Below are positions 1 through 64,000 of a stretch of 64,000 nucleotides of DNA, piece after piece. This stretch comes from an uncultured virus (IMG/VR IMGVR_UViG_3300028629_000006) (Duplodnaviria > Heunggongvirae > Uroviricota > Caudoviricetes). The notes under the pieces were generated by a model. The model was not told where the DNA came from and did no database searches. It saw nothing but the letters and a program-made list of their open reading frames with translations. How positions within the stretch are numbered: position 1 is the stretch's first letter; each line of letters opens with the position of its first letter. The stretch is from IMG/VR virus record IMGVR_UViG_3300028629_000006; one strand, written 5' to 3'. The translations under genes were made by a program, and so were the position numbers.

Positions 1-3
1 CCC

Positions 4-39
4 TCCGACATTTCGCCCTTCCGCCGGGTAAGTAAGCAT
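4..39 (+). promoter_or_regulatory. Candidate phage-sigma promoter (type 2 motif) upstream of the DUF2924/LSR module
   Basis: TTCCGCCGGGTAAGTAA (19-35) matches TTCCACCGGGTAAGTAA (53086-53102), which lies directly downstream of the prophage 2 sigma gene. Confidence 0.55.
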
Positions 40-93
40 ATGGAAGGTTGTTAACCCGCCAGACGGCGTGCCGGAGGCCAGGCCAAGGGCGTC

Positions 94-300
94 GTGGGCT
101 GCAAGGAGCCGCCCGTGGACGACTGCCCTCTATCACCGGAAGAACGCCTGACCGAGGTCGCCGCCATCCTGGCCGCCGGCCTTCTGCGCATGAAGACCGC
201 CCCACCGGCCAATGCTCCCGCCCCGGGGCAATCTGCGGAATCCTCCGAAAAAGCCCTTGAGCTTTGCGCCCCGTCGAGGACTCATCCGCCTGCCGGTTAA
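94..300 (+). CDS. Small hypothetical protein preceding DUF2924
   Basis: ORF with ERLTEVAAILAAGLLRM helix, of the kind found upstream of DUF2924-LSR modules. Start uncertain. Confidence 0.5.
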   Translation: MGCKEPPVDDCPLSPEERLTEVAAILAAGLLRMKTAPPANAPAPGQSAESSEKALELCAPSRTHPPAG

Positions 301-326
301 CGGGCCGGAGAAGGGAGAGCATGCGC

Positions 327-827
327 ATGAGTCTGAACATCTCCAGGGAAGTAGCCGCCATGCGGCGCATGACGGTGCCGGAACTCCGGGAGAAGTACGC
401 CGACGCCTTCGGCGAGGCCACGACCTGCCGCCACAAGGCCTACCTCAGCAAACGGATCGCCTGGCGCCTCCAGGCCAGCGTCGAGGGCGGCCTGTCCGAG
501 CGCGCCCGGCTGCGGGCCAAGGAACTGGCCGCGGGCGCCGACGTGCGCTTGACCGCGCCGGTGCGCTGGGACACCCCGCCGCCGGAGCGCACCAGGGTTT
601 CGCGCCTGGCGCTGCCCCAGGATGGCCGCCTGCCCATGCCCGGGGCGGTCATCACCCGGGAATACAAGGGCGACACCATTGAGGTCCGCGTCCTGCCGCA
701 CGGCTTCGAGTACCTGGGCGAAGTCTACCGGACCTTGAGCGCCGTGGCCAGGGCGGTCACGGGCACCCACTGGAACGGCTACCACTTCTTCGGGCTGGGT
801 CGAAAGGACGCCGATGGCCAGGACTGA
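327..827 (+). CDS. DUF2924 domain protein
   Basis: Motifs LSKRIAWRLQ..GGLS, PGAVITREYKG and YRTLSAVARAVTGTHWNGYHFFGL. RBS upstream; overlaps the LSR start. Confidence 0.85.
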   Translation: MSLNISREVAAMRRMTVPELREKYADAFGEATTCRHKAYLSKRIAWRLQASVEGGLSERARLRAKELAAGADVRLTAPVRWDTPPPERTRVSRLALPQDGRLPMPGAVITREYKGDTIEVRVLPHGFEYLGEVYRTLSAVARAVTGTHWNGYHFFGLGRKDADGQD

Positions 828-2370
828 GATCGCCGCGCGGGCCATCCGCTGCGCCATCTACACCCGGAAGAGCACTGACGAGGGGCTGGAGCAGGAGTTC
901 AACTCCCTCGACGCCCAGCGCGAGTCGGCCGAGGCGTACATCGCGAGCCAGCGCGGCGAGGGCTGGGAATGCCTGCCCAGCCGCTACGACGACGGCGGCT
1001 ACACCGGCGGGAACATGGAGCGTCCGGCCTTGCGGCGCCTCATGGCCGACGTGGAGGTTGGCAAGGTCGACTGCATCGTGGTCTACAAGGTGGACCGCCT
1101 GAGCCGGTCGCTCTTCGATTTCGCCCAGATCATGGGCAAGCTCGACAAGCACGGCGTCTCCTTCGTGTCGGTTACCCAGCAGTTCAACACGACCACCTCG
1201 ATGGGCCGGCTGACCTTGAACGTGCTGCTCTCCTTCGCCCAATTCGAGCGCGAGATCATCTCGGAGCGCACCCGCGACAAGGTCGCCGCCGCCCGGCGCA
1301 AGGGCAAGTGGTCCGGCGGCTACCCGGTCCTCGGCTACGACGTCGTGCCGGACGGCGGGCGACTGGTGGTCAACGAGGACGAGGCCGCCCAGGTCCGGGC
1401 CATCTTCGAGCTCTACCTGGAGCACGAGTCCCTGATCGAGGCCATCAAGGCGCTGGACGCCCGCGGCTGGCGGAACAAGATCTGGACCACTCGGGAGGGC
1501 CGCGAGCGCGGCGGGAAGTCCTTCAACAAGGTCTCTCTCTTCCGCCTGCTCACCAATGTCCTCTACCTCGGCAAGATAACGCTCGGCAAGGAGTCCTTCA
1601 CCGGCGAGCACCCGCCCATCGTGGATGCCGAGGTCTTCCGCCGGGTGCAGCTGCTCCTGCGCCGGAACGGCCAATCCGGCGGGAAGCACGTCCGGAACCG
1701 CTTCGGGGCCCTGCTCAAGGGCATCCTGCGCTGCGCACCGTGTGGCTCGGCGATGGTCCACTCCCACACGCTCAAGAACGGCAACAAGCGTTATCGGTAC
1801 TACGTCTGCCTCAACGCCCAGAAGCGCGGCTGGCACGACTGCCCGTCGAAGTCCATCCCGGCCCCGGAGATCGAGAAGTTCGTGGTGGACCAGGTGCGGG
1901 CCATCGGCAAGGACAAGACGCTCGTGGCCGAGACGCTCCGGCAGGTGCGCCAGCAGGGCGGCAAGCGGCTGAGGGAGCTGGAGGCCGAGAAGATCGCCCT
2001 GGAGCGAAGCCTGGCCCGCCACAACGAGGATCTCCGGAAGCTCGTGAAGCACCTTGGCCGGGACGGCACTGCCCCCGACCGGATGGCCGACGTCCAGGAG
2101 CGCATCCGGGCGGCCGAGCAGCGGTCCACGGAGGTCCGTGAGGAACTCATCGCCATCGGCCGGGAGTTGCTCGACGAGAAGGAGGTCGCCAAGGCGCTGG
2201 CCCTCTTCGACCCGGCCTGGGACGCGCTCTCGCCGCGTGAGCAGGCGCGCATCATCCACCTGCTGGTCGAGCGCGTGGACTACGACGGCAAGAACGGCAC
2301 GGTCTCGGTGACCTTCCACCCGGCCGGCATCGAGACGCTGGCCGACGAACTCGGGGAGAATGGCAAATGA
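814..2370 (+). CDS. Large serine recombinase (LSR1)
   Basis: Catalytic IYTRKST, VYKVDRLSRS, SFAQFERE, recombinase domain, Zn ribbon (CAPC...YYVC...C) and coiled coil. Confidence 0.95.
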   Translation: MARTEIAARAIRCAIYTRKSTDEGLEQEFNSLDAQRESAEAYIASQRGEGWECLPSRYDDGGYTGGNMERPALRRLMADVEVGKVDCIVVYKVDRLSRSLFDFAQIMGKLDKHGVSFVSVTQQFNTTTSMGRLTLNVLLSFAQFEREIISERTRDKVAAARRKGKWSGGYPVLGYDVVPDGGRLVVNEDEAAQVRAIFELYLEHESLIEAIKALDARGWRNKIWTTREGRERGGKSFNKVSLFRLLTNVLYLGKITLGKESFTGEHPPIVDAEVFRRVQLLLRRNGQSGGKHVRNRFGALLKGILRCAPCGSAMVHSHTLKNGNKRYRYYVCLNAQKRGWHDCPSKSIPAPEIEKFVVDQVRAIGKDKTLVAETLRQVRQQGGKRLRELEAEKIALERSLARHNEDLRKLVKHLGRDGTAPDRMADVQERIRAAEQRSTEVREELIAIGRELLDEKEVAKALALFDPAWDALSPREQARIIHLLVERVDYDGKNGTVSVTFHPAGIETLADELGENGK

Positions 2371-2786
2371 CCAAGGGCATGACCGTCACCAGGCAGGTCC
2401 ACTTCAAGCACGGCAACGGCAGCCGGAAGGTGCTGAAGGAAGGCGAGGCGCCGAAGCCACAGCCGGTCCCCGGCAGCATCCCGCGCGTCTCGCGCCTGAT
2501 GGCCCTGGCCATTTACATGCAGGCGCTCGTGGACAAGGGCGAGGCGGTCGACTACGCCGACCTCGCGCGCCTGGCCCACGTTACCCGGGCGCGCATCACG
2601 CAGATCATGAACCTGCTCCACCTGGCCCCGGACATCCAGGAAGACCTGCTGCACCTGCCGCCCGGCAACGGCGGGCGCGACGCCCTCCGAGAGCGCATGA
2701 TGCGGCCCATCGCGGCCGTCCCCGACTGGCGGAAGCAGCGGCAGATGTGGCGGGAAGTTACGTTGCAGCCGGCGGCCATGCGCTGA
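2367..2786 (+). CDS. HTH-containing protein accompanying the LSR
   Basis: ATGA overlap with LSR1; DYADLARLAHVTRARITQIMNLLHLAPDIQE HTH-like segment. Confidence 0.75.
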   Translation: MTKGMTVTRQVHFKHGNGSRKVLKEGEAPKPQPVPGSIPRVSRLMALAIYMQALVDKGEAVDYADLARLAHVTRARITQIMNLLHLAPDIQEDLLHLPPGNGGRDALRERMMRPIAAVPDWRKQRQMWREVTLQPAAMR

Positions 2787-2798
2787 GCCTGCCGATCC

Positions 2799-3854
2799 TC
2801 AAGCGTATTCGAAACCCAGCTTCACCAATAGGCCAAACAGGTGGAACCCGAACTCCGTCCGGCCCGTGGAGTAGTACGTCGCGTTGGCTGGACGGAAGCT
2901 GTCGAGATTCGGCGGGTAGGGGATGATCGCTACTGAATAGGCAGGGCTCGCCCCCTTGGCGGGTGGCGCGATATCCAGCATGACCGTGCCGGACCGGAAC
3001 CAGAAATAGTTCTCATCATAGACCGGCACCTCGGCAGGCTGCCCTGCCGGATAGACGTGGTCCACTCCATTCAGGCGCACGGTAACCGAGAACTCACTCT
3101 GAGTCTTTGTCCAGCGCTTGTCGACCTCGATAGGCATCTTGGCGGCGACGATGTCTGGGACGTAGTTGGGCAGCGGCACCGTCGTTGTGAACTCGCCCGC
3201 ATCGCCCCAATCGATGCCGTAGGACAGGCTGCCAGAGAGGCTGTAGCTCTGCAGCAGGAAGTGCGGCCCGCCGCATGCGTTTCCGGCCCGGGACGTGCGC
3301 GCGGCCCCGTTCCAACTGGACTTGGCATTGGCCCAGGCGGTGCTCCAGGAAGTACCGAAGCCGTAGCCGGAGCGCCCATAGAGCGTCCCCGAGAAGTTCA
3401 TGCAGCTGCCGACAGGCCGCAGCCATAGCAGATTGCGCACGGCCTCGCGGACTTCGTTGACGTGAACGGCTTTGATCTTCGTGGCCGGGTTGTCGGGAAG
3501 AGACTCCTCTCGCTTGCCCACCAGCACCGGATCGGTCCAGTTGCTCTGGCCGACGAAGCGCGACAGGAAGCCCTCTTTGCCCAGGCTGATCTGCCACGCC
3601 GTTGCCGTGTCGGGGTCGTAGTAGTAGTTGAGCAGAGTTTCAACGGTTGAACGCAGAGCCCGCATGTTCTCGACGAAGATCTTGTCGTCCTTGGCCACAA
3701 GTGAGAGCGGCGAGATGGCCAGTCCATAGGTGATGTTGGCCGCGAGGACTCGCTCGTTCACCGCTTCAACAAGCTGGTTCCAGCCGCAAAGCCGCTCAGC
3801 GTCGGCGTAGATCACGGTCTCCTGAGCGACAGCGGGCCAGCCAGTGAAAGGCAC
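2799..3854 (-). CDS. Putative distal tail / receptor-binding protein
   Basis: Last gene of the tail operon. GTG start with GAGGAGG RBS; aromatic/Gly/Ser-rich beta-type C-terminus; lower GC. Confidence 0.55.
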   Translation of the reverse strand: MPFTGWPAVAQETVIYADAERLCGWNQLVEAVNERVLAANITYGLAISPLSLVAKDDKIFVENMRALRSTVETLLNYYYDPDTATAWQISLGKEGFLSRFVGQSNWTDPVLVGKREESLPDNPATKIKAVHVNEVREAVRNLLWLRPVGSCMNFSGTLYGRSGYGFGTSWSTAWANAKSSWNGAARTSRAGNACGGPHFLLQSYSLSGSLSYGIDWGDAGEFTTTVPLPNYVPDIVAAKMPIEVDKRWTKTQSEFSVTVRLNGVDHVYPAGQPAEVPVYDENYFWFRSGTVMLDIAPPAKGASPAYSVAIIPYPPNLDSFRPANATYYSTGRTEFGFHLFGLLVKLGFEYA

Positions 3855-3868
3855 GTTGCCGGCCTCCT

Positions 3869-4459
3869 CTATTGGTAGACGATCTCGGGCGTTTCCCCGC
3901 CGCCCCCACCGCCGGCAGGGAAGCGCACGAGGGCCCAACCCTCTCCAGGGCTGTTCTCGGCCCACAGTATGGCCGCGCTGCCGTCCTTGGAACTGCGCAG
4001 GCTCTCTGGGCCGTCGCCCACGTCGGCGAACTTGTCCACGTCCTCACCTTCCTCGGGCTCGGAAATGACCAGCCTGACCGGGGTGATGCCCACGGCCAGT
4101 GCCCGGGCAAGCTCTCCGGCCCTCACCGGTTCCATGAGAACCACGAAACGCCCCTTGTGGACGTCGGCTGCCGGCGTCACGCCGACCAGCGCCGGCCGGT
4201 TCTTAAACTCGTCGAGGTTGTCGGCTGGGCCGAAGATCGGGCCATCGACGCCTAGGATCTCAAATCGCTCCCGGTCTGCCCCGCTGTCGTTCCGGACCAG
4301 CACCACACCGCCAGGCAATGGCGCGGCCTTCGCGGCCGACGTCTGGTCTCTCTGCCGACGCTGGAAGTCCTGGGCGGCGTCAATGAAGGCATTGTAGGCC
4401 CCGGCCGGGATGCGGAGGCTCTCGCCCGGAGCTACCTTCCGCAGTGCGTCGCCGGCCAC
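3869..4459 (-). CDS. Putative minor tail protein
   Basis: Position in the tail operon; tightly packed with neighbours. Confidence 0.6.
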   Translation of the reverse strand: MAGDALRKVAPGESLRIPAGAYNAFIDAAQDFQRRQRDQTSAAKAAPLPGGVVLVRNDSGADRERFEILGVDGPIFGPADNLDEFKNRPALVGVTPAADVHKGRFVVLMEPVRAGELARALAVGITPVRLVISEPEEGEDVDKFADVGDGPESLRSSKDGSAAILWAENSPGEGWALVRFPAGGGGGGETPEIVYQ

Positions 4460-4462
4460 GGG

Positions 4463-5260
4463 TCAGGCCCCAATACCCAGCAGCGAGAAGTCTCCGTCCT
4501 CGTAGACCTTCTCGACGTAAATCGCCACGGGCTTCTTGATGAGGGTCTTGGCCGCCGCGTCCTCGGCGTCGGCGTAGCGCACCCACATATACTCCCAACC
4601 CTTCTTCGAGATCCCGCCGATGCCGCCGACGGTGATGCCGGCTCGGTTGGGGCTGGAGGCGAACTTGAAGCTGATCTCCCAATGCTCGGTGCCGCGCTTG
4701 CTCCCAGAGGCGCCCAGGAACAGGCACTCGCCGGGCTGGAAGCCGCGGAAAGCGGCCTGGTTCACCCGCCCCGTCAGCATGAAGAGCACACCCTTGTATG
4801 GGTTCGTGACCACGCTGTCGGCCAGGTAGTGGGTCTCCGAGAATGCGTAGACCGGGACGGTGATGTCCACGCCCTCGACGGCGTCGGCCGTGACCCCGAT
4901 GGCACCCCTGAAGTCCGGGGCGTTGGCGCCGTACCGGCCGCTGGTCGAGATGCTCTGCGTGATGTGCTGGGTGCCGCCGCCGGTGTCGAAGCTGAAAACC
5001 GGCTCGTCGCCGGCGCTGCCCGGCTCCGGGGTCTCGTACCGGACAACGACCTTCCAGGTGCGCTCGTTGATCCGTTCGGCGACCTCGATGGACTTCCGGG
5101 GCAGCCCGGCATAGCTCGAGGGCGTGCCCACCGTGGCCACGGCCTTGACCTCGTCCTCGTCGGCAGCGTCCCGGACCACGAAGGAGATCTCGGCCGAGGA
5201 CTTCTCGGCCATGGTCTCGGTGCGCCCCGAGAAGAGTTCCTCGATCACGGCCGGCATCAA
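4463..5260 (-). CDS. Putative tail hub/distal tail protein
   Basis: Immediately downstream of the tape measure gene; beta-rich sequence. Confidence 0.6.
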   Translation of the reverse strand: MMPAVIEELFSGRTETMAEKSSAEISFVVRDAADEDEVKAVATVGTPSSYAGLPRKSIEVAERINERTWKVVVRYETPEPGSAGDEPVFSFDTGGGTQHITQSISTSGRYGANAPDFRGAIGVTADAVEGVDITVPVYAFSETHYLADSVVTNPYKGVLFMLTGRVNQAAFRGFQPGECLFLGASGSKRGTEHWEISFKFASSPNRAGITVGGIGGISKKGWEYMWVRYADAEDAAAKTLIKKPVAIYVEKVYEDGDFSLLGIGA

Positions 5261-7209
5261 TCGAACTCCTGGCCGTTCTCAGCCATGCGGTCGACGATCT
5301 TCTTGGTGTTCTTGGCGGTCTCCTCAGCCGCCTTGGCGGTACGCTCCTCCACAAGCGTTGGCCCAATGGCCAGCCCCCTGGCCGCCTCGGCGCTGAACGT
5401 GCCCACGACCTCGATCTTGGAGATCCGTTCCACGGCCGGCAGGATCTCGTCCTGGAACTTCTCCCGGGGCGGGATGGTCGGCGCCTCGGGCGGCGGCTCC
5501 GGCTTCTTCTGCTCCGCGGCCAGGCGCTTGGCCCGGGCCTCGGCCACGGCCGCCGCCCACTCGTCCTTGGCCGCCTTGAGTGCGGCCTCGGAGTCGGCCA
5601 GGTCCTTGTCGTAGCTCTCCTTCCGGGCCTTGTCCTTGGCGTCGGCCTCGTCGAGGACCATGTTTATGACTTCTTTTCGCTCGACTTCGATGGCGGCTAG
5701 CTCCTTGTCGCGCTCCGCGCGGGTTGCTTCGCTCCGCACGTCGGCCGACTTGTTCATGGCTTCGGTCTGGCGGTCGATGTTGCGGCCGACGGCCTCGACG
5801 TCGATGCTGGAGTCCAAGGTGCCGAGCACCTTGGCCCACTGCTTGGCCATGAACCCCTGCACCCGGTTCCAGATCTTGAGCACGGCCGTGGAGAACCGGG
5901 TCCATAGGTTCAGCAGGAAGTTGATGGTGCCGGTCCAGATCTTCCGCAGGCCGTACCACGCCTCGGCTACCACGATGGTGAGGCCGTCGAAGGTGTCGCT
6001 CGAAGTCTGCAGGAACCAGTACTTGAAGGCGTACCAGTAGCCCTTGAGCCAGTTGATGCCCGCCTGCCAGACTACCTTCATGGATAGCCACATGATCCTG
6101 GCCGCCAGGGCGATATCGCCGGCGGCGAGCGCGTCCTTGATGCCCTGGAGCGAGTCCAGTGCGAAGGTCTTGAGATCGTCGAACCTCGCGCCCAACCACT
6201 CGAGCGCCTTCCCGCCCGCGCCGGTAGCCCACACGATATAGGCAGCCAGGCCGGCGAGCGCCGTCACCACCAGCCCCACCGGCGATAGAATGAAGCCCAG
6301 TGCGGTAGAGATCACCGAGGCCATCACGCCGAACGCCGTCCCCACCGCCGAGACCACGGGCCCCAGGGCGGTCAGCGCCGCACCCACGCCGATCAGCACC
6401 GCCCCGATCTTGAGGATCGAGACCACCAGGCCCTTGTTCTGCGACAGCCAGTCCCGGAAGGCGGTTATGAGCTGCATGACCTTACCGGCCATCTCCACCA
6501 GGAGCGGCGCCAGCGCCGAGCCCACGGTGACCACCAGGCTCTTGAGCACCGCCGTCACCCGGTTGAAGGCGTCGTTCAGCTCTGCCGCGGCCTTGGCATC
6601 CTGCGTTGACATGACGACGCCGAGGCGCCTTGCCTCGGCCCTGGCCTCCCCCAGGCCGTCGATCATGGGCAGGAGCATGGTGCCGGACTTGCCGAAGATC
6701 TCCATGGCGGCGGCCGCCTTGAGCGTGGGGTCGGTGATCTCGTTGAGCCGCTTGGCGATGGCCAGGAACTGGTCCTCGGGTTTCAAGAGCTGCAGCTGCT
6801 CGGCGTCGAACCCCAGCGTGGCCAGGGCCTCGGCTGCCGTCTTCGACCCGTCGGCGGCGTTGACGATCACACGCTGCATGCGCTTGGCTGCGGCCTCGAC
6901 CTCGGTCAGGTCTGCGCCGGCCAAACCCGCCGCGTAGCCCAGCTCAGACAGCGTCTCCACGCTGAACCCGGTGCGCTTGGACATCTTGTCGAGCTGGTCG
7001 CCCATCTCGGAGTAGCCCTTGGCGCTGGCCAGCAAGGGCGCCACGATACCGGCCCCCAGGGCCATCATCTTGAGTCCGGAGGCTTGCAGGCCGGCGCCGA
7101 AGGCCTTCAGGCGCCTGGAGGCGCCCTGCAGGCCCTTCACCAGCTTCGCATCGTTGGCGTAAAGCTCGATGAAGGCCGCGCCGGCCCGGATGCCGCCCGC
7201 CAGAGCCAT
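5257..7209 (-). CDS. Tail tape measure protein
   Basis: 650 aa, Ala-rich helical; IRAGAAFIEL N-terminus, LDKMSKRTG..VETLSELGYAA, AAAMEIFGKSG, hydrophobic middle region. Confidence 0.9.
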   Translation of the reverse strand: MALAGGIRAGAAFIELYANDAKLVKGLQGASRRLKAFGAGLQASGLKMMALGAGIVAPLLASAKGYSEMGDQLDKMSKRTGFSVETLSELGYAAGLAGADLTEVEAAAKRMQRVIVNAADGSKTAAEALATLGFDAEQLQLLKPEDQFLAIAKRLNEITDPTLKAAAAMEIFGKSGTMLLPMIDGLGEARAEARRLGVVMSTQDAKAAAELNDAFNRVTAVLKSLVVTVGSALAPLLVEMAGKVMQLITAFRDWLSQNKGLVVSILKIGAVLIGVGAALTALGPVVSAVGTAFGVMASVISTALGFILSPVGLVVTALAGLAAYIVWATGAGGKALEWLGARFDDLKTFALDSLQGIKDALAAGDIALAARIMWLSMKVVWQAGINWLKGYWYAFKYWFLQTSSDTFDGLTIVVAEAWYGLRKIWTGTINFLLNLWTRFSTAVLKIWNRVQGFMAKQWAKVLGTLDSSIDVEAVGRNIDRQTEAMNKSADVRSEATRAERDKELAAIEVERKEVINMVLDEADAKDKARKESYDKDLADSEAALKAAKDEWAAAVAEARAKRLAAEQKKPEPPPEAPTIPPREKFQDEILPAVERISKIEVVGTFSAEAARGLAIGPTLVEERTAKAAEETAKNTKKIVDRMAENGQEFD

Positions 7210-7212
7210 TGG

Positions 7213-7425
7213 CTACTTCCCAGGCCCCGGATCGGCTAGGGCCCACCACCCGGCTGGAAGATCGACCACGGCCGGGATCTCCTGGCCCTTGCCGTCAGCC
7301 ACCCAGACCTTGACGCCCCTAACCGTCTCCCTGAGCCGCACCGGCTCCCCCGCCGGCACCACGATCACGTGACTCCCGCAGCCTGCGGAGAAGACGCTCG
7401 CGCAGATCGTCGCGGCGAGCACCAT
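7213..7425 (-). CDS. Small lipoprotein (o-spanin-like candidate)
   Basis: Hydrophobic N-terminus ending in a lipobox-like FSAGC; overlaps the upstream ORF in another frame. Confidence 0.5.
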   Translation of the reverse strand: MVLAATICASVFSAGCGSHVIVVPAGEPVRLRETVRGVKVWVADGKGQEIPAVVDLPAGWWALADPGPGK

Positions 7426-7546
7426 CTTCCACAGTGTCGGCCAGCCCCCTGCGAATCGCATCGGCCATCACCTCCACGAGCACCGGGGCGCACTCGGCGA
7501 GCATCGCGCCGAGGAAGCGCCCCAGTGCGACCGCCAAGCCGCTCAC
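7319..7546 (-). CDS. Small membrane-anchored protein (i-spanin-like candidate)
   Basis: GTG start overlapping the holin-like stop (GTGA); hydrophobic N-terminus followed by a charged helix. Confidence 0.4.
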   Translation of the reverse strand: MSGLAVALGRFLGAMLAECAPVLVEVMADAIRRGLADTVEDGARRDDLRERLLRRLRESRDRGAGGGAGAAQGDG

Positions 7547-7740
7547 TTTGCGCCCACCGACTCCGAGGACTTGTCGTTGTCCCGCGCGGCGATCAGACCG
7601 ATGCCGGCCGCCACGGCCGCCAGCGTCGCCGTCCAGTCCGGGTTCGTCGCCGGGTCGCCGTCGACCAGCAGCTTCACCGCCCCGGCCACGGCCGTCAGGA
7701 TCGCGCACACGCCCATCACCGTGGTCTTCCAGCTCTTCAC
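7543..7740 (-). CDS. Holin-like two-TM protein
   Basis: KSWKTTVMG + two hydrophobic segments + charged tail (ARDNDKSSE); AGGAGG RBS. Confidence 0.6.
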   Translation of the reverse strand: MKSWKTTVMGVCAILTAVAGAVKLLVDGDPATNPDWTATLAAVAAGIGLIAARDNDKSSESVGAK

Positions 7741-7741
7741 G

Positions 7742-7960
7742 TCAGCCCTCCTTTCTGCCTGCCTTGCCATCCACGAAGACCGCCTTCAGGATGGATAGGT
7801 CCTTGGTCTTGGGTGCCGGCTCCCGGCCACGGGTCCGGTACGGATGGAAGTCCTCCGCGCCGTAGGGACCGTGCTTCTTGGGATCTCGGTGGACGTTGGC
7901 GAGGATGGCCATCACCGCCGCCGTATGGTTCCAGGCCTCCCGGCTGCGGCCCTCGGCCAT
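7742..7960 (-). CDS. Tail assembly chaperone T-like segment
   Basis: Frame extends upstream without a start codon (QLIWRLAGVVGVAPGPLTLRELAWM) in the -1 frame of the G-like gene. Confidence 0.55.
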   Translation of the reverse strand: MAEGRSREAWNHTAAVMAILANVHRDPKKHGPYGAEDFHPYRTRGREPAPKTKDLSILKAVFVDGKAGRKEG

Positions 7961-7995
7961 CCAGGCGAGTTCCCGGAGCGTCAGCGGGCCGGGGG

Positions 7996-8469
7996 CTACC
8001 CCGACGACGCCGGCGAGCCGCCAGATGAGCTGCCAAGTTCGGCCAGCGCTGCCTCGAACCGCCGGTCGAGTTCGGGGCTCGCCAGACGCTCCTCGGCCAC
8101 GGCCAGAGCCTTGGCCTGGAAGACTCCCAGCTTGTCCATCGCTTTCCGGAGCACCTTCCGGCGGGGAGAGGGGAAAAAATCGACGAGTTCCTCCAAGAGC
8201 GCCGCCGTCGCGCCGTCGAGCGCATCGCCGCCCATCGCTCGGCCGAAGTCCTCGTCCGAAACCTTCTGCGCGTCGGCCTCGGGCTTGACCACCGCGTAGA
8301 GCACGTCGCAGAGGAATACCGGATCGCCCGAGAGCCGGTCGATCAGCTTCCCTTCCAGCACTTCGAGGAGGTCCACGTCCAGGAGCGAGCGCACCCGCTT
8401 GAGCGCATCGACGTTGATCTGCACCGACCAGGCGCGGCCGGCGTTATCCTTGAAGGTCCGCATCGCCAT
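7996..8469 (-). CDS. Tail assembly chaperone G-like
   Basis: Lies between the tail tube and tape measure genes; acidic helical protein. Confidence 0.7.
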   Translation of the reverse strand: MAMRTFKDNAGRAWSVQINVDALKRVRSLLDVDLLEVLEGKLIDRLSGDPVFLCDVLYAVVKPEADAQKVSDEDFGRAMGGDALDGATAALLEELVDFFPSPRRKVLRKAMDKLGVFQAKALAVAEERLASPELDRRFEAALAELGSSSGGSPASSG

Positions 8470-8476
8470 CCCCCTC

Positions 8477-8914
8477 TCAGGCCACCTTCATCCACTCGGG
8501 CGCGTGCTCGGCGTAGGTCGGCTTGATGGTCACCGACACCGACATGGCCTCCTCGAGCGGCTCCTTGCGGCTGAAGCTGATCACCGACATCGTGGCGCGC
8601 AGCCCCTGGCTGCCGCTCGTGGCGATGGGCCCGTCCATCACCGCCATCTCGACCGGCGTGTCGCCGAACCAGGCGTTCTGGAGGGCGGTGAAGCCGGCGT
8701 CCTCGGTATCCCAGACCATCTCGAACTCGATGGAGCCCTCCTTCAAGGTGCCCACCGTCGCCTTCCAGCCGGCGTTGCCGCGCGTGGTGACGTCGGCCTC
8801 GCCCTTTTCCAGGTTCAAGGTCACGTCCTTGGCGTTCTTCAGCTCCTTCCAGTCCGGCGTCGCGTAGTCGCCGGCGTTGTAGTAGAGCTTCCCTTCCATG
8901 CCGAGTCTGTTCAT
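8477..8914 (-). CDS. Major tail tube protein (TP901-1-like)
   Basis: KDVTLNLEKGEADVTTR..GWKATVGTLKEGSIEFEMVWD and FSRKEPLEEAMSVSVTIKP. Confidence 0.85.
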   Translation of the reverse strand: MNRLGMEGKLYYNAGDYATPDWKELKNAKDVTLNLEKGEADVTTRGNAGWKATVGTLKEGSIEFEMVWDTEDAGFTALQNAWFGDTPVEMAVMDGPIATSGSQGLRATMSVISFSRKEPLEEAMSVSVTIKPTYAEHAPEWMKVA

Positions 8915-8926
8915 GCTCTCACCCTC

Positions 8927-9502
8927 CTAGCTCCGCACCGAGTTTTGCCAGATCCTGGCAAGTTGAGGCCGGCCGATCTCCAGGGCCGGCCCCATGAACG
9001 ACCGCCGGGGATACCTCCGCGGCTTCGTGCTTTGCACCGGCCGCTGGGCGGCGGGGAGCTTCTTGGCCTCGGCCTCCGCCCGGGCGACCTGCTTCTGCGT
9101 CTTCAGCTTCACCACCACGGGCTTGCCGCCGTCCACCGCGATAGGCCCGTGGCCGCCGACCTCGAACTTCCAGTTGGCCTTCCGGCCCTTGCGCTTCTTC
9201 GGCGGCTCCGTGCCGCCGAACTCATGGGTGCGCCCGATCCGGCCAATTGCCGTCGCCGACGGCCCGATCACCACCCGCTCCTGGCCCTTCTCCACCGCGT
9301 AGAGGATCGCGTTCTTGAGGCGCCCCTTCCGGCTGTGCGGCTGATGCCCGGGCGCCGCGGGGTCGGCGGAGACCTTGATGCTCCGCCGGGCGATGCCGCG
9401 CAGATAGGCCCCGGCCTTGCCCAGGCTCCGCGTCGAGCCAGACCGGCTCGCGCGCACCACCCGCCGCGAGTCCATCCGCGTCCGGACTTTCATCCCGACC
9501 AC
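8927..9502 (-). CDS. Tail completion/virion morphogenesis protein (HK97 gp10/Mu gpG-like)
   Basis: Basic protein with GRLKNAI, HEFGG and YPRRSFMGPALE motifs. Confidence 0.75.
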   Translation of the reverse strand: MVGMKVRTRMDSRRVVRASRSGSTRSLGKAGAYLRGIARRSIKVSADPAAPGHQPHSRKGRLKNAILYAVEKGQERVVIGPSATAIGRIGRTHEFGGTEPPKKRKGRKANWKFEVGGHGPIAVDGGKPVVVKLKTQKQVARAEAEAKKLPAAQRPVQSTKPRRYPRRSFMGPALEIGRPQLARIWQNSVRS

Positions 9503-9504
9503 GG

Positions 9505-9918
9505 TCAGAACCCCTGCGGCATCGCCCCGCGCGGGAAGCGCAGGTAATGGGCCTCTAACCAGGCGCTGCCGGCCGGCTGGCCGGAGCCGTTCTTCACGAA
9601 GGCCACGAGCCGCCCGCCGCCCGGGATGATCACCCGCTTGGTGACGTAGCAGTCCAAGAGGTCCAGGTCCGAGCCCGACCGCTCCTTGGTCATGGCCAGG
9701 TCCACCCAGGCCTTGTCGACGCCCACGATGGGCTCCATCTGGAGCACCGCGTAGCAGGGCGCGCTGTTGGGGACGTAGACGCTCACGGCGCTCAGCAACC
9801 AGTTCTCGTCTGCGGGCACCGTCGAGCCGTGGATGGTGACGCTGCCGCCCGCGGGCACCACGCCCTCCACTTCCTCCAGGAAGAGCGGCGGCATCCGGCC
9901 GATGTCCAGGTTCCACAT
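9505..9918 (-). CDS. Hypothetical beta-rich protein in the neck region
   Basis: 137 aa ORF tightly packed between the neck genes. Confidence 0.6.
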   Translation of the reverse strand: MWNLDIGRMPPLFLEEVEGVVPAGGSVTIHGSTVPADENWLLSAVSVYVPNSAPCYAVLQMEPIVGVDKAWVDLAMTKERSGSDLDLLDCYVTKRVIIPGGGRLVAFVKNGSGQPAGSAWLEAHYLRFPRGAMPQGF

Positions 9919-9922
9919 GGCG

Positions 9923-10354
9923 CTACTCCGTGATCCGGAAGGTGAAGGTGAGGACGCTGGTGAACTGCCGCAGCTCGGCCAGGTGCTCCTGGCTGTAGAT
10001 GGGCACGTTCTCGGTCTTCCGCCAGATGGCCTGATGGTAGGTGCCGAGGCGCTTGAGCTTGAAAAGCTCGGCGATCTCCTCGACCAGGCCCACGAGCGGG
10101 TCGATCTCCGCGGCGTCGGCCGCCTGCAGCTTCTTCTGGACCGCCACATCGACCTTGATCTCGCGCGGCGTGCCAGCTCGCGAGCCGAGTTCCTGCTCCA
10201 GCCCCTTGGGCACCACGGTCACGTGCAGGTCCTTCATCTCGGCCAGGTCGAAGACCGGCGCATAGGCCCGCGCCGCCGTGACCGGCATGGAGAGCGTCGC
10301 CGCGTTGATCTCGGCAACCACCGCATCGGCCACACGCAGGAGTGCCGCGGTCAT
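9923..10354 (-). CDS. Tail terminator-like protein
   Basis: Position; RVADAVVAEIN...FTSVLTFTFR pattern. Confidence 0.65.
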   Translation of the reverse strand: MTAALLRVADAVVAEINAATLSMPVTAARAYAPVFDLAEMKDLHVTVVPKGLEQELGSRAGTPREIKVDVAVQKKLQAADAAEIDPLVGLVEEIAELFKLKRLGTYHQAIWRKTENVPIYSQEHLAELRQFTSVLTFTFRITE

Positions 10355-10361
10355 GGCCGCC

Positions 10362-10466
10362 TCACCAAGCCAACTTCACGAGGATGGGCAGGAGCGTCAG
10401 CCCGAGGGCGACCGCCGCCACTACCACCGCCGCCCGACATGCTCCGCAAGGGTGCTCGCAACTCAT
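10362..10466 (-). CDS. Very small single-TM protein
   Basis: MSCEHPCGACRAAVVVAAVALGLTLLPILVKLAW; ATGA-coupled to the upstream gene. Confidence 0.35.
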   Translation of the reverse strand: MSCEHPCGACRAAVVVAAVALGLTLLPILVKLAW

Positions 10467-10735
10467 CGGCTCTCCTTCCCGCGCGAGCCGGCCATCTGCT
10501 CCAGGGCCCGCGTGTTCTTCTCCAGGGCCTCGAGCAAGGTCTCCCGGACCCACTTGTGGTCCCGCTCGATGGCCTCGCTCATGCGCTTCTCGCGCAGCCA
10601 GTCCCGCCAGAGAACGTAGCAGACCACCAGGCCCGCCAGGCCCCACTGGCACCACATCGCGCTGTCCCCGCCCACCGGCAGCGAGACGGCGAGCAGCGTG
10701 CCCATTCCCGTCTTCAAAGCGATGTCGGTGATCAC
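10463..10735 (-). CDS. BhlA/UviB-like holin-type membrane protein
   Basis: QWGLAGLVVCYVLWRDWLREKRM TM segment plus coiled tail (LEKNTRALEQM). Confidence 0.5.
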   Translation of the reverse strand: MITDIALKTGMGTLLAVSLPVGGDSAMWCQWGLAGLVVCYVLWRDWLREKRMSEAIERDHKWVRETLLEALEKNTRALEQMAGSRGKESR

Positions 10736-11115
10736 GGCGCGTCCTCCACGCCGACCTGCTTGGTGTGAATCCGGAGCGTGTGGCGGTAGAGGTCGGAGTA
10801 CCGCCACTCCGGCTCCTTGCCCGGGGCCATGACCTCGTAGACGAAGACCTTTCCGCCTGAGGTCTCGCGCACCTGATCGCCGCGCTTAGGCGTTGCCTCG
10901 ACCCCGCCAAGGACCAGGTCGCGGGCCAAGATCAGGAAGTCTCGCGTCTCGGTGTGCTCCGCGACCCCGTAGTCGTCGCGGACTTCGAAGACCGTCTTCC
11001 CGACCGTGGCCCGGACCTGGATGGCCTCCCCGGCGCGGACGTAGTGCACGAACCGCGTCGCGTGCTTCACGCGCTCGCGCTCCAGCCACTGCAGTCCGCG
11101 CTCGAGAAGGTCCAT
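10732..11115 (-). CDS. Head-tail joining/closure protein
   Basis: Position after the capsid; RDFLI, PKRGDQV and LRIHTK motifs. Confidence 0.7.
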   Translation of the reverse strand: MDLLERGLQWLERERVKHATRFVHYVRAGEAIQVRATVGKTVFEVRDDYGVAEHTETRDFLILARDLVLGGVEATPKRGDQVRETSGGKVFVYEVMAPGKEPEWRYSDLYRHTLRIHTKQVGVEDAP

Positions 11116-11122
11116 CGCCGCC

Positions 11123-11464
11123 CTACTGGCTCAGCCGGCCCCGGACGACCGCGTCAGCGTCTGCCGCGGCCTTCACCGCCTTGCCCAGGTACTTGTTGGC
11201 CCCGGCCTCCGAGTCGGTCTTGGCGACCGCCTCGGCGACGTCCCAGTAAAGCCTGATTCCCGCCGCGATGGCGCTGCCTACGCCCGTCGCCTTGGGGAAC
11301 TCGTAGACGCCGGTCACCGCGAGCGCCCCGGGCTGCCCCGCCTTGATCTCCCGGCCGGCCACGCCGACCAGGTCCTCCTGGACCACCACCGACCCGGCGG
11401 CCACATCCGCCGCCGGGGTGTAGTCCACGCTGTCGCCCCTCTGGATCAGGATCACCATGGCCAT
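11123..11464 (-). CDS. DUF2190-family capsid cement/decoration protein
   Basis: VDYTPAADVAAGSVVVQ..LVGVA..I.AG..GALAVTGVYEFPK. Confidence 0.85.
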   Translation of the reverse strand: MAMVILIQRGDSVDYTPAADVAAGSVVVQEDLVGVAGREIKAGQPGALAVTGVYEFPKATGVGSAIAAGIRLYWDVAEAVAKTDSEAGANKYLGKAVKAAADADAVVRGRLSQ

Positions 11465-11473
11465 CTCCTCCGC

Positions 11474-13801
11474 TTACGCCTCGCCCTTGTTCTTGAGCCC
11501 GCCGCGCGGGTCCTGCAGCGCCACGCCGAAGTCGTGGTAGCCGCGCATCCGGACGCCGAGGACGTTGAAGTCGGCCTCGGCCGTCTCGATCACCGGCGAC
11601 TCCTGGCCGTTCAGGAAAGCGACCTCGATCACCGGCAGGTCGTTCGGGTCGGCCAGCAAGTACCAGGCCTTCTGCGAGAAGCCCGCGTACTTCGGGTTCG
11701 AGAGGTAGCGGCTGACCTCCGCGCGGAACTTCCCCTGGTGCGGGTTCGAGACCGGGTACTTCACCCCGGCCGTGGTGTCGCGCAGCTCCAGGCTCCGGTT
11801 GAGCTGCGTGGCGATGGCCGACAGCGCCGGAGGCACCAGCACGATGGCCGGCATCACCCCGATGGGCTTGCCGTCGGAGTCCACCTGCTCCATGAAGGTC
11901 GTCTCGGCCTTGGTCAGGCCGTCGATGCCGAGCAGAGTATCCGCGCCGACGAGCAGGTTCTTGTTGCCGACGGTGAAGAAGGCGGCGTTGGCCAGGAACG
12001 CCGTCCAGAAGACGTCGTTGATCTTGAGCCCCGAGCCGCGCCCCAGCTTCCGGGGCACCAGCGTGATCGCCCCCAGGTCGTCGTTGATGATGTCGCGCCG
12101 GTCGATGCTGAGCAGCAGGCCGTAGGTGTCGGCCTTGTTGGTGTAGCTCTCGTTCCCCAGCGTCCCGTGCTTCATCTCCCCGCCCGGGGCGACCTGCTCG
12201 TACTGGTCGCGCCCCACCAGGCGGTAGCTCGTCACCGTCTTGAAGTCCGGGACGTTCCGCACCGCGCAGATGTTCCGCCAGGCGCGCTCGACCGAGAAGA
12301 AGCCCTCCAGCAGGAACTTGTTGGCCACGTTCGAGAGGATGCCGCCCAGGTCCACCGCCGAGAAGCCGGCCCGCACGTCGCGCCCGAATGCGTAGCGCAG
12401 CGCCTCACGGCTGTCCCGGAAGGTCCGCTCCGAGTAGCCGTTGGCCCAGGCCGCCTCCAGGAACAGCTCCTGCAGCCCGATCCCGCCGCGGAACCGCCGG
12501 CCGGCCTCGTCCAGGACCGCCTCGTCGTAGTGCTTCTCGGGCGCGGAGAGCCCCGCGGCCAGCGAGCAGGCCGCCTCCAGCATCGCCGCGCTGCAGGACC
12601 GCGCCTGGCTGCGGCCCGCCGAGATGCGCACGTCGGCCTGCGGCCGGCCCTCGCGCATCGCCTTCAGCACCTTCTGGCTCGTCTCCTCGACGCCCCAGCC
12701 GGAGCGGATCGCCTCCCGCTCGATCTTGGGGAACTCCCCGGCGCAGACCTCCTGGATCGCGGCCACGCGCTCGCGCTCCGTCGCCACGGCGCCCTCGGCC
12801 GCCTCCCGGGCGGAAGGCGCCCCGGCGGCAACGGTGCGCACCGGCACCGCGCCCTCGGCCGCACCGTCGCCGGCAGCCGACGCCTTGCCCGCCTTCTCCG
12901 GGGCCTTGGGCGCCGGCGCCTTCTTCTTGCCCAGGTCCGGGGGCTCCTCGCCCTTCTCCCAGGCCGCCTTGAGCAGCGCGAGCTTCTCCTCGCCCAGCCC
13001 CTCAGCCTCGATCCCGTGCTCCTTCAGCCACTTCTCGAACTCCATCGCATTCCCTCCGTACAGGTTGAACCTTGCCGCGAGCGCCAGACGAGTGGAGGCG
13101 TCCGCGCCCACGGCGACGACCGACACCTCCCGCAAGACCGACTTCTTCACGTGGTAGAATGGCCCCTCGTGCATCCGGCCGTTGATCGACCGGCTGCCAC
13201 GCACGAGTTCCGAGTCGATGACTTCCGCGCCGATAGAGAGCTGCCAGTCCGCGCCGGCCCGGGCCTGCTCCACGATCCCCTGGGCCTGGCCGCTCGAGGA
13301 GAGGATCTCTCCGTCGATGACCAGCGCCCGGTCCTCGACCCGCGCCCGGACCACGCCCACCCGGCTGCCAGTACGGTTGTCGTGGTTGGTGAGTAGCGGC
13401 ACGCTCTCCGGCACCGCCATCCCGGCCAGATCCACCACCACCGGATGCCGCCAGCCAGGCAGCCGCATCTTGCCGCCCGAGTAGGCTACGCCCATGACGC
13501 GCAACTTCCCGCCCTCGCCGGCGGCCTCGACCATCACGAACTCGTCCGCGGCGCCCTCGGCCTTGTCGGCGGCCGGCTCGAACAGGATGGGCTCGTGCCC
13601 ATGCTCCGTCAGCCATGCCTTGGCCTCGGCCGGCGTGAACCGCTCCGCGTCGAACCGGATCGCCTGCAGCTCGGCCTGGCCGTCCTGGGTGATGCCCCAT
13701 ACCGCGTCGATCCCGGGGCCGAACTTGTCGTTCTCCCGGCGGAACCGCGCGTACTTGGCGGGGTCGTTGAGGCGTGCAGCGTGCTCGCGGGGGTAAGGCA
13801 T
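11474..13801 (-). CDS. Prohead protease-scaffold-major capsid fusion (Mu gpT-like capsid)
   Basis: HK97-type protease motifs (PLLTNHD, WQLSIGA, LREVSVV.VGAD), Ala/Lys-rich linker, capsid motifs (VPDFK, IINDDLGA, EVAFLNGQESP, HDFGV). Confidence 0.9.
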   Translation of the reverse strand: MPYPREHAARLNDPAKYARFRRENDKFGPGIDAVWGITQDGQAELQAIRFDAERFTPAEAKAWLTEHGHEPILFEPAADKAEGAADEFVMVEAAGEGGKLRVMGVAYSGGKMRLPGWRHPVVVDLAGMAVPESVPLLTNHDNRTGSRVGVVRARVEDRALVIDGEILSSSGQAQGIVEQARAGADWQLSIGAEVIDSELVRGSRSINGRMHEGPFYHVKKSVLREVSVVAVGADASTRLALAARFNLYGGNAMEFEKWLKEHGIEAEGLGEEKLALLKAAWEKGEEPPDLGKKKAPAPKAPEKAGKASAAGDGAAEGAVPVRTVAAGAPSAREAAEGAVATERERVAAIQEVCAGEFPKIEREAIRSGWGVEETSQKVLKAMREGRPQADVRISAGRSQARSCSAAMLEAACSLAAGLSAPEKHYDEAVLDEAGRRFRGGIGLQELFLEAAWANGYSERTFRDSREALRYAFGRDVRAGFSAVDLGGILSNVANKFLLEGFFSVERAWRNICAVRNVPDFKTVTSYRLVGRDQYEQVAPGGEMKHGTLGNESYTNKADTYGLLLSIDRRDIINDDLGAITLVPRKLGRGSGLKINDVFWTAFLANAAFFTVGNKNLLVGADTLLGIDGLTKAETTFMEQVDSDGKPIGVMPAIVLVPPALSAIATQLNRSLELRDTTAGVKYPVSNPHQGKFRAEVSRYLSNPKYAGFSQKAWYLLADPNDLPVIEVAFLNGQESPVIETAEADFNVLGVRMRGYHDFGVALQDPRGGLKNKGEA

Positions 13802-13802
13802 G

Positions 13803-15260
13803 CTACTCCTCCTCCCCGTCGGCCGCGGGCGCCGCTACGGCCGCGCCCTTGCTCGAGTCCCAGGGCTGAGGCAAGCCGCGCCGCTTCCGACTATCGGCCT
13901 CCCGCTGCCGCTGGGCCTGGTGATCCTCCCAGTCCACCCCGCGCTTGGCCTGGTACTCGGCCTCGGTCATGAGGCCAGCCTTCAGGAGCTTCTCGGCCGC
14001 GGTCGCCTCCTTCGCCGGGTCCACGTGCTCGAAGCCGTCCCAAAACCACTGGTGGTCGGGCAGAATGCGCTCCAGCCCCTGCGTCGGGACGTAGTCCACC
14101 GCGCCCACGGCGAGCGCGTACTCCCACAGCCAGGCGGCGAGCACGCGGTCGAGCACGCGCTCGGCCATGAAGGCCTGCTCCACTCGGATGCACTTAAAAT
14201 AGGTCTGGTGGTCGAGGCGACCCGAGGCGTAGTTGTAGCCCGAGGAATTGCCCGCGGCGATGTTGTAGGGCATGCAGATGCAGCGCACGATCTCGTTCAG
14301 GATCTCCCGCTTGAACTCCCCATAGGTCGTCGCCGGCTGCATCGGCTCCACCTGGCTCATCTTCCAGCCGCCAGGCATGGTCATCAGCATGTTGCGCTCA
14401 AGCTCAATGGAGTCCATCGGCTCGACCGAGTCGGCCTCGCCGTTGGCCGGCGCGTCGGTGTAGAGGATGCCCGCGAAGTCGGCCGCCGCCTCGGCCGCCG
14501 AGATCACCGCGAGCGTGAAGCGCCGGAGCTGCGCGAAGAGCGGCAGGGCCGGCGTAATCTCCGGCACCCCGCGGTGCTGCCCCGGCCGGTCCAGCCGGAA
14601 GACGTGGATCATGTGCGACGCCGGGATCGTGAAGTACTCCTCCCGGAGCCGCCGACTGAGCGCCCCGGGATGCTCGGCCATCACCCGGTAGGCAGCCGGG
14701 TTCCCGTACTCGTCCAGCATCACGCCGTCGACCTCGGCGTCGTCCAAGAGCCCCCCGAACGGGCTCGTCACCTGGTCGGCCTCCACCAAGCGCAGATCGA
14801 GCTTCACCGTGTGGGCCAGGACGGGGTTGTTGGCCAGGATGGCGAATGCCTCGCCGTCCTGCACCCGCGCCATCCGCATGGTCCGGAGCTTCTCGGCCAG
14901 TGATACCGCCCGCGCCCAGCGGTCGAACTCCCGCTCCACCTCGCGGTTAGCTGCGTCGTCCCCGGTGAGCATCTGTAGGCGCGGACCCGTCCCCACCGTA
15001 TCGTTGGCCAGCGTCAGGACGATCCCCTTGGCATAGGAGTTGTTCGCGACCTCGTAGCGGCAGCGCATCCGCAGCGTCCGGCGCACCTCGGGGCTCGCCG
15101 CCGCGTCCGGCGAGAGCGAGTCCGCATTCGCCCAGTGACGGCGGTTGTCGTCGGTGGTCGCGGCCGAGTCGAAACGGGCGCGCAGCCGCCGCACGGGCAC
15201 CGCCCGCAGGCGCGAGAGCACCACCGACTTTCGGTCCGCGGTCGTTGCGATCATCAGCAC
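13803..15260 (-). CDS. Lambda-family portal protein
   Basis: RYEVANNSYAKG, GQHRGVP, NYASGRLD and HVDPAKEA motifs. Confidence 0.92.
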   Translation of the reverse strand: MLMIATTADRKSVVLSRLRAVPVRRLRARFDSAATTDDNRRHWANADSLSPDAAASPEVRRTLRMRCRYEVANNSYAKGIVLTLANDTVGTGPRLQMLTGDDAANREVEREFDRWARAVSLAEKLRTMRMARVQDGEAFAILANNPVLAHTVKLDLRLVEADQVTSPFGGLLDDAEVDGVMLDEYGNPAAYRVMAEHPGALSRRLREEYFTIPASHMIHVFRLDRPGQHRGVPEITPALPLFAQLRRFTLAVISAAEAAADFAGILYTDAPANGEADSVEPMDSIELERNMLMTMPGGWKMSQVEPMQPATTYGEFKREILNEIVRCICMPYNIAAGNSSGYNYASGRLDHQTYFKCIRVEQAFMAERVLDRVLAAWLWEYALAVGAVDYVPTQGLERILPDHQWFWDGFEHVDPAKEATAAEKLLKAGLMTEAEYQAKRGVDWEDHQAQRQREADSRKRRGLPQPWDSSKGAAVAAPAADGEEE

Positions 15261-15448
15261 GCCCCCGGCGGGATCATCTTGGTGCGCCGCACGCCAAGGC
15301 CCTTCCGGGCCGCGTCCTTCGATGCCAGATACCGGTCGGCCTCGATCTGCTCGCGCAATGAGTGCTGCTCCATCTCGCCGGAGTCGCCCTTGGCCCGACG
15401 AGGGCCCCGGGCATTGCGGCGGATCGAGTTCTCAAGACTCCTGGCCAT
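15254..15448 (-). CDS. Small head-completion (gpW-like) protein
   Basis: Directly upstream of the portal gene; GGAGGAG RBS; EQHSLREQIEADRYL. Confidence 0.65.
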   Translation of the reverse strand: MARSLENSIRRNARGPRRAKGDSGEMEQHSLREQIEADRYLASKDAARKGLGVRRTKMIPPGAC

Positions 15449-15465
15449 GCACTCCTCCGATATGA

Positions 15466-15498
15466 CAGAGGGCAGTCTCTGGCAGGGGTGGGGACAGG
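15466..15498 (-). promoter_or_regulatory. Candidate late promoter (type 1 motif CCTGTCCCC-N15-TGCCCTCTG)
   Basis: Both 9-mers and the 15-bp spacing are identical to the copies at 32679-32711 and 36982-37014; ends 17 bp before the gpW-like start. Confidence 0.75.
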
Positions 15499-15623
15499 AG
15501 AAGTCGAAGACTGGGCGGGTTGTTACACCGGTAGAACCTCCCGGCCCAGGCCCCTCAGGCCCGAACCTTGACAAGGGCAACCCCCTGCGGACAATCGCCG
15601 GCAACTGCTGGGAAGGGCACTCG

Positions 15624-16340
15624 ATGCCAAGCAGAGTAAACATCAGGCGCATCTTGGCGGAGGCTATGCACCGCAATCTGCCGGATTTTCTGCCCATGCT
15701 GGAGGAGAAGCATGGCTACTGGTTTCGACGTCCGCCTGTTGGACACGGATTGCTGTATAACGTCGTTCTGGTCTGCCATGCGGTGAAACCTCCTTGTCTC
15801 TCGGCAGACGTCTACGCGGGGGTACTCTCCATGTGGGACCGGCAATATGGGCGGCACCTACTTCAACGGTCAACCGGCTTGCCGAACCTTCGCCTCGGCT
15901 CGCAGGCAATTCCGGTCGAAGAGAGCTCCTATCCATACGACGGCTCCGAATCTGGCGCCGTCACAGCTGTCTCGCGCATAGTGGCAGAGCTTGGTCAGTT
16001 TGCCGTGCCGTGGTTTGAAGAGGCAGAAAGATCGCTGGCGGAAGACCCTCTGGTCAAGTGCGCGCTGGATTGGCTTGCCAAGCGATGGCGGGACATTCCG
16101 GCCGATGTGGCAGATCAGATGGACGCGGCCTTTCGGAAAGCGAACCACAAGCCCCAGGATGTCGATCATCCCCTGCTGAATGAACTCAAAGCCTTCCTCC
16201 GATCAGCAGGCCAGAGTCTTCCGATCACGCCGCAGCACAGGAAGGAGATTTCGATCCTCGCAATCCAGACTCTGGAGTACGCGCAGGAGCGGAAACGGAC
16301 GTCAAACCAGTTCCCCCTGGAAGATGGGAGGAGCTCCTGA
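15624..16340 (+). CDS. Accessory hypothetical protein (DUF4304-like/immunity-like)
   Basis: Antisense to the phage genes, lower GC; GYWFRR...ELGQFAVPWFEE pattern. Confidence 0.6.
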   Translation: MPSRVNIRRILAEAMHRNLPDFLPMLEEKHGYWFRRPPVGHGLLYNVVLVCHAVKPPCLSADVYAGVLSMWDRQYGRHLLQRSTGLPNLRLGSQAIPVEESSYPYDGSESGAVTAVSRIVAELGQFAVPWFEEAERSLAEDPLVKCALDWLAKRWRDIPADVADQMDAAFRKANHKPQDVDHPLLNELKAFLRSAGQSLPITPQHRKEISILAIQTLEYAQERKRTSNQFPLEDGRSS

Positions 16341-16378
16341 TGGGCTTCTTCAGTGCCTGCAGAGAGTGATTAGCCATC

Positions 16379-16765
16379 ATGGAACCGGGACAGCTTTTCA
16401 TTGAACGCCGCATCTTGGAATCGTCTGCCACTGAGATGCTTAACTACCGCGCCCACGAGCCGTTGGTCTACCGGATGGTTTGCCAGTTCGAACCGGCGAG
16501 CGGCCATAAACAACTTGTTCTCAACGAAGTGCCGTCCGCAATACGTAAGCGACTGGACTGCCTCCTTGAATTCTGCGAGAACAACCCGGGGACATCCTTC
16601 GTCGCGGATTCGGTTCTGGACGGCGTTTCATACACAGTCCGATACAGCCGGAAGACTTGGCATCTTTTTTGCCCCGACCTCGCGGAGATGGCTGATGTCA
16701 AGCGCGTCGGGGAGCTTCTCGATGCCTTGTTTGATGAACTGGAGAAGCAGAGGGCAGAATGTTAG
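16379..16765 (+). CDS. Accessory hypothetical protein
   Basis: Lower-GC ORF in the plus-strand cassette. Confidence 0.55.
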   Translation: MEPGQLFIERRILESSATEMLNYRAHEPLVYRMVCQFEPASGHKQLVLNEVPSAIRKRLDCLLEFCENNPGTSFVADSVLDGVSYTVRYSRKTWHLFCPDLAEMADVKRVGELLDALFDELEKQRAEC

Positions 16766-17097
16766 AGCTGCACAAGTTGAGCTGCAATCTCACGCAGCGG
16801 GATATTGACCTAGTCGTGGACCATGATTGGGTTGGTCCCGAGACTACGTCTATTCTCGACATCTGCGCCTGCGCGGAGGCGCAGAGTGGCGGTTGTCACC
16901 GGATAGGATGCGTCTTCATGTCTTCGCGAGGTCCAGGGGCGCCGGAGTCCCTTTGCGGCGATCCTATCCCCCTGCGCCTTCGCAACGTGCCAGGCGGAAC
17001 CGAGTTCCCATTTGACGAGCATCAATTCAAGCAGAAACTCGGAATCACGACCCTGGAGCTCAGTCTCGAAACAGAGGGTGAGGAGGAACGCAAGTAG
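16759..17097 (+). CDS. Accessory hypothetical protein
   Basis: Overlaps the previous ORF; acidic, Cys-containing. Confidence 0.5.
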   Translation: MLELHKLSCNLTQRDIDLVVDHDWVGPETTSILDICACAEAQSGGCHRIGCVFMSSRGPGAPESLCGDPIPLRLRNVPGGTEFPFDEHQFKQKLGITTLELSLETEGEEERK

Positions 17098-17382
17098 ATG
17101 TTCGGTTTCATCCGGAACTGGTCACGCGCCCGCGCGGAGAATAAGCGCCTGATTGAACTGACGCGCGAAGCATTTCACTCCAAGTATCCGGATAGATATA
17201 TGGTTGGCTGGAACATCCGCCCTCAGCGATTGCCCACTGGCGACGCTGTTGTCACGATCTGTTGGAGCCAAGCGCGTCCTCCGCGCCGCACGTGGTGGCG
17301 AATTCCCAAGGGAACGGACACGGCTACAGAATTGAGCGGGGAAGAGGCACAGGCATTGGTGGACATTCCACCGTGGCGATAG
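17098..17382 (+). CDS. Accessory hypothetical protein
   Basis: Starts directly after the previous stop (TAGATG); MFGFIRNW N-terminus. Confidence 0.6.
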   Translation: MFGFIRNWSRARAENKRLIELTREAFHSKYPDRYMVGWNIRPQRLPTGDAVVTICWSQARPPRRTWWRIPKGTDTATELSGEEAQALVDIPPWR

Positions 17383-17454
17383 ACACCGCAGCTGCCCCTG
17401 CACCCGCTCCGGGTGCGGGGAAGATGGTGCCGGGGAGTCTTGAGGAGGGAGCCC

Positions 17455-17946
17455 ATGTCGCTAGCATCTGACCTGCCACGGATGGATGACGAGTCCCTTG
17501 CTGATGCTTGCGTATATATCGACTGGCGCGAAGAGGAGGAGGCTATCGTTGAGTACTTCGCCGAGAAACTGGATGAGGCTGACAAGCTAGCGGCGATATG
17601 GAAAGGTGACGAACTGTGGATCGTCTACAACGGCAAGGAACACAAGCTACCCTTGACGATCTCGCCCAAGGACCGGTCTGTAGCCCTCAGTTCTTTGGCC
17701 GTCGTGCTGCAACCGAAGTACGAGTTCCGTTTCCTGCTACAGTCCGCAGGAAGCGATACACTCAGTTTCCTCCTCTTGCGCCGCGAGGAATGGGAGGAGT
17801 TGACCCGTTCGCATCCCGATTGGCTCAACCGGCATTTTGAGCCCATGAAGATCGGGCATGACTACTTCGGGGATGAAGAAATCCCATATGTGGGCCGCGA
17901 GGGCGCTCTGCCGAAGGCCAACAAACCTTGGTGGCGATTCTGGTAG
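17455..17946 (+). CDS. Accessory acidic protein with C-terminal KPWWRFW
   Basis: Strong GAGGAGG RBS; IDWREEEEAIVEYF; KPWWRFW tail common in immunity-like proteins. Confidence 0.7.
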   Translation: MSLASDLPRMDDESLADACVYIDWREEEEAIVEYFAEKLDEADKLAAIWKGDELWIVYNGKEHKLPLTISPKDRSVALSSLAVVLQPKYEFRFLLQSAGSDTLSFLLLRREEWEELTRSHPDWLNRHFEPMKIGHDYFGDEEIPYVGREGALPKANKPWWRFW

Positions 17947-17989
17947 GCGATCTCTATGCCCATATCCAGTGATTGTGGAGCAGCAGTGA

Positions 17990-18265
17990 ATGACTGAGCA
18001 AGAGGCCATAGCCATCGCCCAGGAGTGCGTCCGGCGCGAGAATATCGCGGTGGGCAAGGTTTGTAGAATTCGATTCGTCTCAGTTGGCGTTCTTGCCCAG
18101 GCCGGCATTGACGCATCCGAGGCAAGATGGATGGTCTCTTTCGAATACCAGGGGCCTGCGGTAGAGGAAGCCCCGAAAGTCATTGTCCATCCGCCGACTG
18201 AAGCACCCACAACGGTGATCGTGGGTGACGAATCCAAGGCGGCTGAAATCCTCACGGAGCTATGA
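17990..18265 (+). CDS. Accessory hypothetical protein (PepSY/immunity-like fold candidate)
   Basis: MTEQEAIAIAQE...WMVSF...VIVGDE pattern. Confidence 0.6.
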   Translation: MTEQEAIAIAQECVRRENIAVGKVCRIRFVSVGVLAQAGIDASEARWMVSFEYQGPAVEEAPKVIVHPPTEAPTTVIVGDESKAAEILTEL

Positions 18266-18286
18266 AGGCTATCAGATGTTTAGCGC

Positions 18287-18466
18287 TCATAGGTTCTCAT
18301 GAGTTGTCATTCGGCGCCCACAGTACCTGCACTCCCGTCTCCGCCGAATCCGCCCGCCGGAGACGGCCCGCGTGTAGAGAACGTGGAAGTGCCTGCACCC
18401 GCACCGCGGGCACTCCAGCCCCCGTTTCTCCTCGGGCCTCTTGGCTTCGGCCGGCTCGCCGGTCAT
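18287..18466 (-). CDS. NrdR-N-like zinc-ribbon protein (candidate late regulator)
   Basis: CPRCG...IRRRRECRYCGRRMTTHE matches the NrdR N-terminal Zn ribbon; coupled to the terL stop. Confidence 0.75.
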   Translation of the reverse strand: MTGEPAEAKRPEEKRGLECPRCGCRHFHVLYTRAVSGGRIRRRRECRYCGRRMTTHENL

Positions 18467-20727
18467 CGTCTGCCTCGCTGAAGGTCGGACAGCTTCACCC
18501 GCTCGCGCCGGACGGTCTCCCGGATGTCCGTGCCGGGCAGAACCGCCCCTTGAACGGATGCCGCCACGGCGCAGCCAACCATGCAGTCTAGCCAATGGTT
18601 CTCGACGGCCTCCGGCCGCATCTTCCATTCGTCCACCACTCGCCCGCGCCCCTCAGTCTTGACCCGGTACTCGGCCGTCAGGTGCTCGGCCATCAACCGG
18701 TGCCCTTCCGGGTCCCGGCCGTAGAGCGAGAGACAGCCTTTGTCGCCCATGGGTACGGCCAGCCGGGCGTGAATGAAGGTCTTCCAGTAGTTCGAGTCGA
18801 AGACCACGTGCCGCACCGCCCGCCGCCCCTGCACGTTCGGGATGCGCCAGTTGAGACCGACCCGGTCGCCGCGCTTCCGGCGGTACTCGCTGAACGGGAT
18901 CGACGAGGCCCCCACGAACCGCCCGTGGCTGGGCAGTAGCACCGCCGCGTGGGTGCTCTGCCGGCAGAACTGGTAGACTACGTCGGTGGACGTGCCCCAG
19001 TTGGCGTCCACCAGGCACCGCTCGATCTTGAGATGGGCCCCGTCGTCCCGCCGCCACTCCCGGCCGAGCAGCTCGCCGGCCAAGGCCTCCAGGCCGGCGT
19101 AGATCGCTCCTTCGAGCCCAGCGCCCTTCGCCGCCCACTGCAGCGTCCGCTGGGCATCCCGGAGCGTGAAGTAAGGCCGCCGCTGGTCCGGATAGGCCCC
19201 ATAATCGAGGACGTAGCCGGTAAAATCGTCCTCCCATGCGACCACCGTGTAGTAGAGCAGCTTGCCCTGGACGTCCACAAAGGCGGTCAGGCGGCTCGCG
19301 CCGATGGGCACCTCGGCGCGCTTCATGCCATTGAGCTTCTGCGCAATCTGGTCGGCCGAGAGCAAACCTTCGTCCTCGGCGGCCTTTTCCGGCAGCGGCT
19401 CGTTCTGGTACTCCGCGAAGAAAGCGGCCTCGTCCTGGAGCTTGAGGTTCATGGCGTGTTGAACGGCACTGGCCTCGTCGTAGTTGAACCGCTCCGGCCA
19501 GGCGACCGCCGCGCCCTCGTCCAGGGCTGCCCGGTTGGCCTCGTAGAACGCCGTCGCTTCGCGCAGGTCTCCGTGGACCCGCAGGCTTTCGGCCCGGACC
19601 TCGGCATACCTGGCCCAGAGCTTCTCGTTCGTCGGGAAGGCGTAGACCATCTTCGTCCGCTCGCCGTTCCACTCCGGATGCTCCTCGCGGTCGAGGATGT
19701 TGTCGGCCATGTCGCCCGGGCGAATCACCGTGCAAGGCATGATCCCGGCGATCTTCTTGCCCGGGCCGGCCAAGCCCAGGACCGCGCCAGCCAAGATGCG
19801 CTCGCGGGTGTTGCACTGCGAGAGCGAGCGCGCCGATTCATCCGTCTGCGGATCGTCCAGCACCACCAGCGACGGCCGCACCGTCTTACCATCAGCCCGC
19901 TTGTACTTCATGCCGCGGATGCGCCCGGTGATACCGGCAACCTTGATGATGGCACCGGAGGCATTCGAGTCCGGCATGGTCGGCAGGACCACCTCGTTGG
20001 CCGTCCAGCCGATGTGCGTCCGCTCGCCCTGGAAGAGCTGCCCCGAGCACCGATTGGCGATCCCGTCCAGGCACCGGATGGGGTGAGCCACCTCGGGGAA
20101 GTCGGCCTCGAGGAAGTCGTTCCCGTCGAGTTCCATTTTGATGCTTTCCAGCATCTCCAGGCCGTGGACCTCCGATGCGCCGATCAGGCAGACAAAGTCC
20201 CGGTGCCCGTAGAGCACCGCCCAGAGGCAGGCGCACTCGGCGATGGAGGTCTTCCCCGACCCGCGCGGCATGGCCAGGGCGAAGAGGCCGCCCCGGAGTA
20301 CCGCCTGCTCTACCTTGGCAATCACCTTCAGGTGGTCTGGCGACCAGGGTAGGTGGAAGGTCTGCGGGAAGTATGCCTGGCAGAAGAACCGGAAGTCGCC
20401 GGCGGCCTTCTCCTTCCGCTCCGGATCAACCACCGCGGGTAGCTCGCCGATGTCCCGGCCGGCCTCGGATAGCGCCCGATTCCGGGCTGCGGCAGCCTCC
20501 TTGACCGCCTCGTAGTCTCTGGCCTTCTCGACCTTGGGCTTGGCCAGTTCCTCGATCAGCCAGGCCACGTAGCGGAAGAGGTCCACCCGCCGGCCGTCGC
20601 CGATTCGGAACCCGGCGCGCATCCGGTGCCGGTAGAGCTGGCGCTCGTCGAGCACCGTCCCGAGCGGCGTCGAGTTCAAGAGCCGCGCGAGGTCGGCGGG
20701 CTTCAGGTTCCGCGGGTCAATCGCCAC
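18463..20727 (-). CDS. terL: Terminase large subunit (GpA-type nuclease) with N-terminal HTH extension
   Basis: Walker A AMPRGSGKT, Walker B VVLDDPQ, nuclease AFVDVQ and NHWLDC. Confidence 0.92.
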   Translation of the reverse strand: MAIDPRNLKPADLARLLNSTPLGTVLDERQLYRHRMRAGFRIGDGRRVDLFRYVAWLIEELAKPKVEKARDYEAVKEAAAARNRALSEAGRDIGELPAVVDPERKEKAAGDFRFFCQAYFPQTFHLPWSPDHLKVIAKVEQAVLRGGLFALAMPRGSGKTSIAECACLWAVLYGHRDFVCLIGASEVHGLEMLESIKMELDGNDFLEADFPEVAHPIRCLDGIANRCSGQLFQGERTHIGWTANEVVLPTMPDSNASGAIIKVAGITGRIRGMKYKRADGKTVRPSLVVLDDPQTDESARSLSQCNTRERILAGAVLGLAGPGKKIAGIMPCTVIRPGDMADNILDREEHPEWNGERTKMVYAFPTNEKLWARYAEVRAESLRVHGDLREATAFYEANRAALDEGAAVAWPERFNYDEASAVQHAMNLKLQDEAAFFAEYQNEPLPEKAAEDEGLLSADQIAQKLNGMKRAEVPIGASRLTAFVDVQGKLLYYTVVAWEDDFTGYVLDYGAYPDQRRPYFTLRDAQRTLQWAAKGAGLEGAIYAGLEALAGELLGREWRRDDGAHLKIERCLVDANWGTSTDVVYQFCRQSTHAAVLLPSHGRFVGASSIPFSEYRRKRGDRVGLNWRIPNVQGRRAVRHVVFDSNYWKTFIHARLAVPMGDKGCLSLYGRDPEGHRLMAEHLTAEYRVKTEGRGRVVDEWKMRPEAVENHWLDCMVGCAVAASVQGAVLPGTDIRETVRRERVKLSDLQRGRR

Positions 20728-20932
20728 GTTTCGCCAGCTCCTTCACCATCCACGCGGCGTAGTGCACAAGGTTGACGGTCCCGTCGGCATTGGTGGGCGC
20801 GCCGGCCGCGATATGCGCCCGTAGCGCCTCCTCCGAAACGTTCCGCACCCCGGCCTTCCGAAGGACCGCCAGGAGGTCCGGAACGGCCAAATGGGCGGCC
20901 GTAAGCGGCGCATTATGGCCGGATGCAGGCAT
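20717..20932 (-). CDS. Small wHTH protein, terminase small subunit-like
   Basis: Overlaps the terL start; AGAPTNADGTVNLVHYAAW resembles the Nu1 wHTH. Confidence 0.6.
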   Translation of the reverse strand: MPASGHNAPLTAAHLAVPDLLAVLRKAGVRNVSEEALRAHIAAGAPTNADGTVNLVHYAAWMVKELAKRGD

Positions 20933-21059
20933 GCGGATTCCCCTCGATTACTGGCGAATTCCCTTGCACTTCGGCCGAAAACATGGCTTCATGTGTGTAG
21001 AAGCCGATACCAAGAGCGCATTGAGCGCCGCGGACGGCGGAAGGAGAAGGAGGAGAACG

Positions 21060-21338
21060 ATGGACGCCAAGACCGCCAAGAGAAACGAACGCCGCGACCT
21101 GGAGCGCCTGGCCCAGGCCATCGCCCGGTGGGAGCGCCAGGGCCAGGAATGGGCCGCCGAAGGCGACGCCGAGATGGCCCGGGTCCACGCCAAGGACGCC
21201 GCCGACCTGCGCAAGGTCGCCGAGGCGGTCAAGAACGGCGACTACGAGATTGCCCGCGACCGGGTCCAGCGGCTCGACACCATCGTGCGCGACCAGGTGC
21301 CCTGCCGCCTCTACAACCGGCTCTTCGACCTCGGCTGA
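21060..21338 (+). CDS. Hypothetical protein (first gene of the inverted cassette)
   Basis: Strong AGGAG RBS; typical codon usage. Confidence 0.7.
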   Translation: MDAKTAKRNERRDLERLAQAIARWERQGQEWAAEGDAEMARVHAKDAADLRKVAEAVKNGDYEIARDRVQRLDTIVRDQVPCRLYNRLFDLG

Positions 21339-21359
21339 CGGAACGGAAAGGACGCGACC

Positions 21360-21737
21360 ATGAAGACCACCAAGAACGAACAGGCCCTGCCCCGCTTCAT
21401 TCACCTGAAGCGGGCCTGGTACGCCGACGCCAACCTTCCGGCCCTCAGGAAGGACGGCATCGTCGACCAGGTGACCTTCGGCATCTACTTCGTCGACGGC
21501 GGATGCACCGCCGAGATGTGCATGAGCTGGCATTGGCTCACCGGCAACGAGGACGGCGTCGCGCGGCTGGAGGCCTTCAGCGACAGCTTCGCGGCCCTCG
21601 GCCGGCCGGAGTTCAAGCGGCTGCTCGGCCGGCTGGCCCGGATGCCCAAGGACGCCGCGGACAGGATAGACCCGGCGGGGTTCGGCGCGCTCCTTGTGGA
21701 GTGCGGATTCGAAGACGCCACACCGGTCCGGAAATGA
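21360..21737 (+). CDS. Hypothetical protein
   Basis: Paralog at 63651-64000. Confidence 0.8.
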   Translation: MKTTKNEQALPRFIHLKRAWYADANLPALRKDGIVDQVTFGIYFVDGGCTAEMCMSWHWLTGNEDGVARLEAFSDSFAALGRPEFKRLLGRLARMPKDAADRIDPAGFGALLVECGFEDATPVRK

Positions 21738-21749
21738 AGGAGGCCGACC

Positions 21750-22280
21750 ATGAAGAAGCGCAACACCGAAGGCACGACCGCGACGGAGGCCGCCGGCAAG
21801 GCGGCCTCCGGACCCGGCCGCGTGACCATCCTGCTCCAGGGCCGGCGCGTCGAGGTCGCCAAGGCCGACGCCGACCGGATGGCCGAGACCGGCATCCGGT
21901 TCGCCTACCTCTGCAAGAAGGGCAACCTGACCATGACGGTGCCGGTGAACGACGACCGGAGCGAGCTCGCCGAGGTCGCCGACGAGCTGCTCCTGGCCGC
22001 CTACGGCGCGGCCAACCAGCTGGCCGAAGGCAACCGCTACCGCACCGGATGCGTGGCCGCCTGCGAGAAGGTCAAGACTGCCCTCGGCCGGCGCGACGCC
22101 GCCGAGCGCGCCAAGGGCGAACCGATGGCCGGCGTCGAGGCCCAGCCCATCCACGAGCGCGGCACCTGCAGCCTCCACGCCGAGCATGCCAACGTCAACC
22201 TCTGGCGCGTCAGCTGGGGCGACGGCGTCACGATGGATCTCTGCACCCGCTGCATGGCCTCGCTGGTCTTCGAGGAGTAG
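21750..22280 (+). CDS. Hypothetical protein with C-terminal Cys/His cluster
   Basis: Near-identical paralog at 63108-63638; AAGGAGG RBS. Confidence 0.8.
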   Translation: MKKRNTEGTTATEAAGKAASGPGRVTILLQGRRVEVAKADADRMAETGIRFAYLCKKGNLTMTVPVNDDRSELAEVADELLLAAYGAANQLAEGNRYRTGCVAACEKVKTALGRRDAAERAKGEPMAGVEAQPIHERGTCSLHAEHANVNLWRVSWGDGVTMDLCTRCMASLVFEE

Positions 22281-22283
22281 CCC

Positions 22284-22577
22284 ATGGAACTGCGCGAATT
22301 CACCCGCCACGATTTCGACGCCTTCGGCGGCGCCGAGCGCTGGCCGGATGCCGAACCCCTCATCGCCGACGGCGCCTTCGCCAACGGCATGGGCTGGGTC
22401 CTGGTCATGGACCGCCAGGGCGCCTGCCTCGTGTGCGACGATGAGCAGAGCGCGTTCGGCGGCTACGCCATCGCCCGGCCATTCCTGTCGCCGGCCGAGG
22501 CGCGCGCCTTTGCGGCCAGCCTCGGCGACCCCAAGACACGCGGCGAGTTCTTCCTGGCCGGCTTCACGCCGGTCTAG
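22284..22577 (+). CDS. Hypothetical protein
   Basis: Paralog at 62802-63101. Confidence 0.8.
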   Translation: MELREFTRHDFDAFGGAERWPDAEPLIADGAFANGMGWVLVMDRQGACLVCDDEQSAFGGYAIARPFLSPAEARAFAASLGDPKTRGEFFLAGFTPV

Positions 22578-22637
22578 GAAATCACACGGATTGAACCGCG
22601 GCCTGTCGCCGCGGACGGGAAAGGAAGGAGACGAGAC

Positions 22638-22961
22638 ATGTCGAGCAGCAAGAAGAACGCCAAGACCAAGGGCCACGCCAAGAAGGCCAAGGCAGAGAAG
22701 CCGGAAGCGGCGGCTCCGGCGAAGCCGGCCGGCGACGGCAAGCTCTCCGGGCTGGACGCGGCGGCCAAGGTGCTGGCCGAGGCCAAGGAGCCCATGAACG
22801 CCAAGGCCATCGTCGAGACGATGCTGGCCAAGGGGCTCTGGCAGACCGACGGCAAGACGCCCGCGGCCACCATCTACTCGGCCATGTTCCGGGAGATTCG
22901 CCAGAAGGGCGAGGCCGCCCGGTTCAAGATGGTCGAGCGGGGCAAGTTCGCCGCGAAGTAG
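22638..22961 (+). CDS. HARE-HTH (HB1/ASXL) winged-helix protein
   Basis: [16 protein letters not shown]...[16 protein letters not shown]...RF; Lys/Ala-rich N-terminus. Confidence 0.85.
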   Translation: MSSSKKNAKTKGHAKKAKAEKPEAAAPAKPAGDGKLSGLDAAAKVLAEAKEPMNAKAIVETMLAKGLWQTDGKTPAATIYSAMFREIRQKGEAARFKMVERGKFAAK

Positions 22962-22964
22962 CAC

Positions 22965-24338
22965 CTACCCCGCCTCCCCCGAAGCCACCCCGGCCACGTC
23001 AACGGTCGGGGTGGTCTTAGTCACGGCAGTCCGCTCGGCCTTCTTCCCGGTGAACTCCTCCCATCGCTTCACGATGACATCGCAGTAGAGCGCGTCGATC
23101 TCCATCAGGAACGCCTTCCGGCCGGTCTTCTCCGCGGCGATGAGCGTGCTACCCGACCCGCCGAAGAGGTCGAGGACGTTCTCGCCCGGGCGCGAGGAGT
23201 AGGTCATCGCCCGCACCGCCAGCTCCACGGGCTTCTCGGTCAAGTGCACCATCGACTGCGGGTTGACCTTCTTCACCGACCACACGTCCGGGACGTTGTT
23301 CGGCCCAAAGAACTGGTGCGCGGCGCCTTCGCGCCAGCCGTAGAACGCCCACTCGTGGTTGCCCATGAAGTCCTTGCGCGTAAGCACGGGGTGTTCCTTG
23401 ACCCAGATCACGCATTGAGAGAAATACAGCTCGCACTCAACCAGCGCCGTTGGGTAGTTGCCGATGTTCGAGTAGCCGCCCCAGATGTAGAACGCCCGCC
23501 CGGGTTCCAGCACCCGCTGGACGTTCCCGAACCAGGCGCGGAGCAGCCTGGCGAAGTCCTCGTCCGAGACGAAGTCGTTCTCCAGCGGCCGGTCCTTGGC
23601 CCGGAGCTTGGCGTGCGTGGGCACCGCCGCGCCCTCGCGCCGAGCCGCGTCGAAGCCCTGGAAGAAACCGGCCCCGCCCATCTTCGCCCCGCTGAACGAG
23701 CTCAGCCCCGCGGCGATGGCATTGTTCGAGCGCGGCTCCACCCGGACGTTGTAGGGCGGGTCGGTGTTGAGCAGGTGAACCCGAGCGCCGGCGAGCAACC
23801 GGTCCACATCCTCCGCCTTGCTGCTGTCACCGCACATCAGCCGGTGGTCGCCCAGCACCCAGATGTCCCCAGGCTGCGTCACCGCCGCGTCCGGCGGGTC
23901 CGGCACCGCGTCCGGGTCGGTCAGCCCCTCGTTGCCGTGGATGCCCGCGCCGAGCAGTTCCTCCAACTCTTCTGGCGCGAAGCCGAGCGAGCCGAGGTCC
24001 ACGTCCATGCCCCGCAGCTCGGAGAGTTCGATGGGCAGAAGGTCATAGTCCCACTCGGCCAACTCGGCAACCTTGTTGTCGGCGATGCGGTAGGCCTTGG
24101 CCTTCTCCGGGCTCAGCCCTTCGGCCACGTGGACTGGGACCTCGGCCAGGCCCAGCGCCTTGGCCGCCTTCCAGCGGGTGTGCCCGACGATGATGACCCC
24201 GGCCTCGTCCACCACGATGGGCTGCCGGAACCCGAACTCACGGATGCTCCGCGCCACGGCCTCCACCGCCGCGTCGTTCTCCCGCGGGTTCTGCTCATAG
24301 GGCTTCACCTCGTCCGTCTTGCGCATCTCGATCTTCAT
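22965..24338 (-). CDS. ParB/Srx-N6/N4 DNA methyltransferase fusion
   Basis: N-terminal ParB (PYEQNPR, FGFRQPIVVD, GHTR); TDPPY, H.TEKP and DLFGGSGST. Confidence 0.93.
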   Translation of the reverse strand: MKIEMRKTDEVKPYEQNPRENDAAVEAVARSIREFGFRQPIVVDEAGVIIVGHTRWKAAKALGLAEVPVHVAEGLSPEKAKAYRIADNKVAELAEWDYDLLPIELSELRGMDVDLGSLGFAPEELEELLGAGIHGNEGLTDPDAVPDPPDAAVTQPGDIWVLGDHRLMCGDSSKAEDVDRLLAGARVHLLNTDPPYNVRVEPRSNNAIAAGLSSFSGAKMGGAGFFQGFDAARREGAAVPTHAKLRAKDRPLENDFVSDEDFARLLRAWFGNVQRVLEPGRAFYIWGGYSNIGNYPTALVECELYFSQCVIWVKEHPVLTRKDFMGNHEWAFYGWREGAAHQFFGPNNVPDVWSVKKVNPQSMVHLTEKPVELAVRAMTYSSRPGENVLDLFGGSGSTLIAAEKTGRKAFLMEIDALYCDVIVKRWEEFTGKKAERTAVTKTTPTVDVAGVASGEAG

Positions 24339-24631
24339 CGCCGAGCCTCCTTCCGTTGCCGGGCCGCCTGCTTGTCCTCGCGCGCGATGAGCAAGAGCAC
24401 CAGGTAGCCGATCAGGTCCACGACCTCGTTCTCGCCGAATGCGCCCGGCGCGTTCCTCACCCGGGCGAGCTTGTCGTCCAACCGCGCCGCGATGTTGGCC
24501 TCGGCGTCGCCCCGGCCGAAGATGTTCAGCGGCTTCAGCGCCGCGTTGCCGTAGGCCCGGTTCTTGGCGGCCAACATGCCGGCGATCTCAGTGCACTTTG
24601 TGCGTATGCGGCCCGCGGTATCCGGTTTCAT
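24335..24631 (-). CDS. DUF1599/Nmad1 nucleotide-modification-associated protein
   Basis: LAAKNRAYGN...RLDDKLARV...DLIGYLVL; paralog at 60468. Confidence 0.75.
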   Translation of the reverse strand: MKPDTAGRIRTKCTEIAGMLAAKNRAYGNAALKPLNIFGRGDAEANIAARLDDKLARVRNAPGAFGENEVVDLIGYLVLLLIAREDKQAARQRKEARR

Positions 24632-24789
24632 AGCGTCACCTCCGAGTTCTGGCCCAAGGATTGGCCGCGGGGCGCGCACGGGCGGCCCACGTGGCGAGAT
24701 CCCGGCCGGACTGCCTCCTTGCCCGACCAGGCGGCCAGGGCGCGCCCAGGGCGGCGGAAACCGGACCGGCGAAACAAACTGTGGTCAAG

Positions 24790-24843
24790 CGCGCGACGGT
24801 TCCGCCGCCCGTCGGGAAGCCTTTCGGCCCCGGAGGAACCGTT
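24790..24843 (-). other. Candidate cos site (cosQ/cosN-like)
   Basis: Minus strand CGGTTCCT...CGACGGGCGGCGGAACCGTCGCG resembles lambda GGGTCCT...ACGGGGCGGCGACCTCGCG; conserved at 60256-60307. Confidence 0.6.
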
Positions 24844-24852
24844 GCCGGCCAG

Positions 24853-25107
24853 GCGAACGAACACCCGCACACACGCTTCCCAGCCCAGCGCGCGAGGCCT
24901 CTCGGGCCCGCGCGCGCCCTGGGGGGTATGGGGGGGTTTGCGCGCAGAGGCGTTCGCTTGTTCGCTCTGGCCTGCAACCCTCTGTCTGCTGACCGCTTGC
25001 GAGGCGAACAGATGGCGAACAACTTGTTCGCAGTTCGCAGCGAACAACTGGCGAACTGACCGCTCCGTTCTCATCCCAGTTCGCATGTCAGTTCGCCTCC
25101 AGTTCGC
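24853..25107. repeat. GTTCGC/GCGAAC iteron cluster, candidate replication origin
   Basis: About 12 copies in both orientations, several at 11-bp spacing, at the 3' end of the primase-helicase gene. Confidence 0.7.
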
Positions 25108-27271
25108 GGCGGATCTTCTGGACGTACCGGACCGAAACGCCGCACTGTTCGGCCAGGTCCTTCGTGGAAAGTTCGGGGTTCTGGGCGAGTGCAGCCTGGA
25201 CGGCCGCGCGCTTGGTGTCGTCCTGCGGCAGCTCTTCCGAGGGCTGTTCGACCGTGGCGAAACCGGGGGTCTTCCGTGGGCCGATGACCCAGGGGTGGAT
25301 GAGGCCGTCCTCTTCGGCCAGATCCAGGTATCGGCCGACCTTGCGCGACGATAGCCCGGCCTGCTCGGCGTCCTCCAGGATGCGCGCCTGGCTCCTGGGC
25401 TCGGCGCGGACGAAGGCCTCGACGAAGGAATCGACAGTCCAGGATGGGCGCTCCTCGCCGCCGTCTTCGCTCTTGGCGGCCTTCCTGCCGCCCTCTTTCT
25501 TGAGGTCCACTGGGTCGAGGTCGTCGGCAGGCGTCCAGACGGGGAAGGCCCAGCGCAGGCAACGCGGCGCGACCGGCGGCCAGGATCTCACGGCTGCATC
25601 GAGGACGACCGCGTCGGTCTCCTCGTGACGGCGCAAGACCAGGTGCGTGTCCGTGGCGCGGGACTGCGCGCCGGCGCCTGCGCCCACGTCGGTCAGATCC
25701 TTGAGCGACTGGTTGCCCTTGGACGTGTGGTGGATGAGCACGAAGCAGCACTTCAGGTAGTTTGCGAAGGCATCCAGGTAGTTGTAGAGGCCGGCCATCG
25801 TGCCGTTGTCGTTCTCGTCGGCCCGCATGGGCAGGAAACGGTAGAAGGCGTCGAGGATGACCACCTTGAACCGCCCGGGCGGGAACTTCCTGAAGTACGG
25901 GCCCAGGTTGTAGAGGTCCTGCAGCCGGCCGCGGAGGTTCTCGACGAAGATGCGGTCGGCGATGTCCTCGAAGTCGATCCCGCGTGCGGCGGCGACCTTG
26001 GGGAGACGGTTGGCGCTGGTCTCGCCGTGCAGCTCGTTGTCGAGTATGAGCACCTCGCCGGGTACGCACTGCATGCCGAGCCAAGTGCGCCCCGTCGCAA
26101 CAGAGAGTGCCAAGTCGATGACCAGCCAACTCTTCCCAATCTTGGGGGCGGAGATCACGTTCATCGTCTCGCCTTCGCGCAGGAGCCCCTCGATAACAGG
26201 GGCGCGGAGGGCGGGGTAGGCCTGGACGATCTGCCGGAGGCTCTTGGGGCCGTCCGAGGGCGTTACGATAAGCCCAGAGAGGTCTACGTTGGCGGCCTGG
26301 CGCTCCTCGGCGCTGGCGCGCGCCTCGCCGATGGTCTTGGCGATGTAGTCCGGCCGGAGCGCCTTCTCGGGCTTTTGGCCGTGCTTGCGCCGCGCCGCGG
26401 AGATCAGGTCGGCGATCTCCTGGTCGGTCCAGCCGTTCAATGCCGCGATGTCGGCGAGGCTCAGGTCGTAGGCGCTCTGCGACTGGTCGGCCAGGTCCGG
26501 CCGCTGGCGGTTCCACGCCTGGGCGAAGGACGGGCATGCCTGGATGAGCGCCGCGAACTTGTCGGCCGGCGGCTCCGCGTCGGCGCGCAGGACGAGGCCC
26601 CCGGCGTCGATTCGCTCGTCGTCCAAGGACACGTCCTCGGCCATGAACGGCTCGAAGTCGCAGGGGTTGTAGCGGCGCTCGGGGTGGTCCTCGATCATGC
26701 GGACCTCGACAGGCGTCTCGCCCTTCCGGTTGAACGTGCCCGGCGGGCGCATGATGCGCGCCAGGTCGCCCACCGAGTCGACCTCAAATCCCAGGGACTG
26801 CGCCGCGCCGCGGACCGTCTCGATCCAGCCCTTGGCGACCTTCGCCGCCTGCAGGCGCTCCTCGTCGGTGTCGAAAGTCCACGGTTCCTTGAAGACCCAC
26901 CAGGGCTGGAGCCCGTGGCCAGAGTCGACGATCAGGCTCGGAGGGAAGGGCAGCTTCTCGATGATCGCTCGGGCTTCCTCGATGGTGCGCGGCAGTGGCT
27001 TGTGCGGCCGCCAGGGGGCGGTGAGGTCGATGTCAGCCCACAGGCCCCCAACGGCCACAACGTCCTTGGCACAGTTGCGCTTGCCGAAGTTCGCGCCGGC
27101 CAGGCCCGCGCCGAAGTAGACCTCCTTCTGCTGGGCCTCCTTGGCGGCGTGCAGCGCCGCCGCCTTCATGGACGCGAAGTGGCGCGTTCGCCGGTCCGGC
27201 AGGGTGAAGACCGACACGCGGCGGGCCTCGCTCACCGCCTCGCCGAACAGCGCGCCCAGAAACGCTTCCAT
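25088..27271 (-). CDS. Primase (RepB-like AEP)-AAA_25 helicase fusion with C-terminal HTH
   Basis: LWADID, VDSGHGLQPWW, RIMRPPGTFN; Walker A SAPKIGKS, VILDAFYRF, LIHHTSKG. Confidence 0.88.
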   Translation of the reverse strand: MEAFLGALFGEAVSEARRVSVFTLPDRRTRHFASMKAAALHAAKEAQQKEVYFGAGLAGANFGKRNCAKDVVAVGGLWADIDLTAPWRPHKPLPRTIEEARAIIEKLPFPPSLIVDSGHGLQPWWVFKEPWTFDTDEERLQAAKVAKGWIETVRGAAQSLGFEVDSVGDLARIMRPPGTFNRKGETPVEVRMIEDHPERRYNPCDFEPFMAEDVSLDDERIDAGGLVLRADAEPPADKFAALIQACPSFAQAWNRQRPDLADQSQSAYDLSLADIAALNGWTDQEIADLISAARRKHGQKPEKALRPDYIAKTIGEARASAEERQAANVDLSGLIVTPSDGPKSLRQIVQAYPALRAPVIEGLLREGETMNVISAPKIGKSWLVIDLALSVATGRTWLGMQCVPGEVLILDNELHGETSANRLPKVAAARGIDFEDIADRIFVENLRGRLQDLYNLGPYFRKFPPGRFKVVILDAFYRFLPMRADENDNGTMAGLYNYLDAFANYLKCCFVLIHHTSKGNQSLKDLTDVGAGAGAQSRATDTHLVLRRHEETDAVVLDAAVRSWPPVAPRCLRWAFPVWTPADDLDPVDLKKEGGRKAAKSEDGGEERPSWTVDSFVEAFVRAEPRSQARILEDAEQAGLSSRKVGRYLDLAEEDGLIHPWVIGPRKTPGFATVEQPSEELPQDDTKRAAVQAALAQNPELSTKDLAEQCGVSVRYVQKIRRELEAN

Positions 27272-27279
27272 GCGCAGCC

Positions 27280-29094
27280 TCAGAAGGGGATTTCTTCTTG
27301 CTCATCCACGACAGGGGATGGAGCCGGCTCTATGGCCCCGCCGAGCTCGTGCTTTGGAACCCATCGGAGCCATCGGCCGCAGTTAGCGCACTCCTCGCGG
27401 GCCGCGTGCGGTCCGGAGCCCGGCCCGATCTGACGCTCGGTCCAGCCGCAGCCCGGGCAGGCGTCGTCGGTCACCGCGGCCGGCGGCTTTCCGCCCAAGT
27501 CGTAGGCGACGATGCGGTCGAACTGCTCGCCGGCCACGCTCTTGACGGTGATGGATTTGGCTTCGGCGAGGGCACCGGCCTGTGCGAGCGCCACGGCTTC
27601 CTCGGCGGTCTCCGGGACGGGCGCGGCGGAGCGCCGGGTCCACCAGAGTTCGGCCTTGTGCCGGGCATAGCCGGTGTGCTCAAAGCAGACCCACTCGGAC
27701 TGCCGGCGGCTGAAGCCGATCCGGTAGTCGACGCGCATGGTCCTCGGAGCGTCCGGCGGTGCGCCGCGCTTGTAGTGGACGGCGTAGAGCGTCTCCTCGA
27801 CCGGGTACGCGGTGACCGTGACCTGGTCGGAGAGGATGCCCTCGGCGCTCGCCGATGCGGCGTGCTTCGCCTGGCGCTCCTGCTCGAGCTTGAAGAACTC
27901 GTAACCGCAGTCCGGGCAGACCGAGTAGCCCGAGGAGATCAGCGAGTGGCACTGCGGGCATTCCTTGGCCGGGGCCTGGCCGGACGGCTTGCCGTCCTCG
28001 ATCCGGATCGCGTCCACCGGTCCGTGGCGCAGAACGTTCCCGCCGTAATCGAGGACCAGACAGTCCTTCTTGCCTTCGCAGAGCCGGAAACCTCTCCCGA
28101 CCATCTGGTAATAGAGTCCGGGCGATAGCGTCGGCCGGAGCATGGCAACGCAGTCGATGTTCGGAGCGTCGAAGCCGGTCGTTAAAACGTTGACGTTCAC
28201 GAGATACTTGAGCCGTCCGGCCTTGAAGTCCTGGAGCACGCGGTCCCGCTCGAAGTCGAGCGTCTCGCCGAAGACGGTGTCCACCTGCGCGCCGAGGCCA
28301 CGCAATGCCTCGGCCACGTGCGTGCCGTGCCGGACTCCGCTCGTGAAGATCAGGCACGCCTTGCGGTCGCGGGTGTAGCCGAGGATCTCCCGGCAGGCCG
28401 ACTCCACGAGCCGGGCCTCGTCCATGAGGTTCTCGACCTCCGATGCGATGTACTCGCCGGCGCGCACGTGCAGGTTTGCCGTATCGGGCTTCTCCAGGCC
28501 GGCTTTGGAGACCAGCGGGCAGATGTAGCCCTGCACGATCAATTCGCGCACGCCGACCTCGTAACAGACGGCGTTGAGAATGTTCTCGGGGGCGCAGATC
28601 GGCCCCGAGGTCATCCGGAAGGGCGTCGCGGTCAGGCCTATGACTCGGAGTTTCGGATTGACTTCTCTGAGCCCCGAGAGCAGTGTGCGGTACATTCCAT
28701 CGCCATCGGGCGGGATGCAATGCGCCTCGTCTATGATGGCGAGATCGAAATGGCCGAGTTCCGCCGCGCGCTTGTAGACCGACTGCACGCCGGCGACGAT
28801 GATCGGGTGATCGGTGTCCCGGCTTTTGAGCCCCGCCGAGTAGACGCCGACCTGATGCCACATCTCCGGCGCGACTTGGTTCAGCTTGTCGACCGCCTGC
28901 TCGAGTAGCTCCTTAACGTGCGCCACGATCAGCACGCGGCCCTGCCACTGGCCAACCGCGTCGCGGCAGACCGTGGCCATGACCGGGGTCTTGCCCCCGG
29001 CGGTGGGGATCACCACGCAGGGGTTGTCCTCCCGTGTGCGGAGGTGATCGTAGATGGCCGCGACGGCCTCTTCCTGGTACGGTCGCAGTTTCAA
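27280..29094 (-). CDS. DEAD/DEAH (RadD/YejH-like) helicase with Zn fingers
   Basis: LRPYQ, PTAGGKT, DEAH, LTTGFDAP, QMVGRG and CPQC..CPDC. Confidence 0.92.
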   Translation of the reverse strand: MKLRPYQEEAVAAIYDHLRTREDNPCVVIPTAGGKTPVMATVCRDAVGQWQGRVLIVAHVKELLEQAVDKLNQVAPEMWHQVGVYSAGLKSRDTDHPIIVAGVQSVYKRAAELGHFDLAIIDEAHCIPPDGDGMYRTLLSGLREVNPKLRVIGLTATPFRMTSGPICAPENILNAVCYEVGVRELIVQGYICPLVSKAGLEKPDTANLHVRAGEYIASEVENLMDEARLVESACREILGYTRDRKACLIFTSGVRHGTHVAEALRGLGAQVDTVFGETLDFERDRVLQDFKAGRLKYLVNVNVLTTGFDAPNIDCVAMLRPTLSPGLYYQMVGRGFRLCEGKKDCLVLDYGGNVLRHGPVDAIRIEDGKPSGQAPAKECPQCHSLISSGYSVCPDCGYEFFKLEQERQAKHAASASAEGILSDQVTVTAYPVEETLYAVHYKRGAPPDAPRTMRVDYRIGFSRRQSEWVCFEHTGYARHKAELWWTRRSAAPVPETAEEAVALAQAGALAEAKSITVKSVAGEQFDRIVAYDLGGKPPAAVTDDACPGCGWTERQIGPGSGPHAAREECANCGRWLRWVPKHELGGAIEPAPSPVVDEQEEIPF

Positions 29095-29267
29095 AGCAAA
29101 ATCCGTCCTTGTCGGTTGCGCCAGACGGCCAGCAGTCCCGCGTTCTGGATGGGGCGGGTCGAGGCCAGGAGCGCCTTCACGAACCGGAGCAATGGGTCGC
29201 GCACCAAGCGGAAGGTGCGTTGGTAGAAGATGTGGAACGCCCAAAGCCGGAAGCGGCCCTCTTCCAT
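29091..29267 (-). CDS. Small hypothetical protein
   Basis: FRLWAFHIFY..F...D.LLRFVKAL is conserved in the prophage 2 paralog (~55964-56212). Confidence 0.6.
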   Translation of the reverse strand: MEEGRFRLWAFHIFYQRTFRLVRDPLLRFVKALLASTRPIQNAGLLAVWRNRQGRILL

Positions 29268-29268
29268 G

Positions 29269-29739
29269 TCAGCCCGCGCGCCTCCGGCCGTACTCGGCGA
29301 TGAGCGCCGCGTCCACGAGGCCAGAGTGCGGCTTCCTGGCCTTGTCCGAAGACCTCCATTCCGCACTGGGCCATAACCGGCTGGCGACCAGGTACTCCGA
29401 GCCCTTGGGCTGGCCGGCGAGCATCGCGCCCTGCCACTCCTGCGGCCGGACGAGTTCATAGCGGATGCTCATCCCGGCGCAGATCCCGCGCACCAGACCC
29501 CATCCCGCGCCGAAGGAGAACATGGCGACCACGCCCTGCCTGGGGCGCGCCCCGACGGCCTCGATGAAGACCCGAGGCTGCCGGCCGGCGAACGGCAGCA
29601 GCCACTCGACAATGGCCTGCTCGTCCAGCTGCCGGCGGGCCCCCACGGCGACCGCCGGCATGGCCTGGAGGATCAGGCCGTCCGGGGTGATGGCGGCCAA
29701 GCCGCCATCAAGCCCCGGATCGATCCCAATGCTGACCAT
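29269..29739 (-). CDS. Phage RuvC-like Holliday junction resolvase
   Basis: IGIDPGLDGGLA, VFIE, FSFG, VRPQEW and DAALIA. Confidence 0.85.
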   Translation of the reverse strand: MVSIGIDPGLDGGLAAITPDGLILQAMPAVAVGARRQLDEQAIVEWLLPFAGRQPRVFIEAVGARPRQGVVAMFSFGAGWGLVRGICAGMSIRYELVRPQEWQGAMLAGQPKGSEYLVASRLWPSAEWRSSDKARKPHSGLVDAALIAEYGRRRAG

Positions 29740-30191
29740 CAACGCCGCCACGGCATGGCGTTGCCGGCGTTCTGGGCGGGCTTCGCGCCGCCCGCGGTCT
29801 CCCGCTTGGCGTAGCCCTTCACCTCGTTGCGCACCTCGCCGTCCCGGTCGGTCTTCTGCTTCACGCTGATGACCAGCGGCAGGTTGTGCAGCTCGCAGGA
29901 GTCCTTCGGCTCCATCACGCCAACCGCCCGACACAGGGACGAGAGCTCGCCGCGGGCGATCTTGACGGCCACCGCGTTGGGGTTGTCGAGGTTGAGCCGC
30001 GTCCACACCTTGCGGCCCTTGTGCTCGCCCTCGACGACCTCGAAGGTCAGCTCCAGGAACGAGCCGTTGCCGCTCTTCGTGGGCCTCATCTCCGAGGCCG
30101 TGACCACCGCCGCGTACTTGCCCGGCGGGATGGGCTCGTACTCGGTCGCCGGTTCCACCTGGTTCGCGTTGAAGCCGTTCAGGTTACTCAT
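29739..30191 (-). CDS. DUF669 family ssDNA-binding protein
   Basis: PIPPGKY.AVV, LELTFEV..GEHKGRKVW, NEVKGY and PW tail. Confidence 0.85.
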   Translation of the reverse strand: MSNLNGFNANQVEPATEYEPIPPGKYAAVVTASEMRPTKSGNGSFLELTFEVVEGEHKGRKVWTRLNLDNPNAVAVKIARGELSSLCRAVGVMEPKDSCELHNLPLVISVKQKTDRDGEVRNEVKGYAKRETAGGAKPAQNAGNAMPWRR

Positions 30192-30972
30192 GGGCCTGGT
30201 CCTCCTTCTCCTGGGTTCCCTGGGTCAGCCCGTCCATCAGGGCGGGCCATGAAAGCGGCAGTTCGGCCGGCAGGCAGTACCGGTTCTTGGCGACGCAGGC
30301 GGGGCTCCCTGCGCAGCGCAGGATGCGCTCGCCGCCCTCGGCGCCCACGCCCACCGCGATGGTCCGGGTGCGGCCGAAGCCCGTGTCTTCGGTCTCGGTG
30401 CGGTACTTCCGCGTGGCAAAGAGGACCGCGTCCGACCACTCGGTCAGCAGCGCGCAGGCATGCTTGTTGAGCCTGGGCGAATATCTGTCGTAGGTCGTAG
30501 CCTCGGGGTCCTCGAACTTCTCGACCTTCGAGTGCGCGATCAGGATGACGGCCATGCCCTTGCCGGCGCGCAGGGCACCGAGGGCGTCCACGACCTTCCG
30601 CCAGTGGGTGAGTGCGTGGACGTACCCGCGCTGGTAGCCGCCGTCGGCTTTCTCGATGCAGGTCGCCCGGAACTCGCGGCAAACCGCGTCGAAGATCAGG
30701 CGCTCGGTCCAGTCCAGGCTGTCGAGCACCACCGTCTGGTAGTCGTGCTGCGCCCGGGCGAGTTCGTCGAGCGCCGCGAGCACGTCCTCGACGCTCGTCG
30801 CCAGCGGGAACTTGTCGCAGACGATCTCGCCCAGGCCGTCTTCGGTCTGGATGAAGACCGGCTTCGGCGCGTTCGCCGCCAGCGTGCTTTTCCCGATGCC
30901 TTCCGTGCCGTAGACCATCAGCCGCGGCGGCATCGGCATCTTGCCGCGCTGGATGGCTTCCATCAGACTCAT
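30184..30972 (-). CDS. Sak4-like AAA_24 ATPase (recombinase)
   Basis: YGTEGIGKST, TVVLDSLDW, ILIAH and AKNRY. Confidence 0.88.
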   Translation of the reverse strand: MSLMEAIQRGKMPMPPRLMVYGTEGIGKSTLAANAPKPVFIQTEDGLGEIVCDKFPLATSVEDVLAALDELARAQHDYQTVVLDSLDWTERLIFDAVCREFRATCIEKADGGYQRGYVHALTHWRKVVDALGALRAGKGMAVILIAHSKVEKFEDPEATTYDRYSPRLNKHACALLTEWSDAVLFATRKYRTETEDTGFGRTRTIAVGVGAEGGERILRCAGSPACVAKNRYCLPAELPLSWPALMDGLTQGTQEKEDQAHE

Positions 30973-30998
30973 GAATCGGACCTCCTTCTTGCAGGAGA

Positions 30999-31071
30999 GG
31001 CGGGCGGACGAGCATGGGGAGTCTGAGCCGGGTGGCCCGAGGCCCGGCTACGCCGTCCCGTCCGCGCCGCC
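30999..31071 (-). ncRNA. Candidate structured RNA between the exonuclease and Sak4 genes
   Basis: Nested stems; structure and GGGAYGGCGT/GACTCCC are conserved at 54285-54348 with different stem sequences. Confidence 0.45.
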
Positions 31072-31074
31072 AAC

Positions 31075-31878
31075 TCACACGTAGTCGAAGACACGGCGCT
31101 CCTCGTATCCGGTGGGCCAAGCGCCGGAGAGTTCGCAGGACTTGAGCCGCTCGATGGCGGCCTCGTTCTCGCGCCGCGCGTGGGCCAGAACCTTCGCGTC
31201 CAGCACCCACAGGCCGCAGCGATAGGGCTCCTTCTTCTCGACTGCGATGATGTGGACCGGGATCTCGGCCAAGTTCCCGAGGACGCGCCCGAGCATGGCC
31301 TGGTAGAAGGCCATCTGATGCGCGTAGTGGAAGCGCCGAGCGTCGGCCTCGAACCAGTCCAGGTCGTCGCAGGTTTTCAAGTCGACGAGACCGCGTTCGG
31401 GGTTGTAGAAGTCGAGCTTGGCCTGGGCTGGGAGGCCGCAGTATTCGGCGCGGATCACGCCCTCTGCCACGCCGTCGGCCAGGAGCTCGACGGCGACCGG
31501 GTGGGCGTCCACGCTCGCTGCCAGGTTGAGGATTAGCGCATGCTGTTCGTCGGTGATGACCGCCTTGTCCTGGGCGGCGGCCCACTCAGCGTAGGCCTTC
31601 GTCTGCGGGCCGTAGGGCTTGCCGGTCTTCTCGTTTATGGGCCCGCCGACGGCGTAGGCAGCCTCGAACGCCTCGGCGCCCTCGAGGATGAGTGCGTGTG
31701 CCGCGCGCCCCACCAGGTAGGCTGGCCTGTCCTCGTCTGGGGCCAGCCCCTGCTTCTTGCGCCAGTAGAGCAGGGGGCTCTTGCGGAAGTCCGCGAGGGT
31801 GTGCGATGTCAGATGGGCTTTGGCCTTCTCGCGGTATTCGGCGTCGGTCTCGCGGATCAGGAAGTCGAGCCCTGGCAT
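31075..31878 (-). CDS. PD-(D/E)XK exonuclease (DUF3799/RecE-like)
   Basis: GRAAHALILEG, KLD, VDLKT, YAHQMAFY and AVEK.EPY. Confidence 0.88.
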   Translation of the reverse strand: MPGLDFLIRETDAEYREKAKAHLTSHTLADFRKSPLLYWRKKQGLAPDEDRPAYLVGRAAHALILEGAEAFEAAYAVGGPINEKTGKPYGPQTKAYAEWAAAQDKAVITDEQHALILNLAASVDAHPVAVELLADGVAEGVIRAEYCGLPAQAKLDFYNPERGLVDLKTCDDLDWFEADARRFHYAHQMAFYQAMLGRVLGNLAEIPVHIIAVEKKEPYRCGLWVLDAKVLAHARRENEAAIERLKSCELSGAWPTGYEERRVFDYV

Positions 31879-32171
31879 CACTCGCCCCCCTTCGCGGGGA
31901 ACCAGGTGATGCTCATGCGTCCCGTGACGGCGCACACCCGCGCCTCGCCGTTCACGACCAGGCCGGCGTCGCGCAGCTCCGGCAGCCGCCTGGACGGCGC
32001 ATGCCGTTCCAGGCCGGTCGCCACGGCGATCTCCGCGGCGGTCTTGCCGGGCTTCGTCAGCACTTCCGCCAGGCAGACTTCGCGCTGGACTCCGGCGCGC
32101 CCGCTGGCTTCCGCCTCGCGCGCCGCTTCGTGGGACGTGAAGGGATCGGTGTTTCTCGCTCGGGCCGCCAT
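31878..32171 (-). CDS. Winged HTH protein
   Basis: ARNTDPFTSHEAA; TAAEIA...SRRLPELRDAGLV. Confidence 0.8.
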   Translation of the reverse strand: MAARARNTDPFTSHEAAREAEASGRAGVQREVCLAEVLTKPGKTAAEIAVATGLERHAPSRRLPELRDAGLVVNGEARVCAVTGRMSITWFPAKGGE

Positions 32172-32174
32172 AGA

Positions 32175-32369
32175 TCAGTTCCTTTCCGGGTCGGGCGTGG
32201 GGGCCGGCGTTGCGGAGGCCCCCTGCTCGGGTTTCGGTGCCAGCTCGATCTTGCGGGTCTTGACGAAGGCCACGACCATGTCGGCGATGGCGTCGACCAG
32301 GTCGGCCGTCTCCTGCTCGGTGAGCTGCCGGTAGTGGCGCGCGATCTCGAAGGTGATCGGCTGTCTCAT
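32175..32369 (-). CDS. Hypothetical protein
   Basis: ATGA-coupled small ORF in the middle operon. Confidence 0.6.
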   Translation of the reverse strand: MRQPITFEIARHYRQLTEQETADLVDAIADMVVAFVKTRKIELAPKPEQGASATPAPTPDPERN

Positions 32370-32632
32370 GGCCGCGCCCTCCGGATGCCCAGGATGAAGT
32401 CCTCGATGGCGGGGTGCGGCTTGAGGTTGGGCGTGGTGGGCGCGGCGCTCTCGCCGGAGTCCTGCGCCTCGATGCGGCGCAGGAATCGGCCACGGACCAC
32501 GTCCAGGTTCCGCATAAGCCGCCAGACGAGGTCGTCGTCCAACCGGTGGACGGCGACCAGTCCGCCGATCACCAGCGCCTCTTCCTCGAAGAGGGCGTCG
32601 ATCAACTCGCGGGCGTCGCTCTTGCTGATCAT
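32366..32632 (-). CDS. Hypothetical protein
   Basis: ATGA overlap with the sigma-like stop; first gene after the type 1 promoter motif. Confidence 0.65.
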   Translation of the reverse strand: MISKSDARELIDALFEEEALVIGGLVAVHRLDDDLVWRLMRNLDVVRGRFLRRIEAQDSGESAAPTTPNLKPHPAIEDFILGIRRARP

Positions 32633-33474
32633 CTCTCGCCCCCTTCGCAGTCCGCGTTGACGTTCGTCTCCAGACATACAGAGGGCAGTGAGTCCGGTGG
32701 GTGGGGACAGGTCTTCCGGCGTTTTTCGGAACTCTCGAAGCGGCGAATGGCCAGTTCCGCCCGCTGGCGGCGCTTCTTGGCCAGTTGGTAGTTCAGGCCG
32801 ATCTCCTCGGCGCACTCCCGGAGGAGCCGGCCGTAGACCAACGTCCCCACGAGGAGATGGAAATCGGCCTCGGTGATCCGGCCGGCTTTCAGCTGCTCGG
32901 AGAACCGGGCAGTGCGGTGCTCGTGCTCATCGCGAAGGTCCACCTCGGCGAAGCCGGGATGCACGGTCTCGCCCGCCAGGTATTCGATGACGGACGGATC
33001 GGCGAGCATCTCGATTTCGTTCCGCCGGCGCGCCCGCTGATACTCGCGGCTCAGTCGCCAGGTCGTTGTGTTGGTGATCCCCTGGAAGAGCCGGTCGGGG
33101 CGTCTGGCGATGTCCCATTCGCAAACGGCGCGCAGGAACGCCCAGACGGTGTTCCCCCACAGCACTTCGGCGTCCTGATCCAGGCTGGACCGCCTGATGC
33201 AGGCGGCCTTCAGCCGCGACCAGAAGAGGAAGAGAAGGATCGTTCGCCATCGCGCGTCCCGATCCGCGGCGTGAGCGGCCAGTATCGGCCGCAGCACATC
33301 ATCCTTCCGCGGGTCGTCCGACGCGCCCTTCCGCATGAACACCGCGACGGACTCCCAGGAGCGGAACCTCCTGAAGGCCCTTTCGCTCGTGCGGAGCCGC
33401 TGCAGAAGCGCCCCGTACTCTGCCTGCTTGACCTCTCGACCCAGTTCCTCACGCTCGACGTCTCTCGGGCCCAC
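32629..33474 (-). CDS. Divergent sigma-70/ECF-like factor
   Basis: Region-2-like DAEVLWGNTVWAFL and region-4-like HTH (ITEADFHLL..GRLLRECAEEIGLNYQLAKKRRQRA); same operon position as the clear sigma gene of prophage 2. Confidence 0.6.
   Translation of the reverse strand: MGPRDVEREELGREVKQAEYGALLQRLRTSERAFRRFRSWESVAVFMRKGASDDPRKDDVLRPILAAHAADRDARWRTILLFLFWSRLKAACIRRSSLDQDAEVLWGNTVWAFLRAVCEWDIARRPDRLFQGITNTTTWRLSREYQRARRRNEIEMLADPSVIEYLAGETVHPGFAEVDLRDEHEHRTARFSEQLKAGRITEADFHLLVGTLVYGRLLRECAEEIGLNYQLAKKRRQRAELAIRRFESSEKRRKTCPHPPDSLPSVCLETNVNADCEGGER
32679..32711 (-). promoter_or_regulatory. Candidate middle promoter (type 1 motif)
   Basis: CCTGTCCCC-N15-TGCCCTCTG in the 3' end of the sigma-like gene, pointing into the replication operon. 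Confidence 0.7.
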
Positions 33475-33541
33475 GACACCCTGCCTTTCAGGCCGGGCGT
33501 CGTGCGCCTCACTGGGGCCAAATCAGGGCGTCGAGCGCCTC
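33472..33541 (-). promoter_or_regulatory. Translation-inhibitory hairpin plus tandem repeat (Com-target-like)
   Basis: CACGACGCCC/GGGTGTCGTG stem buries the GTG start at 33474; GAGGCGCWCGACGCCC occurs twice (33495-33510, 33526-33541). Confidence 0.6.
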
Positions 33542-33554
33542 TGGTTCAGGGGGA

Positions 33555-33761
33555 CTAGTTCCTCAGCTTGCCATCCGAGCAGGCCGAGGCGTGTTGCTCG
33601 CGCAGTTCGTTCAGTCTGTGGCAGCCGCGGCAGATGCCGGCAGCTGGCAGGCTTACACGGTACTCGTGGCTCCGCGCAAACCGGATGTGCAACCGGTCGC
33701 CTTTCAGAATGCCCATCAGCTTTCCGCACTCCTCGCACCGCCATTCGCGCTCGCTATGCAT
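33555..33761 (-). CDS. Mu Com-like zinc-ribbon regulator
   Basis: EWRCEECGKLMG...ICRGCHRLN matches the Com pattern RC..C.KLL...CPRC...N. Confidence 0.7.
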   Translation of the reverse strand: MHSEREWRCEECGKLMGILKGDRLHIRFARSHEYRVSLPAAGICRGCHRLNELREQHASACSDGKLRN

Positions 33762-33886
33762 CTCCGACTCCTTTGCACACCGACCTGGTTTCATCCGCGG
33801 CGCAATGCCGCAGATCACGCCTGCATTTTTCGCGCGGGGAGAGCGGTGCGGAATGACGGGATGCTGACGAGCGCCTTACTGACAAC

Positions 33887-33910
33887 AAAGCCGCCCCGGA
33901 GGGCGGCTTT
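33887..33910 (-). terminator. Intrinsic terminator candidate after the helicase gene
   Basis: AAAGCCGCCC-4 nt-GGGCGGCTTT stem followed by a T-rich tract on the minus strand. Confidence 0.6.
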
Positions 33911-33937
33911 GTCAGGGTCTTGTCAGGGTGATGTCAG
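33910..33937. repeat. TGTCAG x3 direct repeats with 11-bp period (plus inverted CTGAC copies at 33864 and 33879)
   Basis: Copies at 33910, 33921 and 33932. Confidence 0.75.
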
Positions 33938-33963
33938 AGCTGCAAGACGCCCAATAGGGCGGC

Positions 33964-36720
33964 TTAGGCCTGTTCTCCCATATGGGCTTTGAGCTCGTCC
34001 ATTAACTTCTTGTGCTCGGGCAAGCGCCGAATGACCATGTCAGCGTCCACGGTTATGTTCCGGGGCGGCACCGAGAACCGGTACTGCTTGGCGCGGTTGT
34101 TCTCGACCAACTTGTCCGCGTCGACGTCTGCGGCCTTCAAATCCTGCTTCAACCGTCGGATCACTTGGTGGTATCCGTCCGGTTCGCCCAACTGCCCCGC
34201 CGACGCCCAGCCTACCTCGGTGGTCTTCGCTGCCACGGCGAGCTTCAGGGCCGCCGAGAACGACTGTTCGGTGAGCCACGCCTCCTTGCCATCGATCCTC
34301 ACCAGATGCCGGCGTTTGTCGGCACGCCCGTCGATGTGGATGTCCACATCCGATTGGTAAGCCACGCCCATATCATCGGAAGGGGGATACTCCTCAGCCC
34401 ACTCCGGCTCACAGCCAGGCTGTTCGGCTGCGTCCGCTGGGGCGGTTTGTGTCCCGCCATCCTCATCGCCCTTCGTCGCTTCCTCGCGCTGGAACAGGGA
34501 GGCCAGCTTGCGGAAGAGTCTCGCTGCGATGGGCCTGGTAACCAACTTCTCAATCTGTTGCCTTGGGGCCTCGGCAACCTTCTCCAGCGTGTCTAGACCG
34601 CTTGCCAGTAGTCCCATGATCCGACCGCGGCCGAGTCCTCTTACGCCGACATTGGCCATCTGCACCCCGGGGTGCACCACTCCGTGCCTCAACTGCTCCG
34701 AAAGCGCCCCCATTCGACTCACCGCCGTCTCGGGCCAACCGACGATTCTGGCGACCGCGCTAAAGGCTTCCACCAACCAACTGAACTCGCCGGCAAGCCC
34801 CACGATGCTGCCTGAGAAGCAGTGAAAGCGCCCCTCTATCTCCCGCGTGGGCAATCCCTGTATCCAGTCATACAGGAGAAGCGTCTTCTTCGCCCGCTTG
34901 GAGCCCTCATAGGAGAGAGTGCTGAGGCGGTTGATTTCCGCAAGCCGGCCGCGCGGACCGTCAGGCAGCGCTGCGACCGCCGTTTTGAGCATCTTCAGAT
35001 ACTCTCCCGTCCGATGTTCCTGTGTGGCGAGGTAGAAGTAGACGTCAGCTCCATCCTCCGTCCCCGATAGGCACGACAGAACCTCCAGGGGATGAACATC
35101 GTCCGCGCACTCCCGGACCTCCTTGGCAAATTGGGCCAGTTGAATGGCCGTATCGACAGAGAGTCCTTTGACCGCTGCCAGCCGCCCGAGCTCCGAGGCA
35201 ATCAGGCGCCCATCCTCCGAGCCGATCAGGCCGCCTTCAATGCAATGCTTCATCCCCTTCGATAGTTTCTCGCCGAACTGCACCTCGTTGCTGCCTCCGC
35301 GCCAATACAACTCGCCCGTGAACGAACCCAAGAGCGTCTCTTTGATTTCCTCTTCCGTCTGGCACATCTGAGAAGCTACCAGGTTCAGGACGTGGTACGA
35401 CAAGGGATCATTGCCCAGCGCCGGCTTGATTGTGCCGAGGCTTCCCTTGACGTAGTTGGTGCGGTAAGTGCCGGCCTGGAATTCCGAATCGGCCACGATC
35501 ATGGCGCGACCGAATTCGCCTTCCAACCCCAGCCTGCCCGCTCGGCCACTGATGTTTTCGTACTCGGCCTGCGATATGGGCACCGGGCTCCACCGGCCCG
35601 AGCGGTCATGGTCCCACTTCTCCGGGTCGAGGAAGACGTTCTTGGCAGGCATGTTGATGCCCATTGCAAGCGTCGTCGTCGAGCAGAGCACCGCGATGTC
35701 CCCGCGCCGGAACCACCGTTCGATGACGTCGCGTTGGTCCCAATCCAAATCAGAATTGTGGTAGGCGACGCCGCGTTCGAGCAGGCGAGCAAGCCGGTCC
35801 TTCCCGAGAGAGTCTTCCAAATACTGCAGCTCATCCAGTGCCTTCTCGGCGCGTTTTCCCCGCAGACCCTTGGCTATGGCGGTAGCCGTATCGACACTTT
35901 CCTGACGGCTCTTGCAGAAGACGATGGATTGTTCGCCGGCTCCGACGAAGGCCCGTACCTGGCTAACGAGGATGCCTATTCGGTCGCCTTCGTCCGGAGG
36001 GGGCGCCAACTCCTCAACTCCATCCTTTCCGCTGTTGTGTTCCGAGTAATGGAACGCACCATTCCAGAGCACGCCCTTTCTCAGTTCCACCGGGCGGAGA
36101 TTGGTGTGGCACAACTCGGCGTCCATCCACTTGGCAAGCCTCTCGCTGTTGCCAAGCACCGCCGATAGCCCGATGATCTGCGGCCTGCCTTCCGACAGCT
36201 TGATCTTGGTGAGCAAGAGTTCCAGGTCGGCCCCGCGCGCCTTGTCTCCGATCATCTGCAGTTCGTCAATAACCACTAGGCCAACGTTGCGGAGGAGGCC
36301 GGGGCTGGTTACCAAGAGCCCCTGCATCTTTTCGAAGACGATCACCGCGATGTGAAACTGGCCTCGATTGATGTCCCGGTCAAACTCTCGCCTGTCACGC
36401 GTAGAGATAACCACCCGAACGCCCAGGGGGCCGTAGCGCGACCGGAACTCATTGAACTTCTCCTCGGCCAGTGCCTTCTGCGGCACGAGGTAGACTGCAC
36501 GCTTGTTCTGTCGGGCAGTTCGGATCGCCGCCATCTCGCCGACGAAGGTCTTGCCAGAAGAAGTGGGCGAGAATACGAGGACGTTGCGCCCGTCCATTAC
36601 TCGGCACTTCTGCAAAGCATGCTCTTGAACTGGCAGCAGTTCCTCGTGGCCGTCGGCCTGCCACAGGTCGATAACCTTGCCGTCGATGCCGAAGGCTTCC
36701 AGCGCTGCGATCCTCATCAC
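33964..36720 (-). CDS. Ski2/Hel308-like SF2 helicase with C-terminal OmpR/PhoB-like wHTH
   Basis: SPTSSGKT, VIDELQ, GLSAV, RPVEL, STTTLAMGIN, SGRAGR, HhH (RGLGRGRI), acidic linker, then VRIDGKEAWLT...IRRLKQDL...VEN..KQYRF. Confidence 0.85.
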   Translation of the reverse strand: MMRIAALEAFGIDGKVIDLWQADGHEELLPVQEHALQKCRVMDGRNVLVFSPTSSGKTFVGEMAAIRTARQNKRAVYLVPQKALAEEKFNEFRSRYGPLGVRVVISTRDRREFDRDINRGQFHIAVIVFEKMQGLLVTSPGLLRNVGLVVIDELQMIGDKARGADLELLLTKIKLSEGRPQIIGLSAVLGNSERLAKWMDAELCHTNLRPVELRKGVLWNGAFHYSEHNSGKDGVEELAPPPDEGDRIGILVSQVRAFVGAGEQSIVFCKSRQESVDTATAIAKGLRGKRAEKALDELQYLEDSLGKDRLARLLERGVAYHNSDLDWDQRDVIERWFRRGDIAVLCSTTTLAMGINMPAKNVFLDPEKWDHDRSGRWSPVPISQAEYENISGRAGRLGLEGEFGRAMIVADSEFQAGTYRTNYVKGSLGTIKPALGNDPLSYHVLNLVASQMCQTEEEIKETLLGSFTGELYWRGGSNEVQFGEKLSKGMKHCIEGGLIGSEDGRLIASELGRLAAVKGLSVDTAIQLAQFAKEVRECADDVHPLEVLSCLSGTEDGADVYFYLATQEHRTGEYLKMLKTAVAALPDGPRGRLAEINRLSTLSYEGSKRAKKTLLLYDWIQGLPTREIEGRFHCFSGSIVGLAGEFSWLVEAFSAVARIVGWPETAVSRMGALSEQLRHGVVHPGVQMANVGVRGLGRGRIMGLLASGLDTLEKVAEAPRQQIEKLVTRPIAARLFRKLASLFQREEATKGDEDGGTQTAPADAAEQPGCEPEWAEEYPPSDDMGVAYQSDVDIHIDGRADKRRHLVRIDGKEAWLTEQSFSAALKLAVAAKTTEVGWASAGQLGEPDGYHQVIRRLKQDLKAADVDADKLVENNRAKQYRFSVPPRNITVDADMVIRRLPEHKKLMDELKAHMGEQA

Positions 36721-36981
36721 AGTACCCTTTCACCAGCCCTTTCCTACCCGGATGCCGTAGCCCAAAAAGAAGAAGGCCCACGTCCCGCGGCATTTGCCCG
36801 GACGCGGACCTTAGTTCCCTCTCGCGAGGGATGAAGGTATCTCTACCCTTCAGGCCAGAATGTCTTGCCTACACCCGACCCTCAGATCCCCCACCACAGC
36901 GTCCGCAGCATGATAGCATTGCCGATAGTCTCGTCAAGATCGAATTCCTCGCAGAAAAACTGCCAGAACATGGCCATTTCT

Positions 36982-37014
36982 CCTGTCCCCGCTACCCTCA
37001 TTCGGTGCCCTCTG
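36982..37014 (+). promoter_or_regulatory. Candidate promoter (type 1 motif) for LSR2
   Basis: CCTGTCCCC-N15-TGCCCTCTG, 83 bp upstream of the LSR2 start. Confidence 0.7.
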
Positions 37015-37097
37015 AAGAGATAGTGGGGGACGTGGCAGAAATGCCTTGCCTTCCGGCGAACACCGAGTAACTGACTGGGACGCGAAAGGAGCGCAAC

Positions 37098-38633
37098 ATG
37101 GGCAATGAGAAGCGGGGCGAAGAAACCGGCCCGAGCCGGGTCGCATTCTACACGCGCATCTCGACCGACGAGGACCACCAGAAATACTCGCTCGATGCCC
37201 AGAAGGACCGGCTGGAAGCCTACTGCAAGAGCCAGTACGACGACGACTGGCGACTCTTCAAGATATACCGGGACACCGAGTCCGGCACTCACATGAACCG
37301 CCCCGGGTTGGAGGAGATGCTCTACGACGCCTCAAACAAGGCGTTCGACGTCCTGCTGGTCTTCCGGGTGGACCGGCTGTCCCGCAAGGTTCGCGAGCTC
37401 GCACTGATGGTCGACGAGCTCACCAAGTACCACATCGCACTGAAGAGCATCACCGAGCCGTTCGACACCGCCAATGCCGCCGGGAAGATGATGCTCCAGA
37501 TGCTCGGCGTCTTCGCCGAGTTCGAGCATGCGACCATCGTCGAGCGTACCAAGGTCGGCATGGAGAAGAAGGCCAAGGGCGGCGACTTTGTGGGCGGCTA
37601 CGTACCCTTCGGATACCGCCTCGAACCAGAGAAGGGTCTAGTGGTCCGCGAGGAGGAGGCGCTACTCGTCCGGAAGATATTCCAGATGTACGCCTTGGGC
37701 CTGGAGGGCACGCAGACCGTCGTGAACAAGCTGAACGCCAGCGGCATCCGGAAGCGCAGCGGCCAGAAGTGGGAGAAGCATGGCCTGCTCCAGATTCTCC
37801 GGAACCCGCTCTACGTGGGCAAGCTGCGCTGGCGGGAGTGCATCTACGACGGCAAGCACGACCCCATCATCTCGGAGGACATCTTCAAGAAGGCCCAGGA
37901 GATCCTGAAGGAACGCGCCACGGAGGTCAACGGCCGACAGTGGCACAACGGCGAGGAGCGGCTGTTGTCGGGCGTCATCATGTGCGGGAAGTGCGGCACC
38001 CACATGGTCGGGGTGAGCACCCAGAAGAAGGACCGCAAGTTCCCCTATTACCTTTGCAACAAGCGCTGGAAGACCCACGACTGCGACCAGGCCTACGTCC
38101 GGGCCGACCTCCTCGAGAAGGCCGTCATGATGGACATCACGGGCATGTTCCAGGACGAACAGTTCATGGCGCGCATCTGGGCGGAGGCCAACAGGCGCCT
38201 CGGGGCCGAGAAGCCTGACGTGGAGCGGGAACTCGGTCGGGTCGAGGCCCAGATGGACCGGACGCAGAAGTCCCTCGACCGCTACTTCCAGGCCTTCGAG
38301 GCAGGCAGCATGAAGCCCGCCCTGTGCAACGAGAAGGTCGCGGGACTCACCGCCCGCCTCGCGGAGCTGGATGCCGAGCGCGCCGCACTGAACGCGCGCC
38401 GCCAGAGGCTATCCCTGCCGGCCCTGGACCGGGACATGCTGGCCAAGTGGCTCAAGGAGTTCGAGGAGGTCTTCGCGGCCGGGACGAACCCGCAAAGAAA
38501 ACACCTTCTCCAGCGCGTGGTGAAGAAGGTGCTCATCCATGACCGCCGGACGGTGGAGGTCTGGTATGGCTTACCAAACTCCCCGTCGGTTCGTACAACG
38601 GGAGGTTTGGCTCCCCGAACGCAACCCTCTTAG
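37098..38633 (+). CDS. Large serine recombinase (LSR2)
   Basis: FYTRIST, FRVDRLSRK, GVFAEFE, recombinase domain, Zn ribbon CGKC..YYLC..C and coiled coil. Confidence 0.95.
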   Translation: MGNEKRGEETGPSRVAFYTRISTDEDHQKYSLDAQKDRLEAYCKSQYDDDWRLFKIYRDTESGTHMNRPGLEEMLYDASNKAFDVLLVFRVDRLSRKVRELALMVDELTKYHIALKSITEPFDTANAAGKMMLQMLGVFAEFEHATIVERTKVGMEKKAKGGDFVGGYVPFGYRLEPEKGLVVREEEALLVRKIFQMYALGLEGTQTVVNKLNASGIRKRSGQKWEKHGLLQILRNPLYVGKLRWRECIYDGKHDPIISEDIFKKAQEILKERATEVNGRQWHNGEERLLSGVIMCGKCGTHMVGVSTQKKDRKFPYYLCNKRWKTHDCDQAYVRADLLEKAVMMDITGMFQDEQFMARIWAEANRRLGAEKPDVERELGRVEAQMDRTQKSLDRYFQAFEAGSMKPALCNEKVAGLTARLAELDAERAALNARRQRLSLPALDRDMLAKWLKEFEEVFAAGTNPQRKHLLQRVVKKVLIHDRRTVEVWYGLPNSPSVRTTGGLAPRTQPS

Positions 38634-38637
38634 AACA
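38574..38637. other. Candidate LSR attachment site in the 3' end of LSR2
   Basis: Imperfect inverted repeats CCAAACTCCCCGT/ACGGGAGGTTTGG and GTTC...GAAC around TGGCTCCCC; composition changes immediately downstream. Confidence 0.35.
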
Positions 38638-38794
38638 CACATCCTGGCCGTGTTATGGCAGGAGATTTTGTCCAAAGGGTGCTTGTGCGCTTCATTGTTG
38701 GGCTCTACTTGTTAACACCGGCTTGATCGAGATAATCTCCTGCATCCTGAGCAATGAAGATCACGTTCGGCAGGTAATCCTGCAGGAGGGGGCG

Positions 38795-39889
38795 GTGACC
38801 AGAAACCCCTTGGCCAACACGGCCTACGAGGAACGACGCAAGCCACGTTCCGGCGATCCGCGAGGGCCATACTTCCGCGATCAAACCGCCATCATCCACT
38901 CGTATGCATTCCGGCGCCTTAAGCACAAGGCTCAGGTCATATTTGCCACCAGAAACGACCACGTCTGCACCAGAGTCGAGCATGTTCTGCATGTGGCAAC
39001 GATAGCTGCAACCATATGCAAGGGGCTGAACGAAACAGGTCGATGGGATCTGAACCCGGACATTGCATATGCCATCGGCCTAGGTCATGACCTCGGCCAC
39101 GCGCCCTTCGGACACGCTGGAGAGGAGGTGATCGCTAAGTACTGTCCTGGGTTCATTCATGAAGAGCACGGCTATCGTGTAGTTGAACGTCTCGGCCAGA
39201 AGGGTGGAGGATCTCTTAACTTAACCTATGCAGTAAGGGACGGCATTAGATGTCACAACGGAGAACGCTATGAGCGCAGCCTCAAGCCATCCGCCACGCT
39301 CAACAATCTGGATACGCTTCAGGGACGGTCCGCAGTCCCAGCGACATATGAGGGTTGCATCGTGCGCTTCTCGGACAAGATCGCCTATCTGGGCAGGGAC
39401 GTCGAAGATGCGATTACCCTGAAGCTTATCAGCGCCAGTGACGTCCCGATTCCTGTTGCAGCGGTCTTAGGCAACTCCAACTCCCAAATCATAGATGTCC
39501 TGGTGCGTGATGTTGTTGAAGCTTCGCAAGACACGGATGCAGTACAATTGTCTGAGGAGAAGTTTGCGGCCGTGAAGAACTTGTATGACTTCAACATCAA
39601 GAACATCTACAACCACGAGAGGCTGGCGAGGAGCAAGGAATACGTGAAGTATGTTGTTGGCTCACTCTTTGACTACTTTCTCAGTCTCTTTAGAACCCAT
39701 GGCTTCAACTTTGAGGACTACGCTAGCCGATCTCTTGCGATCAACAATGCATTTGGTCATTCGCTGGAGACCCTTGCCGCCTTCTACAAAGAGGAGGGTG
39801 CTACTGGCGAACGAATTGTCGCGGACTATGTTGCCGGCATGACAGATTCATACGCGCTGGATCAGGCCAAGCAGATCATGCTGGTCTGA
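38795..39889 (+). CDS. dgt: dGTP triphosphohydrolase (HD family)
   Basis: RD...IIHS.AFRRLKHKAQV, TRVEH, GHDLGHAPFGHAGE, DKIAY..D.ED and DYVAGMTD. Confidence 0.9.
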   Translation: MTRNPLANTAYEERRKPRSGDPRGPYFRDQTAIIHSYAFRRLKHKAQVIFATRNDHVCTRVEHVLHVATIAATICKGLNETGRWDLNPDIAYAIGLGHDLGHAPFGHAGEEVIAKYCPGFIHEEHGYRVVERLGQKGGGSLNLTYAVRDGIRCHNGERYERSLKPSATLNNLDTLQGRSAVPATYEGCIVRFSDKIAYLGRDVEDAITLKLISASDVPIPVAAVLGNSNSQIIDVLVRDVVEASQDTDAVQLSEEKFAAVKNLYDFNIKNIYNHERLARSKEYVKYVVGSLFDYFLSLFRTHGFNFEDYASRSLAINNAFGHSLETLAAFYKEEGATGERIVADYVAGMTDSYALDQAKQIMLV

Positions 39890-40307
39890 ACGATTTGCGC
39901 GGTGATCGCGCGATGGCTCTAAGAACTCGGCTGATCGCCCCTTCAGGATCACGTTCGACGGTGTGTCCCCAAATACGGATTACTGTCCAACCGCCCCGCC
40001 GCAGTCGTCTGAAGGTGCGCTGGTCGCGTCTCCTGTTCGCCTCGATCTTGGTTCTCCAAGAGGGCGAAAGACAACCCCTCCATCGAGGAAACCGCCAACC
40101 ATGCCAGAAATCACCATCAACAAAGATGGCCACCCTATGAGCTGGGAACACCACATCCGGTTTCCCTGGAAGGCTGGTGACATGCTTCCTGAACCGCAAT
40201 CCTTTCTTGCGAAGCGCGGACGTCACCACGCACTCAATAGCTGTGTCCTTCCCTCTGATACGGGACATGCAGTGGCTGCGCTGAGCTTTCGTTAAATTGT
40301 CTGCCAT
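39876..40307 (-). CDS. vsr: Very short patch repair endonuclease
   Basis: MSRIRGKDT, LPGKPD, FVDGDFWHG and GWTVIRIW. Confidence 0.93.
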   Translation of the reverse strand: MADNLTKAQRSHCMSRIRGKDTAIECVVTSALRKKGLRFRKHVTSLPGKPDVVFPAHRVAIFVDGDFWHGWRFPRWRGCLSPSWRTKIEANRRRDQRTFRRLRRGGWTVIRIWGHTVERDPEGAISRVLRAIARSPRKSFRPA

Positions 40308-40316
40308 CGTCCCCGG

Positions 40317-43235
40317 TTACGGTTCAAACTGGCCGAACGCTGCCACCATCTCTGTCCCGCCAGGGATTGAGATTGGCGGCGGTGTTCCTGCACCCGCCCG
40401 AAACTCCTGAGGTTCCCTCCGGCATAGCATGCGGAAATCGCAGCCGGAACACTTGTCGCGATGAGGACGCATGGGGTAATCTGACTGCAGAATGCCCTCA
40501 ACGGCAAACTCGATGTTTCGAAGCGCACTGTCAATGGCCTCGTCCGTCACAGGCACCTCGACGCGACGATTGTCCTTTAGCAGGTGGACATGCCCGGTCT
40601 TGGTATTCTCGCCGAGGACATGTTGCGCCGCACGCGCATAGAGTTGGACTTGGAGCGACAGCTCCGTCCATTCAAGGTTTACATTCTCGGCAGGCTCATC
40701 TCCACCTTCCACCGCTTTGAAATCGATGATCTCCGCCTCCAATATCTTCCCCGCGGGGTCCTGTTTCAATAGGAGATCAATGGAACCGGATATCACACAG
40801 CTGCTGAAGGGCACCTCAAAGGTTGCCTCAACCTGCCGTTGTCTTAGGAAGTCCGCTCCGAACGACGCAGCATACTCTCGCATGATCTCGATGGCCTTAT
40901 TGCGAGCCCTCTCATAGGGGCCCGGCGAGTTCTCCGGGTCTCTGCTTTGGGGCACATGTTTGAGGTGGAAGACAGAGGCTCCGACTTCGCCAGCCTCTGT
41001 CGGGGTCGGTGATGCATTCTGATATTCTTCATGAAGCTTCTCTACTGCTGTATGCACGGTCTTTCCGAAGCCGAACATATCAGGGATGAAAGGGCTGAAC
41101 CCGAAACTCTGCCGAAAGCGATAGTCGCGCGGACAACGCAAGTAGTACCGCAATGCCGAGAAGCTCGTAGGCAAGTCGGACTCTTCGGCTCTACGCTTCG
41201 GGACATGAGGGACAAGACCGGGCGTCGGCACAGCCGCATCATCTAACATCTCTGCATGCCGAAGCCTATTTGCGAATCGAGAGCGGTTTCTGGGTCTTGC
41301 CGCCGCGGGCAGGTGTTCTGCACCGGTCACGTATAGATAGCGCTCTGCGCGGGTGAGCGCCGTATAGAACAGCCGCGTCTCCTCTTCGGGCGTACTCTGA
41401 TAGGCACCACGAGTGATGGCGTTCTGGATTACTGCCAAGGGTAGCCATCCATCGTAATGCCGGCGACGCGCCGGGAAGCGCTGTTCCTCGACATCGCAGA
41501 TGAAAACGCAGGGAAACTCCAGTCCCTTCATCTTGTGGACGGTGGAAACGGTTACTGCATCGGGACGCTGAATCACTTCTTCCATCGAGACGTCGTATCC
41601 TGTCTCTGCTGCATTGCCGAGGAAATTCAAAATCTCATGGAAGCGACTCGATGAATCAACGCTCATGTAGACCGCTTCAACGTCTTGAATCATTCGGCTG
41701 AATAATCCGATGTCCCGCATGGTGGAATCATCAAAATCGTGTCGGGCTGTTCCGAAGGCCTCTAGCAAATCATAGACGAGCTGCTGTGGATATACACGCC
41801 GCCGAGCACCACCCGATGGCGTGTGAATGAGCCGCCCCCACTCGGTAAGCACTCTAATTAGTGCACCGAAGTCAGCATGCGGGTAGGCTGGCCGTATTGC
41901 AGCATCGAAATGGGCTTGGACTCTTTCCCGGGGTGGCGAGGAATTGCGAAGAAGCTCGAACGTGCTTCGGAGAACCGCGACTTGTGGCCTCTCGAACGGG
42001 CCACCACCTGCTTCGAGAGTGAAAGGGATGTCTCGTTCGGTCAGTGCCCTAGTGAAGGCCGAGTGCCTGGCACAACCGTCCTGCTCGGGTTGCCGCGTAG
42101 ACCTCATGAGGATTGCGAAGTCAGCTGGTGTAAGCCCGCGCATGGTGCCGTCGCTATCTTGATAAGCGGTGCCCAGTAGTGCTCGAATCTTATCTGCGAC
42201 CCACGAGACTTCTGTCGGTCGGTCGCTGAACCAGAGGGCTCGGAAGTCCCGAGGGGCCTTGTTCTCCCTAGCTGCGGGATTCTTCGCCATGCGGCTCGGG
42301 CCGAGTTCGGCTGCAGCAAATGCATCGGAAGCCTCGACAATCGGCGTTGTGCTTCGAAAGTTCGTGGCCAGGGTATGACTCGCAGAATCTGGATACCGCC
42401 TTCCGAACTCAAGAATGTTGCTTACATCCGCTCCCCGCCAGGCGTAGATTGACTGATCATCATCTCCCACCACGAAGAGCGTATCTGAGCGGCGATGCAA
42501 CTGACGGATGAGTTCCTCCTGGCAAGGGTTGACATCCTGGTACTCATCCACCATGAGATGCCGGAGTGGTTGGATTGCCTCATTGGCCGCAGCGTCATTC
42601 TGAACAAGTGAGTCTACAACCTTGCGGATCATCAATGAGAAATCGAGGAATTGATCCCTGTTAAGGCCGTCGTTAAGACCTCGCAAGACGGCGCCGAGGT
42701 CGCGGTCGGCCGCCTCGACGTCTACGAGCCGCACCAACTCATCATTCATCGTCTTCCACGCCTCAGAGATCTCCCTGACGGTGCGGAAGTACTTGTGCTG
42801 TGACGAGACTCTACCTTGGATGACCCTAAGCCCGAGCTGCCAATAGCGCGAAATCAGATAGAGGACGAGTCGGTTTTCATCCAGGACATCATACTGCCGA
42901 TATATAGCGTTCATCTTCATGAGAACCTGATGGCAATAGGAATGGATCGTGCCGATATACATCCGCCCCATGACCGCAGGATCGATGCCGACTCGCGCTA
43001 GGGCCGAGCTGACTCTCCGCTTGATTGCTTCTGCCGCCTTGTCTGTGAAGGTGAATGCCACAATCGAATCGGGAGGATGTCCTTCACCCAGAAGCCTGGC
43101 GATTCGATATGCCAGCGTTCGTGATTTGCCCGAACCAGCGCACGCTATCGTCAGCACTTCACGTGCAGGATCGAGCGCGGCATCTCGTTGCCTCGGGGTC
43201 AGCTCTGCGTCAAGTATCTCCCGTATGTTTGTCAT
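40317..43235 (-). CDS. UvrD-like SF1 helicase fused to a PD-(D/E)XK nuclease with Fe-S cysteines
   Basis: ACAGSGKS, VDEYQD, VGDDDQSIY, TVHKMKGLEF, YTALTRA; C-terminal CP..., GSID, IDFK, QVQLY and CSGCDFRMLC. Confidence 0.9.
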   Translation of the reverse strand: MTNIREILDAELTPRQRDAALDPAREVLTIACAGSGKSRTLAYRIARLLGEGHPPDSIVAFTFTDKAAEAIKRRVSSALARVGIDPAVMGRMYIGTIHSYCHQVLMKMNAIYRQYDVLDENRLVLYLISRYWQLGLRVIQGRVSSQHKYFRTVREISEAWKTMNDELVRLVDVEAADRDLGAVLRGLNDGLNRDQFLDFSLMIRKVVDSLVQNDAAANEAIQPLRHLMVDEYQDVNPCQEELIRQLHRRSDTLFVVGDDDQSIYAWRGADVSNILEFGRRYPDSASHTLATNFRSTTPIVEASDAFAAAELGPSRMAKNPAARENKAPRDFRALWFSDRPTEVSWVADKIRALLGTAYQDSDGTMRGLTPADFAILMRSTRQPEQDGCARHSAFTRALTERDIPFTLEAGGGPFERPQVAVLRSTFELLRNSSPPRERVQAHFDAAIRPAYPHADFGALIRVLTEWGRLIHTPSGGARRRVYPQQLVYDLLEAFGTARHDFDDSTMRDIGLFSRMIQDVEAVYMSVDSSSRFHEILNFLGNAAETGYDVSMEEVIQRPDAVTVSTVHKMKGLEFPCVFICDVEEQRFPARRRHYDGWLPLAVIQNAITRGAYQSTPEEETRLFYTALTRAERYLYVTGAEHLPAAARPRNRSRFANRLRHAEMLDDAAVPTPGLVPHVPKRRAEESDLPTSFSALRYYLRCPRDYRFRQSFGFSPFIPDMFGFGKTVHTAVEKLHEEYQNASPTPTEAGEVGASVFHLKHVPQSRDPENSPGPYERARNKAIEIMREYAASFGADFLRQRQVEATFEVPFSSCVISGSIDLLLKQDPAGKILEAEIIDFKAVEGGDEPAENVNLEWTELSLQVQLYARAAQHVLGENTKTGHVHLLKDNRRVEVPVTDEAIDSALRNIEFAVEGILQSDYPMRPHRDKCSGCDFRMLCRREPQEFRAGAGTPPPISIPGGTEMVAAFGQFEP

Positions 43236-43257
43236 GCAGCCCTCCTGTGAATATTCA

Positions 43258-44316
43258 CTACCGTGTTCCCTTCTCATTAGCGTGTGCTCGCAGCCTCTTG
43301 ATGATGCAGAATGCGTGTTTGCGAGCGAGGATCGGGGGGAAGGCGTTGCCGATCATCTGCGCTGCCGCGAACTTCCCCCGTTCTAGTGAGAACCAATAAC
43401 GGAGGGGGAAGGTCTGGAGAAGCGCCGCTTCTCGCAGTGTCATGGCGCGGTTCTGCGTAGGGTGAAGGAAGCGTCCTTTTGACGGATTTACGCAGCCACC
43501 AGTGATTGTTGGGGCGACCTTCCCCCAAGCCATCCTCCCGTACACATCGTTGAATCCATCACATTCCTCGTGACATCTCAATTGCTGCTTCACGCCCAAG
43601 GCAGTTCGGCTGCCGCCATTCTTTGGGATCGCGGCAATAAGTGCCTTCACTCTATCACACCGATCCTCCGGTAGTTTATGGAGGGCATCGCGAGACTTGG
43701 CTGGGCGGGGTAATCTCCCGATTGTATCTTTGACAGTGAGGCTTTTACTCTTGGCCGCCGGAGCGGCATATTGAATAGGACCGACACGGCTGGCAATAAA
43801 GACCATTCGTCGCCGGCGCTGGGGCACACCAAAGTGGGCAGCGTCTAGAACTATGGGTTTCCCGACATAGCCGAGATGTCGAAGCGCCTTCCGAACCTGA
43901 TTGAAACGGTAATCCTTGATCAGGCGCGGTACATTCTCGATCAAGACAACTTTGGGCAGGAGCTTTCTGACGAAGCGAAGATACTGAAACACCAAGTCCT
44001 TGCTCTTCTTGTCTCGCACGCGCCGGCGGCCGTTTAGACGAGGCAACGCGGAGAACGCTTGGCATGGGGGACAACCCGCAAGAAGATCGAGCCCACCCCG
44101 ACCCAGCTTGTGATATGCCATGACCTCCTTTACTGCTAACCGGCGGATGTCCCTAGCCCACACTTGCACGTCGCGGAGATTCTTGCGATAAGTTGCCACG
44201 GCGAGCGGGTCGTTCTCAACAGCAGCAATGACGCGGAAGCCGGCATTCTTGATGCCCAGGCTGGTCCCGCCGCAACCCGAGAACAGGTCTATTGCTCTAG
44301 GCTTTCGCTTCGCCAT
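43258..44316 (-). CDS. C5 DNA cytosine methyltransferase
   Basis: DLFSGCGG, GCPPCQ, ENV, PQRRRR, REAALLQTFP and IGNA. Confidence 0.95.
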   Translation of the reverse strand: MAKRKPRAIDLFSGCGGTSLGIKNAGFRVIAAVENDPLAVATYRKNLRDVQVWARDIRRLAVKEVMAYHKLGRGGLDLLAGCPPCQAFSALPRLNGRRRVRDKKSKDLVFQYLRFVRKLLPKVVLIENVPRLIKDYRFNQVRKALRHLGYVGKPIVLDAAHFGVPQRRRRMVFIASRVGPIQYAAPAAKSKSLTVKDTIGRLPRPAKSRDALHKLPEDRCDRVKALIAAIPKNGGSRTALGVKQQLRCHEECDGFNDVYGRMAWGKVAPTITGGCVNPSKGRFLHPTQNRAMTLREAALLQTFPLRYWFSLERGKFAAAQMIGNAFPPILARKHAFCIIKRLRAHANEKGTR

Positions 44317-44325
44317 GCTGCCTTT

Positions 44326-46218
44326 TCACGCCTCCTTAGTCACCAGCACCTCTTCGCCGAGCATGTCGATGATCTTGACGGCGACGGTGCTCTTGCCTCC
44401 GCCGTCCGGCGCGGGGATGTCGTATTCGCCGGAAACGAGATCGTTCTTCCGGGACGGTATATCAGACAGGGCGACGTTGAAGACCTTTCCGTCGTATGCC
44501 GGGTCGATCATCACGCAGTCCACCATGCAACGCCAATCCTTGATCTTTTTCTGGAAGAGGTCGCGTTCCATGTCCAGTCGCTTGATGATCGTGGGCGACA
44601 CGAAGTCCTCGATCCGGACGGTGATCCGGCCCTTGGACCTTGTGATCTTCACGCGGGCCGACGCCGGGTCATGCTTGATGAATCCTGCGTATTTCGGGTC
44701 CGTGCGGAGTTCAATCACACGCAGACGGTTCGGGACATTGTGCCCCTTCTTGCGCACCCGGTTCCACTCCTCCACCCACGAATGCGCAGTCAGTTCCATC
44801 CCCAGGCAGACGAGCACGACTTCCCGATCCTCGTCCTTCCGCGCTTCGAGCTCACGCTTCAAGTCCTCCAGATCCATCGGCGAGAGCGGGTGGTTGAAGG
44901 GTATGATCTTGACCAGTGACTTGCCCAGCACACCCTCGAAATAGGCGTCCGAACGGGACGTCTCTACGCCGATGTACTCGCAAGCGAGCTTTATCGCTTC
45001 GTTGTGCTGGACCTGGAGGTCGTAGTCGTTTACACGGAACACGCAGAAGGACGACTGCGTGGGTTCGGGCGGCTTCTCCTCCGTGTCGTCCATCAGACTC
45101 CCTTGTTTCGCGCCGCCGCATTCGGCGATCTGCTCGCTGATGGCATTCTGAAGCCGCTTCGCTGTCGTGTGGATCGCCCCCTTGTTGATATCGCAGCCGA
45201 TCCAGCGCCGACCGAGTCTCTGGGCCACGGCTGCTGTCGTACCAGACCCCACACAATAGTCTGTAATGATGTCGCCCGGGTTTGTATACACTAGGAGCAG
45301 CAATTCCAGAAGCGCTTCGGGTTTCTGCGTTGGATAATCCGTCTTCTGATTCTTGTCGGCGGGAGGGATCAGAGGAATACCCCAGATGTTGTCCAGCGTC
45401 TTAGCGTCAGACTCCTGGTAAACGAGATTCCCGTCCTCATCCTTGAGGTTCACCAGGATGCCGTCGACCTTTACGCGCTTTAGCTGCTTGATGACGCTCT
45501 CCCTTGGTGCTGCGAGGCGGTGAAAGGTGGCTTCATCTCCCTTAGCGTAGACCAGAAGTGTGTTGGTGGCCCGAGGAAGAATCCCCTTTCGAACGTCATG
45601 CATCTTATTGTAGAAGTACCAGTAGATTTCATTACGGAAGCTATTAGCCCCAAACACTTCATCCAGGACAACTCGAAGATGGTGCTCTTTTCGCCAGTCG
45701 CAGTGGAGCACGAAGATCCCTGACTCTGCAAGCAGCTCTTTGCTCAACAGGAGACGCTCGTACATAAACTGGAGATAGTTGTCATTAGCCCAAATGTCCG
45801 TGTACTGGATCTGCTCTCCGAGCGTATACTCTTCGCCTTCGATCCTGGCTTGCCCCTTCACCCCGCGCAGTTCCACCTTGCGAACATAGTCAGCACCAGA
45901 ATCGAATGGCGGGTCGATGTAGATGAGATTTACCCGGCCCCGAAATCCGTTGGCCAGCAAGTGCGCCAGCACTTCTTTGTTGTCGCCATGGAACAGCAGG
46001 CCGGTTTTCGGATAGGCCCCCGGCCAGTCCAGCCAGGTGGTCCTGGGCTTGATCTTAGCCAGGTCGCCCGACGGGTCGTAGGTCTCCACGTGCTGCGCCG
46101 GTAGAGCCGGGACGTAGCGCAGCGGCTTCTTGCCGACCCAGGAAAGCATCGGGCGGCCCTTGGCGGCCGACACTTCCACCTGAGCCGGGGCGTCTTCCTT
46201 CTTCGGTTTCTTACTCAT
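44326..46218 (-). CDS. mod: Type III R-M methyltransferase subunit
   Basis: IYIDPPF, YPTQKPE and D...GSGTT; adjacent to res. Confidence 0.88.
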   Translation of the reverse strand: MSKKPKKEDAPAQVEVSAAKGRPMLSWVGKKPLRYVPALPAQHVETYDPSGDLAKIKPRTTWLDWPGAYPKTGLLFHGDNKEVLAHLLANGFRGRVNLIYIDPPFDSGADYVRKVELRGVKGQARIEGEEYTLGEQIQYTDIWANDNYLQFMYERLLLSKELLAESGIFVLHCDWRKEHHLRVVLDEVFGANSFRNEIYWYFYNKMHDVRKGILPRATNTLLVYAKGDEATFHRLAAPRESVIKQLKRVKVDGILVNLKDEDGNLVYQESDAKTLDNIWGIPLIPPADKNQKTDYPTQKPEALLELLLLVYTNPGDIITDYCVGSGTTAAVAQRLGRRWIGCDINKGAIHTTAKRLQNAISEQIAECGGAKQGSLMDDTEEKPPEPTQSSFCVFRVNDYDLQVQHNEAIKLACEYIGVETSRSDAYFEGVLGKSLVKIIPFNHPLSPMDLEDLKRELEARKDEDREVVLVCLGMELTAHSWVEEWNRVRKKGHNVPNRLRVIELRTDPKYAGFIKHDPASARVKITRSKGRITVRIEDFVSPTIIKRLDMERDLFQKKIKDWRCMVDCVMIDPAYDGKVFNVALSDIPSRKNDLVSGEYDIPAPDGGGKSTVAVKIIDMLGEEVLVTKEA

Positions 46219-46225
46219 GGCATCT

Positions 46226-48886
46226 TCACTCCGTGTTCGTCGGCGGGAACGCGCCCGTCTTCACGAACTCCCTGGTCGTCTTCATCTGGTTCTGCGCGAC
46301 CTCATGGCCGACGAAAATCATCTCATACCTGAGACGATCCGGGTTGAGCCCCTCCCACCTACGGATCGCCATCGCCTTTCGTCCTTCGGTCCCCTGCACC
46401 GGGTCGTCCTTCATCCGCTGGTCTTTGATCTCGATGATGAGGCACTTCCCATTCTTGAGTCGGATCACGAAATCGGGCGTGTACCGCCGCCAGTCACCGT
46501 GCTCGTCGCGGTATTCCACGTAGAAGTCGGTCTTGTCCGGAGTCGTCAGAGCGCCGGTGAAGTAGACGTCCTCCACCTGCTCCGGGTCCGCGTTGGCCAG
46601 CAGCACCAGTTTCTCGCAGAACGACTTCTCCGGATTCGAATCGAAGTTATACGGCGTATAGTGGAACCCGAAGTCGGCCGTGTTGACCAACTGCAGGTCC
46701 TCCATGCGCATAAGCAGGGACTCGCGTTCTTTCAGATAGACGATCTCGGCGGTGTAGACCTCCGCGCCAGCATCGTCGATTTCCCTGGTGAAGCCTTCCG
46801 GTTTCACCAGGGCGAGCGCCACGTCCACCTTCTCCTCTTTCACCTCGTACCGGCACATCTGCGCCTCGATCTGCGCTCCGAGCGGTTCGACATGCCCCAA
46901 GGGTACCTCGCCGTCTTCGACGTAGAGGCGGTTCATCTCGTCGTAGACGCGCCAGAACTCCACGCGGTAGGCGTCTGAAAGACGTACGGCGGCGGTGTAG
47001 ACATCGAGCGACTCGAACGCCCCCTCGAGCCGCACCTCGTCTACTTCCTGGAGCACACGTTCGGCGGCCTGTCGTTCGACCAGCGTCAATATGGTGCGGG
47101 TCATCGCCTCGCCCGGCTTCACGTCGGGTTTGGAAAGGGTGACTGTGCTTTCGCCAGCGTCATCCTTCAGGACGACGCGCCGCATGATCTGAGTCACCAC
47201 CAGCGGCGGGATGTTCACCTTCCGCAGGCGCAGCACGGCGGTCCGCGTCTCCCTACCGGCGTGGTCCAGATCGCTGAGCGATTCGCCGTAGGTCTCCTGG
47301 AGCTGCTTGTCGAGGATCGACCGGTTATCCTGGGAGAGGTAGACCCGCGCGGGGCGATTGTTGCCCGGCACCTGGCGCAGGCAACGCGACGCGGCCTGGA
47401 GTACGAAGTTGTTGGAGCTGCGCAGCTTGCGGGCAAGCGCACAGGCGAAAAGGCTGGGGCAGTTCCAGCCTTCGGTGCCCTTGTTCACCAGCAGTATTAC
47501 GCGATGTGGGCTGTCGGGGAAATTGAGTCGGTTAAAGGCGTCGACCTCCTCCTGTTTCGACTCCGACGTGTTGCGGAGGATGATGCCGGGGTCCTGGCCG
47601 AGTTCGAGCAGCGTTCGCTCTACATGCGGACGCAGCTCGTCCAGATCGTCATTCTGCGGGAAGTAGATCGCCAACTTCGCCTTCTGTCCGCCGTGAAGCT
47701 CGACGTCGGCGTACTCCGAGAAGAAGTCGCGCACGATCTCCCGGACGAACTCGTCGGCATTCTCGTTGTCGAAATCGTATGCGTAGATGTTGCTGGTCAG
47801 CTCCTTCAGAATGCCATCCTGGATTCCTTGCGACAGGCCGTACCAGATGACTACGTCGCGCAGAGGTTGACGCTGGAAGTAAGGGGTCCCGGTCGTGTTG
47901 ACGACGCAGACGAGGTTCGGGCTCTTGTGATGCAGATAGTCGACCGTCTGTCGGACGCGCTTCAGGTCCTGGCCCATCTCGCTGCCGTAGGTATGGTGCG
48001 CCTCGTCGGAGAACACGGCCAGATGCGGCAGACTGGCGATGGCCTGCAACCGACGGTTCGCCACCGCCTCCTTCGCCGCCTCCAGCCCGGACTCGGGAAG
48101 CAGAGACCCGATGTCACTCTTGCGGATCGCCGACTTCTGAATCCGAATCTTCTCGGTGTTGGTAACAACCAAATTGAAGAGCGACCCGCGGATGACCGGA
48201 ACGTCCGGGTCGCCGTCGCGGGTGAAGGTAAGCTTCAGGTTAGCGAGAAACAGCTTGCAGAGCCGGGGCGGAAGGATCTTCTCGTAGGGCACCTCGGCGA
48301 GTTCGCGGAGAGATTCGATAATCGTTGTGCCGGGCGCGAAGACGAGCGCGTTCTGGACGAACGGCGTGGGCCGTTGCTGGAAGAGCCCCTCGGCATACTC
48401 CATCGCCATAGCAAATTCCGTGGCGATGATCGCGCCGATCAGGATCGTCTTGCCCGCCCCCATGGCCAATGCAAAGATATAACTTGGGTAGTCGAGCGTC
48501 AGAGTCTCGCGCAACGCGTCCAGCTTGATGTCCTTCACGAATCGGTCGTCTTCGCGTATCCTGCCCCACAGCGCGTCGATGCCCTGGTCCATGACGTACT
48601 GCTTGATATCTCCGTGGGTGAGACCGAGGGCCTCCAACCGTTGAGAGTTGCTGGAATACAGCCGGTTGTAGAGCTCGAAGATGTGTGGCGTCCTTTCGAT
48701 GAGCCTCAAGTACCAGTACGTTTCCAGCGCCTGAAGCTGCGCATGGCGCAGGAAGCGGCGCGTTCCCGTTACCTCATCAAGTTGAAAACGAAGCACCTCG
48801 GCAATGGTGGGGTAATCGGTGCACTCGTATCCGGTCCGCCGCCATTCAGCCGTCTTCTGTGCTATCAGTTGATGAAGATGCCCCAT
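46226..48886 (-). CDS. res: Type III R-M restriction subunit
   Basis: AMGAGKT, SDEAHH, EGWN and C-terminal YTPDF...IEIK. Confidence 0.88.
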   Translation of the reverse strand: MGHLHQLIAQKTAEWRRTGYECTDYPTIAEVLRFQLDEVTGTRRFLRHAQLQALETYWYLRLIERTPHIFELYNRLYSSNSQRLEALGLTHGDIKQYVMDQGIDALWGRIREDDRFVKDIKLDALRETLTLDYPSYIFALAMGAGKTILIGAIIATEFAMAMEYAEGLFQQRPTPFVQNALVFAPGTTIIESLRELAEVPYEKILPPRLCKLFLANLKLTFTRDGDPDVPVIRGSLFNLVVTNTEKIRIQKSAIRKSDIGSLLPESGLEAAKEAVANRRLQAIASLPHLAVFSDEAHHTYGSEMGQDLKRVRQTVDYLHHKSPNLVCVVNTTGTPYFQRQPLRDVVIWYGLSQGIQDGILKELTSNIYAYDFDNENADEFVREIVRDFFSEYADVELHGGQKAKLAIYFPQNDDLDELRPHVERTLLELGQDPGIILRNTSESKQEEVDAFNRLNFPDSPHRVILLVNKGTEGWNCPSLFACALARKLRSSNNFVLQAASRCLRQVPGNNRPARVYLSQDNRSILDKQLQETYGESLSDLDHAGRETRTAVLRLRKVNIPPLVVTQIMRRVVLKDDAGESTVTLSKPDVKPGEAMTRTILTLVERQAAERVLQEVDEVRLEGAFESLDVYTAAVRLSDAYRVEFWRVYDEMNRLYVEDGEVPLGHVEPLGAQIEAQMCRYEVKEEKVDVALALVKPEGFTREIDDAGAEVYTAEIVYLKERESLLMRMEDLQLVNTADFGFHYTPYNFDSNPEKSFCEKLVLLANADPEQVEDVYFTGALTTPDKTDFYVEYRDEHGDWRRYTPDFVIRLKNGKCLIIEIKDQRMKDDPVQGTEGRKAMAIRRWEGLNPDRLRYEMIFVGHEVAQNQMKTTREFVKTGAFPPTNTE

Positions 48887-48922
48887 CGTTTCCTTGCCTT
48901 CCCTACGTCGAGGGCCGACTCT

Positions 48923-49132
48923 TCAGTTTCGGTCGCCATCCTTCGGCTGTTCCTCTTCCTTGCCGCCGCCGCGCACCCACTCATCGACCTCGGACAGCTT
49001 GAAACGGAAAAGCCGCCCCACCCGGTGTGCCGGGAGCGCCTTCCGTTCGATCCATCTGTAGACGGAATCCTTGTTAACGCCGAGATGCGCCGCGACATCC
49101 TCGACACTGACCCACCGTTCTTCAGCATTCAC
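48923..49132 (-). CDS. Excisionase-like HTH_17 regulator
   Basis: WVSVEDVAAHLGV..SVYRWI...LPAHRVGRLFRF..SEVDEWV. Confidence 0.88.
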   Translation of the reverse strand: MNAEERWVSVEDVAAHLGVNKDSVYRWIERKALPAHRVGRLFRFKLSEVDEWVRGGGKEEEQPKDGDRN

Positions 49133-49196
49133 CCAGGTTCTTCCTCCCAGGAGCAAGACTTCACAAATCAGGCCTAAACAGAAGAGAGTAGATGAT

Positions 49197-49224
49197 AGTA
49201 TATGAAATCAGACGGCGATGTCAA
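49197..49224 (-). promoter_or_regulatory. Sigma70 promoter for the defence operon
   Basis: TTGACA-16-TATACT on the minus strand. Confidence 0.6.
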
Positions 49225-49444
49225 AGAAGATCGCGCAAGCAGGTTCACGTAGCGGCCGCATCGCGCGCAACAGGTCCGGTGAGCTAACCGGGGTCACGTT
49301 ATCCCAGGGCAGGTGCAGCTCGGAAATGAGCCCGGTCTCGTCGTCCGTAAATGCGGCCACGGCGGCTCTGACGCCCATCAGGTTACGTACCCGGCGCATG
49401 CCGAAAGTGTCGGGCATTCCGCCGAACAGGCGCCCCGATTTTTC

Positions 49445-49473
49445 TTGACATCAATGTTTTGGGGCACTATTAT
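49445..49473 (+). promoter_or_regulatory. Sigma70 promoter for the prophage 2 regulator pair
   Basis: TTGACA-17-TATTAT. Confidence 0.75.
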
Positions 49474-49536
49474 CGGACGCTTAGGAGAGCTAAAGGAGGG
49501 TGGCTAAGGCAGATCGATAGCTAAGACATTCCGCCC

Positions 49537-49625
49537 TGAAGGGAAGAGATACCTTCACCCCTCCATAGAGGGAACTAGGGTCCGCGTCCGAGCTGATGCT
49601 GCGGGACGGCGGGCCTTTCTTTTTT
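49537..49625 (+). ncRNA. Structured 5' leader ending in an intrinsic terminator (attenuator-like)
   Basis: Hairpins TGAAGG/CCTTCA and CCCTC/GAGGG, then a long GC stem followed by TTTCTTTTTT, between the promoter and the 49651 start. Confidence 0.5.
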
Positions 49626-49650
49626 GGCGTGAGGGAAGGAGGCTACGGTC

Positions 49651-50847
49651 ATGGCGACGTTCAATCTGCGGCGGTTCTCATCCTCGGAGGCGCTTCGGGC
49701 CATCGCGCCTGTCCATCTGCTCGAGTTTTTGGCTCGGCACCAGGCTTTCTTTGTACAGCGCGGCCTCGCTCTGCCGGCCCCCGCGGCGGCCGAGACCTTG
49801 GACTACGAGCGCCTGGTCGCCATCCTGATGTCCCCCGAGGACGACACCCCGCCGGGGCTGGCCGAAGCGCTCTACTTGATCCACGAGATGTCCACACAGG
49901 AGGGCATGGACTCGATCTTGGATGGCGTCAAGAGCGGCGACGTCAAGATCGACGACTCGTCCGAGCTTACCGCTGCGGACGTCGCGGTGCAGGTGTGGCT
50001 GTCGGCGCCGCAGTACCTGGAGCGCAAGCACGCGGAGCAATCCGTGGAGCACACCCGGTCATTCGAATACTTCCAGTCGAACGTCGCGACTCCACCGCGG
50101 ATCAAGCGCCCGACGGCCGCCGTCCTGCGGGAGTTGGAGAAGGGGCTGGATGCTTGGTTCGAGGAGAAGAAGCGCGGGCGCGGGGCCAAGGTACTCGCCT
50201 TCCCCAAGGGCGATGAGGTGTGGTTCCTGGTCCGGCACGGCGATCTCCTTAAGCGCGAGGGCAAGTACGAGCACGGAGAATCGAGCACCTTCGTCTACCG
50301 GCCCGAGAAGTACGACGTCCTAATCTACAATCAGCAACTCGGGGAACTGCGCATCCACGCCGACACCAAGGGCGAGAAGGCTCTGTACCGGGCCAAGTTT
50401 GGCCTGCACCTCTTCGGGCGCGAGGACTTCTTCCCGGGGCAGGCCAAGTACACCCTCAAGCCGCTGATCGAACTCGGGAAGGACTCCCTGGCCTGCGACA
50501 TCGAGGGAATCGATGCGGTCTGGCTGGTCGAGCTGCAGACAGCCTGGGGTGGAGCACACCAGGAGGTGGAGATCCGCAAGGCAACGGACATCTTCGCTGT
50601 CTTCGAAGAACGCAAATGGAAGATTCATCCGAAGGCCAGGTTGACCAAGGCCAAGTTCCGGGTCAAGTTCACGTCCTCCAACACGCCCCGAACGGTCACG
50701 GTCAAGCCGCCAAACGTGGCCCTCTACGGGCGCGATAGCGATTCCGACCTAGTCGAGGCGTGGTTGGCAGCCCGTGGGTTCATCGGGAGCGAGGAGCAAG
50801 CCGGTGGTGAGCGCAAAGAAGCTGTCGCGGCTGTGGCCAACGCTTGA
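49651..50847 (+). CDS. Hypothetical protein (first gene of the regulator pair)
   Basis: 398 aa ORF with RBS; no recognised catalytic motif. Confidence 0.8.
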   Translation: MATFNLRRFSSSEALRAIAPVHLLEFLARHQAFFVQRGLALPAPAAAETLDYERLVAILMSPEDDTPPGLAEALYLIHEMSTQEGMDSILDGVKSGDVKIDDSSELTAADVAVQVWLSAPQYLERKHAEQSVEHTRSFEYFQSNVATPPRIKRPTAAVLRELEKGLDAWFEEKKRGRGAKVLAFPKGDEVWFLVRHGDLLKREGKYEHGESSTFVYRPEKYDVLIYNQQLGELRIHADTKGEKALYRAKFGLHLFGREDFFPGQAKYTLKPLIELGKDSLACDIEGIDAVWLVELQTAWGGAHQEVEIRKATDIFAVFEERKWKIHPKARLTKAKFRVKFTSSNTPRTVTVKPPNVALYGRDSDSDLVEAWLAARGFIGSEEQAGGERKEAVAAVANA

Positions 50848-51781
50848 GTCGCTGCCGGGGCTTGCGGCGGTCACGGCTGAGTGGTGTGACCGGCTGGGCC
50901 CCGAGTACGATCTAGCCAAGGTCTTCCTGAAGCCCACCGACCAACTGGCGTTGGCCTATCCCTGCGCCGGGCCGGGCGGGTGTGGCGGGTCTTGTCGGGT
51001 CGTAGTACACGGGCCCAGTGATGTCGTCGCGGTCTGCGAGGACTGCGGGACCACTCGGAAGCTCACCAAGGCAGACCGCGTCGTCTGGCGGGTGAACGTC
51101 GACCAACTGCTGAGGTCCGTGGCCAGCACCCTGAGCCTGACGGCCGATCCGGTAGCGACTCGTGAATTCCAGACGTACCGAGTGGGGACATTCGTTGCTG
51201 TCGGCAAGACTCGCCTGCCGGTCTACCTGACGATCCAGCTCGATCCGGACCGGCTGGCCCGAGCGGCCACATGGCTGCGGGCATCGTTCGAGGGGCCGCT
51301 GGTCCTCCTCGCTCCAACCCGTGCGCTCTTTGGAGGCACCCCGGAAGACGCCGCGTTGAAGGGCAAGGTGGCTTTCGGGAGCCTCGATGAGTTGGTGGGC
51401 GGCGGCACCAAGGAACTGGCAGCGTTGGATGGGGCGGATGGGCTACTCCGGGACGCCTGCGCCGCGGTGTTAGGCCTGTCTGATCAGAAGAAGCCGGCTC
51501 CGAAGAAGGTGCCGAAGCGTGCGTCGCGTGCCGCAACCATCGATGCGCTGAAACTAGAACTTCACAACTACATTCTCGGGATGAAGAGCAGACTCAGTCA
51601 GGCGGATGAGGCTGGCTCGCCCTTTGAACTCCCAGCGCTTGCGCAGAAGGATTTGGCCATCGCTATTGGGGCGACAAAGTCGTCTGTGTCCCGGGCCCTC
51701 GGCGATGGGAACGATCCGATGTTGGACATCCTACTGAAGACCGCGAACAGCGAGGAGATGATCCGCAAGTACTCCCGGTGA
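50804..51781 (+). CDS. Protein with N-terminal Cys cluster and C-terminal HTH
   Basis: YPC...C..C...VCEDC; LAQKDLAIAIGATKSSVSRAL HTH. Confidence 0.75.
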   Translation: MVSAKKLSRLWPTLESLPGLAAVTAEWCDRLGPEYDLAKVFLKPTDQLALAYPCAGPGGCGGSCRVVVHGPSDVVAVCEDCGTTRKLTKADRVVWRVNVDQLLRSVASTLSLTADPVATREFQTYRVGTFVAVGKTRLPVYLTIQLDPDRLARAATWLRASFEGPLVLLAPTRALFGGTPEDAALKGKVAFGSLDELVGGGTKELAALDGADGLLRDACAAVLGLSDQKKPAPKKVPKRASRAATIDALKLELHNYILGMKSRLSQADEAGSPFELPALAQKDLAIAIGATKSSVSRALGDGNDPMLDILLKTANSEEMIRKYSR

Positions 51782-51790
51782 CGCAGCCGA

Positions 51791-51821
51791 TTGCAGTTGT
51801 AGCCGTTTGCTGCAACTGCAA
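51791..51821. promoter_or_regulatory. Palindromic operator candidate
   Basis: TTGCAGTTGTAGC-5-GCTGCAACTGCAA; further TTGCAG/CTGCAA half-sites at ~51862 and ~51896. Confidence 0.6.
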
Positions 51822-51969
51822 TTCTGGCCGGAGGCTCTGTATCTATCCTAATTGAGCCCGGTTGCAGAGGGCTTCGTATTTTTCGGCCTCGGTTCCTGCA
51901 ATTCTTCCCCAGGGTGTCGAGCGGCGCACGGGGCGCTGCTCAGCCAGACACCCTTGCGGAGGAAGTACG

Positions 51970-52305
51970 ATGCAGGAAGCCAGACACGATCCCAGCAAGT
52001 CCCAGTTGTCGGAGGCGAGGCAGCGGCTCCTCGAGTCGATGCAGCGCATCACCTTCGGCCGCCTCGAAGGGCTCGCCGTCCGCGCCGGTGAGCCGGTCTT
52101 CGACCCGCCGCCGCGGGTGATCCGCGAGTTCAAGCCGGGCAGCAACACCAAGCGGTCTGAGGCGCAGCTCTCCGACTTCGCGCTCCGGAAAGAGCTGGCC
52201 GACCTGTTCGACTATTTCTCCCGCGTCCAGAACGTCACCATTCTCTCCATCGAGGTCCTGCACGGCCTGCCCTTCAAGGTGACGGTCGAGGAGGGCCTCG
52301 CCTAA
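51970..52305 (+). CDS. Small hypothetical protein upstream of the sigma gene
   Basis: GGAGGA RBS; LLESMQRITFGRLEGLAVRAGEPVF...IEVLHGLPF. Confidence 0.75.
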   Translation: MQEARHDPSKSQLSEARQRLLESMQRITFGRLEGLAVRAGEPVFDPPPRVIREFKPGSNTKRSEAQLSDFALRKELADLFDYFSRVQNVTILSIEVLHGLPFKVTVEEGLA

Positions 52306-52357
52306 CACGGGGTCGGCTCCCGAACATCCCCAACGTTTTCGGACCAGACATCTAACC

Positions 52358-52425
52358 GGCCACGAGGTGGAGGTCGATGTGGGTTCGCCGAGTACGGCGT
52401 CCACATGACCTCTGCCTTCGTGGCC
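52358..52425 (+). ncRNA. Long hairpin in the sigma leader
   Basis: GGCCACGAGGTGGAGGTC..ATGTGG..CGCCG-AGTA-CGGCG..CCACAT GACCTCTGCCTTCGTGGCC. Confidence 0.55.
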
Positions 52426-52477
52426 AGCTGCTTCTCGGTGAATCCCACGCGGTCTCCGCCGGCCAAAGGAGCCCGCA

Positions 52478-53065
52478 GTGGAGACCAAGCAGACCCCGAA
52501 CCCGATCAGCGACTACGCAGCCGAGACGATCCGCCACAAGGCCCGCCAGCTCGCCGGCACGGCGGGGTTCACCAAGGACGACATCGAGGACATCGAGCAG
52601 GACCTGGCGGTGGACCTGCTGGAGCGTCTGCCCAAGTTCAACCCGAACAGGGCGAAGCACACCACCTTCGTCGCCCGCCTGATCGAACGGAAGATCGCCA
52701 ACCTCATCCGCTACCGCACACAGGAGTGCCGAGACTACCGCCGCATGGAGTGCTCCCTGAGCGAGAACCTCGAGGACAGCGAAGGCGAGATCACCGAGCG
52801 CGCCGTCACGATCAGCCAGGACGCCGTGGACATCCGCATGGACCACCGGGTGCGCAGCCGGGAGGACGACACCTGGCTCCCGCCCGACGTGGCCGCGGTG
52901 ATCGCCGGCCTGCCGGACGACCTCCGCAGGGTAGCCGAGCAGCTCATGGCCGGGAGCTTCGCCCGGGCGGTCAAGGCCCTGGGCATGCCGCGGGCCACGC
53001 TCTACGGCGCGCGAGACCGCCTCCGGGCCATCTTCGAAGACGCCGGGTTGCGCCATTATTTGTGA
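52478..53065 (+). CDS. ECF-type sigma factor
   Basis: DIEDIEQDL...F.P.RAKHTTFV.R (region 2); GLPDDLRRVA...LGMPRATLY (region 4). Confidence 0.85.
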   Translation: METKQTPNPISDYAAETIRHKARQLAGTAGFTKDDIEDIEQDLAVDLLERLPKFNPNRAKHTTFVARLIERKIANLIRYRTQECRDYRRMECSLSENLEDSEGEITERAVTISQDAVDIRMDHRVRSREDDTWLPPDVAAVIAGLPDDLRRVAEQLMAGSFARAVKALGMPRATLYGARDRLRAIFEDAGLRHYL

Positions 53066-53070
53066 GTTCT

Positions 53071-53102
53071 TCGGCCAACTCGAATTTCCACCGGGTAAGT
53101 AA
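53071..53102 (+). promoter_or_regulatory. Candidate sigma-dependent middle promoter (type 2 motif)
   Basis: Immediately after the sigma stop; shares 16/17 bp with positions 19-35. Confidence 0.55.
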
Positions 53103-53141
53103 CGCATTGTCGGAGGCGAGTGCTGCGAAAGGACGGGGAAC

Positions 53142-53447
53142 ATGATCGGCAACATCTACCGCTACCAGTTCACGCCCGAGATTCCCGCACGGGACATTGA
53201 CGAGACCTTGCATCTGGCCCTGCTCGCCGCCGAGTGCCTGCACGGCGAGGCCAAGGTCCGGCTGGAGGCCTCGTACTGCCTGGACGCTGAAAAGCGCGTC
53301 TGCGTGATCGACTCGGGCACCGCCATCGGCAACTACGTCGTGCGCTTCTTCACCGGCTTCGCCACGCGGGAGTTCGGCGAGCGCGCCTTCACGGTGCGCC
53401 GCATGGACCGTGTGCCCGAGCCCAAGGTCGCGGGGGCGCCGGCGTGA
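53142..53447 (+). CDS. Hypothetical protein
   Basis: First gene of the middle operon; LALLAAECLHGEAKVRLE. Confidence 0.75.
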   Translation: MIGNIYRYQFTPEIPARDIDETLHLALLAAECLHGEAKVRLEASYCLDAEKRVCVIDSGTAIGNYVVRFFTGFATREFGERAFTVRRMDRVPEPKVAGAPA

Positions 53448-53472
53448 CCATCAGCGAAGGAAGGACCTGTCC

Positions 53473-54279
53473 ATGAAACCCATCGACACCAGCTTCATCA
53501 CCAAGGAGAGCGAGGCCGAGTACCACGGCAAGTCGAAGTTCTGGCTGACCAGCCACCGGCTGGCCGAGTTCCGGCGCAACCCGCTGCTCTTTCGCAAGAA
53601 GGAGCTGGGGCTTGTGACCGAGGACGAGGACCGGCCGGCGTTTGTGATCGGCCGGGCTGCACACAAGCTCGTCCTGGAGGGCCGCGGTGCCTTCCAGGCC
53701 GAGTACGCGACCGGCGGGCCGGTGAACGCCCGCACTGGCGAGGTCTACGGCAGCCGCACCAAGGCGTTCCAGGAGTGGGCCGAGGCCCAGGGCAAGCCGG
53801 TCATCACCGACGAGCAGCTCAAGCTGATCGAGAGCCTGGAGGCCAGCGTCCGGGCGCACCGGCACGCGCGGGAGATCCTCGCCGAGGGCATCCCCGAGGG
53901 CGTGGTGCGCGGCAACTACGCCGGCGTGGCCTGCCAGGGGCGCATGGACTGGCTCAACCCCGCCCACGGGATCGTGGACTTCAAGACCTGCGACAACCTC
54001 GACTGGCTCCAGATGGACGCCAAGACCTACGGCTACGCGCACCAGCTGGCGTTCTACCGCGCCCTGGTCGCCGTGGTCGCCGGCGCCCGGGTGCCGGTAT
54101 GGCTGGTCGCGGTCGAGAAGAAGGAACCGTTCAGGACCGGCGTCTGGCGCATGGGCGACGACGTGCTCGGCGTCGCGCAGAAGGAGAACGAGCAGGCCAT
54201 CGCGCGGCTGCTCACCTGCCGCGAGGCCGACGCCTGGCCTACTGGCTACGAGGAAGTGCGCACCTTCGATTGGATTTGA
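53473..54279 (+). CDS. PD-(D/E)XK exonuclease (DUF3799/RecE-like)
   Basis: Paralog of 31075-31878; RMD, VDFKT and YAHQLAFY. Confidence 0.88.
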   Translation: MKPIDTSFITKESEAEYHGKSKFWLTSHRLAEFRRNPLLFRKKELGLVTEDEDRPAFVIGRAAHKLVLEGRGAFQAEYATGGPVNARTGEVYGSRTKAFQEWAEAQGKPVITDEQLKLIESLEASVRAHRHAREILAEGIPEGVVRGNYAGVACQGRMDWLNPAHGIVDFKTCDNLDWLQMDAKTYGYAHQLAFYRALVAVVAGARVPVWLVAVEKKEPFRTGVWRMGDDVLGVAQKENEQAIARLLTCREADAWPTGYEEVRTFDWI

Positions 54280-54284
54280 TCGTC

Positions 54285-54348
54285 GGCGAGCCGCGGGATG
54301 GCGTGACGGACCGGCCATCCGCCCGGACTCCCTGTGCCCGCGCTCGCC
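54285..54348 (+). ncRNA. Candidate structured RNA (homolog of 30999-31071)
   Basis: GGCGAG..CGCGGG/CCCGCG.CTCGCC outer stem; CGGA/TCCG inner stem. Confidence 0.45.
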
Positions 54349-54378
54349 ATTGGCAAGAGAGGAAGAGGAGGACGCACC

Positions 54379-55140
54379 ATGAAGTTGCTTGAGCAGGTGG
54401 AGAGCGGGCGGAAGCCCGCGCCGCGCCGGCTGATGCTTTTCGGCACCGCCGGCATCGGCAAGTCGACCTTCGGGTCGATGGCGCCCAGCCCGATTTTCGT
54501 TCCGACCGAGGACGGCGTCGGCGAGATCGACTGCGCCAAGTTCCCGCTGGCCCAGACCTTCGACCAGGTCATGGCAGCCCTGTCGGAGCTGTACTCCGAG
54601 AAGCACCCCTACCAGACGGTCGTGGTTGACTCGCTCGACTGGCTGGAGCGCCTGATCTGGGCCGAGGTCTGCCGCAAGCGGATGATCGAGAGCATCGAGG
54701 ACATCGGGTACGGCAAGGGCTACGTCTTCGCGCTGACCCACTGGCGGGAGTTCCTGGAGGGCCTCAGCGCCCTGCGGAACGACCGCGGCATGATGATCCT
54801 GCTGATCGCCCACGCCCGCATCGAGAGGTTCGAGAACCCCGAGACGGAGAGCTACGACCGGTATGTGCCGCGGCTGCACAAGCTGGCCTCGCAGGTCGTG
54901 CAGGAGTGGTGCGACGAGGTGCTCTTCGCGACCTACAAGGTCTATGCCAAGGTCAACGACGAGGGCATGGGCCGCAAGAAGGCCAAGGGGATGGGCTCGG
55001 GCGAGCGGATCATCCGCACCACCGAGCGCCCCGCGCACATGGCCAAGAACCGCCTGAACCTGCCGGACGAGCTCCCGCTCGTCTGGAGCGCTTACGCGCA
55101 GTACCTGGTCAATCAGAACGGAGGACAGAGCAATGGCTAA
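54379..55140 (+). CDS. Sak4-like AAA_24 ATPase
   Basis: FGTAGIGKST, VVVDSLDW and AKNR. Confidence 0.88.
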   Translation: MKLLEQVESGRKPAPRRLMLFGTAGIGKSTFGSMAPSPIFVPTEDGVGEIDCAKFPLAQTFDQVMAALSELYSEKHPYQTVVVDSLDWLERLIWAEVCRKRMIESIEDIGYGKGYVFALTHWREFLEGLSALRNDRGMMILLIAHARIERFENPETESYDRYVPRLHKLASQVVQEWCDEVLFATYKVYAKVNDEGMGRKKAKGMGSGERIIRTTERPAHMAKNRLNLPDELPLVWSAYAQYLVNQNGGQSNG

Positions 55141-55588
55141 CCTGCATGGTTTCAACGCCGGCGAGGTCGACCCGGCGGTCGACTTCGAACCCATCCCGGC
55201 CGGGAAGTACCTGGCGGTGATCACCGCCTCCGAGATGAAGCCGACCAAGTCGGGGAAGGGCAGCTTCCTGGAGCTGAGCTTCCAGGTGATCGACGGCGAG
55301 TTCAAGGGCCGGCTGCTCTGGGCGCGCCTGAACCTCGACAACACCAACCCGCTGACGGTCCAGATCGCCCGGGCGGAGCTGTCGGCCATCTGCAGGGCCG
55401 TCGGCGTCCTGCAGCCCAAGGACTCGGTCGAGCTGCACAACCTCCCGCTGCAGGTGACGGTGAAGTGCAAGAAGCGCCAGGACAACGGCGAGATCACCAA
55501 CGAGATCAAGGCCTACGGCAAGAAGGAGGCGGCGACCGGTCAGCCGCAGCAGCAGGCCGCGAGCACCCCTCCCTGGGCCCGCAGGTGA
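55133..55588 (+). CDS. DUF669 ssDNA-binding protein
   Basis: Paralog of 29739-30191. Confidence 0.85.
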   Translation: MANLHGFNAGEVDPAVDFEPIPAGKYLAVITASEMKPTKSGKGSFLELSFQVIDGEFKGRLLWARLNLDNTNPLTVQIARAELSAICRAVGVLQPKDSVELHNLPLQVTVKCKKRQDNGEITNEIKAYGKKEAATGQPQQQAASTPPWARR

Positions 55589-55974
55589 CCGAAGTCGAGT
55601 TGCCGTTCCCGCCGTCGGTGAACCACTACTACCGGCGGGTCGGCCCGCGGACGCTGATCAGCCGCGAGGGCCGGGCTTACCGCGACAAGGTTTGCTCGGT
55701 CCTCGCGGCCCTGGGGCGGCCGCTCTTGGCCGGCCGGCTGGCCATGGCCGTGGAAGCCTATCCACCCGACCGCCGCCGGCGGGACGTCGACAACCTCATC
55801 AAGGCACTGGCAGACGCTCTTCAGCACGGAGGGGCATACCAAGATGATTCGCAGATCGACCTTCTGGCCATCGCCAGGCGAGAGCCCGACCGCGGCGGGG
55901 CCGTCATTGTCAGGCTCGACCAGTTCCCCATCGCCCGGTGCCCGGTGTGCGGGGCGGCGTGGGCTGGGGCTTGA
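55585..55974 (+). CDS. rusA: RusA Holliday junction resolvase
   Basis: LPFPPSVNHYY, PPDRRRRDVDNLIKA and DDSQI. Confidence 0.9.
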   Translation: MTEVELPFPPSVNHYYRRVGPRTLISREGRAYRDKVCSVLAALGRPLLAGRLAMAVEAYPPDRRRRDVDNLIKALADALQHGGAYQDDSQIDLLAIARREPDRGGAVIVRLDQFPIARCPVCGAAWAGA

Positions 55975-56212
55975 GGACCAGTTCCGGGTCTGGGCCTTTC
56001 ACATCTACTACAGCCGGAGCTTCCGCAGCGAGCGCGACCTGCTGCTGCGCTTCGTGAAGGCGCTGGAGGCGTCGGCCAGGCCGATCCTCCGGCCCGAGCG
56101 CCTGGCCGAGTGGGCGGGGAGCGACGCCCGCCGGCGGGACTACTCGGGGGACGACTTCCGGCTATTCGAGCGAGGATTCCTGGCGGATGGAACTGCGACC
56201 GTACCAGCGTGA
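55964..56212 (+). CDS. Small hypothetical protein (start uncertain)
   Basis: Paralog of 29091-29267. Confidence 0.5.
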   Translation: MGLEDQFRVWAFHIYYSRSFRSERDLLLRFVKALEASARPILRPERLAEWAGSDARRRDYSGDDFRLFERGFLADGTATVPA

Positions 56213-57878
56213 CGCGGTGGAGGCCGTCTACGGCCATCTCCGCTCTCGGGACGACAACCCCTGCGTGGTGATCCCGACGGCCGGGGGCAAGACGCCGTGC
56301 CTGGCGGCCATCTGCCGGGACGCCGTCGACCTCTGGCAGGGCCGCGTGCTGATCCTGGCCCACGTCAAGGAGCTGCTGGAGCAGTCGGTCGCCCATCTCA
56401 ACCGGCTGCTCGACTGGGACAAGGTGGGCATCTACTCGGCGGGACTGAAGCGGCGGGACACCGCGCACCCCATCATCGTGGCGGGCATCCAGTCGGTCTA
56501 CAAGCGCGCCTGCAAGCTCGACGGCTTCGATCTGGTCCTTGTGGATGAGGCTCACATGATCCCGCCGGACGGCGACGGGATGTACCGGACCTTTCTGGAG
56601 GAGGCGGCCAAGGTCAATCCCCGCATCCGGGTGATCGGCTTCACGGCCACGCCGTTCCGCATGACCACCGGCTCCATCTGCGCGCCGGAGAACCTGCTCA
56701 ACTCGGTCTGCTACGAGATCGGCGTCCGGGAACTCATCGTCCAGGGCTACCTCTGCAAGCTGGTCACCAAGGGCGGGCGGGAGGACGTGGACACCGGGGG
56801 CCTCCACGTCCGCGGCGGCGAGTTCGTGGCCGACGAGGTCGAGGCCCTGATGAACCAGGACTCGCGGGTCGAGGCCGCCTGCACCGAGATCATCGACTAC
56901 ACCGGCGACCGCAAGGCATGCCTGGTCTTCGCCAGCGGCGTCGACCATGCCGAGCACGTGGCCGAGACGCTGCGACGGAAGGGTGGCGTGGTCGCCACGG
57001 TCTTCGGCGAGACGTCCGACAAGGAGCGGGCCAAGGTCATCGCCGACTTCCGCGGCGGGCAGGTGAAGTACCTGGTCAACGTGAATGTCTTGACCACGGG
57101 CTTCGACGCCCCGAACGTCGACTGCGTGGCCATGCTCCGGCCGACGATGTCGCCGGGGCTCTACTACCAGATGGTCGGGAGGGGATTCCGGCTCTGCGAG
57201 GGCAAGGCCGACTGCCTGGTCCTGGACTTCGGCGGCAACGTCCTCCGGCACGGCCCGGTGGACGACATCCTGGTGCAGGCGAAGGACTACGAGGGCGACG
57301 GCGAGGCGCCGGCCAAGAAGTGCCCGAACTGCAGCGCGCTCATCGCCGCAGGGTACACCGTCTGCCCGCAGTGCGGCTACGAGTTCCCGCCGCCCGAGCG
57401 CCGGCAGCACGACGCCACGGCGAGCACCGCCGGGATTCTCTCCGGCCAGGTGACTGTCGAGGAGCACGAGGTCCGGGAGACCTGGTACAGCCTCCACGCC
57501 AAGCGCGACGCGCCGCCCGAGCATCCCAAAACCATGCGCGTCGACTACCAGATCGGCTGGCAGAAGTACCAGTCCGAGTGGATCTGCCTCGAGCACGGCG
57601 GCTGGGCGCGCAGCAAGGCCGAGTCCTGGTGGAGACAGCGCTCTAACCTGCCCCCGCCGGCCACGGCAGAGGAGGCCGTCGCCCTAGCCCAGGAGGGGGC
57701 ACTGTGCCAGACGCGGCACATCACCGTCCGGAGCGTCACCGGCGAGAAGTACGCCCGCATCGTGGGCTATGACCTCGGCCCGAAGCCCGACTACCGCGAG
57801 CCGGGGTGGGATGAGGAGGGCGAAGCAGTGCCGTCCTCGGTCGGCGCCTCTGCCGACCACGAGGAGATCCCCTTCTAG
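56187..57878 (+). CDS. DEAD/DEAH (RadD/YejH-like) helicase
   Basis: Paralog of 27280-29094, lacking its last Zn finger. Confidence 0.92.
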   Translation: MELRPYQRDAVEAVYGHLRSRDDNPCVVIPTAGGKTPCLAAICRDAVDLWQGRVLILAHVKELLEQSVAHLNRLLDWDKVGIYSAGLKRRDTAHPIIVAGIQSVYKRACKLDGFDLVLVDEAHMIPPDGDGMYRTFLEEAAKVNPRIRVIGFTATPFRMTTGSICAPENLLNSVCYEIGVRELIVQGYLCKLVTKGGREDVDTGGLHVRGGEFVADEVEALMNQDSRVEAACTEIIDYTGDRKACLVFASGVDHAEHVAETLRRKGGVVATVFGETSDKERAKVIADFRGGQVKYLVNVNVLTTGFDAPNVDCVAMLRPTMSPGLYYQMVGRGFRLCEGKADCLVLDFGGNVLRHGPVDDILVQAKDYEGDGEAPAKKCPNCSALIAAGYTVCPQCGYEFPPPERRQHDATASTAGILSGQVTVEEHEVRETWYSLHAKRDAPPEHPKTMRVDYQIGWQKYQSEWICLEHGGWARSKAESWWRQRSNLPPPATAEEAVALAQEGALCQTRHITVRSVTGEKYARIVGYDLGPKPDYREPGWDEEGEAVPSSVGASADHEEIPF

Positions 57879-57886
57879 GGGTGGCC

Positions 57887-60133
57887 ATGAGCACCCACCT
57901 CGACCACGCCCTGGCCTACGCCAAGCTCGGCTGGCGGATCGTGCCGCTGCACCATATCAACGACAAGGGGCAGTGCACCTGCCTGCGGCCGGGCTGCGAG
58001 GCGCCGGGCAAGCACCCGCGGATCAAGGACTGGACGAACCAGGCGACCACCGACGAGGCCATCATCCGGGCCTGGTGGGCCCGCTGGCCCGACGCCAACA
58101 TCGGCATGGCCATGGGCAAGGGGCTGGTCGACATCGAGTCGGAGGTCGACTGCGCCGAGAACCTCACCCGGCTGGAGGCCAAGCTCGGGCCGCTGCCTGA
58201 CTCGGTCAGTTGGTCGAGCGGCGGCGGGGGCCAGCACCGGGTCTTCCGGACCAGCCTGCCCATCGGGAACCTGACCAACATCGGCCAGGAGATCCTGGGC
58301 ATCCCGAAGACCGGCGTCGACGTCCGCGGCGAAGGCGGCCAGGCGGTGATGCCGCCGTCGGCCCACATCTCGGGCGGCACTTACCGATGGACGAACCTGA
58401 CGCCTGATGCCCTCGATGTCGCCGAGCTGCCGGAGGCGTGGGCCAACTACCTGGCCGAGGCCGCCAAGTCGGAGGTCAAGCCCGGCGGCGAGAACCCCAT
58501 CCCGGAGGGGCAGCGCAACTCCACCCTGGCGCGCCTAGCCGGGACCATGCGCCGGGCGGGAATGAGCGAGCCGGCGATCCTGGCGGCGCTCCTCGAGACC
58601 AACCGCGAGCGCTGCAACCCGCCGCTGGGCGAGGGCGAGGTGCGCGCGGTCGCGGCGTCCATCGCCAGGTACGAGCCCGACCAGGTGATGGTCGCGGCCG
58701 TCGAGGGGCATTGGGAACAGGACCAGGCCGGGGAGCCCGAGGAGTCGGATGAGCAGCCGGGTGGGGAAGACCCCGGCCAGCTGCCCGAGCACCTGCTACA
58801 CGTCCCCGGCCTCATCGACGAGGTCATGAACCTGACGCTCCTGAGCGCGCCGTACCCTGACCGGGTGCTGGCCTTCTGCGGCGCCCTGGCGCTGCAGGCG
58901 ACGCTTTGTGGCCGGAAGGTGCGAGATCCCGGCGGCGCCCGCACCAACCTCTACCTGCTCGGCCTGGCGAACTCCGGCACCGGCAAAGACCACCCCCGCA
59001 AGATCAACCAGCGGATCATGCTGGAGGCCGGGCTCTCCAGCCAGTTGGCCGACAGCTTCGCCTCGGGGGAAGGCATCGAGGACCGCGTCGCGGCCTCGAA
59101 GACCGTGCTCTTCCAGACCGACGAGATCGACGCCGTGCTGCTCTCCATCTCCAAGAGCAAGGATGGCCGGGCCGAGCGGATCATGGAGATCCTGCTCAAG
59201 TTCTACTCGGCCGCCGCCAGCCTCTACCACATGCGGGTCAAAGCCGGCCAGGAGCCGGGGACCATCGACCAGCCCTGCCTGGAACTGTTCGGCACGGCGA
59301 TCCCGAAGCACTACTACGAATCGCTCTGCGACAAGATGCTGACCAACGGCTTCTTCGCCCGGATGCTGGTCTTCGAGGCAGGCCTGCGCGGTGCGGGGCA
59401 GGAGCCAAGGGAGCTGCCCGTGCCGGCCAGCATCATCGAGAAGGCCCGCTATTGGGCCGCCCTGCGCCCAGGGCAGGGCAACCTCGACAACGAGCACCCC
59501 ACGCCCATCGAGGTGCCGTTCGAGCCGGGCGTCTCAGACCTCTTCGAGGCCATCCGCCAGCAGGAGGCGGCGGCCTACGACAAGGCCCAGAAGGCCGACG
59601 ACCCGGTTGCCATGGCCATCTGGGCCCGTGCGGGTGAGAAGGTTCGCCGCCTGGCCCTGGTCTACGCCTGCAGCGAGAACCACCAGGCGCCGGTGATCAC
59701 CCGGGCCGCCGTCGAGTGGGCATGGGCCATCGTGTACCACCAGACCCGGCAGATGCTGTTCCAGGCCGGCCGCCATGTGGTCGAGAACGAGTTCGAGGGC
59801 CGCTGCAAGCGGATGCTCCGCATCCTCCAGAACTGGCGCGCCGTACACGGCGACCGGTGGATGGACGGCTGGAAGGTCTCCAGGCGGATGAAGATGTCCA
59901 CCCGGGATCTGACGGATGTGCGCGAGACGCTGGTGGCTCAGCGACGCATTGAGTACAGCGAGATCTCCACCGGCGGGCGGCCATCCCGGACCTATCGCCT
60001 GGTGCCTTCGCAGCGCGAAGAACCGACTTATTGCCCTGGTCAAGAAGTGCCTGGAGGGGGTCTTCTTGACCATATTGACCCCCATATTGCCGACGGCGAA
60101 GAGTCAAGAAGTTCGGCCGGAATGGAGGCGTAA
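57887..60133 (+). CDS. Bifunctional primase-polymerase + PriCT + DUF3987-type helicase
   Basis: ALAYA..GW.IVPL, C.C...C..PGKHP, WW.RWPDANIG, GVDVRG.GG..PPS.H, EGQRNSTL and ANSGTGKD. Confidence 0.88.
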   Translation: MSTHLDHALAYAKLGWRIVPLHHINDKGQCTCLRPGCEAPGKHPRIKDWTNQATTDEAIIRAWWARWPDANIGMAMGKGLVDIESEVDCAENLTRLEAKLGPLPDSVSWSSGGGGQHRVFRTSLPIGNLTNIGQEILGIPKTGVDVRGEGGQAVMPPSAHISGGTYRWTNLTPDALDVAELPEAWANYLAEAAKSEVKPGGENPIPEGQRNSTLARLAGTMRRAGMSEPAILAALLETNRERCNPPLGEGEVRAVAASIARYEPDQVMVAAVEGHWEQDQAGEPEESDEQPGGEDPGQLPEHLLHVPGLIDEVMNLTLLSAPYPDRVLAFCGALALQATLCGRKVRDPGGARTNLYLLGLANSGTGKDHPRKINQRIMLEAGLSSQLADSFASGEGIEDRVAASKTVLFQTDEIDAVLLSISKSKDGRAERIMEILLKFYSAAASLYHMRVKAGQEPGTIDQPCLELFGTAIPKHYYESLCDKMLTNGFFARMLVFEAGLRGAGQEPRELPVPASIIEKARYWAALRPGQGNLDNEHPTPIEVPFEPGVSDLFEAIRQQEAAAYDKAQKADDPVAMAIWARAGEKVRRLALVYACSENHQAPVITRAAVEWAWAIVYHQTRQMLFQAGRHVVENEFEGRCKRMLRILQNWRAVHGDRWMDGWKVSRRMKMSTRDLTDVRETLVAQRRIEYSEISTGGRPSRTYRLVPSQREEPTYCPGQEVPGGGLLDHIDPHIADGEESRSSAGMEA

Positions 60134-60255
60134 GTCTTATGAATAGAGAGAGAAAGAGAGAGAAGAATTACTTCTTACCTTATTGCCTACCCCCACACAT
60201 GCGCACCCATGTTTACGCGGGCGCGCGAGACAGGGGTGTCAATAAGTCAAAAAGC
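60020..60255. repeat. CTTMTTG/CAAKAAG repeat cluster with purine tract, candidate origin
   Basis: About 9 copies in both orientations at the 3' end of the primase gene; AT-rich relative to the flanks. Confidence 0.65.
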
Positions 60256-60307
60256 AACGGTTCCTCCCGGGCCCCCGGGCGAAACCACGCGCGGCGGAAC
60301 CGTCGCG
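60256..60307 (+). other. Candidate cos site
   Basis: AACGGTTCCTCC...ACGCGCGGCGGAACCGTCGCG, conserved with 24790-24843. Confidence 0.6.
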
Positions 60308-60467
60308 CTTCTGGACAGAGTTTGTTTGCCGGTGCCCGGTTTCCGCGCACAGGGCGCGCCCTGGCCGCCGGGGCGTGCCGGGAGCCGATCCGACCGGGAT
60401 CTCGCCACGTGGGCCGCCCGTGCGCGCCCCGTGGCCAACCCTTGACCCAGAACGCGGAGGTGACGCC

Positions 60468-60749
60468 ATGAAACGGGATACTGCCAGCCGCATACGCACA
60501 AAGTGCACTGAGATCGCCGAGATGCTGGCCGCGAAAAACAAGGCCTACGGCAACTCGGCGCTGGAGCCCGTGCGGGTCTTTGCCCAGGGAGATCCCGAAG
60601 ACCTCATCCGGGTGCGGCTCGACGACAAGCTCAGCCGCATCCGCAACAACCCCTCCGCGTTCGGCGAAGACCCCGTGCTGGACCTGGTCGGCTACCTGGT
60701 CCTGCTGCTCATAGCCCGCGAGGACAAGGCCGCGAAGGCGCGGCGGTAG
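60468..60749 (+). CDS. DUF1599/Nmad1 protein
   Basis: LAAKNKAYGNS...RLDDKLSRI...DLVGYLVL. Confidence 0.75.
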   Translation: MKRDTASRIRTKCTEIAEMLAAKNKAYGNSALEPVRVFAQGDPEDLIRVRLDDKLSRIRNNPSAFGEDPVLDLVGYLVLLLIAREDKAAKARR

Positions 60750-60759
60750 GAGGCGAACC

Positions 60760-62088
60760 GTGAAGATCGAGATGCGCAGGCTGTCCGAGATCAAGCCCTA
60801 CGAGAAGAACCCGCGGGTGAACGACGGCGCGGTGGACGCCGTGGCCAACTCCATCCGCGAGTATGGCTTCCGCCAGCCCATCGTGGTGGACGCCGAGGGC
60901 GTCATCATCGTCGGCCACACCCGCTGGAAGGCGGCGCAGAAGCTCGGGCTGGAGACGGTGCCGGTCCACGTGGCAGTCGACCTGCCGCCGGAGAAGGTCA
61001 AGGCCTACCGCCTGGCCGACAACAAGCTGGCCGAGATGGCCGAGTGGGACATGGAACTCCTGCCCATCGAGCTTTCGGAGCTGCGGGGCATGGACATCGA
61101 CCTGGGCATGCTTGGGTTCGCGCCGGATGAGCTGGAGAAGCTGCTGGGCGCCGGCATCCACGGCAACGAGGGGCTCACCGACCCGGACGCGGTGCCAGAT
61201 CCGCCGGACGCGGCGGTGACTCAGCCGGGCGACCTGTGGGTGCTGGGCGACCACCGGCTGCTCTGCGGCGACTCGAGCAAGGCCGAAGACGTGGACCGGC
61301 TGCTGGGCGGGGCCCGCATCCACCTGGTGAACACCGACCCGCCGTACAACGTGATGGTCGAGCCGCGGTCGAACAACGCCATCGCCGCTGGCCTGAGTTC
61401 CTTCGCCGGCTACGGCAACACCGACCCCGGCCGGGACGTCCACCGGAACCCCAATGCGGCCAACCCCACGCATGCCAAGATGCGGGCCAAGGACCGGCCG
61501 CTCGAGAACGACTTCGTGTCGGACGAGGAGTTCGCTCGGCTGCTCCACGCCTGGTTCGGGAACGTCCAGCGGGTGCTGGAGCCGGGCCGGGGCTTCTACA
61601 TCTGGGGCGGCTACTCGAACATCTCGAACTACCCGCCGGTGCTCAAGGCATGCGAGCTGTACTTCTCGCAGATGGTGATCTGGGTGAAGGAGCACCCGGT
61701 GCTGACCCGCAAGGATTTCATGGGGAACCACGAGTGGTGCTTCTACGGCTGGCGGGAGGGGGCCGGGCACCAGTTCTTCGGGCCGAACAACATCCCGGAC
61801 GTGTGGTCAGTGAAGAAGGTCAACCCGCAGTCGATGGTTCACTTGACCGAGAAGCCCGTGGAGCTGGCGGTCCGCGCCCTGCAGTACTCCTCGCAGCCGG
61901 GCGAGAACGTCCTCGACCTCTTCGGCGGCTCGGGCAGCACGCTCATCGCGGCCGAGAAGACCGGGCGCCACGCCTACCTCATGGAGATCGACGAGCTCTA
62001 CTGCGACGTGATCGTCCGCAGGTGGGAGGAGTTCACCGGGAAGAAGGCCGAGCGCGTCTCGGTCGCGGGGGTGGTCCATGCGCAATAG
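60760..62088 (+). CDS. ParB/Srx-N6/N4 DNA methyltransferase fusion
   Basis: Paralog of 22965-24338; TDPPY and DLFGGSGST. Confidence 0.93.
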   Translation: MKIEMRRLSEIKPYEKNPRVNDGAVDAVANSIREYGFRQPIVVDAEGVIIVGHTRWKAAQKLGLETVPVHVAVDLPPEKVKAYRLADNKLAEMAEWDMELLPIELSELRGMDIDLGMLGFAPDELEKLLGAGIHGNEGLTDPDAVPDPPDAAVTQPGDLWVLGDHRLLCGDSSKAEDVDRLLGGARIHLVNTDPPYNVMVEPRSNNAIAAGLSSFAGYGNTDPGRDVHRNPNAANPTHAKMRAKDRPLENDFVSDEEFARLLHAWFGNVQRVLEPGRGFYIWGGYSNISNYPPVLKACELYFSQMVIWVKEHPVLTRKDFMGNHEWCFYGWREGAGHQFFGPNNIPDVWSVKKVNPQSMVHLTEKPVELAVRALQYSSQPGENVLDLFGGSGSTLIAAEKTGRHAYLMEIDELYCDVIVRRWEEFTGKKAERVSVAGVVHAQ

Positions 62089-62350
62089 ACGCCTGATGTG
62101 CCGGAACTGCGGCTTGCGCCTGGCCGAGGGGGTCAGGATGGTCCGCGGCGGGTTCTGCTCACACTCTTGCCGGCTGGCATACATCCCCGACATCACGCCG
62201 GCCCAGGCCGCCGGCATCAACGCGGCCGACGAGCGTGCCCACCGCGAGCCGCTGTCGCTTCACGAGGAGCCCTACGGGGAGCAGTTGGCGGTTGGGTTCG
62301 CGATGATGGCCGGCCTGGACCCATGGGACGAGGACGAGCAGGTGGCCTGA
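62078..62350 (+). CDS. Small Zn-finger hypothetical protein
   Basis: CRNCG...FCSHSC; absent from prophage 1. Confidence 0.55.
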   Translation: MRNRRLMCRNCGLRLAEGVRMVRGGFCSHSCRLAYIPDITPAQAAGINAADERAHREPLSLHEEPYGEQLAVGFAMMAGLDPWDEDEQVA

Positions 62351-62353
62351 ACG

Positions 62354-62389
62354 ACCGAACCCCGGCGGGCTCGCCGGGGCGTTCGGTCT
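62354..62389. terminator. Hairpin between convergent genes
   Basis: GACCGAAC CCCGGCG-ggct-CGCCGGG gc GTTCGGTC. Confidence 0.55.
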
Positions 62390-62405
62390 GAGGAGATGCT
62401 GGATG

Positions 62406-62741
62406 CTACTTGGTGACCGTGAACTTCCCGCGCTCGACGACCTTGAACCGGGCCTCGGCGCCCTTGGCCTTGATTTCCCGGAACATGGCCGAGTAGATGG
62501 TCGCCGCCGGGGTCTTGCCCTCGGTCTGCCAGAGCCCCTTGGCCAGCATCGCCTCGACGATGGTCTTGGCGTTCATGGGCTCCTTGGCCTCGGCCAGCAC
62601 CTTGGCCGCCGCATCGAGGCCGGACATCCGACCGTCGCCGGCCGGCTTCGCCGTGGCCGGCGCAGCCGCCGCCTCCGGCTTCTCGGGCTTGGCCTTCTTG
62701 CTGTGGCCCTTGGTCTTGGGGTGCTTCTTGCTGCTCGACAT
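62406..62741 (-). CDS. HARE-HTH winged-helix protein
   Basis: Paralog of 22638-22961. Confidence 0.85.
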
Positions 62742-62801
62742 GGTACTTCTCCTTTCGGTTCCATCCACGGCGACAGGCCGTGGTTCAATCCGTGTGATTC
62801 C

Positions 62802-63101
62802 CTAGACCGCTGTGAACCCGGCGATGAAGAACTCGCCGCGGGTCTTGGGCTCGCCCAGGGTAGCCGCGAAGGCGCGCGCCTCGGCGGGCGAGAGGAACGG
62901 CCGGCTCAAGGAGTAGCCCCCGAACGCGGCCTGGGTGTCGTCGCAAACCAGGCAGGCGCCCTGGCGGTCCAGGACCAGGACCCAGCCCATGCCGTCTGCG
63001 AAGGCGCCCTCGGCGATGAGCGGGTTGGCCCCCATCTCGCGCCAAGCCTCGGCGCCGCCGAAGGCGTCGAAGTCGTGGCGGGTGAACTCGCGCAGTTCCA
63101 T
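62802..63101 (-). CDS. Hypothetical protein
   Basis: Paralog of 22284-22577. Confidence 0.8.
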   Translation of the reverse strand: MELREFTRHDFDAFGGAEAWREMGANPLIAEGAFADGMGWVLVLDRQGACLVCDDTQAAFGGYSLSRPFLSPAEARAFAATLGEPKTRGEFFIAGFTAV

Positions 63102-63107
63102 GTTCCA

Positions 63108-63638
63108 TTACTCCTCGAAGACCAGCGAGGCCATGCAGCGGGTGCAGAGGTCCATCGTCACGCCGTCGCCCCAGGTGACGCGCCAGAGGTGCACGTTCGC
63201 ATGCTCGGCGTGGAGGCTGCAGGTGCCGCGCTCGTGGAGCGGCTGGGCCTCGACGCCGGCCATCGGCTCGCCCTTGGCGCGCTCGGCGGCGTCGCGGCGG
63301 CCGAGGGCCGTCTTGACCCTCTCGCAGGCGGCTACGCACCGGGCCCGGTAGCGGTCGCCGTCGGCCAGCTGGTTCGCCGCGCCGTAGGCGGCCAGGAGCA
63401 GTTCGTCGGCGACCTCGGCCAGCTCGCTGTGGTCATCGTTCACCGGGACGGTCATGGTCAGGCCGCCCTTCTTGCAGAGGTAGGCGAACGGGATGCCGGC
63501 CTCGGCCATCCGGTCGGCGTCGGTCTTGGCGACCTCGACGCGCCGGCCCTGCAGCAAGATGGTCACGCGGCCGGGTGCGGAGGCCGCCTTGCCGGCGGCC
63601 TCCGTCGCGGTCTGGTGTTCGGCGTTGCGCTTCTTCAT
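63108..63638 (-). CDS. Hypothetical protein
   Basis: Paralog of 21750-22280. Confidence 0.8.
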   Translation of the reverse strand: MKKRNAEHQTATEAAGKAASAPGRVTILLQGRRVEVAKTDADRMAEAGIPFAYLCKKGGLTMTVPVNDDHSELAEVADELLLAAYGAANQLADGDRYRARCVAACERVKTALGRRDAAERAKGEPMAGVEAQPLHERGTCSLHAEHANVHLWRVTWGDGVTMDLCTRCMASLVFEE

Positions 63639-63650
63639 GGTTGGTCTCCT

Positions 63651-64000
63651 TCAGGGCTTGGCCGGGGTGGTGTCTTCAAAGCCGCACTCCACGAGGAGCG
63701 CGCAGAAGCCGGCCGGGTCCATCTTGTCCGCGGCGACCTTGGGCAGCCGGGCCAGCCGGCTGAGCAGCCGCTTGAATTCCGGGCGGCCGAGGGCCGCGAA
63801 GCTGTCGGAGAAGGCCTCCAGCCTCGCGACGCCGTCTTCGTTGCCGATGAGCCAATGCCAGCTCATGCACATCTCGCCGGAGCAACCGCCGTCGGCGAAG
63901 TAGAGCCCGAAGGTCACCTGGTCGACGATGCCTTCCTTCCGGAGGTGCGGAAGGTTGGCGTCGGCGTACCAGGCCCGTTTCAGGTGGATGAAGCGGGGAA
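63651..64000 (-). CDS. Hypothetical protein (5' partial)
   Basis: PRFIHLKRAWYAD... paralog of 21360-21737; runs off the window. Confidence 0.8.
   Translation of the reverse strand, partial: PRFIHLKRAWYADANLPHLRKEGIVDQVTFGLYFADGGCSGEMCMSWHWLIGNEDGVARLEAFSDSFAALGRPEFKRLLSRLARLPKVAADKMDPAGFCALLVECGFEDTTPAKP

Follow-up and report, generated by a model that had tools for sequence, protein, structure and literature searches.

To our knowledge, Com is a rare phage translational activator that has been characterised on one target. The loop word that it binds, as determined by SELEX, is CC-N2-3-GAG, with GA crucial, according to the accessible text of PMC6483171. Genes resembling com also precede L-type bacteriocins, tailocin cargo and levansucrase genes in Pseudomonas, and their role is left open in the accessible part of that report (PMC6240691).

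The DNA considered here, referred to as the window, is a stretch of 64,000 nt from an uncultured virus of the Caudoviricetes (IMG/VR record IMGVR_UViG_3300028629_000006), in which an earlier note, made from the letters alone, had proposed a Mu com–mom-like translational switch redeployed to control a sigma factor. Comparative analysis identified a leader of about 70 nt with two conserved and mutually exclusive folds, ON and OFF. We favour, with a probability of roughly 0.7, a protein-gated translational ON switch of the Mu com–mom type acting on a prophage sigma-like master regulator, in which we infer the binding and activation steps. A literature search found no description of this leader; such a motif may be held in the supplement of PMC5737381 or in papers beyond the search, and the main text of PMC5737381, so far as it was accessible, contains no whole-word match for Com, sigma, zinc or prophage.

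Prophage setting

The switch lies at the start of a long leftward prophage operon. The two genes that flank the leader are as follows.

33555..33761, minus strand: Com-like zinc-ribbon gene, 68 aa, CxxC-x31-CxxC, all-beta model
32629..33474, minus strand: sigma-70-fold protein, 281 aa, sigma1.2-2-like over residues 5–152 and sigma4-like over residues 185–253

The sigma-like gene is the first of a replication and recombination block. The operon encodes a PD-(D/E)XK-like DUF3799 protein, AAA_24 and DUF669 proteins, a resolvase, a helicase and a primase-like AAA protein, and then a methyltransferase, terminase, portal, protease-capsid and tape measure protein; a serine recombinase gene is found at 37098.

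Immediately upstream of the switch operon (33964–36720, minus strand) is a gene for a 918-aa DEAD-box helicase with a match to archaeal helicase domain 4, and a similar-looking helicase frame lies upstream of the sigma-like gene in one other locus (L255). A second small zinc-ribbon ORF (CPRC..CRYC; about 18287–18463, minus strand) comes right after the terminase gene, and a plus-strand block of short ORFs between terminase and portal (15500–18260) runs against the direction of the phage operon. Between methyltransferase and terminase, a 683-aa ORF (20913–22964, minus strand) has no match in Pfam, NCBIfam or PHROGs. Beyond the recombinase, the region 38723–48886 carries genes for an HD-domain protein, a helicase-nuclease and two DNA methyltransferases, which are probably defence or restriction-modification cargo.

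The gene downstream of the leader

The predicted model of the 281-aa protein has a pLDDT of 88. When it was used to search with Foldseek, every row listed was a sigma factor or a transcription complex holding one, at E-values of 0.0015 and weaker, so that all sigma-fold E-values exceed 0.001. By VIA, residues 5–152 superimpose on pro-sigmaK with Z 9.4 (rmsd 2.6 over 102 residues) and residues 185–253 reach Z 7.8, a Z of 9 being modest for a helical protein. The window protein has no match to a sigma model in Pfam, NCBIfam or PHROGs, and the sigma profile drew no match in a PDB sequence search; among the 115 members of the family, 22 match Pfam Sigma70_r4_2, and one homolog carries the NCBI name sigma-70 family factor. 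The earlier claim that the downstream gene encodes a sigma factor is thus upheld at the level of a sigma-70 fold.

Frames downstream of the leader match the sigma-like profile in 221 of 225 cases, and two more are accounted for by one contig with an ECF sigma factor. In locus L001 the zinc-ribbon gene and leader precede an ECF sigma factor that scores above the TIGR02937 cut-off (2501–3390). The downstream frame of locus L057 looks like a hybrid of an ECF-type sigma factor and the usual sigma-like family.

The gene upstream of the leader

The earlier note had described the upstream gene as that of a Com-like CxxC..CxxC protein. Two CxxC pairs are indeed present in the 68-aa product (C9-x2-C12 ... 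C44-x2-C47), and the protein is a distant, longer-spaced relative and not a clear member of the Com family. C9, C44 and C47 are invariant, and C12 is found in at least 90% of sequences, in an alignment of 140 sequences that comprises the window protein and 139 of the best 150 of 257 HMMER matches against representatives, one sequence (P0016) having been left out as a repeat artefact.

A word-based homolog search retrieved only the protein itself, and the window protein does not match the Pfam Com model. Within the family, Pfam Zn_ribbon_Com (PF10122) is nevertheless the most-matched entry, with 31 of 140 members at E≤0.05 and a best E-value of 1.3e-5. An HHalign comparison with Mu Com gave a probability of 33% at E 5e-4, the aligned part being confined to 33 N-terminal columns; a PHROG translational regulator was matched at E <0.03 by two of four relatives tested, and gpCom weakly by one. 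Structure searches with the model were uninformative, the best VIA Z being 2.8 and no viral Foldseek match falling below E 0.001. The gene was located 248 times in GTDB genomes and 213 times in viral contigs; an annotated phage collection yielded no relatives, and a plasmid collection yielded one, in an unannotated Shinella record. On present evidence, the zinc-ribbon protein probably works like Com.

Repeats, stem and start codon in the window

Four elements of the leader are referred to below.

33526..33541, minus strand: repeat 1, a hairpin with a G-C pair, a bulged A, a 4-bp stem and a 5-nt C-NN-GA loop
33495..33510, minus strand: repeat 2, the same hairpin, whose loop and 3' arm double as the 5' arm of the start-codon stem
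33516..33519, minus strand: linker GGCC, whose partner in the ON fold is the GGCC at 33494–33491, immediately 3' of repeat 2
33472..33504, minus strand: OFF stem, a translation-inhibition-like hairpin that spans the SD-like AAGG region and the GUG start at 33474

The two copies of the repeat (33541–33526 and 33510–33495) are identical at 15 of 16 positions and are spaced 31 nt apart. A search of the whole window allowing up to one mismatch found these two and a single further copy, on the plus strand at 1447, against a chance expectation of 0.31. In the OFF stem the 5' arm, 33504–33495, pairs with the 3' arm, 33481–33472, which contains the GUG, and the AAGG at −13 to −10 of the GUG falls within the loop and 3' strand. 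The stem folds with −33.3 kcal/mol and z −7.2 in a chosen segment of 43 nt cut around it. The minus strand of 33560–33440, the 121-nt segment whose folding had been proposed as a check, gave z −3.4. Folding also points to the 3' half of repeat 1 as a possible spare lock on the start region.

The GUG at 33474 is the first position of the alignment of 115 sigma homologs, and an ATG, GTG or TTG directly follows the 3' arm in 50 of 74 non-redundant leaders; of the others, one has ATA there, 22 start 1–2 nt later by the parse used and one has none. Several claims of the earlier note thus stand as made: a stem that includes the GUG and a purine-rich ribosome-binding region, a 16-nt repeat present twice with its second copy overlapping the 5' arm, and GUG as the true start codon. 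Two features go beyond that note: each repeat can fold into a hairpin of its own, which cannot coexist with the stem, and a linker helix is present. A descriptor of the repeat hairpin gave six matches in the window, including the two known ones (shuffled mean 2.4, maximum 7), and no further convincing operator hairpin was found there.

Conservation of gene and leader

A search with the two-repeat pattern returned 50 viral loci, nearly all of which had, unasked, a CxxC..CxxC ORF upstream and a stem ending at the start codon downstream. To avoid circularity, loci were then gathered by protein search only; the 50 pattern-found loci were not used as such for covariation, and some of their contigs came back through the protein searches. 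The zinc-ribbon-driven loci came from a set of 301 genomes (13 matches), from GTDB (the best 80 of 248) and from viral contigs (the best 80 of 213), and the sigma-driven sets contributed 80 of 170 plus 32. Of 286 loci examined, 52 had no zinc-ribbon match, six were cut and 228 were complete.

The stem is present after the zinc-ribbon gene in 225 of the 228 complete loci. Among the three misses, the motif is visible by eye in L055, L262 shares its contig with L033, for which the stem had been detected, and L064 is an unrelated protein that matched weakly. The 225 stem-bearing leaders represent 122 distinct sequences, which were thinned to the 74 used below.

When loci were approached from the sigma-like gene, at least one repeat hairpin was found in 46 of 47 loci with the zinc-ribbon gene, 40 of which have two, and in none of 28 loci without it; this comparison left out 17 loci with short upstream DNA, 13 that were redundant and seven partial matches. 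No other CxxC..CxxC frame was found within 700 nt upstream in any of the 28. On a quick tree (L150 left out; L234, mis-extracted, on a long branch) the label for presence of the zinc-ribbon gene changes eight times, at least six of these being forced. The independent events are few, and the 28 loci are not independent, because most of them share one alternative leader.

That alternative leader (L147–L156, L163, L233, L238, L243, L244 and similar loci) is conserved and ends in a 7-bp hairpin, paired throughout, in which the ATG is enclosed; no SD is obvious, and from its sequence it reads as a second lock on the same gene. The leader of L221 has repeat 2 only and is a natural single-site variant.

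Two competing folds

Across the 74 leaders, the ON helices (both repeats and the linker helix) are paired in 97.6% of 888 cells. Seventeen cells at five pairs have changed on both sides, a number matched by 0 of 500 shuffles and with slid controls far lower, and such two-sided counts are inflated by relatedness, 10 of the 17 cells coming from one alphaproteobacterial clade and reflecting few events. In the linker GGCC helix 97% of cells are paired and the changes are one-sided only. RNAalifold returned the ON fold and added a pair below the bulged A (59 G-C, 10 A-U), a result that does not rank the two folds because the OFF 3' arm is out of register for one clade in the alignment.

The OFF stem, which uses the 3' arm of repeat 2, is paired in 69–73 of 74 leaders at each of six positions, with some mismatches tolerated (69 of 74 at the weakest pair). 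It is contained in the MFE structure of 60 of 68 leaders, and at least one base of the start codon is paired in 69 of 74 MFE folds. Both folds survive in L058, L234 and L259, where the shared arm has changed and each of its two partners has changed to match, as a two-state switch predicts. The last variable loop base of repeat 2 and the first base of the start codon are Watson–Crick partners in 27 of 50 leaders, compared with 19.6 after shuffling (0.8% of shuffles).

The median cost of opening positions −15 to +5, calculated for 66 leaders, is 21.3 kcal/mol for the free RNA, barely moves when repeat 1 is held (21.1), and drops to 16.0 for repeat 2 and to 9.8 for both, figures that are suggestive only, since the same model failed to reproduce opening in an equilibrium folding control on Mu mom (11.2 before and after). 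With repeat 2 alone held, repeat 1 re-locks on the 3' arm in 55 of the 66 leaders; because repeat 1 takes over the lock in this way, two proteins would have to bind, and a threshold would result. The modelling suggests that the start is freed only when both hairpins are held, and the duplication would then make sense as a two-key lock. The median price of forcing the two hairpins is 14.6 kcal/mol (18.6 in the window), a large amount for a pair of small proteins to pay at equilibrium, and the MFE structure of a transcript ending before the 3' arm is the ON fold; together these make capture during transcription plausible.

Proposed switch and alternative explanations

Comparative sequence evidence indicates that the leader is a real, deeply conserved RNA switch with two folds. 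The OFF fold sequesters the SD region and the start codon by pairing them with the loop and 3' arm of repeat 2. The ON fold has both repeats as bulged-A hairpins with a C-NN-GA loop and a helix under repeat 2 closed by the linker GGCC, and the start region is free. In our working model, the first cistron of the mRNA supplies the zinc-ribbon protein, which would bind the ON hairpins, perhaps while they are forming on the growing transcript. Most likely it binds the repeats as folded hairpins, displacing the stem; two binding sites appear to be needed, and binding of two proteins would set a threshold.

Among the alternatives, the one that survives best, and which we consider unlikely, is translational coupling or a cis effect: ribosomes that reach the end of the zinc-ribbon gene would shift the leader to ON, or its folding kinetics would do so, and the protein would have another role. 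The stop codon of the zinc-ribbon gene lies 8–42 nt from repeat 1 in 70 leaders, the fold of the shortened transcript would suit this explanation, and it would equally yield the co-occurrence of gene and leader. However, that distance varies five-fold, the hairpin matches the known Com target, and the near-invariance of unpaired bases in both copies (bulged A kept in 72 and 69 of 74 leaders, loop GA in 73–74 of 74) points to a reader.

Slightly less probable again is that the zinc-ribbon protein does bind the RNA, with a repressing or stabilising effect, or that the leader controls transcription attenuation and not translation initiation. In favour of this, the GA in the loop of repeat 2 belongs to the OFF stem as well. 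The conserved unpaired features are nevertheless those of the ON fold and the stem sits exactly at the start codon; moreover, there is no U-tract 3' of the stem, and a consensus scan of 32400–34200 found neither an intrinsic terminator nor a sigma70 promoter.

We regard as highly improbable the explanation that the repeats are DNA operators for a transcription factor, be it the zinc-ribbon or the sigma-like protein, and that the stem is incidental. Each repeat is a short palindrome, and the two are direct repeats at a modal spacing of 30–31 bp (55 of 72), about three helical turns; yet the spacing ranges from 29 to 35, close sigma homologs that lack the zinc-ribbon gene also lack the repeats, and the three-way compensation involves the distant 3' arm. 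Furthermore, the ON helices contain 27 G-U against 7 A-C cells, an excess expected of RNA on the coding strand and not of a DNA palindrome. This asymmetry and the compensatory changes agree with the earlier proposal of a structure formed in the mRNA.

It is just as improbable that the zinc-ribbon gene is merely a cassette passenger and that another ligand (a host protein, small molecule, antisense RNA or temperature) switches the leader. Adjacent gene and leader could indeed move as one block, and close sigma pairs differ in the whole upstream cassette, but the hairpin resembles the Com target, its neighbour resembles Com, and in Rfam 15 no family reaches its gathering score here or matches over the leader up to E 5.

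Com-type activation of the sigma-like gene is the reading that we consider probable.

Candidate promoters and the proposed role of the switch

A bipartite motif is present in identical form at three sites in the window.

32679..32711, minus strand: CCTGTCCCC-N15-TGCCCTCTG, located where the sigma gene ends; candidate promoter, putatively used by the sigma-like protein
15466..15498, minus strand: candidate promoter copy 2, upstream of a small head gene and the portal gene
36982..37014, plus strand: candidate promoter copy 3, upstream of the serine recombinase gene (37098)

The motif occurs exactly three times with the same 15-nt spacer, by a pattern derived after these sites had been seen, and a corrected-spacer search found no further copies. 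A bipartite motif containing TGTCCC follows the sigma gene in 60 of 65 homologs. A family-wide promoter matrix did not beat shuffles, and the locus-specific motif alone stands out; its downstream half departs from the family consensus, which suggests element-specific promoter recognition. On sequence grounds, the three motifs are candidate promoters of the sigma-like protein.

A further region probably comprises a promoter/operator, possibly that of the switch operon itself, and a terminator.

33853..33937, minus strand: region upstream of the zinc-ribbon gene, with three CTGACA at an 11-bp period and inverted GTCA copies

These elements surround a 12-bp GC hairpin (33912–33885), and similar arrays occur in L054, L055, L056 and L058.

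Once made, the sigma-like protein would transcribe from three element-specific promoters (replication, head and recombinase), leading to lytic commitment. It is tempting to speculate further, and we do so tentatively, that a large family of prophages, most of them uncultured, commits itself through a cooperative two-site Com-type switch, in which a pair of zinc-ribbon proteins has to capture the tandem hairpins before a sigma factor is released for the replication, head and excision promoters. If this is true, the lysis decision would be thresholded at translation by an RNA-binding activator, beyond a DNA-binding repressor alone, and Mu com–mom would be a special case of a general use of Com-type ribbons in regulating phage development. 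A 70-nt RNA and a 68-aa protein now allow the role of com-like genes to be put to a direct test, and the system offers natural, probably orthogonal protein–hairpin pairs and a compact two-input translational gate.

Comparison with known systems

The protein in the window resembles members of the sigma-70 family in having, in its predicted model, sigma2 and sigma4 domain folds in order, and differs from them in lacking a curated-model match; its promoter recognition is presumed. The regulator Aca2 is likewise a small phage protein that works through conserved leader hairpins, but it is an HTH repressor that blocks ribosome binding, whereas the switch described here is predicted to activate (PMC13551039, accessible text). 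The Pseudomonas com-like genes also lie ahead of a gene other than mom. They encode PF10122 proteins and precede terminal cargo, with no RNA switch described in the accessible part of PMC6240691; by comparison with that text, the present system has a transcription regulator as its target and a leader with covariation support.

Mu com–mom shares with this locus a gene for a small CCCC zinc protein immediately upstream on the same strand, a short hairpin with a G-C pair, a bulged A, a 4-bp stem and a C...GA loop, and the overlap of this operator hairpin with a larger hairpin that buries the start codon, which is GUG both in Mu and in the window. The hairpin descriptor, with a loop of 5 or 6 nt, has as its sole plus-strand match in 1,718 nt of Mu the published Com site (PMC6483171), the 6-nt loop having been admitted with the Mu site known and 4 of 74 repeat-2 loops here being of 6 nt. 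The exact word CC-N2-GAG is found in three of 70 parsed copies of repeat 1 (L061, L146 and L237), the closing pair being mostly G-C.

The two systems differ in that the target here is a sigma-70-fold regulator and in Mu is Mom, and in that two tandem operator hairpins and a linker helix are found here in place of the one hairpin of Mu. The loop is mostly of 5 nt and closed by G-C, compared with 6 nt and C-G in Mu; the leader is intergenic, whereas that of Mu lies inside com; and 31 residues separate the cysteine pairs, as opposed to 16 in Mu Com. Finally, the host element here is a serine-recombinase prophage, and Mu-like elements are transposable phages.

Follow-up and report, generated by a model that had tools for sequence, protein, structure and literature searches.

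How do prophages that lack a CI-type repressor stay silent, and how are they induced? This question is raised by two adjacent prophages on a 64,000-nucleotide stretch of DNA from an uncultured Caudoviricetes virus (IMG/VR record IMGVR_UViG_3300028629_000006), which we call the window. A comparison that took in around 200 loci supported a modular cascade. Both prophages appear to time induction by one chain, leading from a DNA-binding activator over an RNA gate to a phage sigma factor, and this chain appears to be built from interchangeable parts and to start in both cases from a common leader RNA.

Two prophage modules with matching slots

The module of prophage 2 lies on the plus strand and comprises ORFs A and B, candidate operators, the small ORF C, an RNA gate, the sigma factor gene SIG2, and a predicted promoter motif. 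A preliminary description of the sequence had proposed that these elements correspond slot for slot to a module in prophage 1, and this correspondence holds. In prophage 1, on the minus strand, the upstream slot is filled by a Hel308/Ski2-like helicase (33964..36717) with a C-terminal domain that was labelled winged-helix-like by eye. The module continues with a four-cysteine protein (CxxC..CxxC; 33555..33761), which we take to be Com-like and which gave no match to Com in Pfam, an RNA gate (33455..33541) in which the repeat GAGGCGCnCGACGCCC occurs twice and a hairpin covers the start of sigma, and the putative sigma factor SIG1 (32629..33474), assigned by its position and a bipartite motif and without a family match. 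A search for a second Com site in prophage 1 gave only the two known exact repeats.

The same description had seen no evident sequence similarity between the modules, which is true of the seven module proteins (best BLASTP E across modules 0.017) but neither of a 107-nucleotide non-coding leader nor of the replication genes, which share 67–88% DNA identity. Its remark that no CI repressor is present stands for the 29 window proteins that we scanned with Pfam, among which there is no S24 or XRE repressor and hence no lambda-type CI/Cro arrangement of an HTH-S24 or XRE repressor beside an early promoter; the element itself extends beyond the right end of the window. As a general rule it fails, because the upstream slot of many relatives holds LexA or an XRE/IrrE pair. 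No attachment-site repeats above 9 bp were found that would fit prophage 1 being nested in prophage 2. Transcript contigs from 4 of 9 listed RNA runs (depth 2–3.5) cover parts of A, B, and C, the 3' part of the leader, and early genes, with sigma uncovered, and carry no weight since they show neither strand nor level.

The modularity proposed for the switch is supported by natural hybrids and by covariation of protein domains with operators. Recombination between upstream and downstream cassettes is seen in relatives: one locus (L125) matches prophage 1 on its two flanks (87.5% and 91.4% identity) but has an A-B pair in place of the helicase, and in two others (L122 and L124) A is close whereas both the C-terminus of B and the operator differ.

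A structured leader RNA common to both prophages

Upstream of ORF A, a near-consensus sigma-70 promoter (TTGACA-17-TATTAT, 49445..49473, plus strand, 11/12 matches) is followed by the leader (49523..49628, plus strand), which folds into two hairpins and then a terminator hairpin with a U-run. Its counterpart in prophage 1 (36760..36866, minus strand) is 84% identical at the DNA level (E 9e-26). The structure is conserved and covarying, with 95.3% of cells paired and 8/24 pairs compensatory (0/500 shuffles), and a covarying 5' UTR structure that ends in an intrinsic terminator is what attenuators and riboswitches have. No conserved antiterminator pairing was seen by eye, and Rfam contains no match to this apparently undescribed RNA; a literature search, with most subscription journals outside its reach, found no paper on the leader or the switch.

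The leader adjoins lexA, recA, or dinB-dnaE2 in 9/22 loci, standing after lexA and before recA and dinB-dnaE2; two further matches were left out of this set, one partial at a contig end (L118) and one within coding DNA (L199, E 6e-4). As the leader directly follows lexA in 7/22 loci, we rejected the notion that it substitutes for LexA as a rule. A LexA box (CTAAC-N4-GTTAG) was not found in the window. From these other genomic settings of the leader we infer that its read-through may be raised by DNA damage.

A candidate sensor-activator pair and its operators

ORF A (49651..50847, plus strand, 398 aa) has no match to RdgC or any other family at the sequence level in Pfam, NCBIfam, or PHROG. 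Its predicted model (pLDDT 85) shows the tandem fold of RdgC (PDB 2owl, 2owy) and CENP-N/L over residues of about 133–382 (Z 11.0, 223 aligned), loosely fitted at an rmsd of 5.9, and Foldseek with this model gave E 2e-4. Unlike RdgC, to which it is about 10% identical, ORF A carries an extra N-terminal helical domain and is always paired with B, and the likeness of a predicted fold would by itself not show a function. ORF B (50804..51781, plus strand, 325 aa) combines a conserved Cys-rich N-terminal part with an exchangeable C-terminal HTH. The preliminary description had the upstream gene ending in an HTH, in agreement with a weak C-terminal match (HTH_Crp_2, E 0.002, below cut-off). It had also cast the two proteins as a sensor-activator pair, for which a complex prediction offers a weak pass (0.38 versus 0.00 for the best control); A may be the sensor and B the activator of such a pair.

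The palindrome reported between B and C is present as the candidate operator O1 (TTGCAG...CTGCAA, 51791..51821), and further candidate half-sites lie just 5' of the 5' UTR of C (51862..51901), with TTGCAG at 51862 and CTGCAA at 51896 (O2). The U-run that follows O1 in several relatives and would suit an A-B terminator is missing in the window, and we dismissed this role. Loci fall into types by the C-terminal domain of B, and this domain type predicts the operator: using patterns formulated after the sequences had been inspected, at least 2 TTGCA matches were found in 14/14 loci of type 1 (the type of the window), 1/39 of type 0, and 0/10 of type 2, and the CTGCAA at the O2 position is kept in type-1 loci. 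Operators remain beside C or sigma even if B is about 5 kb off or an insert lies between.

This behavior bears on a very improbable explanation of the upstream slot as anti-phage or stress cargo (RdgC-like, QatC, HamB-like helicase) in a recombination hot spot, so that the likeness of the modules would not be regulatory. Slot proteins do match defense models (QatC E 8e-58, HamB E 5e-40), and the region has also taken up unrelated cargo genes. However, every slot filler that we examined ends in a DNA-binding-like domain, with at least 2 different kinds on QatC alone, and the operator type follows that domain even at a distance.

The direction of control can be approached through the promoters. 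A sigma-70 score of at least 10 is reached by 0/42 regions upstream of C and 0/8 upstream of Com-like genes versus 12/19 lexA and 11/15 leader regions. Since the operators track target promoters that lack a sigma-70 consensus, activation is favored, as the preliminary description had supposed for the HTH. The same promoters would leave little to repress if B were instead an immunity repressor bound to O1 and O2 about 100 bp apart, looping out the C promoter, with A as its sensor or antirepressor and the leader merely limiting the repressor level. This arrangement, which we consider unlikely, draws on the operator geometry: paired operators lie 100–130 bp apart, and the second one sits directly 5' of the next 5' UTR or, in SIG1 loci without Com, some 10 nt upstream of the start codon, so that a looping repressor would also fit; in addition, other repressors are absent among the scanned window proteins. 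Two further observations speak against it, namely a Trans_reg_C domain of the OmpR type at the end of one slot protein, and the position of A-B in relatives, downstream of lexA and following a candidate LexA box, where DNA damage would raise the level of a repressor.

Small protein C and a two-state RNA gate

The small gene predicted at 51970..52305 (plus strand) was confirmed. Its 111-aa product, C, shows an internal two-fold repeat, lacks cysteines, and has no match in Pfam (23-member alignment), PHROGs, NCBIfam, named clusters of the ESM Atlas, or PDB sequences. Structure searches in Foldseek PDB and BFVD were equally negative, with no fold match suggestive of RNA binding and a best VIA-align Z of 2.6, which is not enough to call a new fold. 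A presumed resemblance to DUF2292/YezD gave no match.

Downstream of C lies the RNA gate (52343..52480, plus strand) with a conserved CCAGACA..GGCC..GTGGAGG site and without a match in Rfam at E up to 5. The long hairpin highlighted at 52358–52425 is real (−53.2 kcal/mol, z −8.3, 0/200 shuffles) but was taken for a single structure; it is one of two or more folds between which the RNA switches. The alternative is a long-range helix pairing with about 52435–52464, and both mutually exclusive folds covary. A small stem is predicted over the Shine-Dalgarno sequence of sigma (52468–52471). As in Mu Com/mom, the small gene immediately precedes an RNA structure in which the start of the following gene is hidden. 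In structure computations, blocking the gate's 3' arm frees the Shine-Dalgarno sequence only in part (median 0.01 to 0.25, rise above 0.2 in 12/26), a point against the gate as proposed.

Several observations link C to this RNA. Over 64 loci, 40 have both, 22 have neither, and 2 are discordant (L061 with C but no RNA, L031 with RNA but no C). When mapped on a tree of sigma, 5 or more changes are forced; joint loss of these adjacent elements is partly expected. Furthermore, a remote second copy of the gate's 5' site, kilobases off, exists in 16/24 C-bearing elements but in 0/14 without C; the left-end second site of the window was recognized by eye only (HMM −0.2 bits). What had been called an RNA-binding activator is therefore supported as a trans factor of the gate by co-occurrence and the remote second site, and we infer that it would act by binding the RNA.

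A less probable version of the cascade would keep the activator and sigma tiers but let another agent flip the gate, such as sigma-loaded polymerase, a ribosome finishing C, or antisense RNA, with C having another job; we rate it as rather improbable. Beyond the two discordant loci and the missing RNA-binding fold, it can point to the structure computations, in which clamping the small 5' hairpin leaves the Shine-Dalgarno sequence closed. It does not fit, however, with the restriction of the remote second site to C-bearing elements, with a gap from the C stop to the RNA that varies from 33 to 78 nt, or with the similar pairing of Com-like genes with their own RNA (13/13 versus 1/19). No upstream ORF frame is kept either, and such an ORF in the gate was ruled out (frames 8/11/8, no conserved peptide in 27 sequences).

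Phage sigma factors and their predicted promoters

The sigma gene that had been proposed at 52478..53065 (plus strand) encodes an ECF-like member of the sigma-70 family, with Sigma70_r2 above the cut-off (PF04542, 26.3 bits versus 24; phrog_1740, E 6e-9) and no Pfam match to a region 4 HTH at E 0.05. The promoter motif noted behind it is found 3 times in the window and 0 times in 100 shuffles. The predicted copies precede the replication operon (53073..53103, plus strand), face the excisionase-like HTH_17 gene (48923–49156, by Pfam) and restriction-modification genes (49382..49412, minus strand), and precede the DUF2924-serine recombinase at 264–2370 (6..36, plus strand). The motif of SIG1 (TGTCCCC-N15-TGCCCTCTG) likewise has 3 copies, which precede the early operon (32679..32709, minus strand), the serine recombinase at 37098 (36984..37014, plus strand), and the head operon (15466..15496, minus strand). 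Each prophage's motif thus recurs ahead of replication, recombinase, and head genes, as expected of a bipartite promoter before the target operons of a sigma factor.

A probable four-tier switch under positive control

Taken together, we think that this family of serine-recombinase prophages probably uses a positively controlled lytic switch of four tiers. In the first, a host sigma-70 promoter would produce the leader RNA, which normally terminates and keeps A and B low, with read-through probably raised by DNA damage; in relatives, LexA or the XRE/IrrE pair would fill or supplement this tier. In the second, A as an RdgC-like DNA binder and B would form the sensor-activator pair, and the C-terminal domain of B on the TTGCAG operators would activate a weak promoter upstream of C. 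In the third, C would work in trans at the CCAGACA..GGCC..GYGGAGG site and move the RNA from the long hairpin to the long-range fold, allowing read-through into sigma and/or its translation and, where a second site exists, opening the recombinase operon likewise; such a gate would yield a threshold. In the fourth, sigma would recognize its own bipartite promoters and transcribe the operons for replication, excision, and the head. The first two tiers would form one exchangeable cassette and the last two another.

Parts of this design have precedents. In phage Mu, the DNA-binding activator C turns on a transcript that begins with Com. According to PMC6483171, the small Com protein binds to a short hairpin next to a structure that inhibits translation, and thereby releases the gene that follows. 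The proposed chain is alike in leading from an activator to a transcript whose small first gene frees the next one from an RNA structure. It differs in that the gated gene is a lysis-committing sigma factor and not a DNA-modifying enzyme, that ORF C has neither Com likeness nor the cysteine pairs of a four-cysteine zinc finger, and that the RNA can take either of two mutually exclusive folds, both of which covary, with a second site ahead of the recombinase.

In SXT/R391 (SetR-SetCD) and IncC elements (AcaCD), excision and transfer genes are switched on by an operon of two activator genes, which is itself under a repressor that responds to DNA damage; the lexA-A-B and XRE-IrrE-A-B arrangements of relatives resemble this. 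Unlike these systems, A and B lack a match to FlhC/FlhD-type families, the DNA-binding domain can be exchanged, the cascade continues with an RNA gate and a sigma tier, and in the elements of the window the slot lacks a repressor while a leader RNA is present. BglG/LicT antiterminators bind a RAT hairpin overlapping a terminator arm, and P1 C4 and P4 CI confer RNA immunity. Here, similarly, a small hairpin overlaps the 5' arm of a long hairpin, often with a terminal U-run, and lysogeny would be controlled at the RNA level, but C lacks a CAT/PRD domain and antisense RNA is not evidenced. Finally, the window prophages presumably resemble phage WO and Symbioviridae-like prophages, with which they share a DUF2924 serine recombinase, a lambda-type portal, a GpA terminase, and a sigma-AAA_24-DUF669 block. 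The main text of PMC9203015 does not contain the terms DUF2924, repressor, or RNA polymerase, so that it neither confirms this kinship nor describes the switch.

These results bear on how prophages without a CI-type repressor are silenced and induced, and the family offers a complete, testable design of positive control in which natural swaps tell which protein matches which site. It adds three new objects, namely an RNA gate that has two states and a candidate binder of unmatched fold, a set of activators with their operators, and a structured leader linked to SOS genes. The small sigma factor, its short promoters, and the RNA gate are potential orthogonal expression tools. More tentatively, the leader could be an RNA that switches in response to DNA damage, as a riboswitch or as an attenuator that depends on a protein, and could add an RNA arm to the SOS response of this phylum, with recA, lexA operons, and dinB-dnaE2 under its control. 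Prophages would then have taken it over and would need no cleavable repressor for induction, which would run instead through exchangeable activator-operator pairs and an RNA gate whose opener belongs to a new class of RNA-binding proteins. If true, an RNA element that answers to damage would extend SOS control by a new layer.

Two related prophages share an RNA upstream of their proposed switch modules

Two related prophages stand back to back in the window. The first, prophage 1, occupies the minus strand (~2800-38630) and encodes a terminase, lambda-type portal, capsid, and serine recombinase; the second, prophage 2, lies on the plus strand from near 49650 past the right end. The replication genes of the two share 67-88% DNA identity. 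A 99.99% match of positions 28796-38733 to a record titled Planctomycetota suggests this phylum as the host's. Prophage 1 may have integrated within prophage 2; alternatively, it may be abutted by a third element. On the far side of prophage 1 (6-2786), a sigma-2-type promoter precedes a DUF2924-serine recombinase cassette; no attachment repeat above 9 bp was found. The lower-GC cargo between the modules (38723-48886), toward which a sigma-2 promoter at 49382-49412 points, encodes a dGTPase-like HD protein, Vsr, a UvrD-nuclease, a C5 methylase, and a type III restriction-modification pair.

All parts listed in a preliminary description of the switch modules were found where it had placed them. 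Prophage 2 has genes A (49651-50847), B (50804-51781), and C (51970-52305), an RNA gate (52343-52480), and sigma gene SIG2 (52478-53065); prophage 1 has a Hel308-like helicase (33964-36717), a Com-like gene (33555-33761), an RNA gate, and putative sigma gene SIG1 (32629-33474). Its statement that the modules lack evident similarity holds for the proteins but not for a 107-nt non-coding element, the leader, directly 5' of the first gene in both (49523-49628 and 36866-36760; 84% identity, E 9e-26). Similarly, the reported lack of a repressor is a trait of the window and not of the family, because relatives frequently encode LexA or an XRE+IrrE pair ahead of the upstream slot (the position before C, Com, or sigma).

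The leader follows a sigma-70 promoter or the lexA stop codon, ends in a terminator, and has a structure that covaries across 16 sequences; no Rfam match was found. Model R2 detected it in 8/151, 6/62, 1/70, and 1/70 genomes of overlapping sets; in a search of 100 sources, model R1 gave no hit in their viral LexA or IrrE loci. Within a small sample of 22 distinct loci, with a model seeded from prophage copies, it stood before prophage upstream-slot genes in 11, directly after lexA in 7 (one by eye), before chromosomal helicases with a prophage 1-like C-terminus in 2, and before recA and DUF6504-dinB-dnaE2 in 1 each; one lexA-leader locus runs on into a second dinB-dnaE2 operon. This company of lexA, recA, and dinB-dnaE2 ties the leader to DNA-damage genes and points to a putative input of both switches.

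The two chromosomal helicases behind a leader (L205:4541-6868 and L206:4222-6516) lie among housekeeping genes, and their C-terminal domain is like that of prophage 1 (33% over 96 aa). Two further loci with housekeeping surroundings (L178 and L179:7745-9786) read lexA, leader, a 147-aa gene, and a B-like gene, possibly a domesticated remnant of the switch. The DUF6504-dinB-dnaE2 operon of L177 includes a four-helix-bundle gene (7603-7977; 23S rRNA IVP/bAvd-like).

Upstream-slot proteins and their candidate operators

Gene order in the surveyed loci is strongly conserved as A-B-(C)-SIG2-D-nuclease-AAA_24-DUF669. These loci came from queries for sigma-2, C, A, and sigma-1 and from leader patterns; their genes were called by a simple purpose-made finder, which missed some, and then clustered. 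ORF D (53142-53447, 101 aa) opens the early operon and is kept in most SIG2 elements, without a family match. Some elements have a tandem pair of sigma-like genes (L117:8507-9575, L180:1038-2230). The slot is otherwise filled by a distant A paralogue (HHalign 98.4%), the Hel308-like helicase, or QatC fusions. In the latter, behind a conserved ~250-aa gene, QatC (QueC-like) domains are joined to differing C-terminal DNA-binding domains (L008:4469-7322, L019:5333-7039, L020:4431-6230, L024:1282-3327), which suggests a defence sensor reused as prophage activator.

The Foldseek search proposed for A returned RdgC (E 2e-4), also the best match of its structural model (pLDDT 85; Z 11.0, rmsd 5.9, 223 residues) ahead of CENP-N; this fold suggests that A may bind DNA. 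The A-B complex model scored 0.38 against 0.00 for the best control; contact agreement and partner pLDDT were at least 69% and 79, respectively. This mark is reached by 116/157 solved and 2/215 mismatched pairs, but just 18 of the solved ones do so at ≤0.60, so support for the predicted complex is weak.

B homologues have a Cys-rich N-terminal part in common and C-terminal domains that cluster into 13 types. With patterns drawn up after the sequences had been inspected, at least two TTGCA matches within 200 nt of the stop were found for 14/14 type-1, 1/39 type-0, and 0/10 type-2 genes, and a GCYAC motif for 9/10 type-2, 1/14 type-1, and 0/39 type-0 genes. Linkage alone does not account for this pairing, since the operator pair (51791-51821 and half-sites in 51862-51901 in the window) stays before C in five closely related split loci where B lies ~5 kb away on the other arm, and remains with sigma across an insert in L054 and L087.

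Parts are also exchanged between modules. L125 shares 87.5% identity with prophage 1 over the recombinase end and 91.4% over the part that begins with the RNA gate, yet its slot is occupied by A-B instead of the helicase; the order A-B-Com-SIG1 recurs in L083/L149, L133, and L142. In L122 and L124, A is close to that of the window while both the B C-terminus and the operator differ; in L152, TTGCA sites and an HTH of the type found in the window lie 5' of SIG1. No helicase ahead of C-SIG2 was found among the surveyed loci.

Activation is probably the effect of the slot on the C or Com promoter. A sigma-70 score of at least 10 of 12, reached by 1-2% of shuffles, occurs in 0/42 regions before C and 0/8 before Com, compared with 12/19 before lexA, 11/15 before the leader, and 2/12 before XRE. 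Furthermore, lexA promoters of several relatives contain a candidate LexA box, so A-B would be predicted to rise upon damage. Repression, clearly the less likely of the two, would fit a second operator that abuts the following 5' UTR and that, in Com-less SIG1 loci, lies ~10 nt 5' of the start codon; the missing sigma-70 promoters and the predicted rise of A-B nevertheless favor activation. The putative box, CTAAC-N4-GTTAG, occupies the interval between -35 and -10 both in lexA promoters and in that of a dinB-dnaE2 operon (L097, L098, L127, L132, L133, L141, L145, L177:8484, L179:9822).

The RNA gate and its candidate partner C

Of 64 distinct SIG2 genes, 40 are accompanied by both C and the gate RNA (profile seeded from 36 of the positives), 22 by neither, and one each by C alone and by the RNA alone; on a tree of 63 SIG2 genes, the "neither" state takes 6 changes, at least 5 of them forced. 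The RNA has two mutually exclusive folds, each covarying in 27 sequences: a long hairpin (90.1% of cells paired, compensatory pairs 8/18) and a long-range helix (95.6%, 5/11). RNAalifold adds a small 5' hairpin in which a G-C pair is swapped for A-U (16/10 sequences). In models of 26/27 sequences, the full RNA kept the Shine-Dalgarno closed (median open 0.01), as did the RNA in which the small hairpin alone was clamped, while blocking the 3' arm of the long hairpin partly opened it (0.25; shuffled-arm control 0.05). The RNA gate is therefore clear, and it would act at the level of translation, of termination, or of both.

A second copy of the 5' site lies between a sigma promoter and the DUF2924-recombinase operon in 16/24 C-bearing versus 0/14 C-less elements at 3 bits (10/24 versus 0/14 at 10 bits), excluding four loci of unknown state and counting five near-clonal positives. 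This confinement is the best evidence that C would act in trans. C is an internal two-fold repeat (HHalign 89.8%) without a family or fold match, and the Com-like gene of prophage 1 likewise pairs with its own RNA (13/13 versus 1/19). C-less elements L063, L066, and L074 have a different conserved terminator-like RNA upstream of sigma. The 5' UTR of C contains an additional hairpin directly before the ribosome-binding site (51911-51954), with counterparts in relatives.

Sigma promoters and the proposed switch as a whole

In the window, a profile built from 28/69 post-sigma regions has just two matches, at 53066 and 49419. The pattern derived from this pair turns up one more site at 6-36, 5' of the DUF2924-recombinase (0 in 100 shuffles). 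Where the replication or recombinase operon lies apart from sigma (L082, L036, L080), the SIG2 motif goes with the operon. Prophage 1 has three exact copies of its own motif (after sigma, before the recombinase, and before the head operon), one of which played no part in writing the pattern; its weight rests on these exact matches, since 12/100 shuffles reach three hits at three mismatches. G002 has an extra SIG2 site before a homologue of the same first head-operon gene.

The top tier would resemble SetR-SetCD, and the last tier amounts to a phage sigma cascade; neither A nor B matched a known activator family. The gate would work like that of Mu Com (PMC6483171), but C itself is not a Com. 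Among the papers searched, PMC9203015 and PMC11961720 included, none was found to describe the assembled switch, gate RNA, or leader. The preliminary model of a sensor-activator, RNA-gate, and sigma switch holds in outline once the shared RNA input that it lacked is added, and as a predicted function this switch is well supported by comparison.
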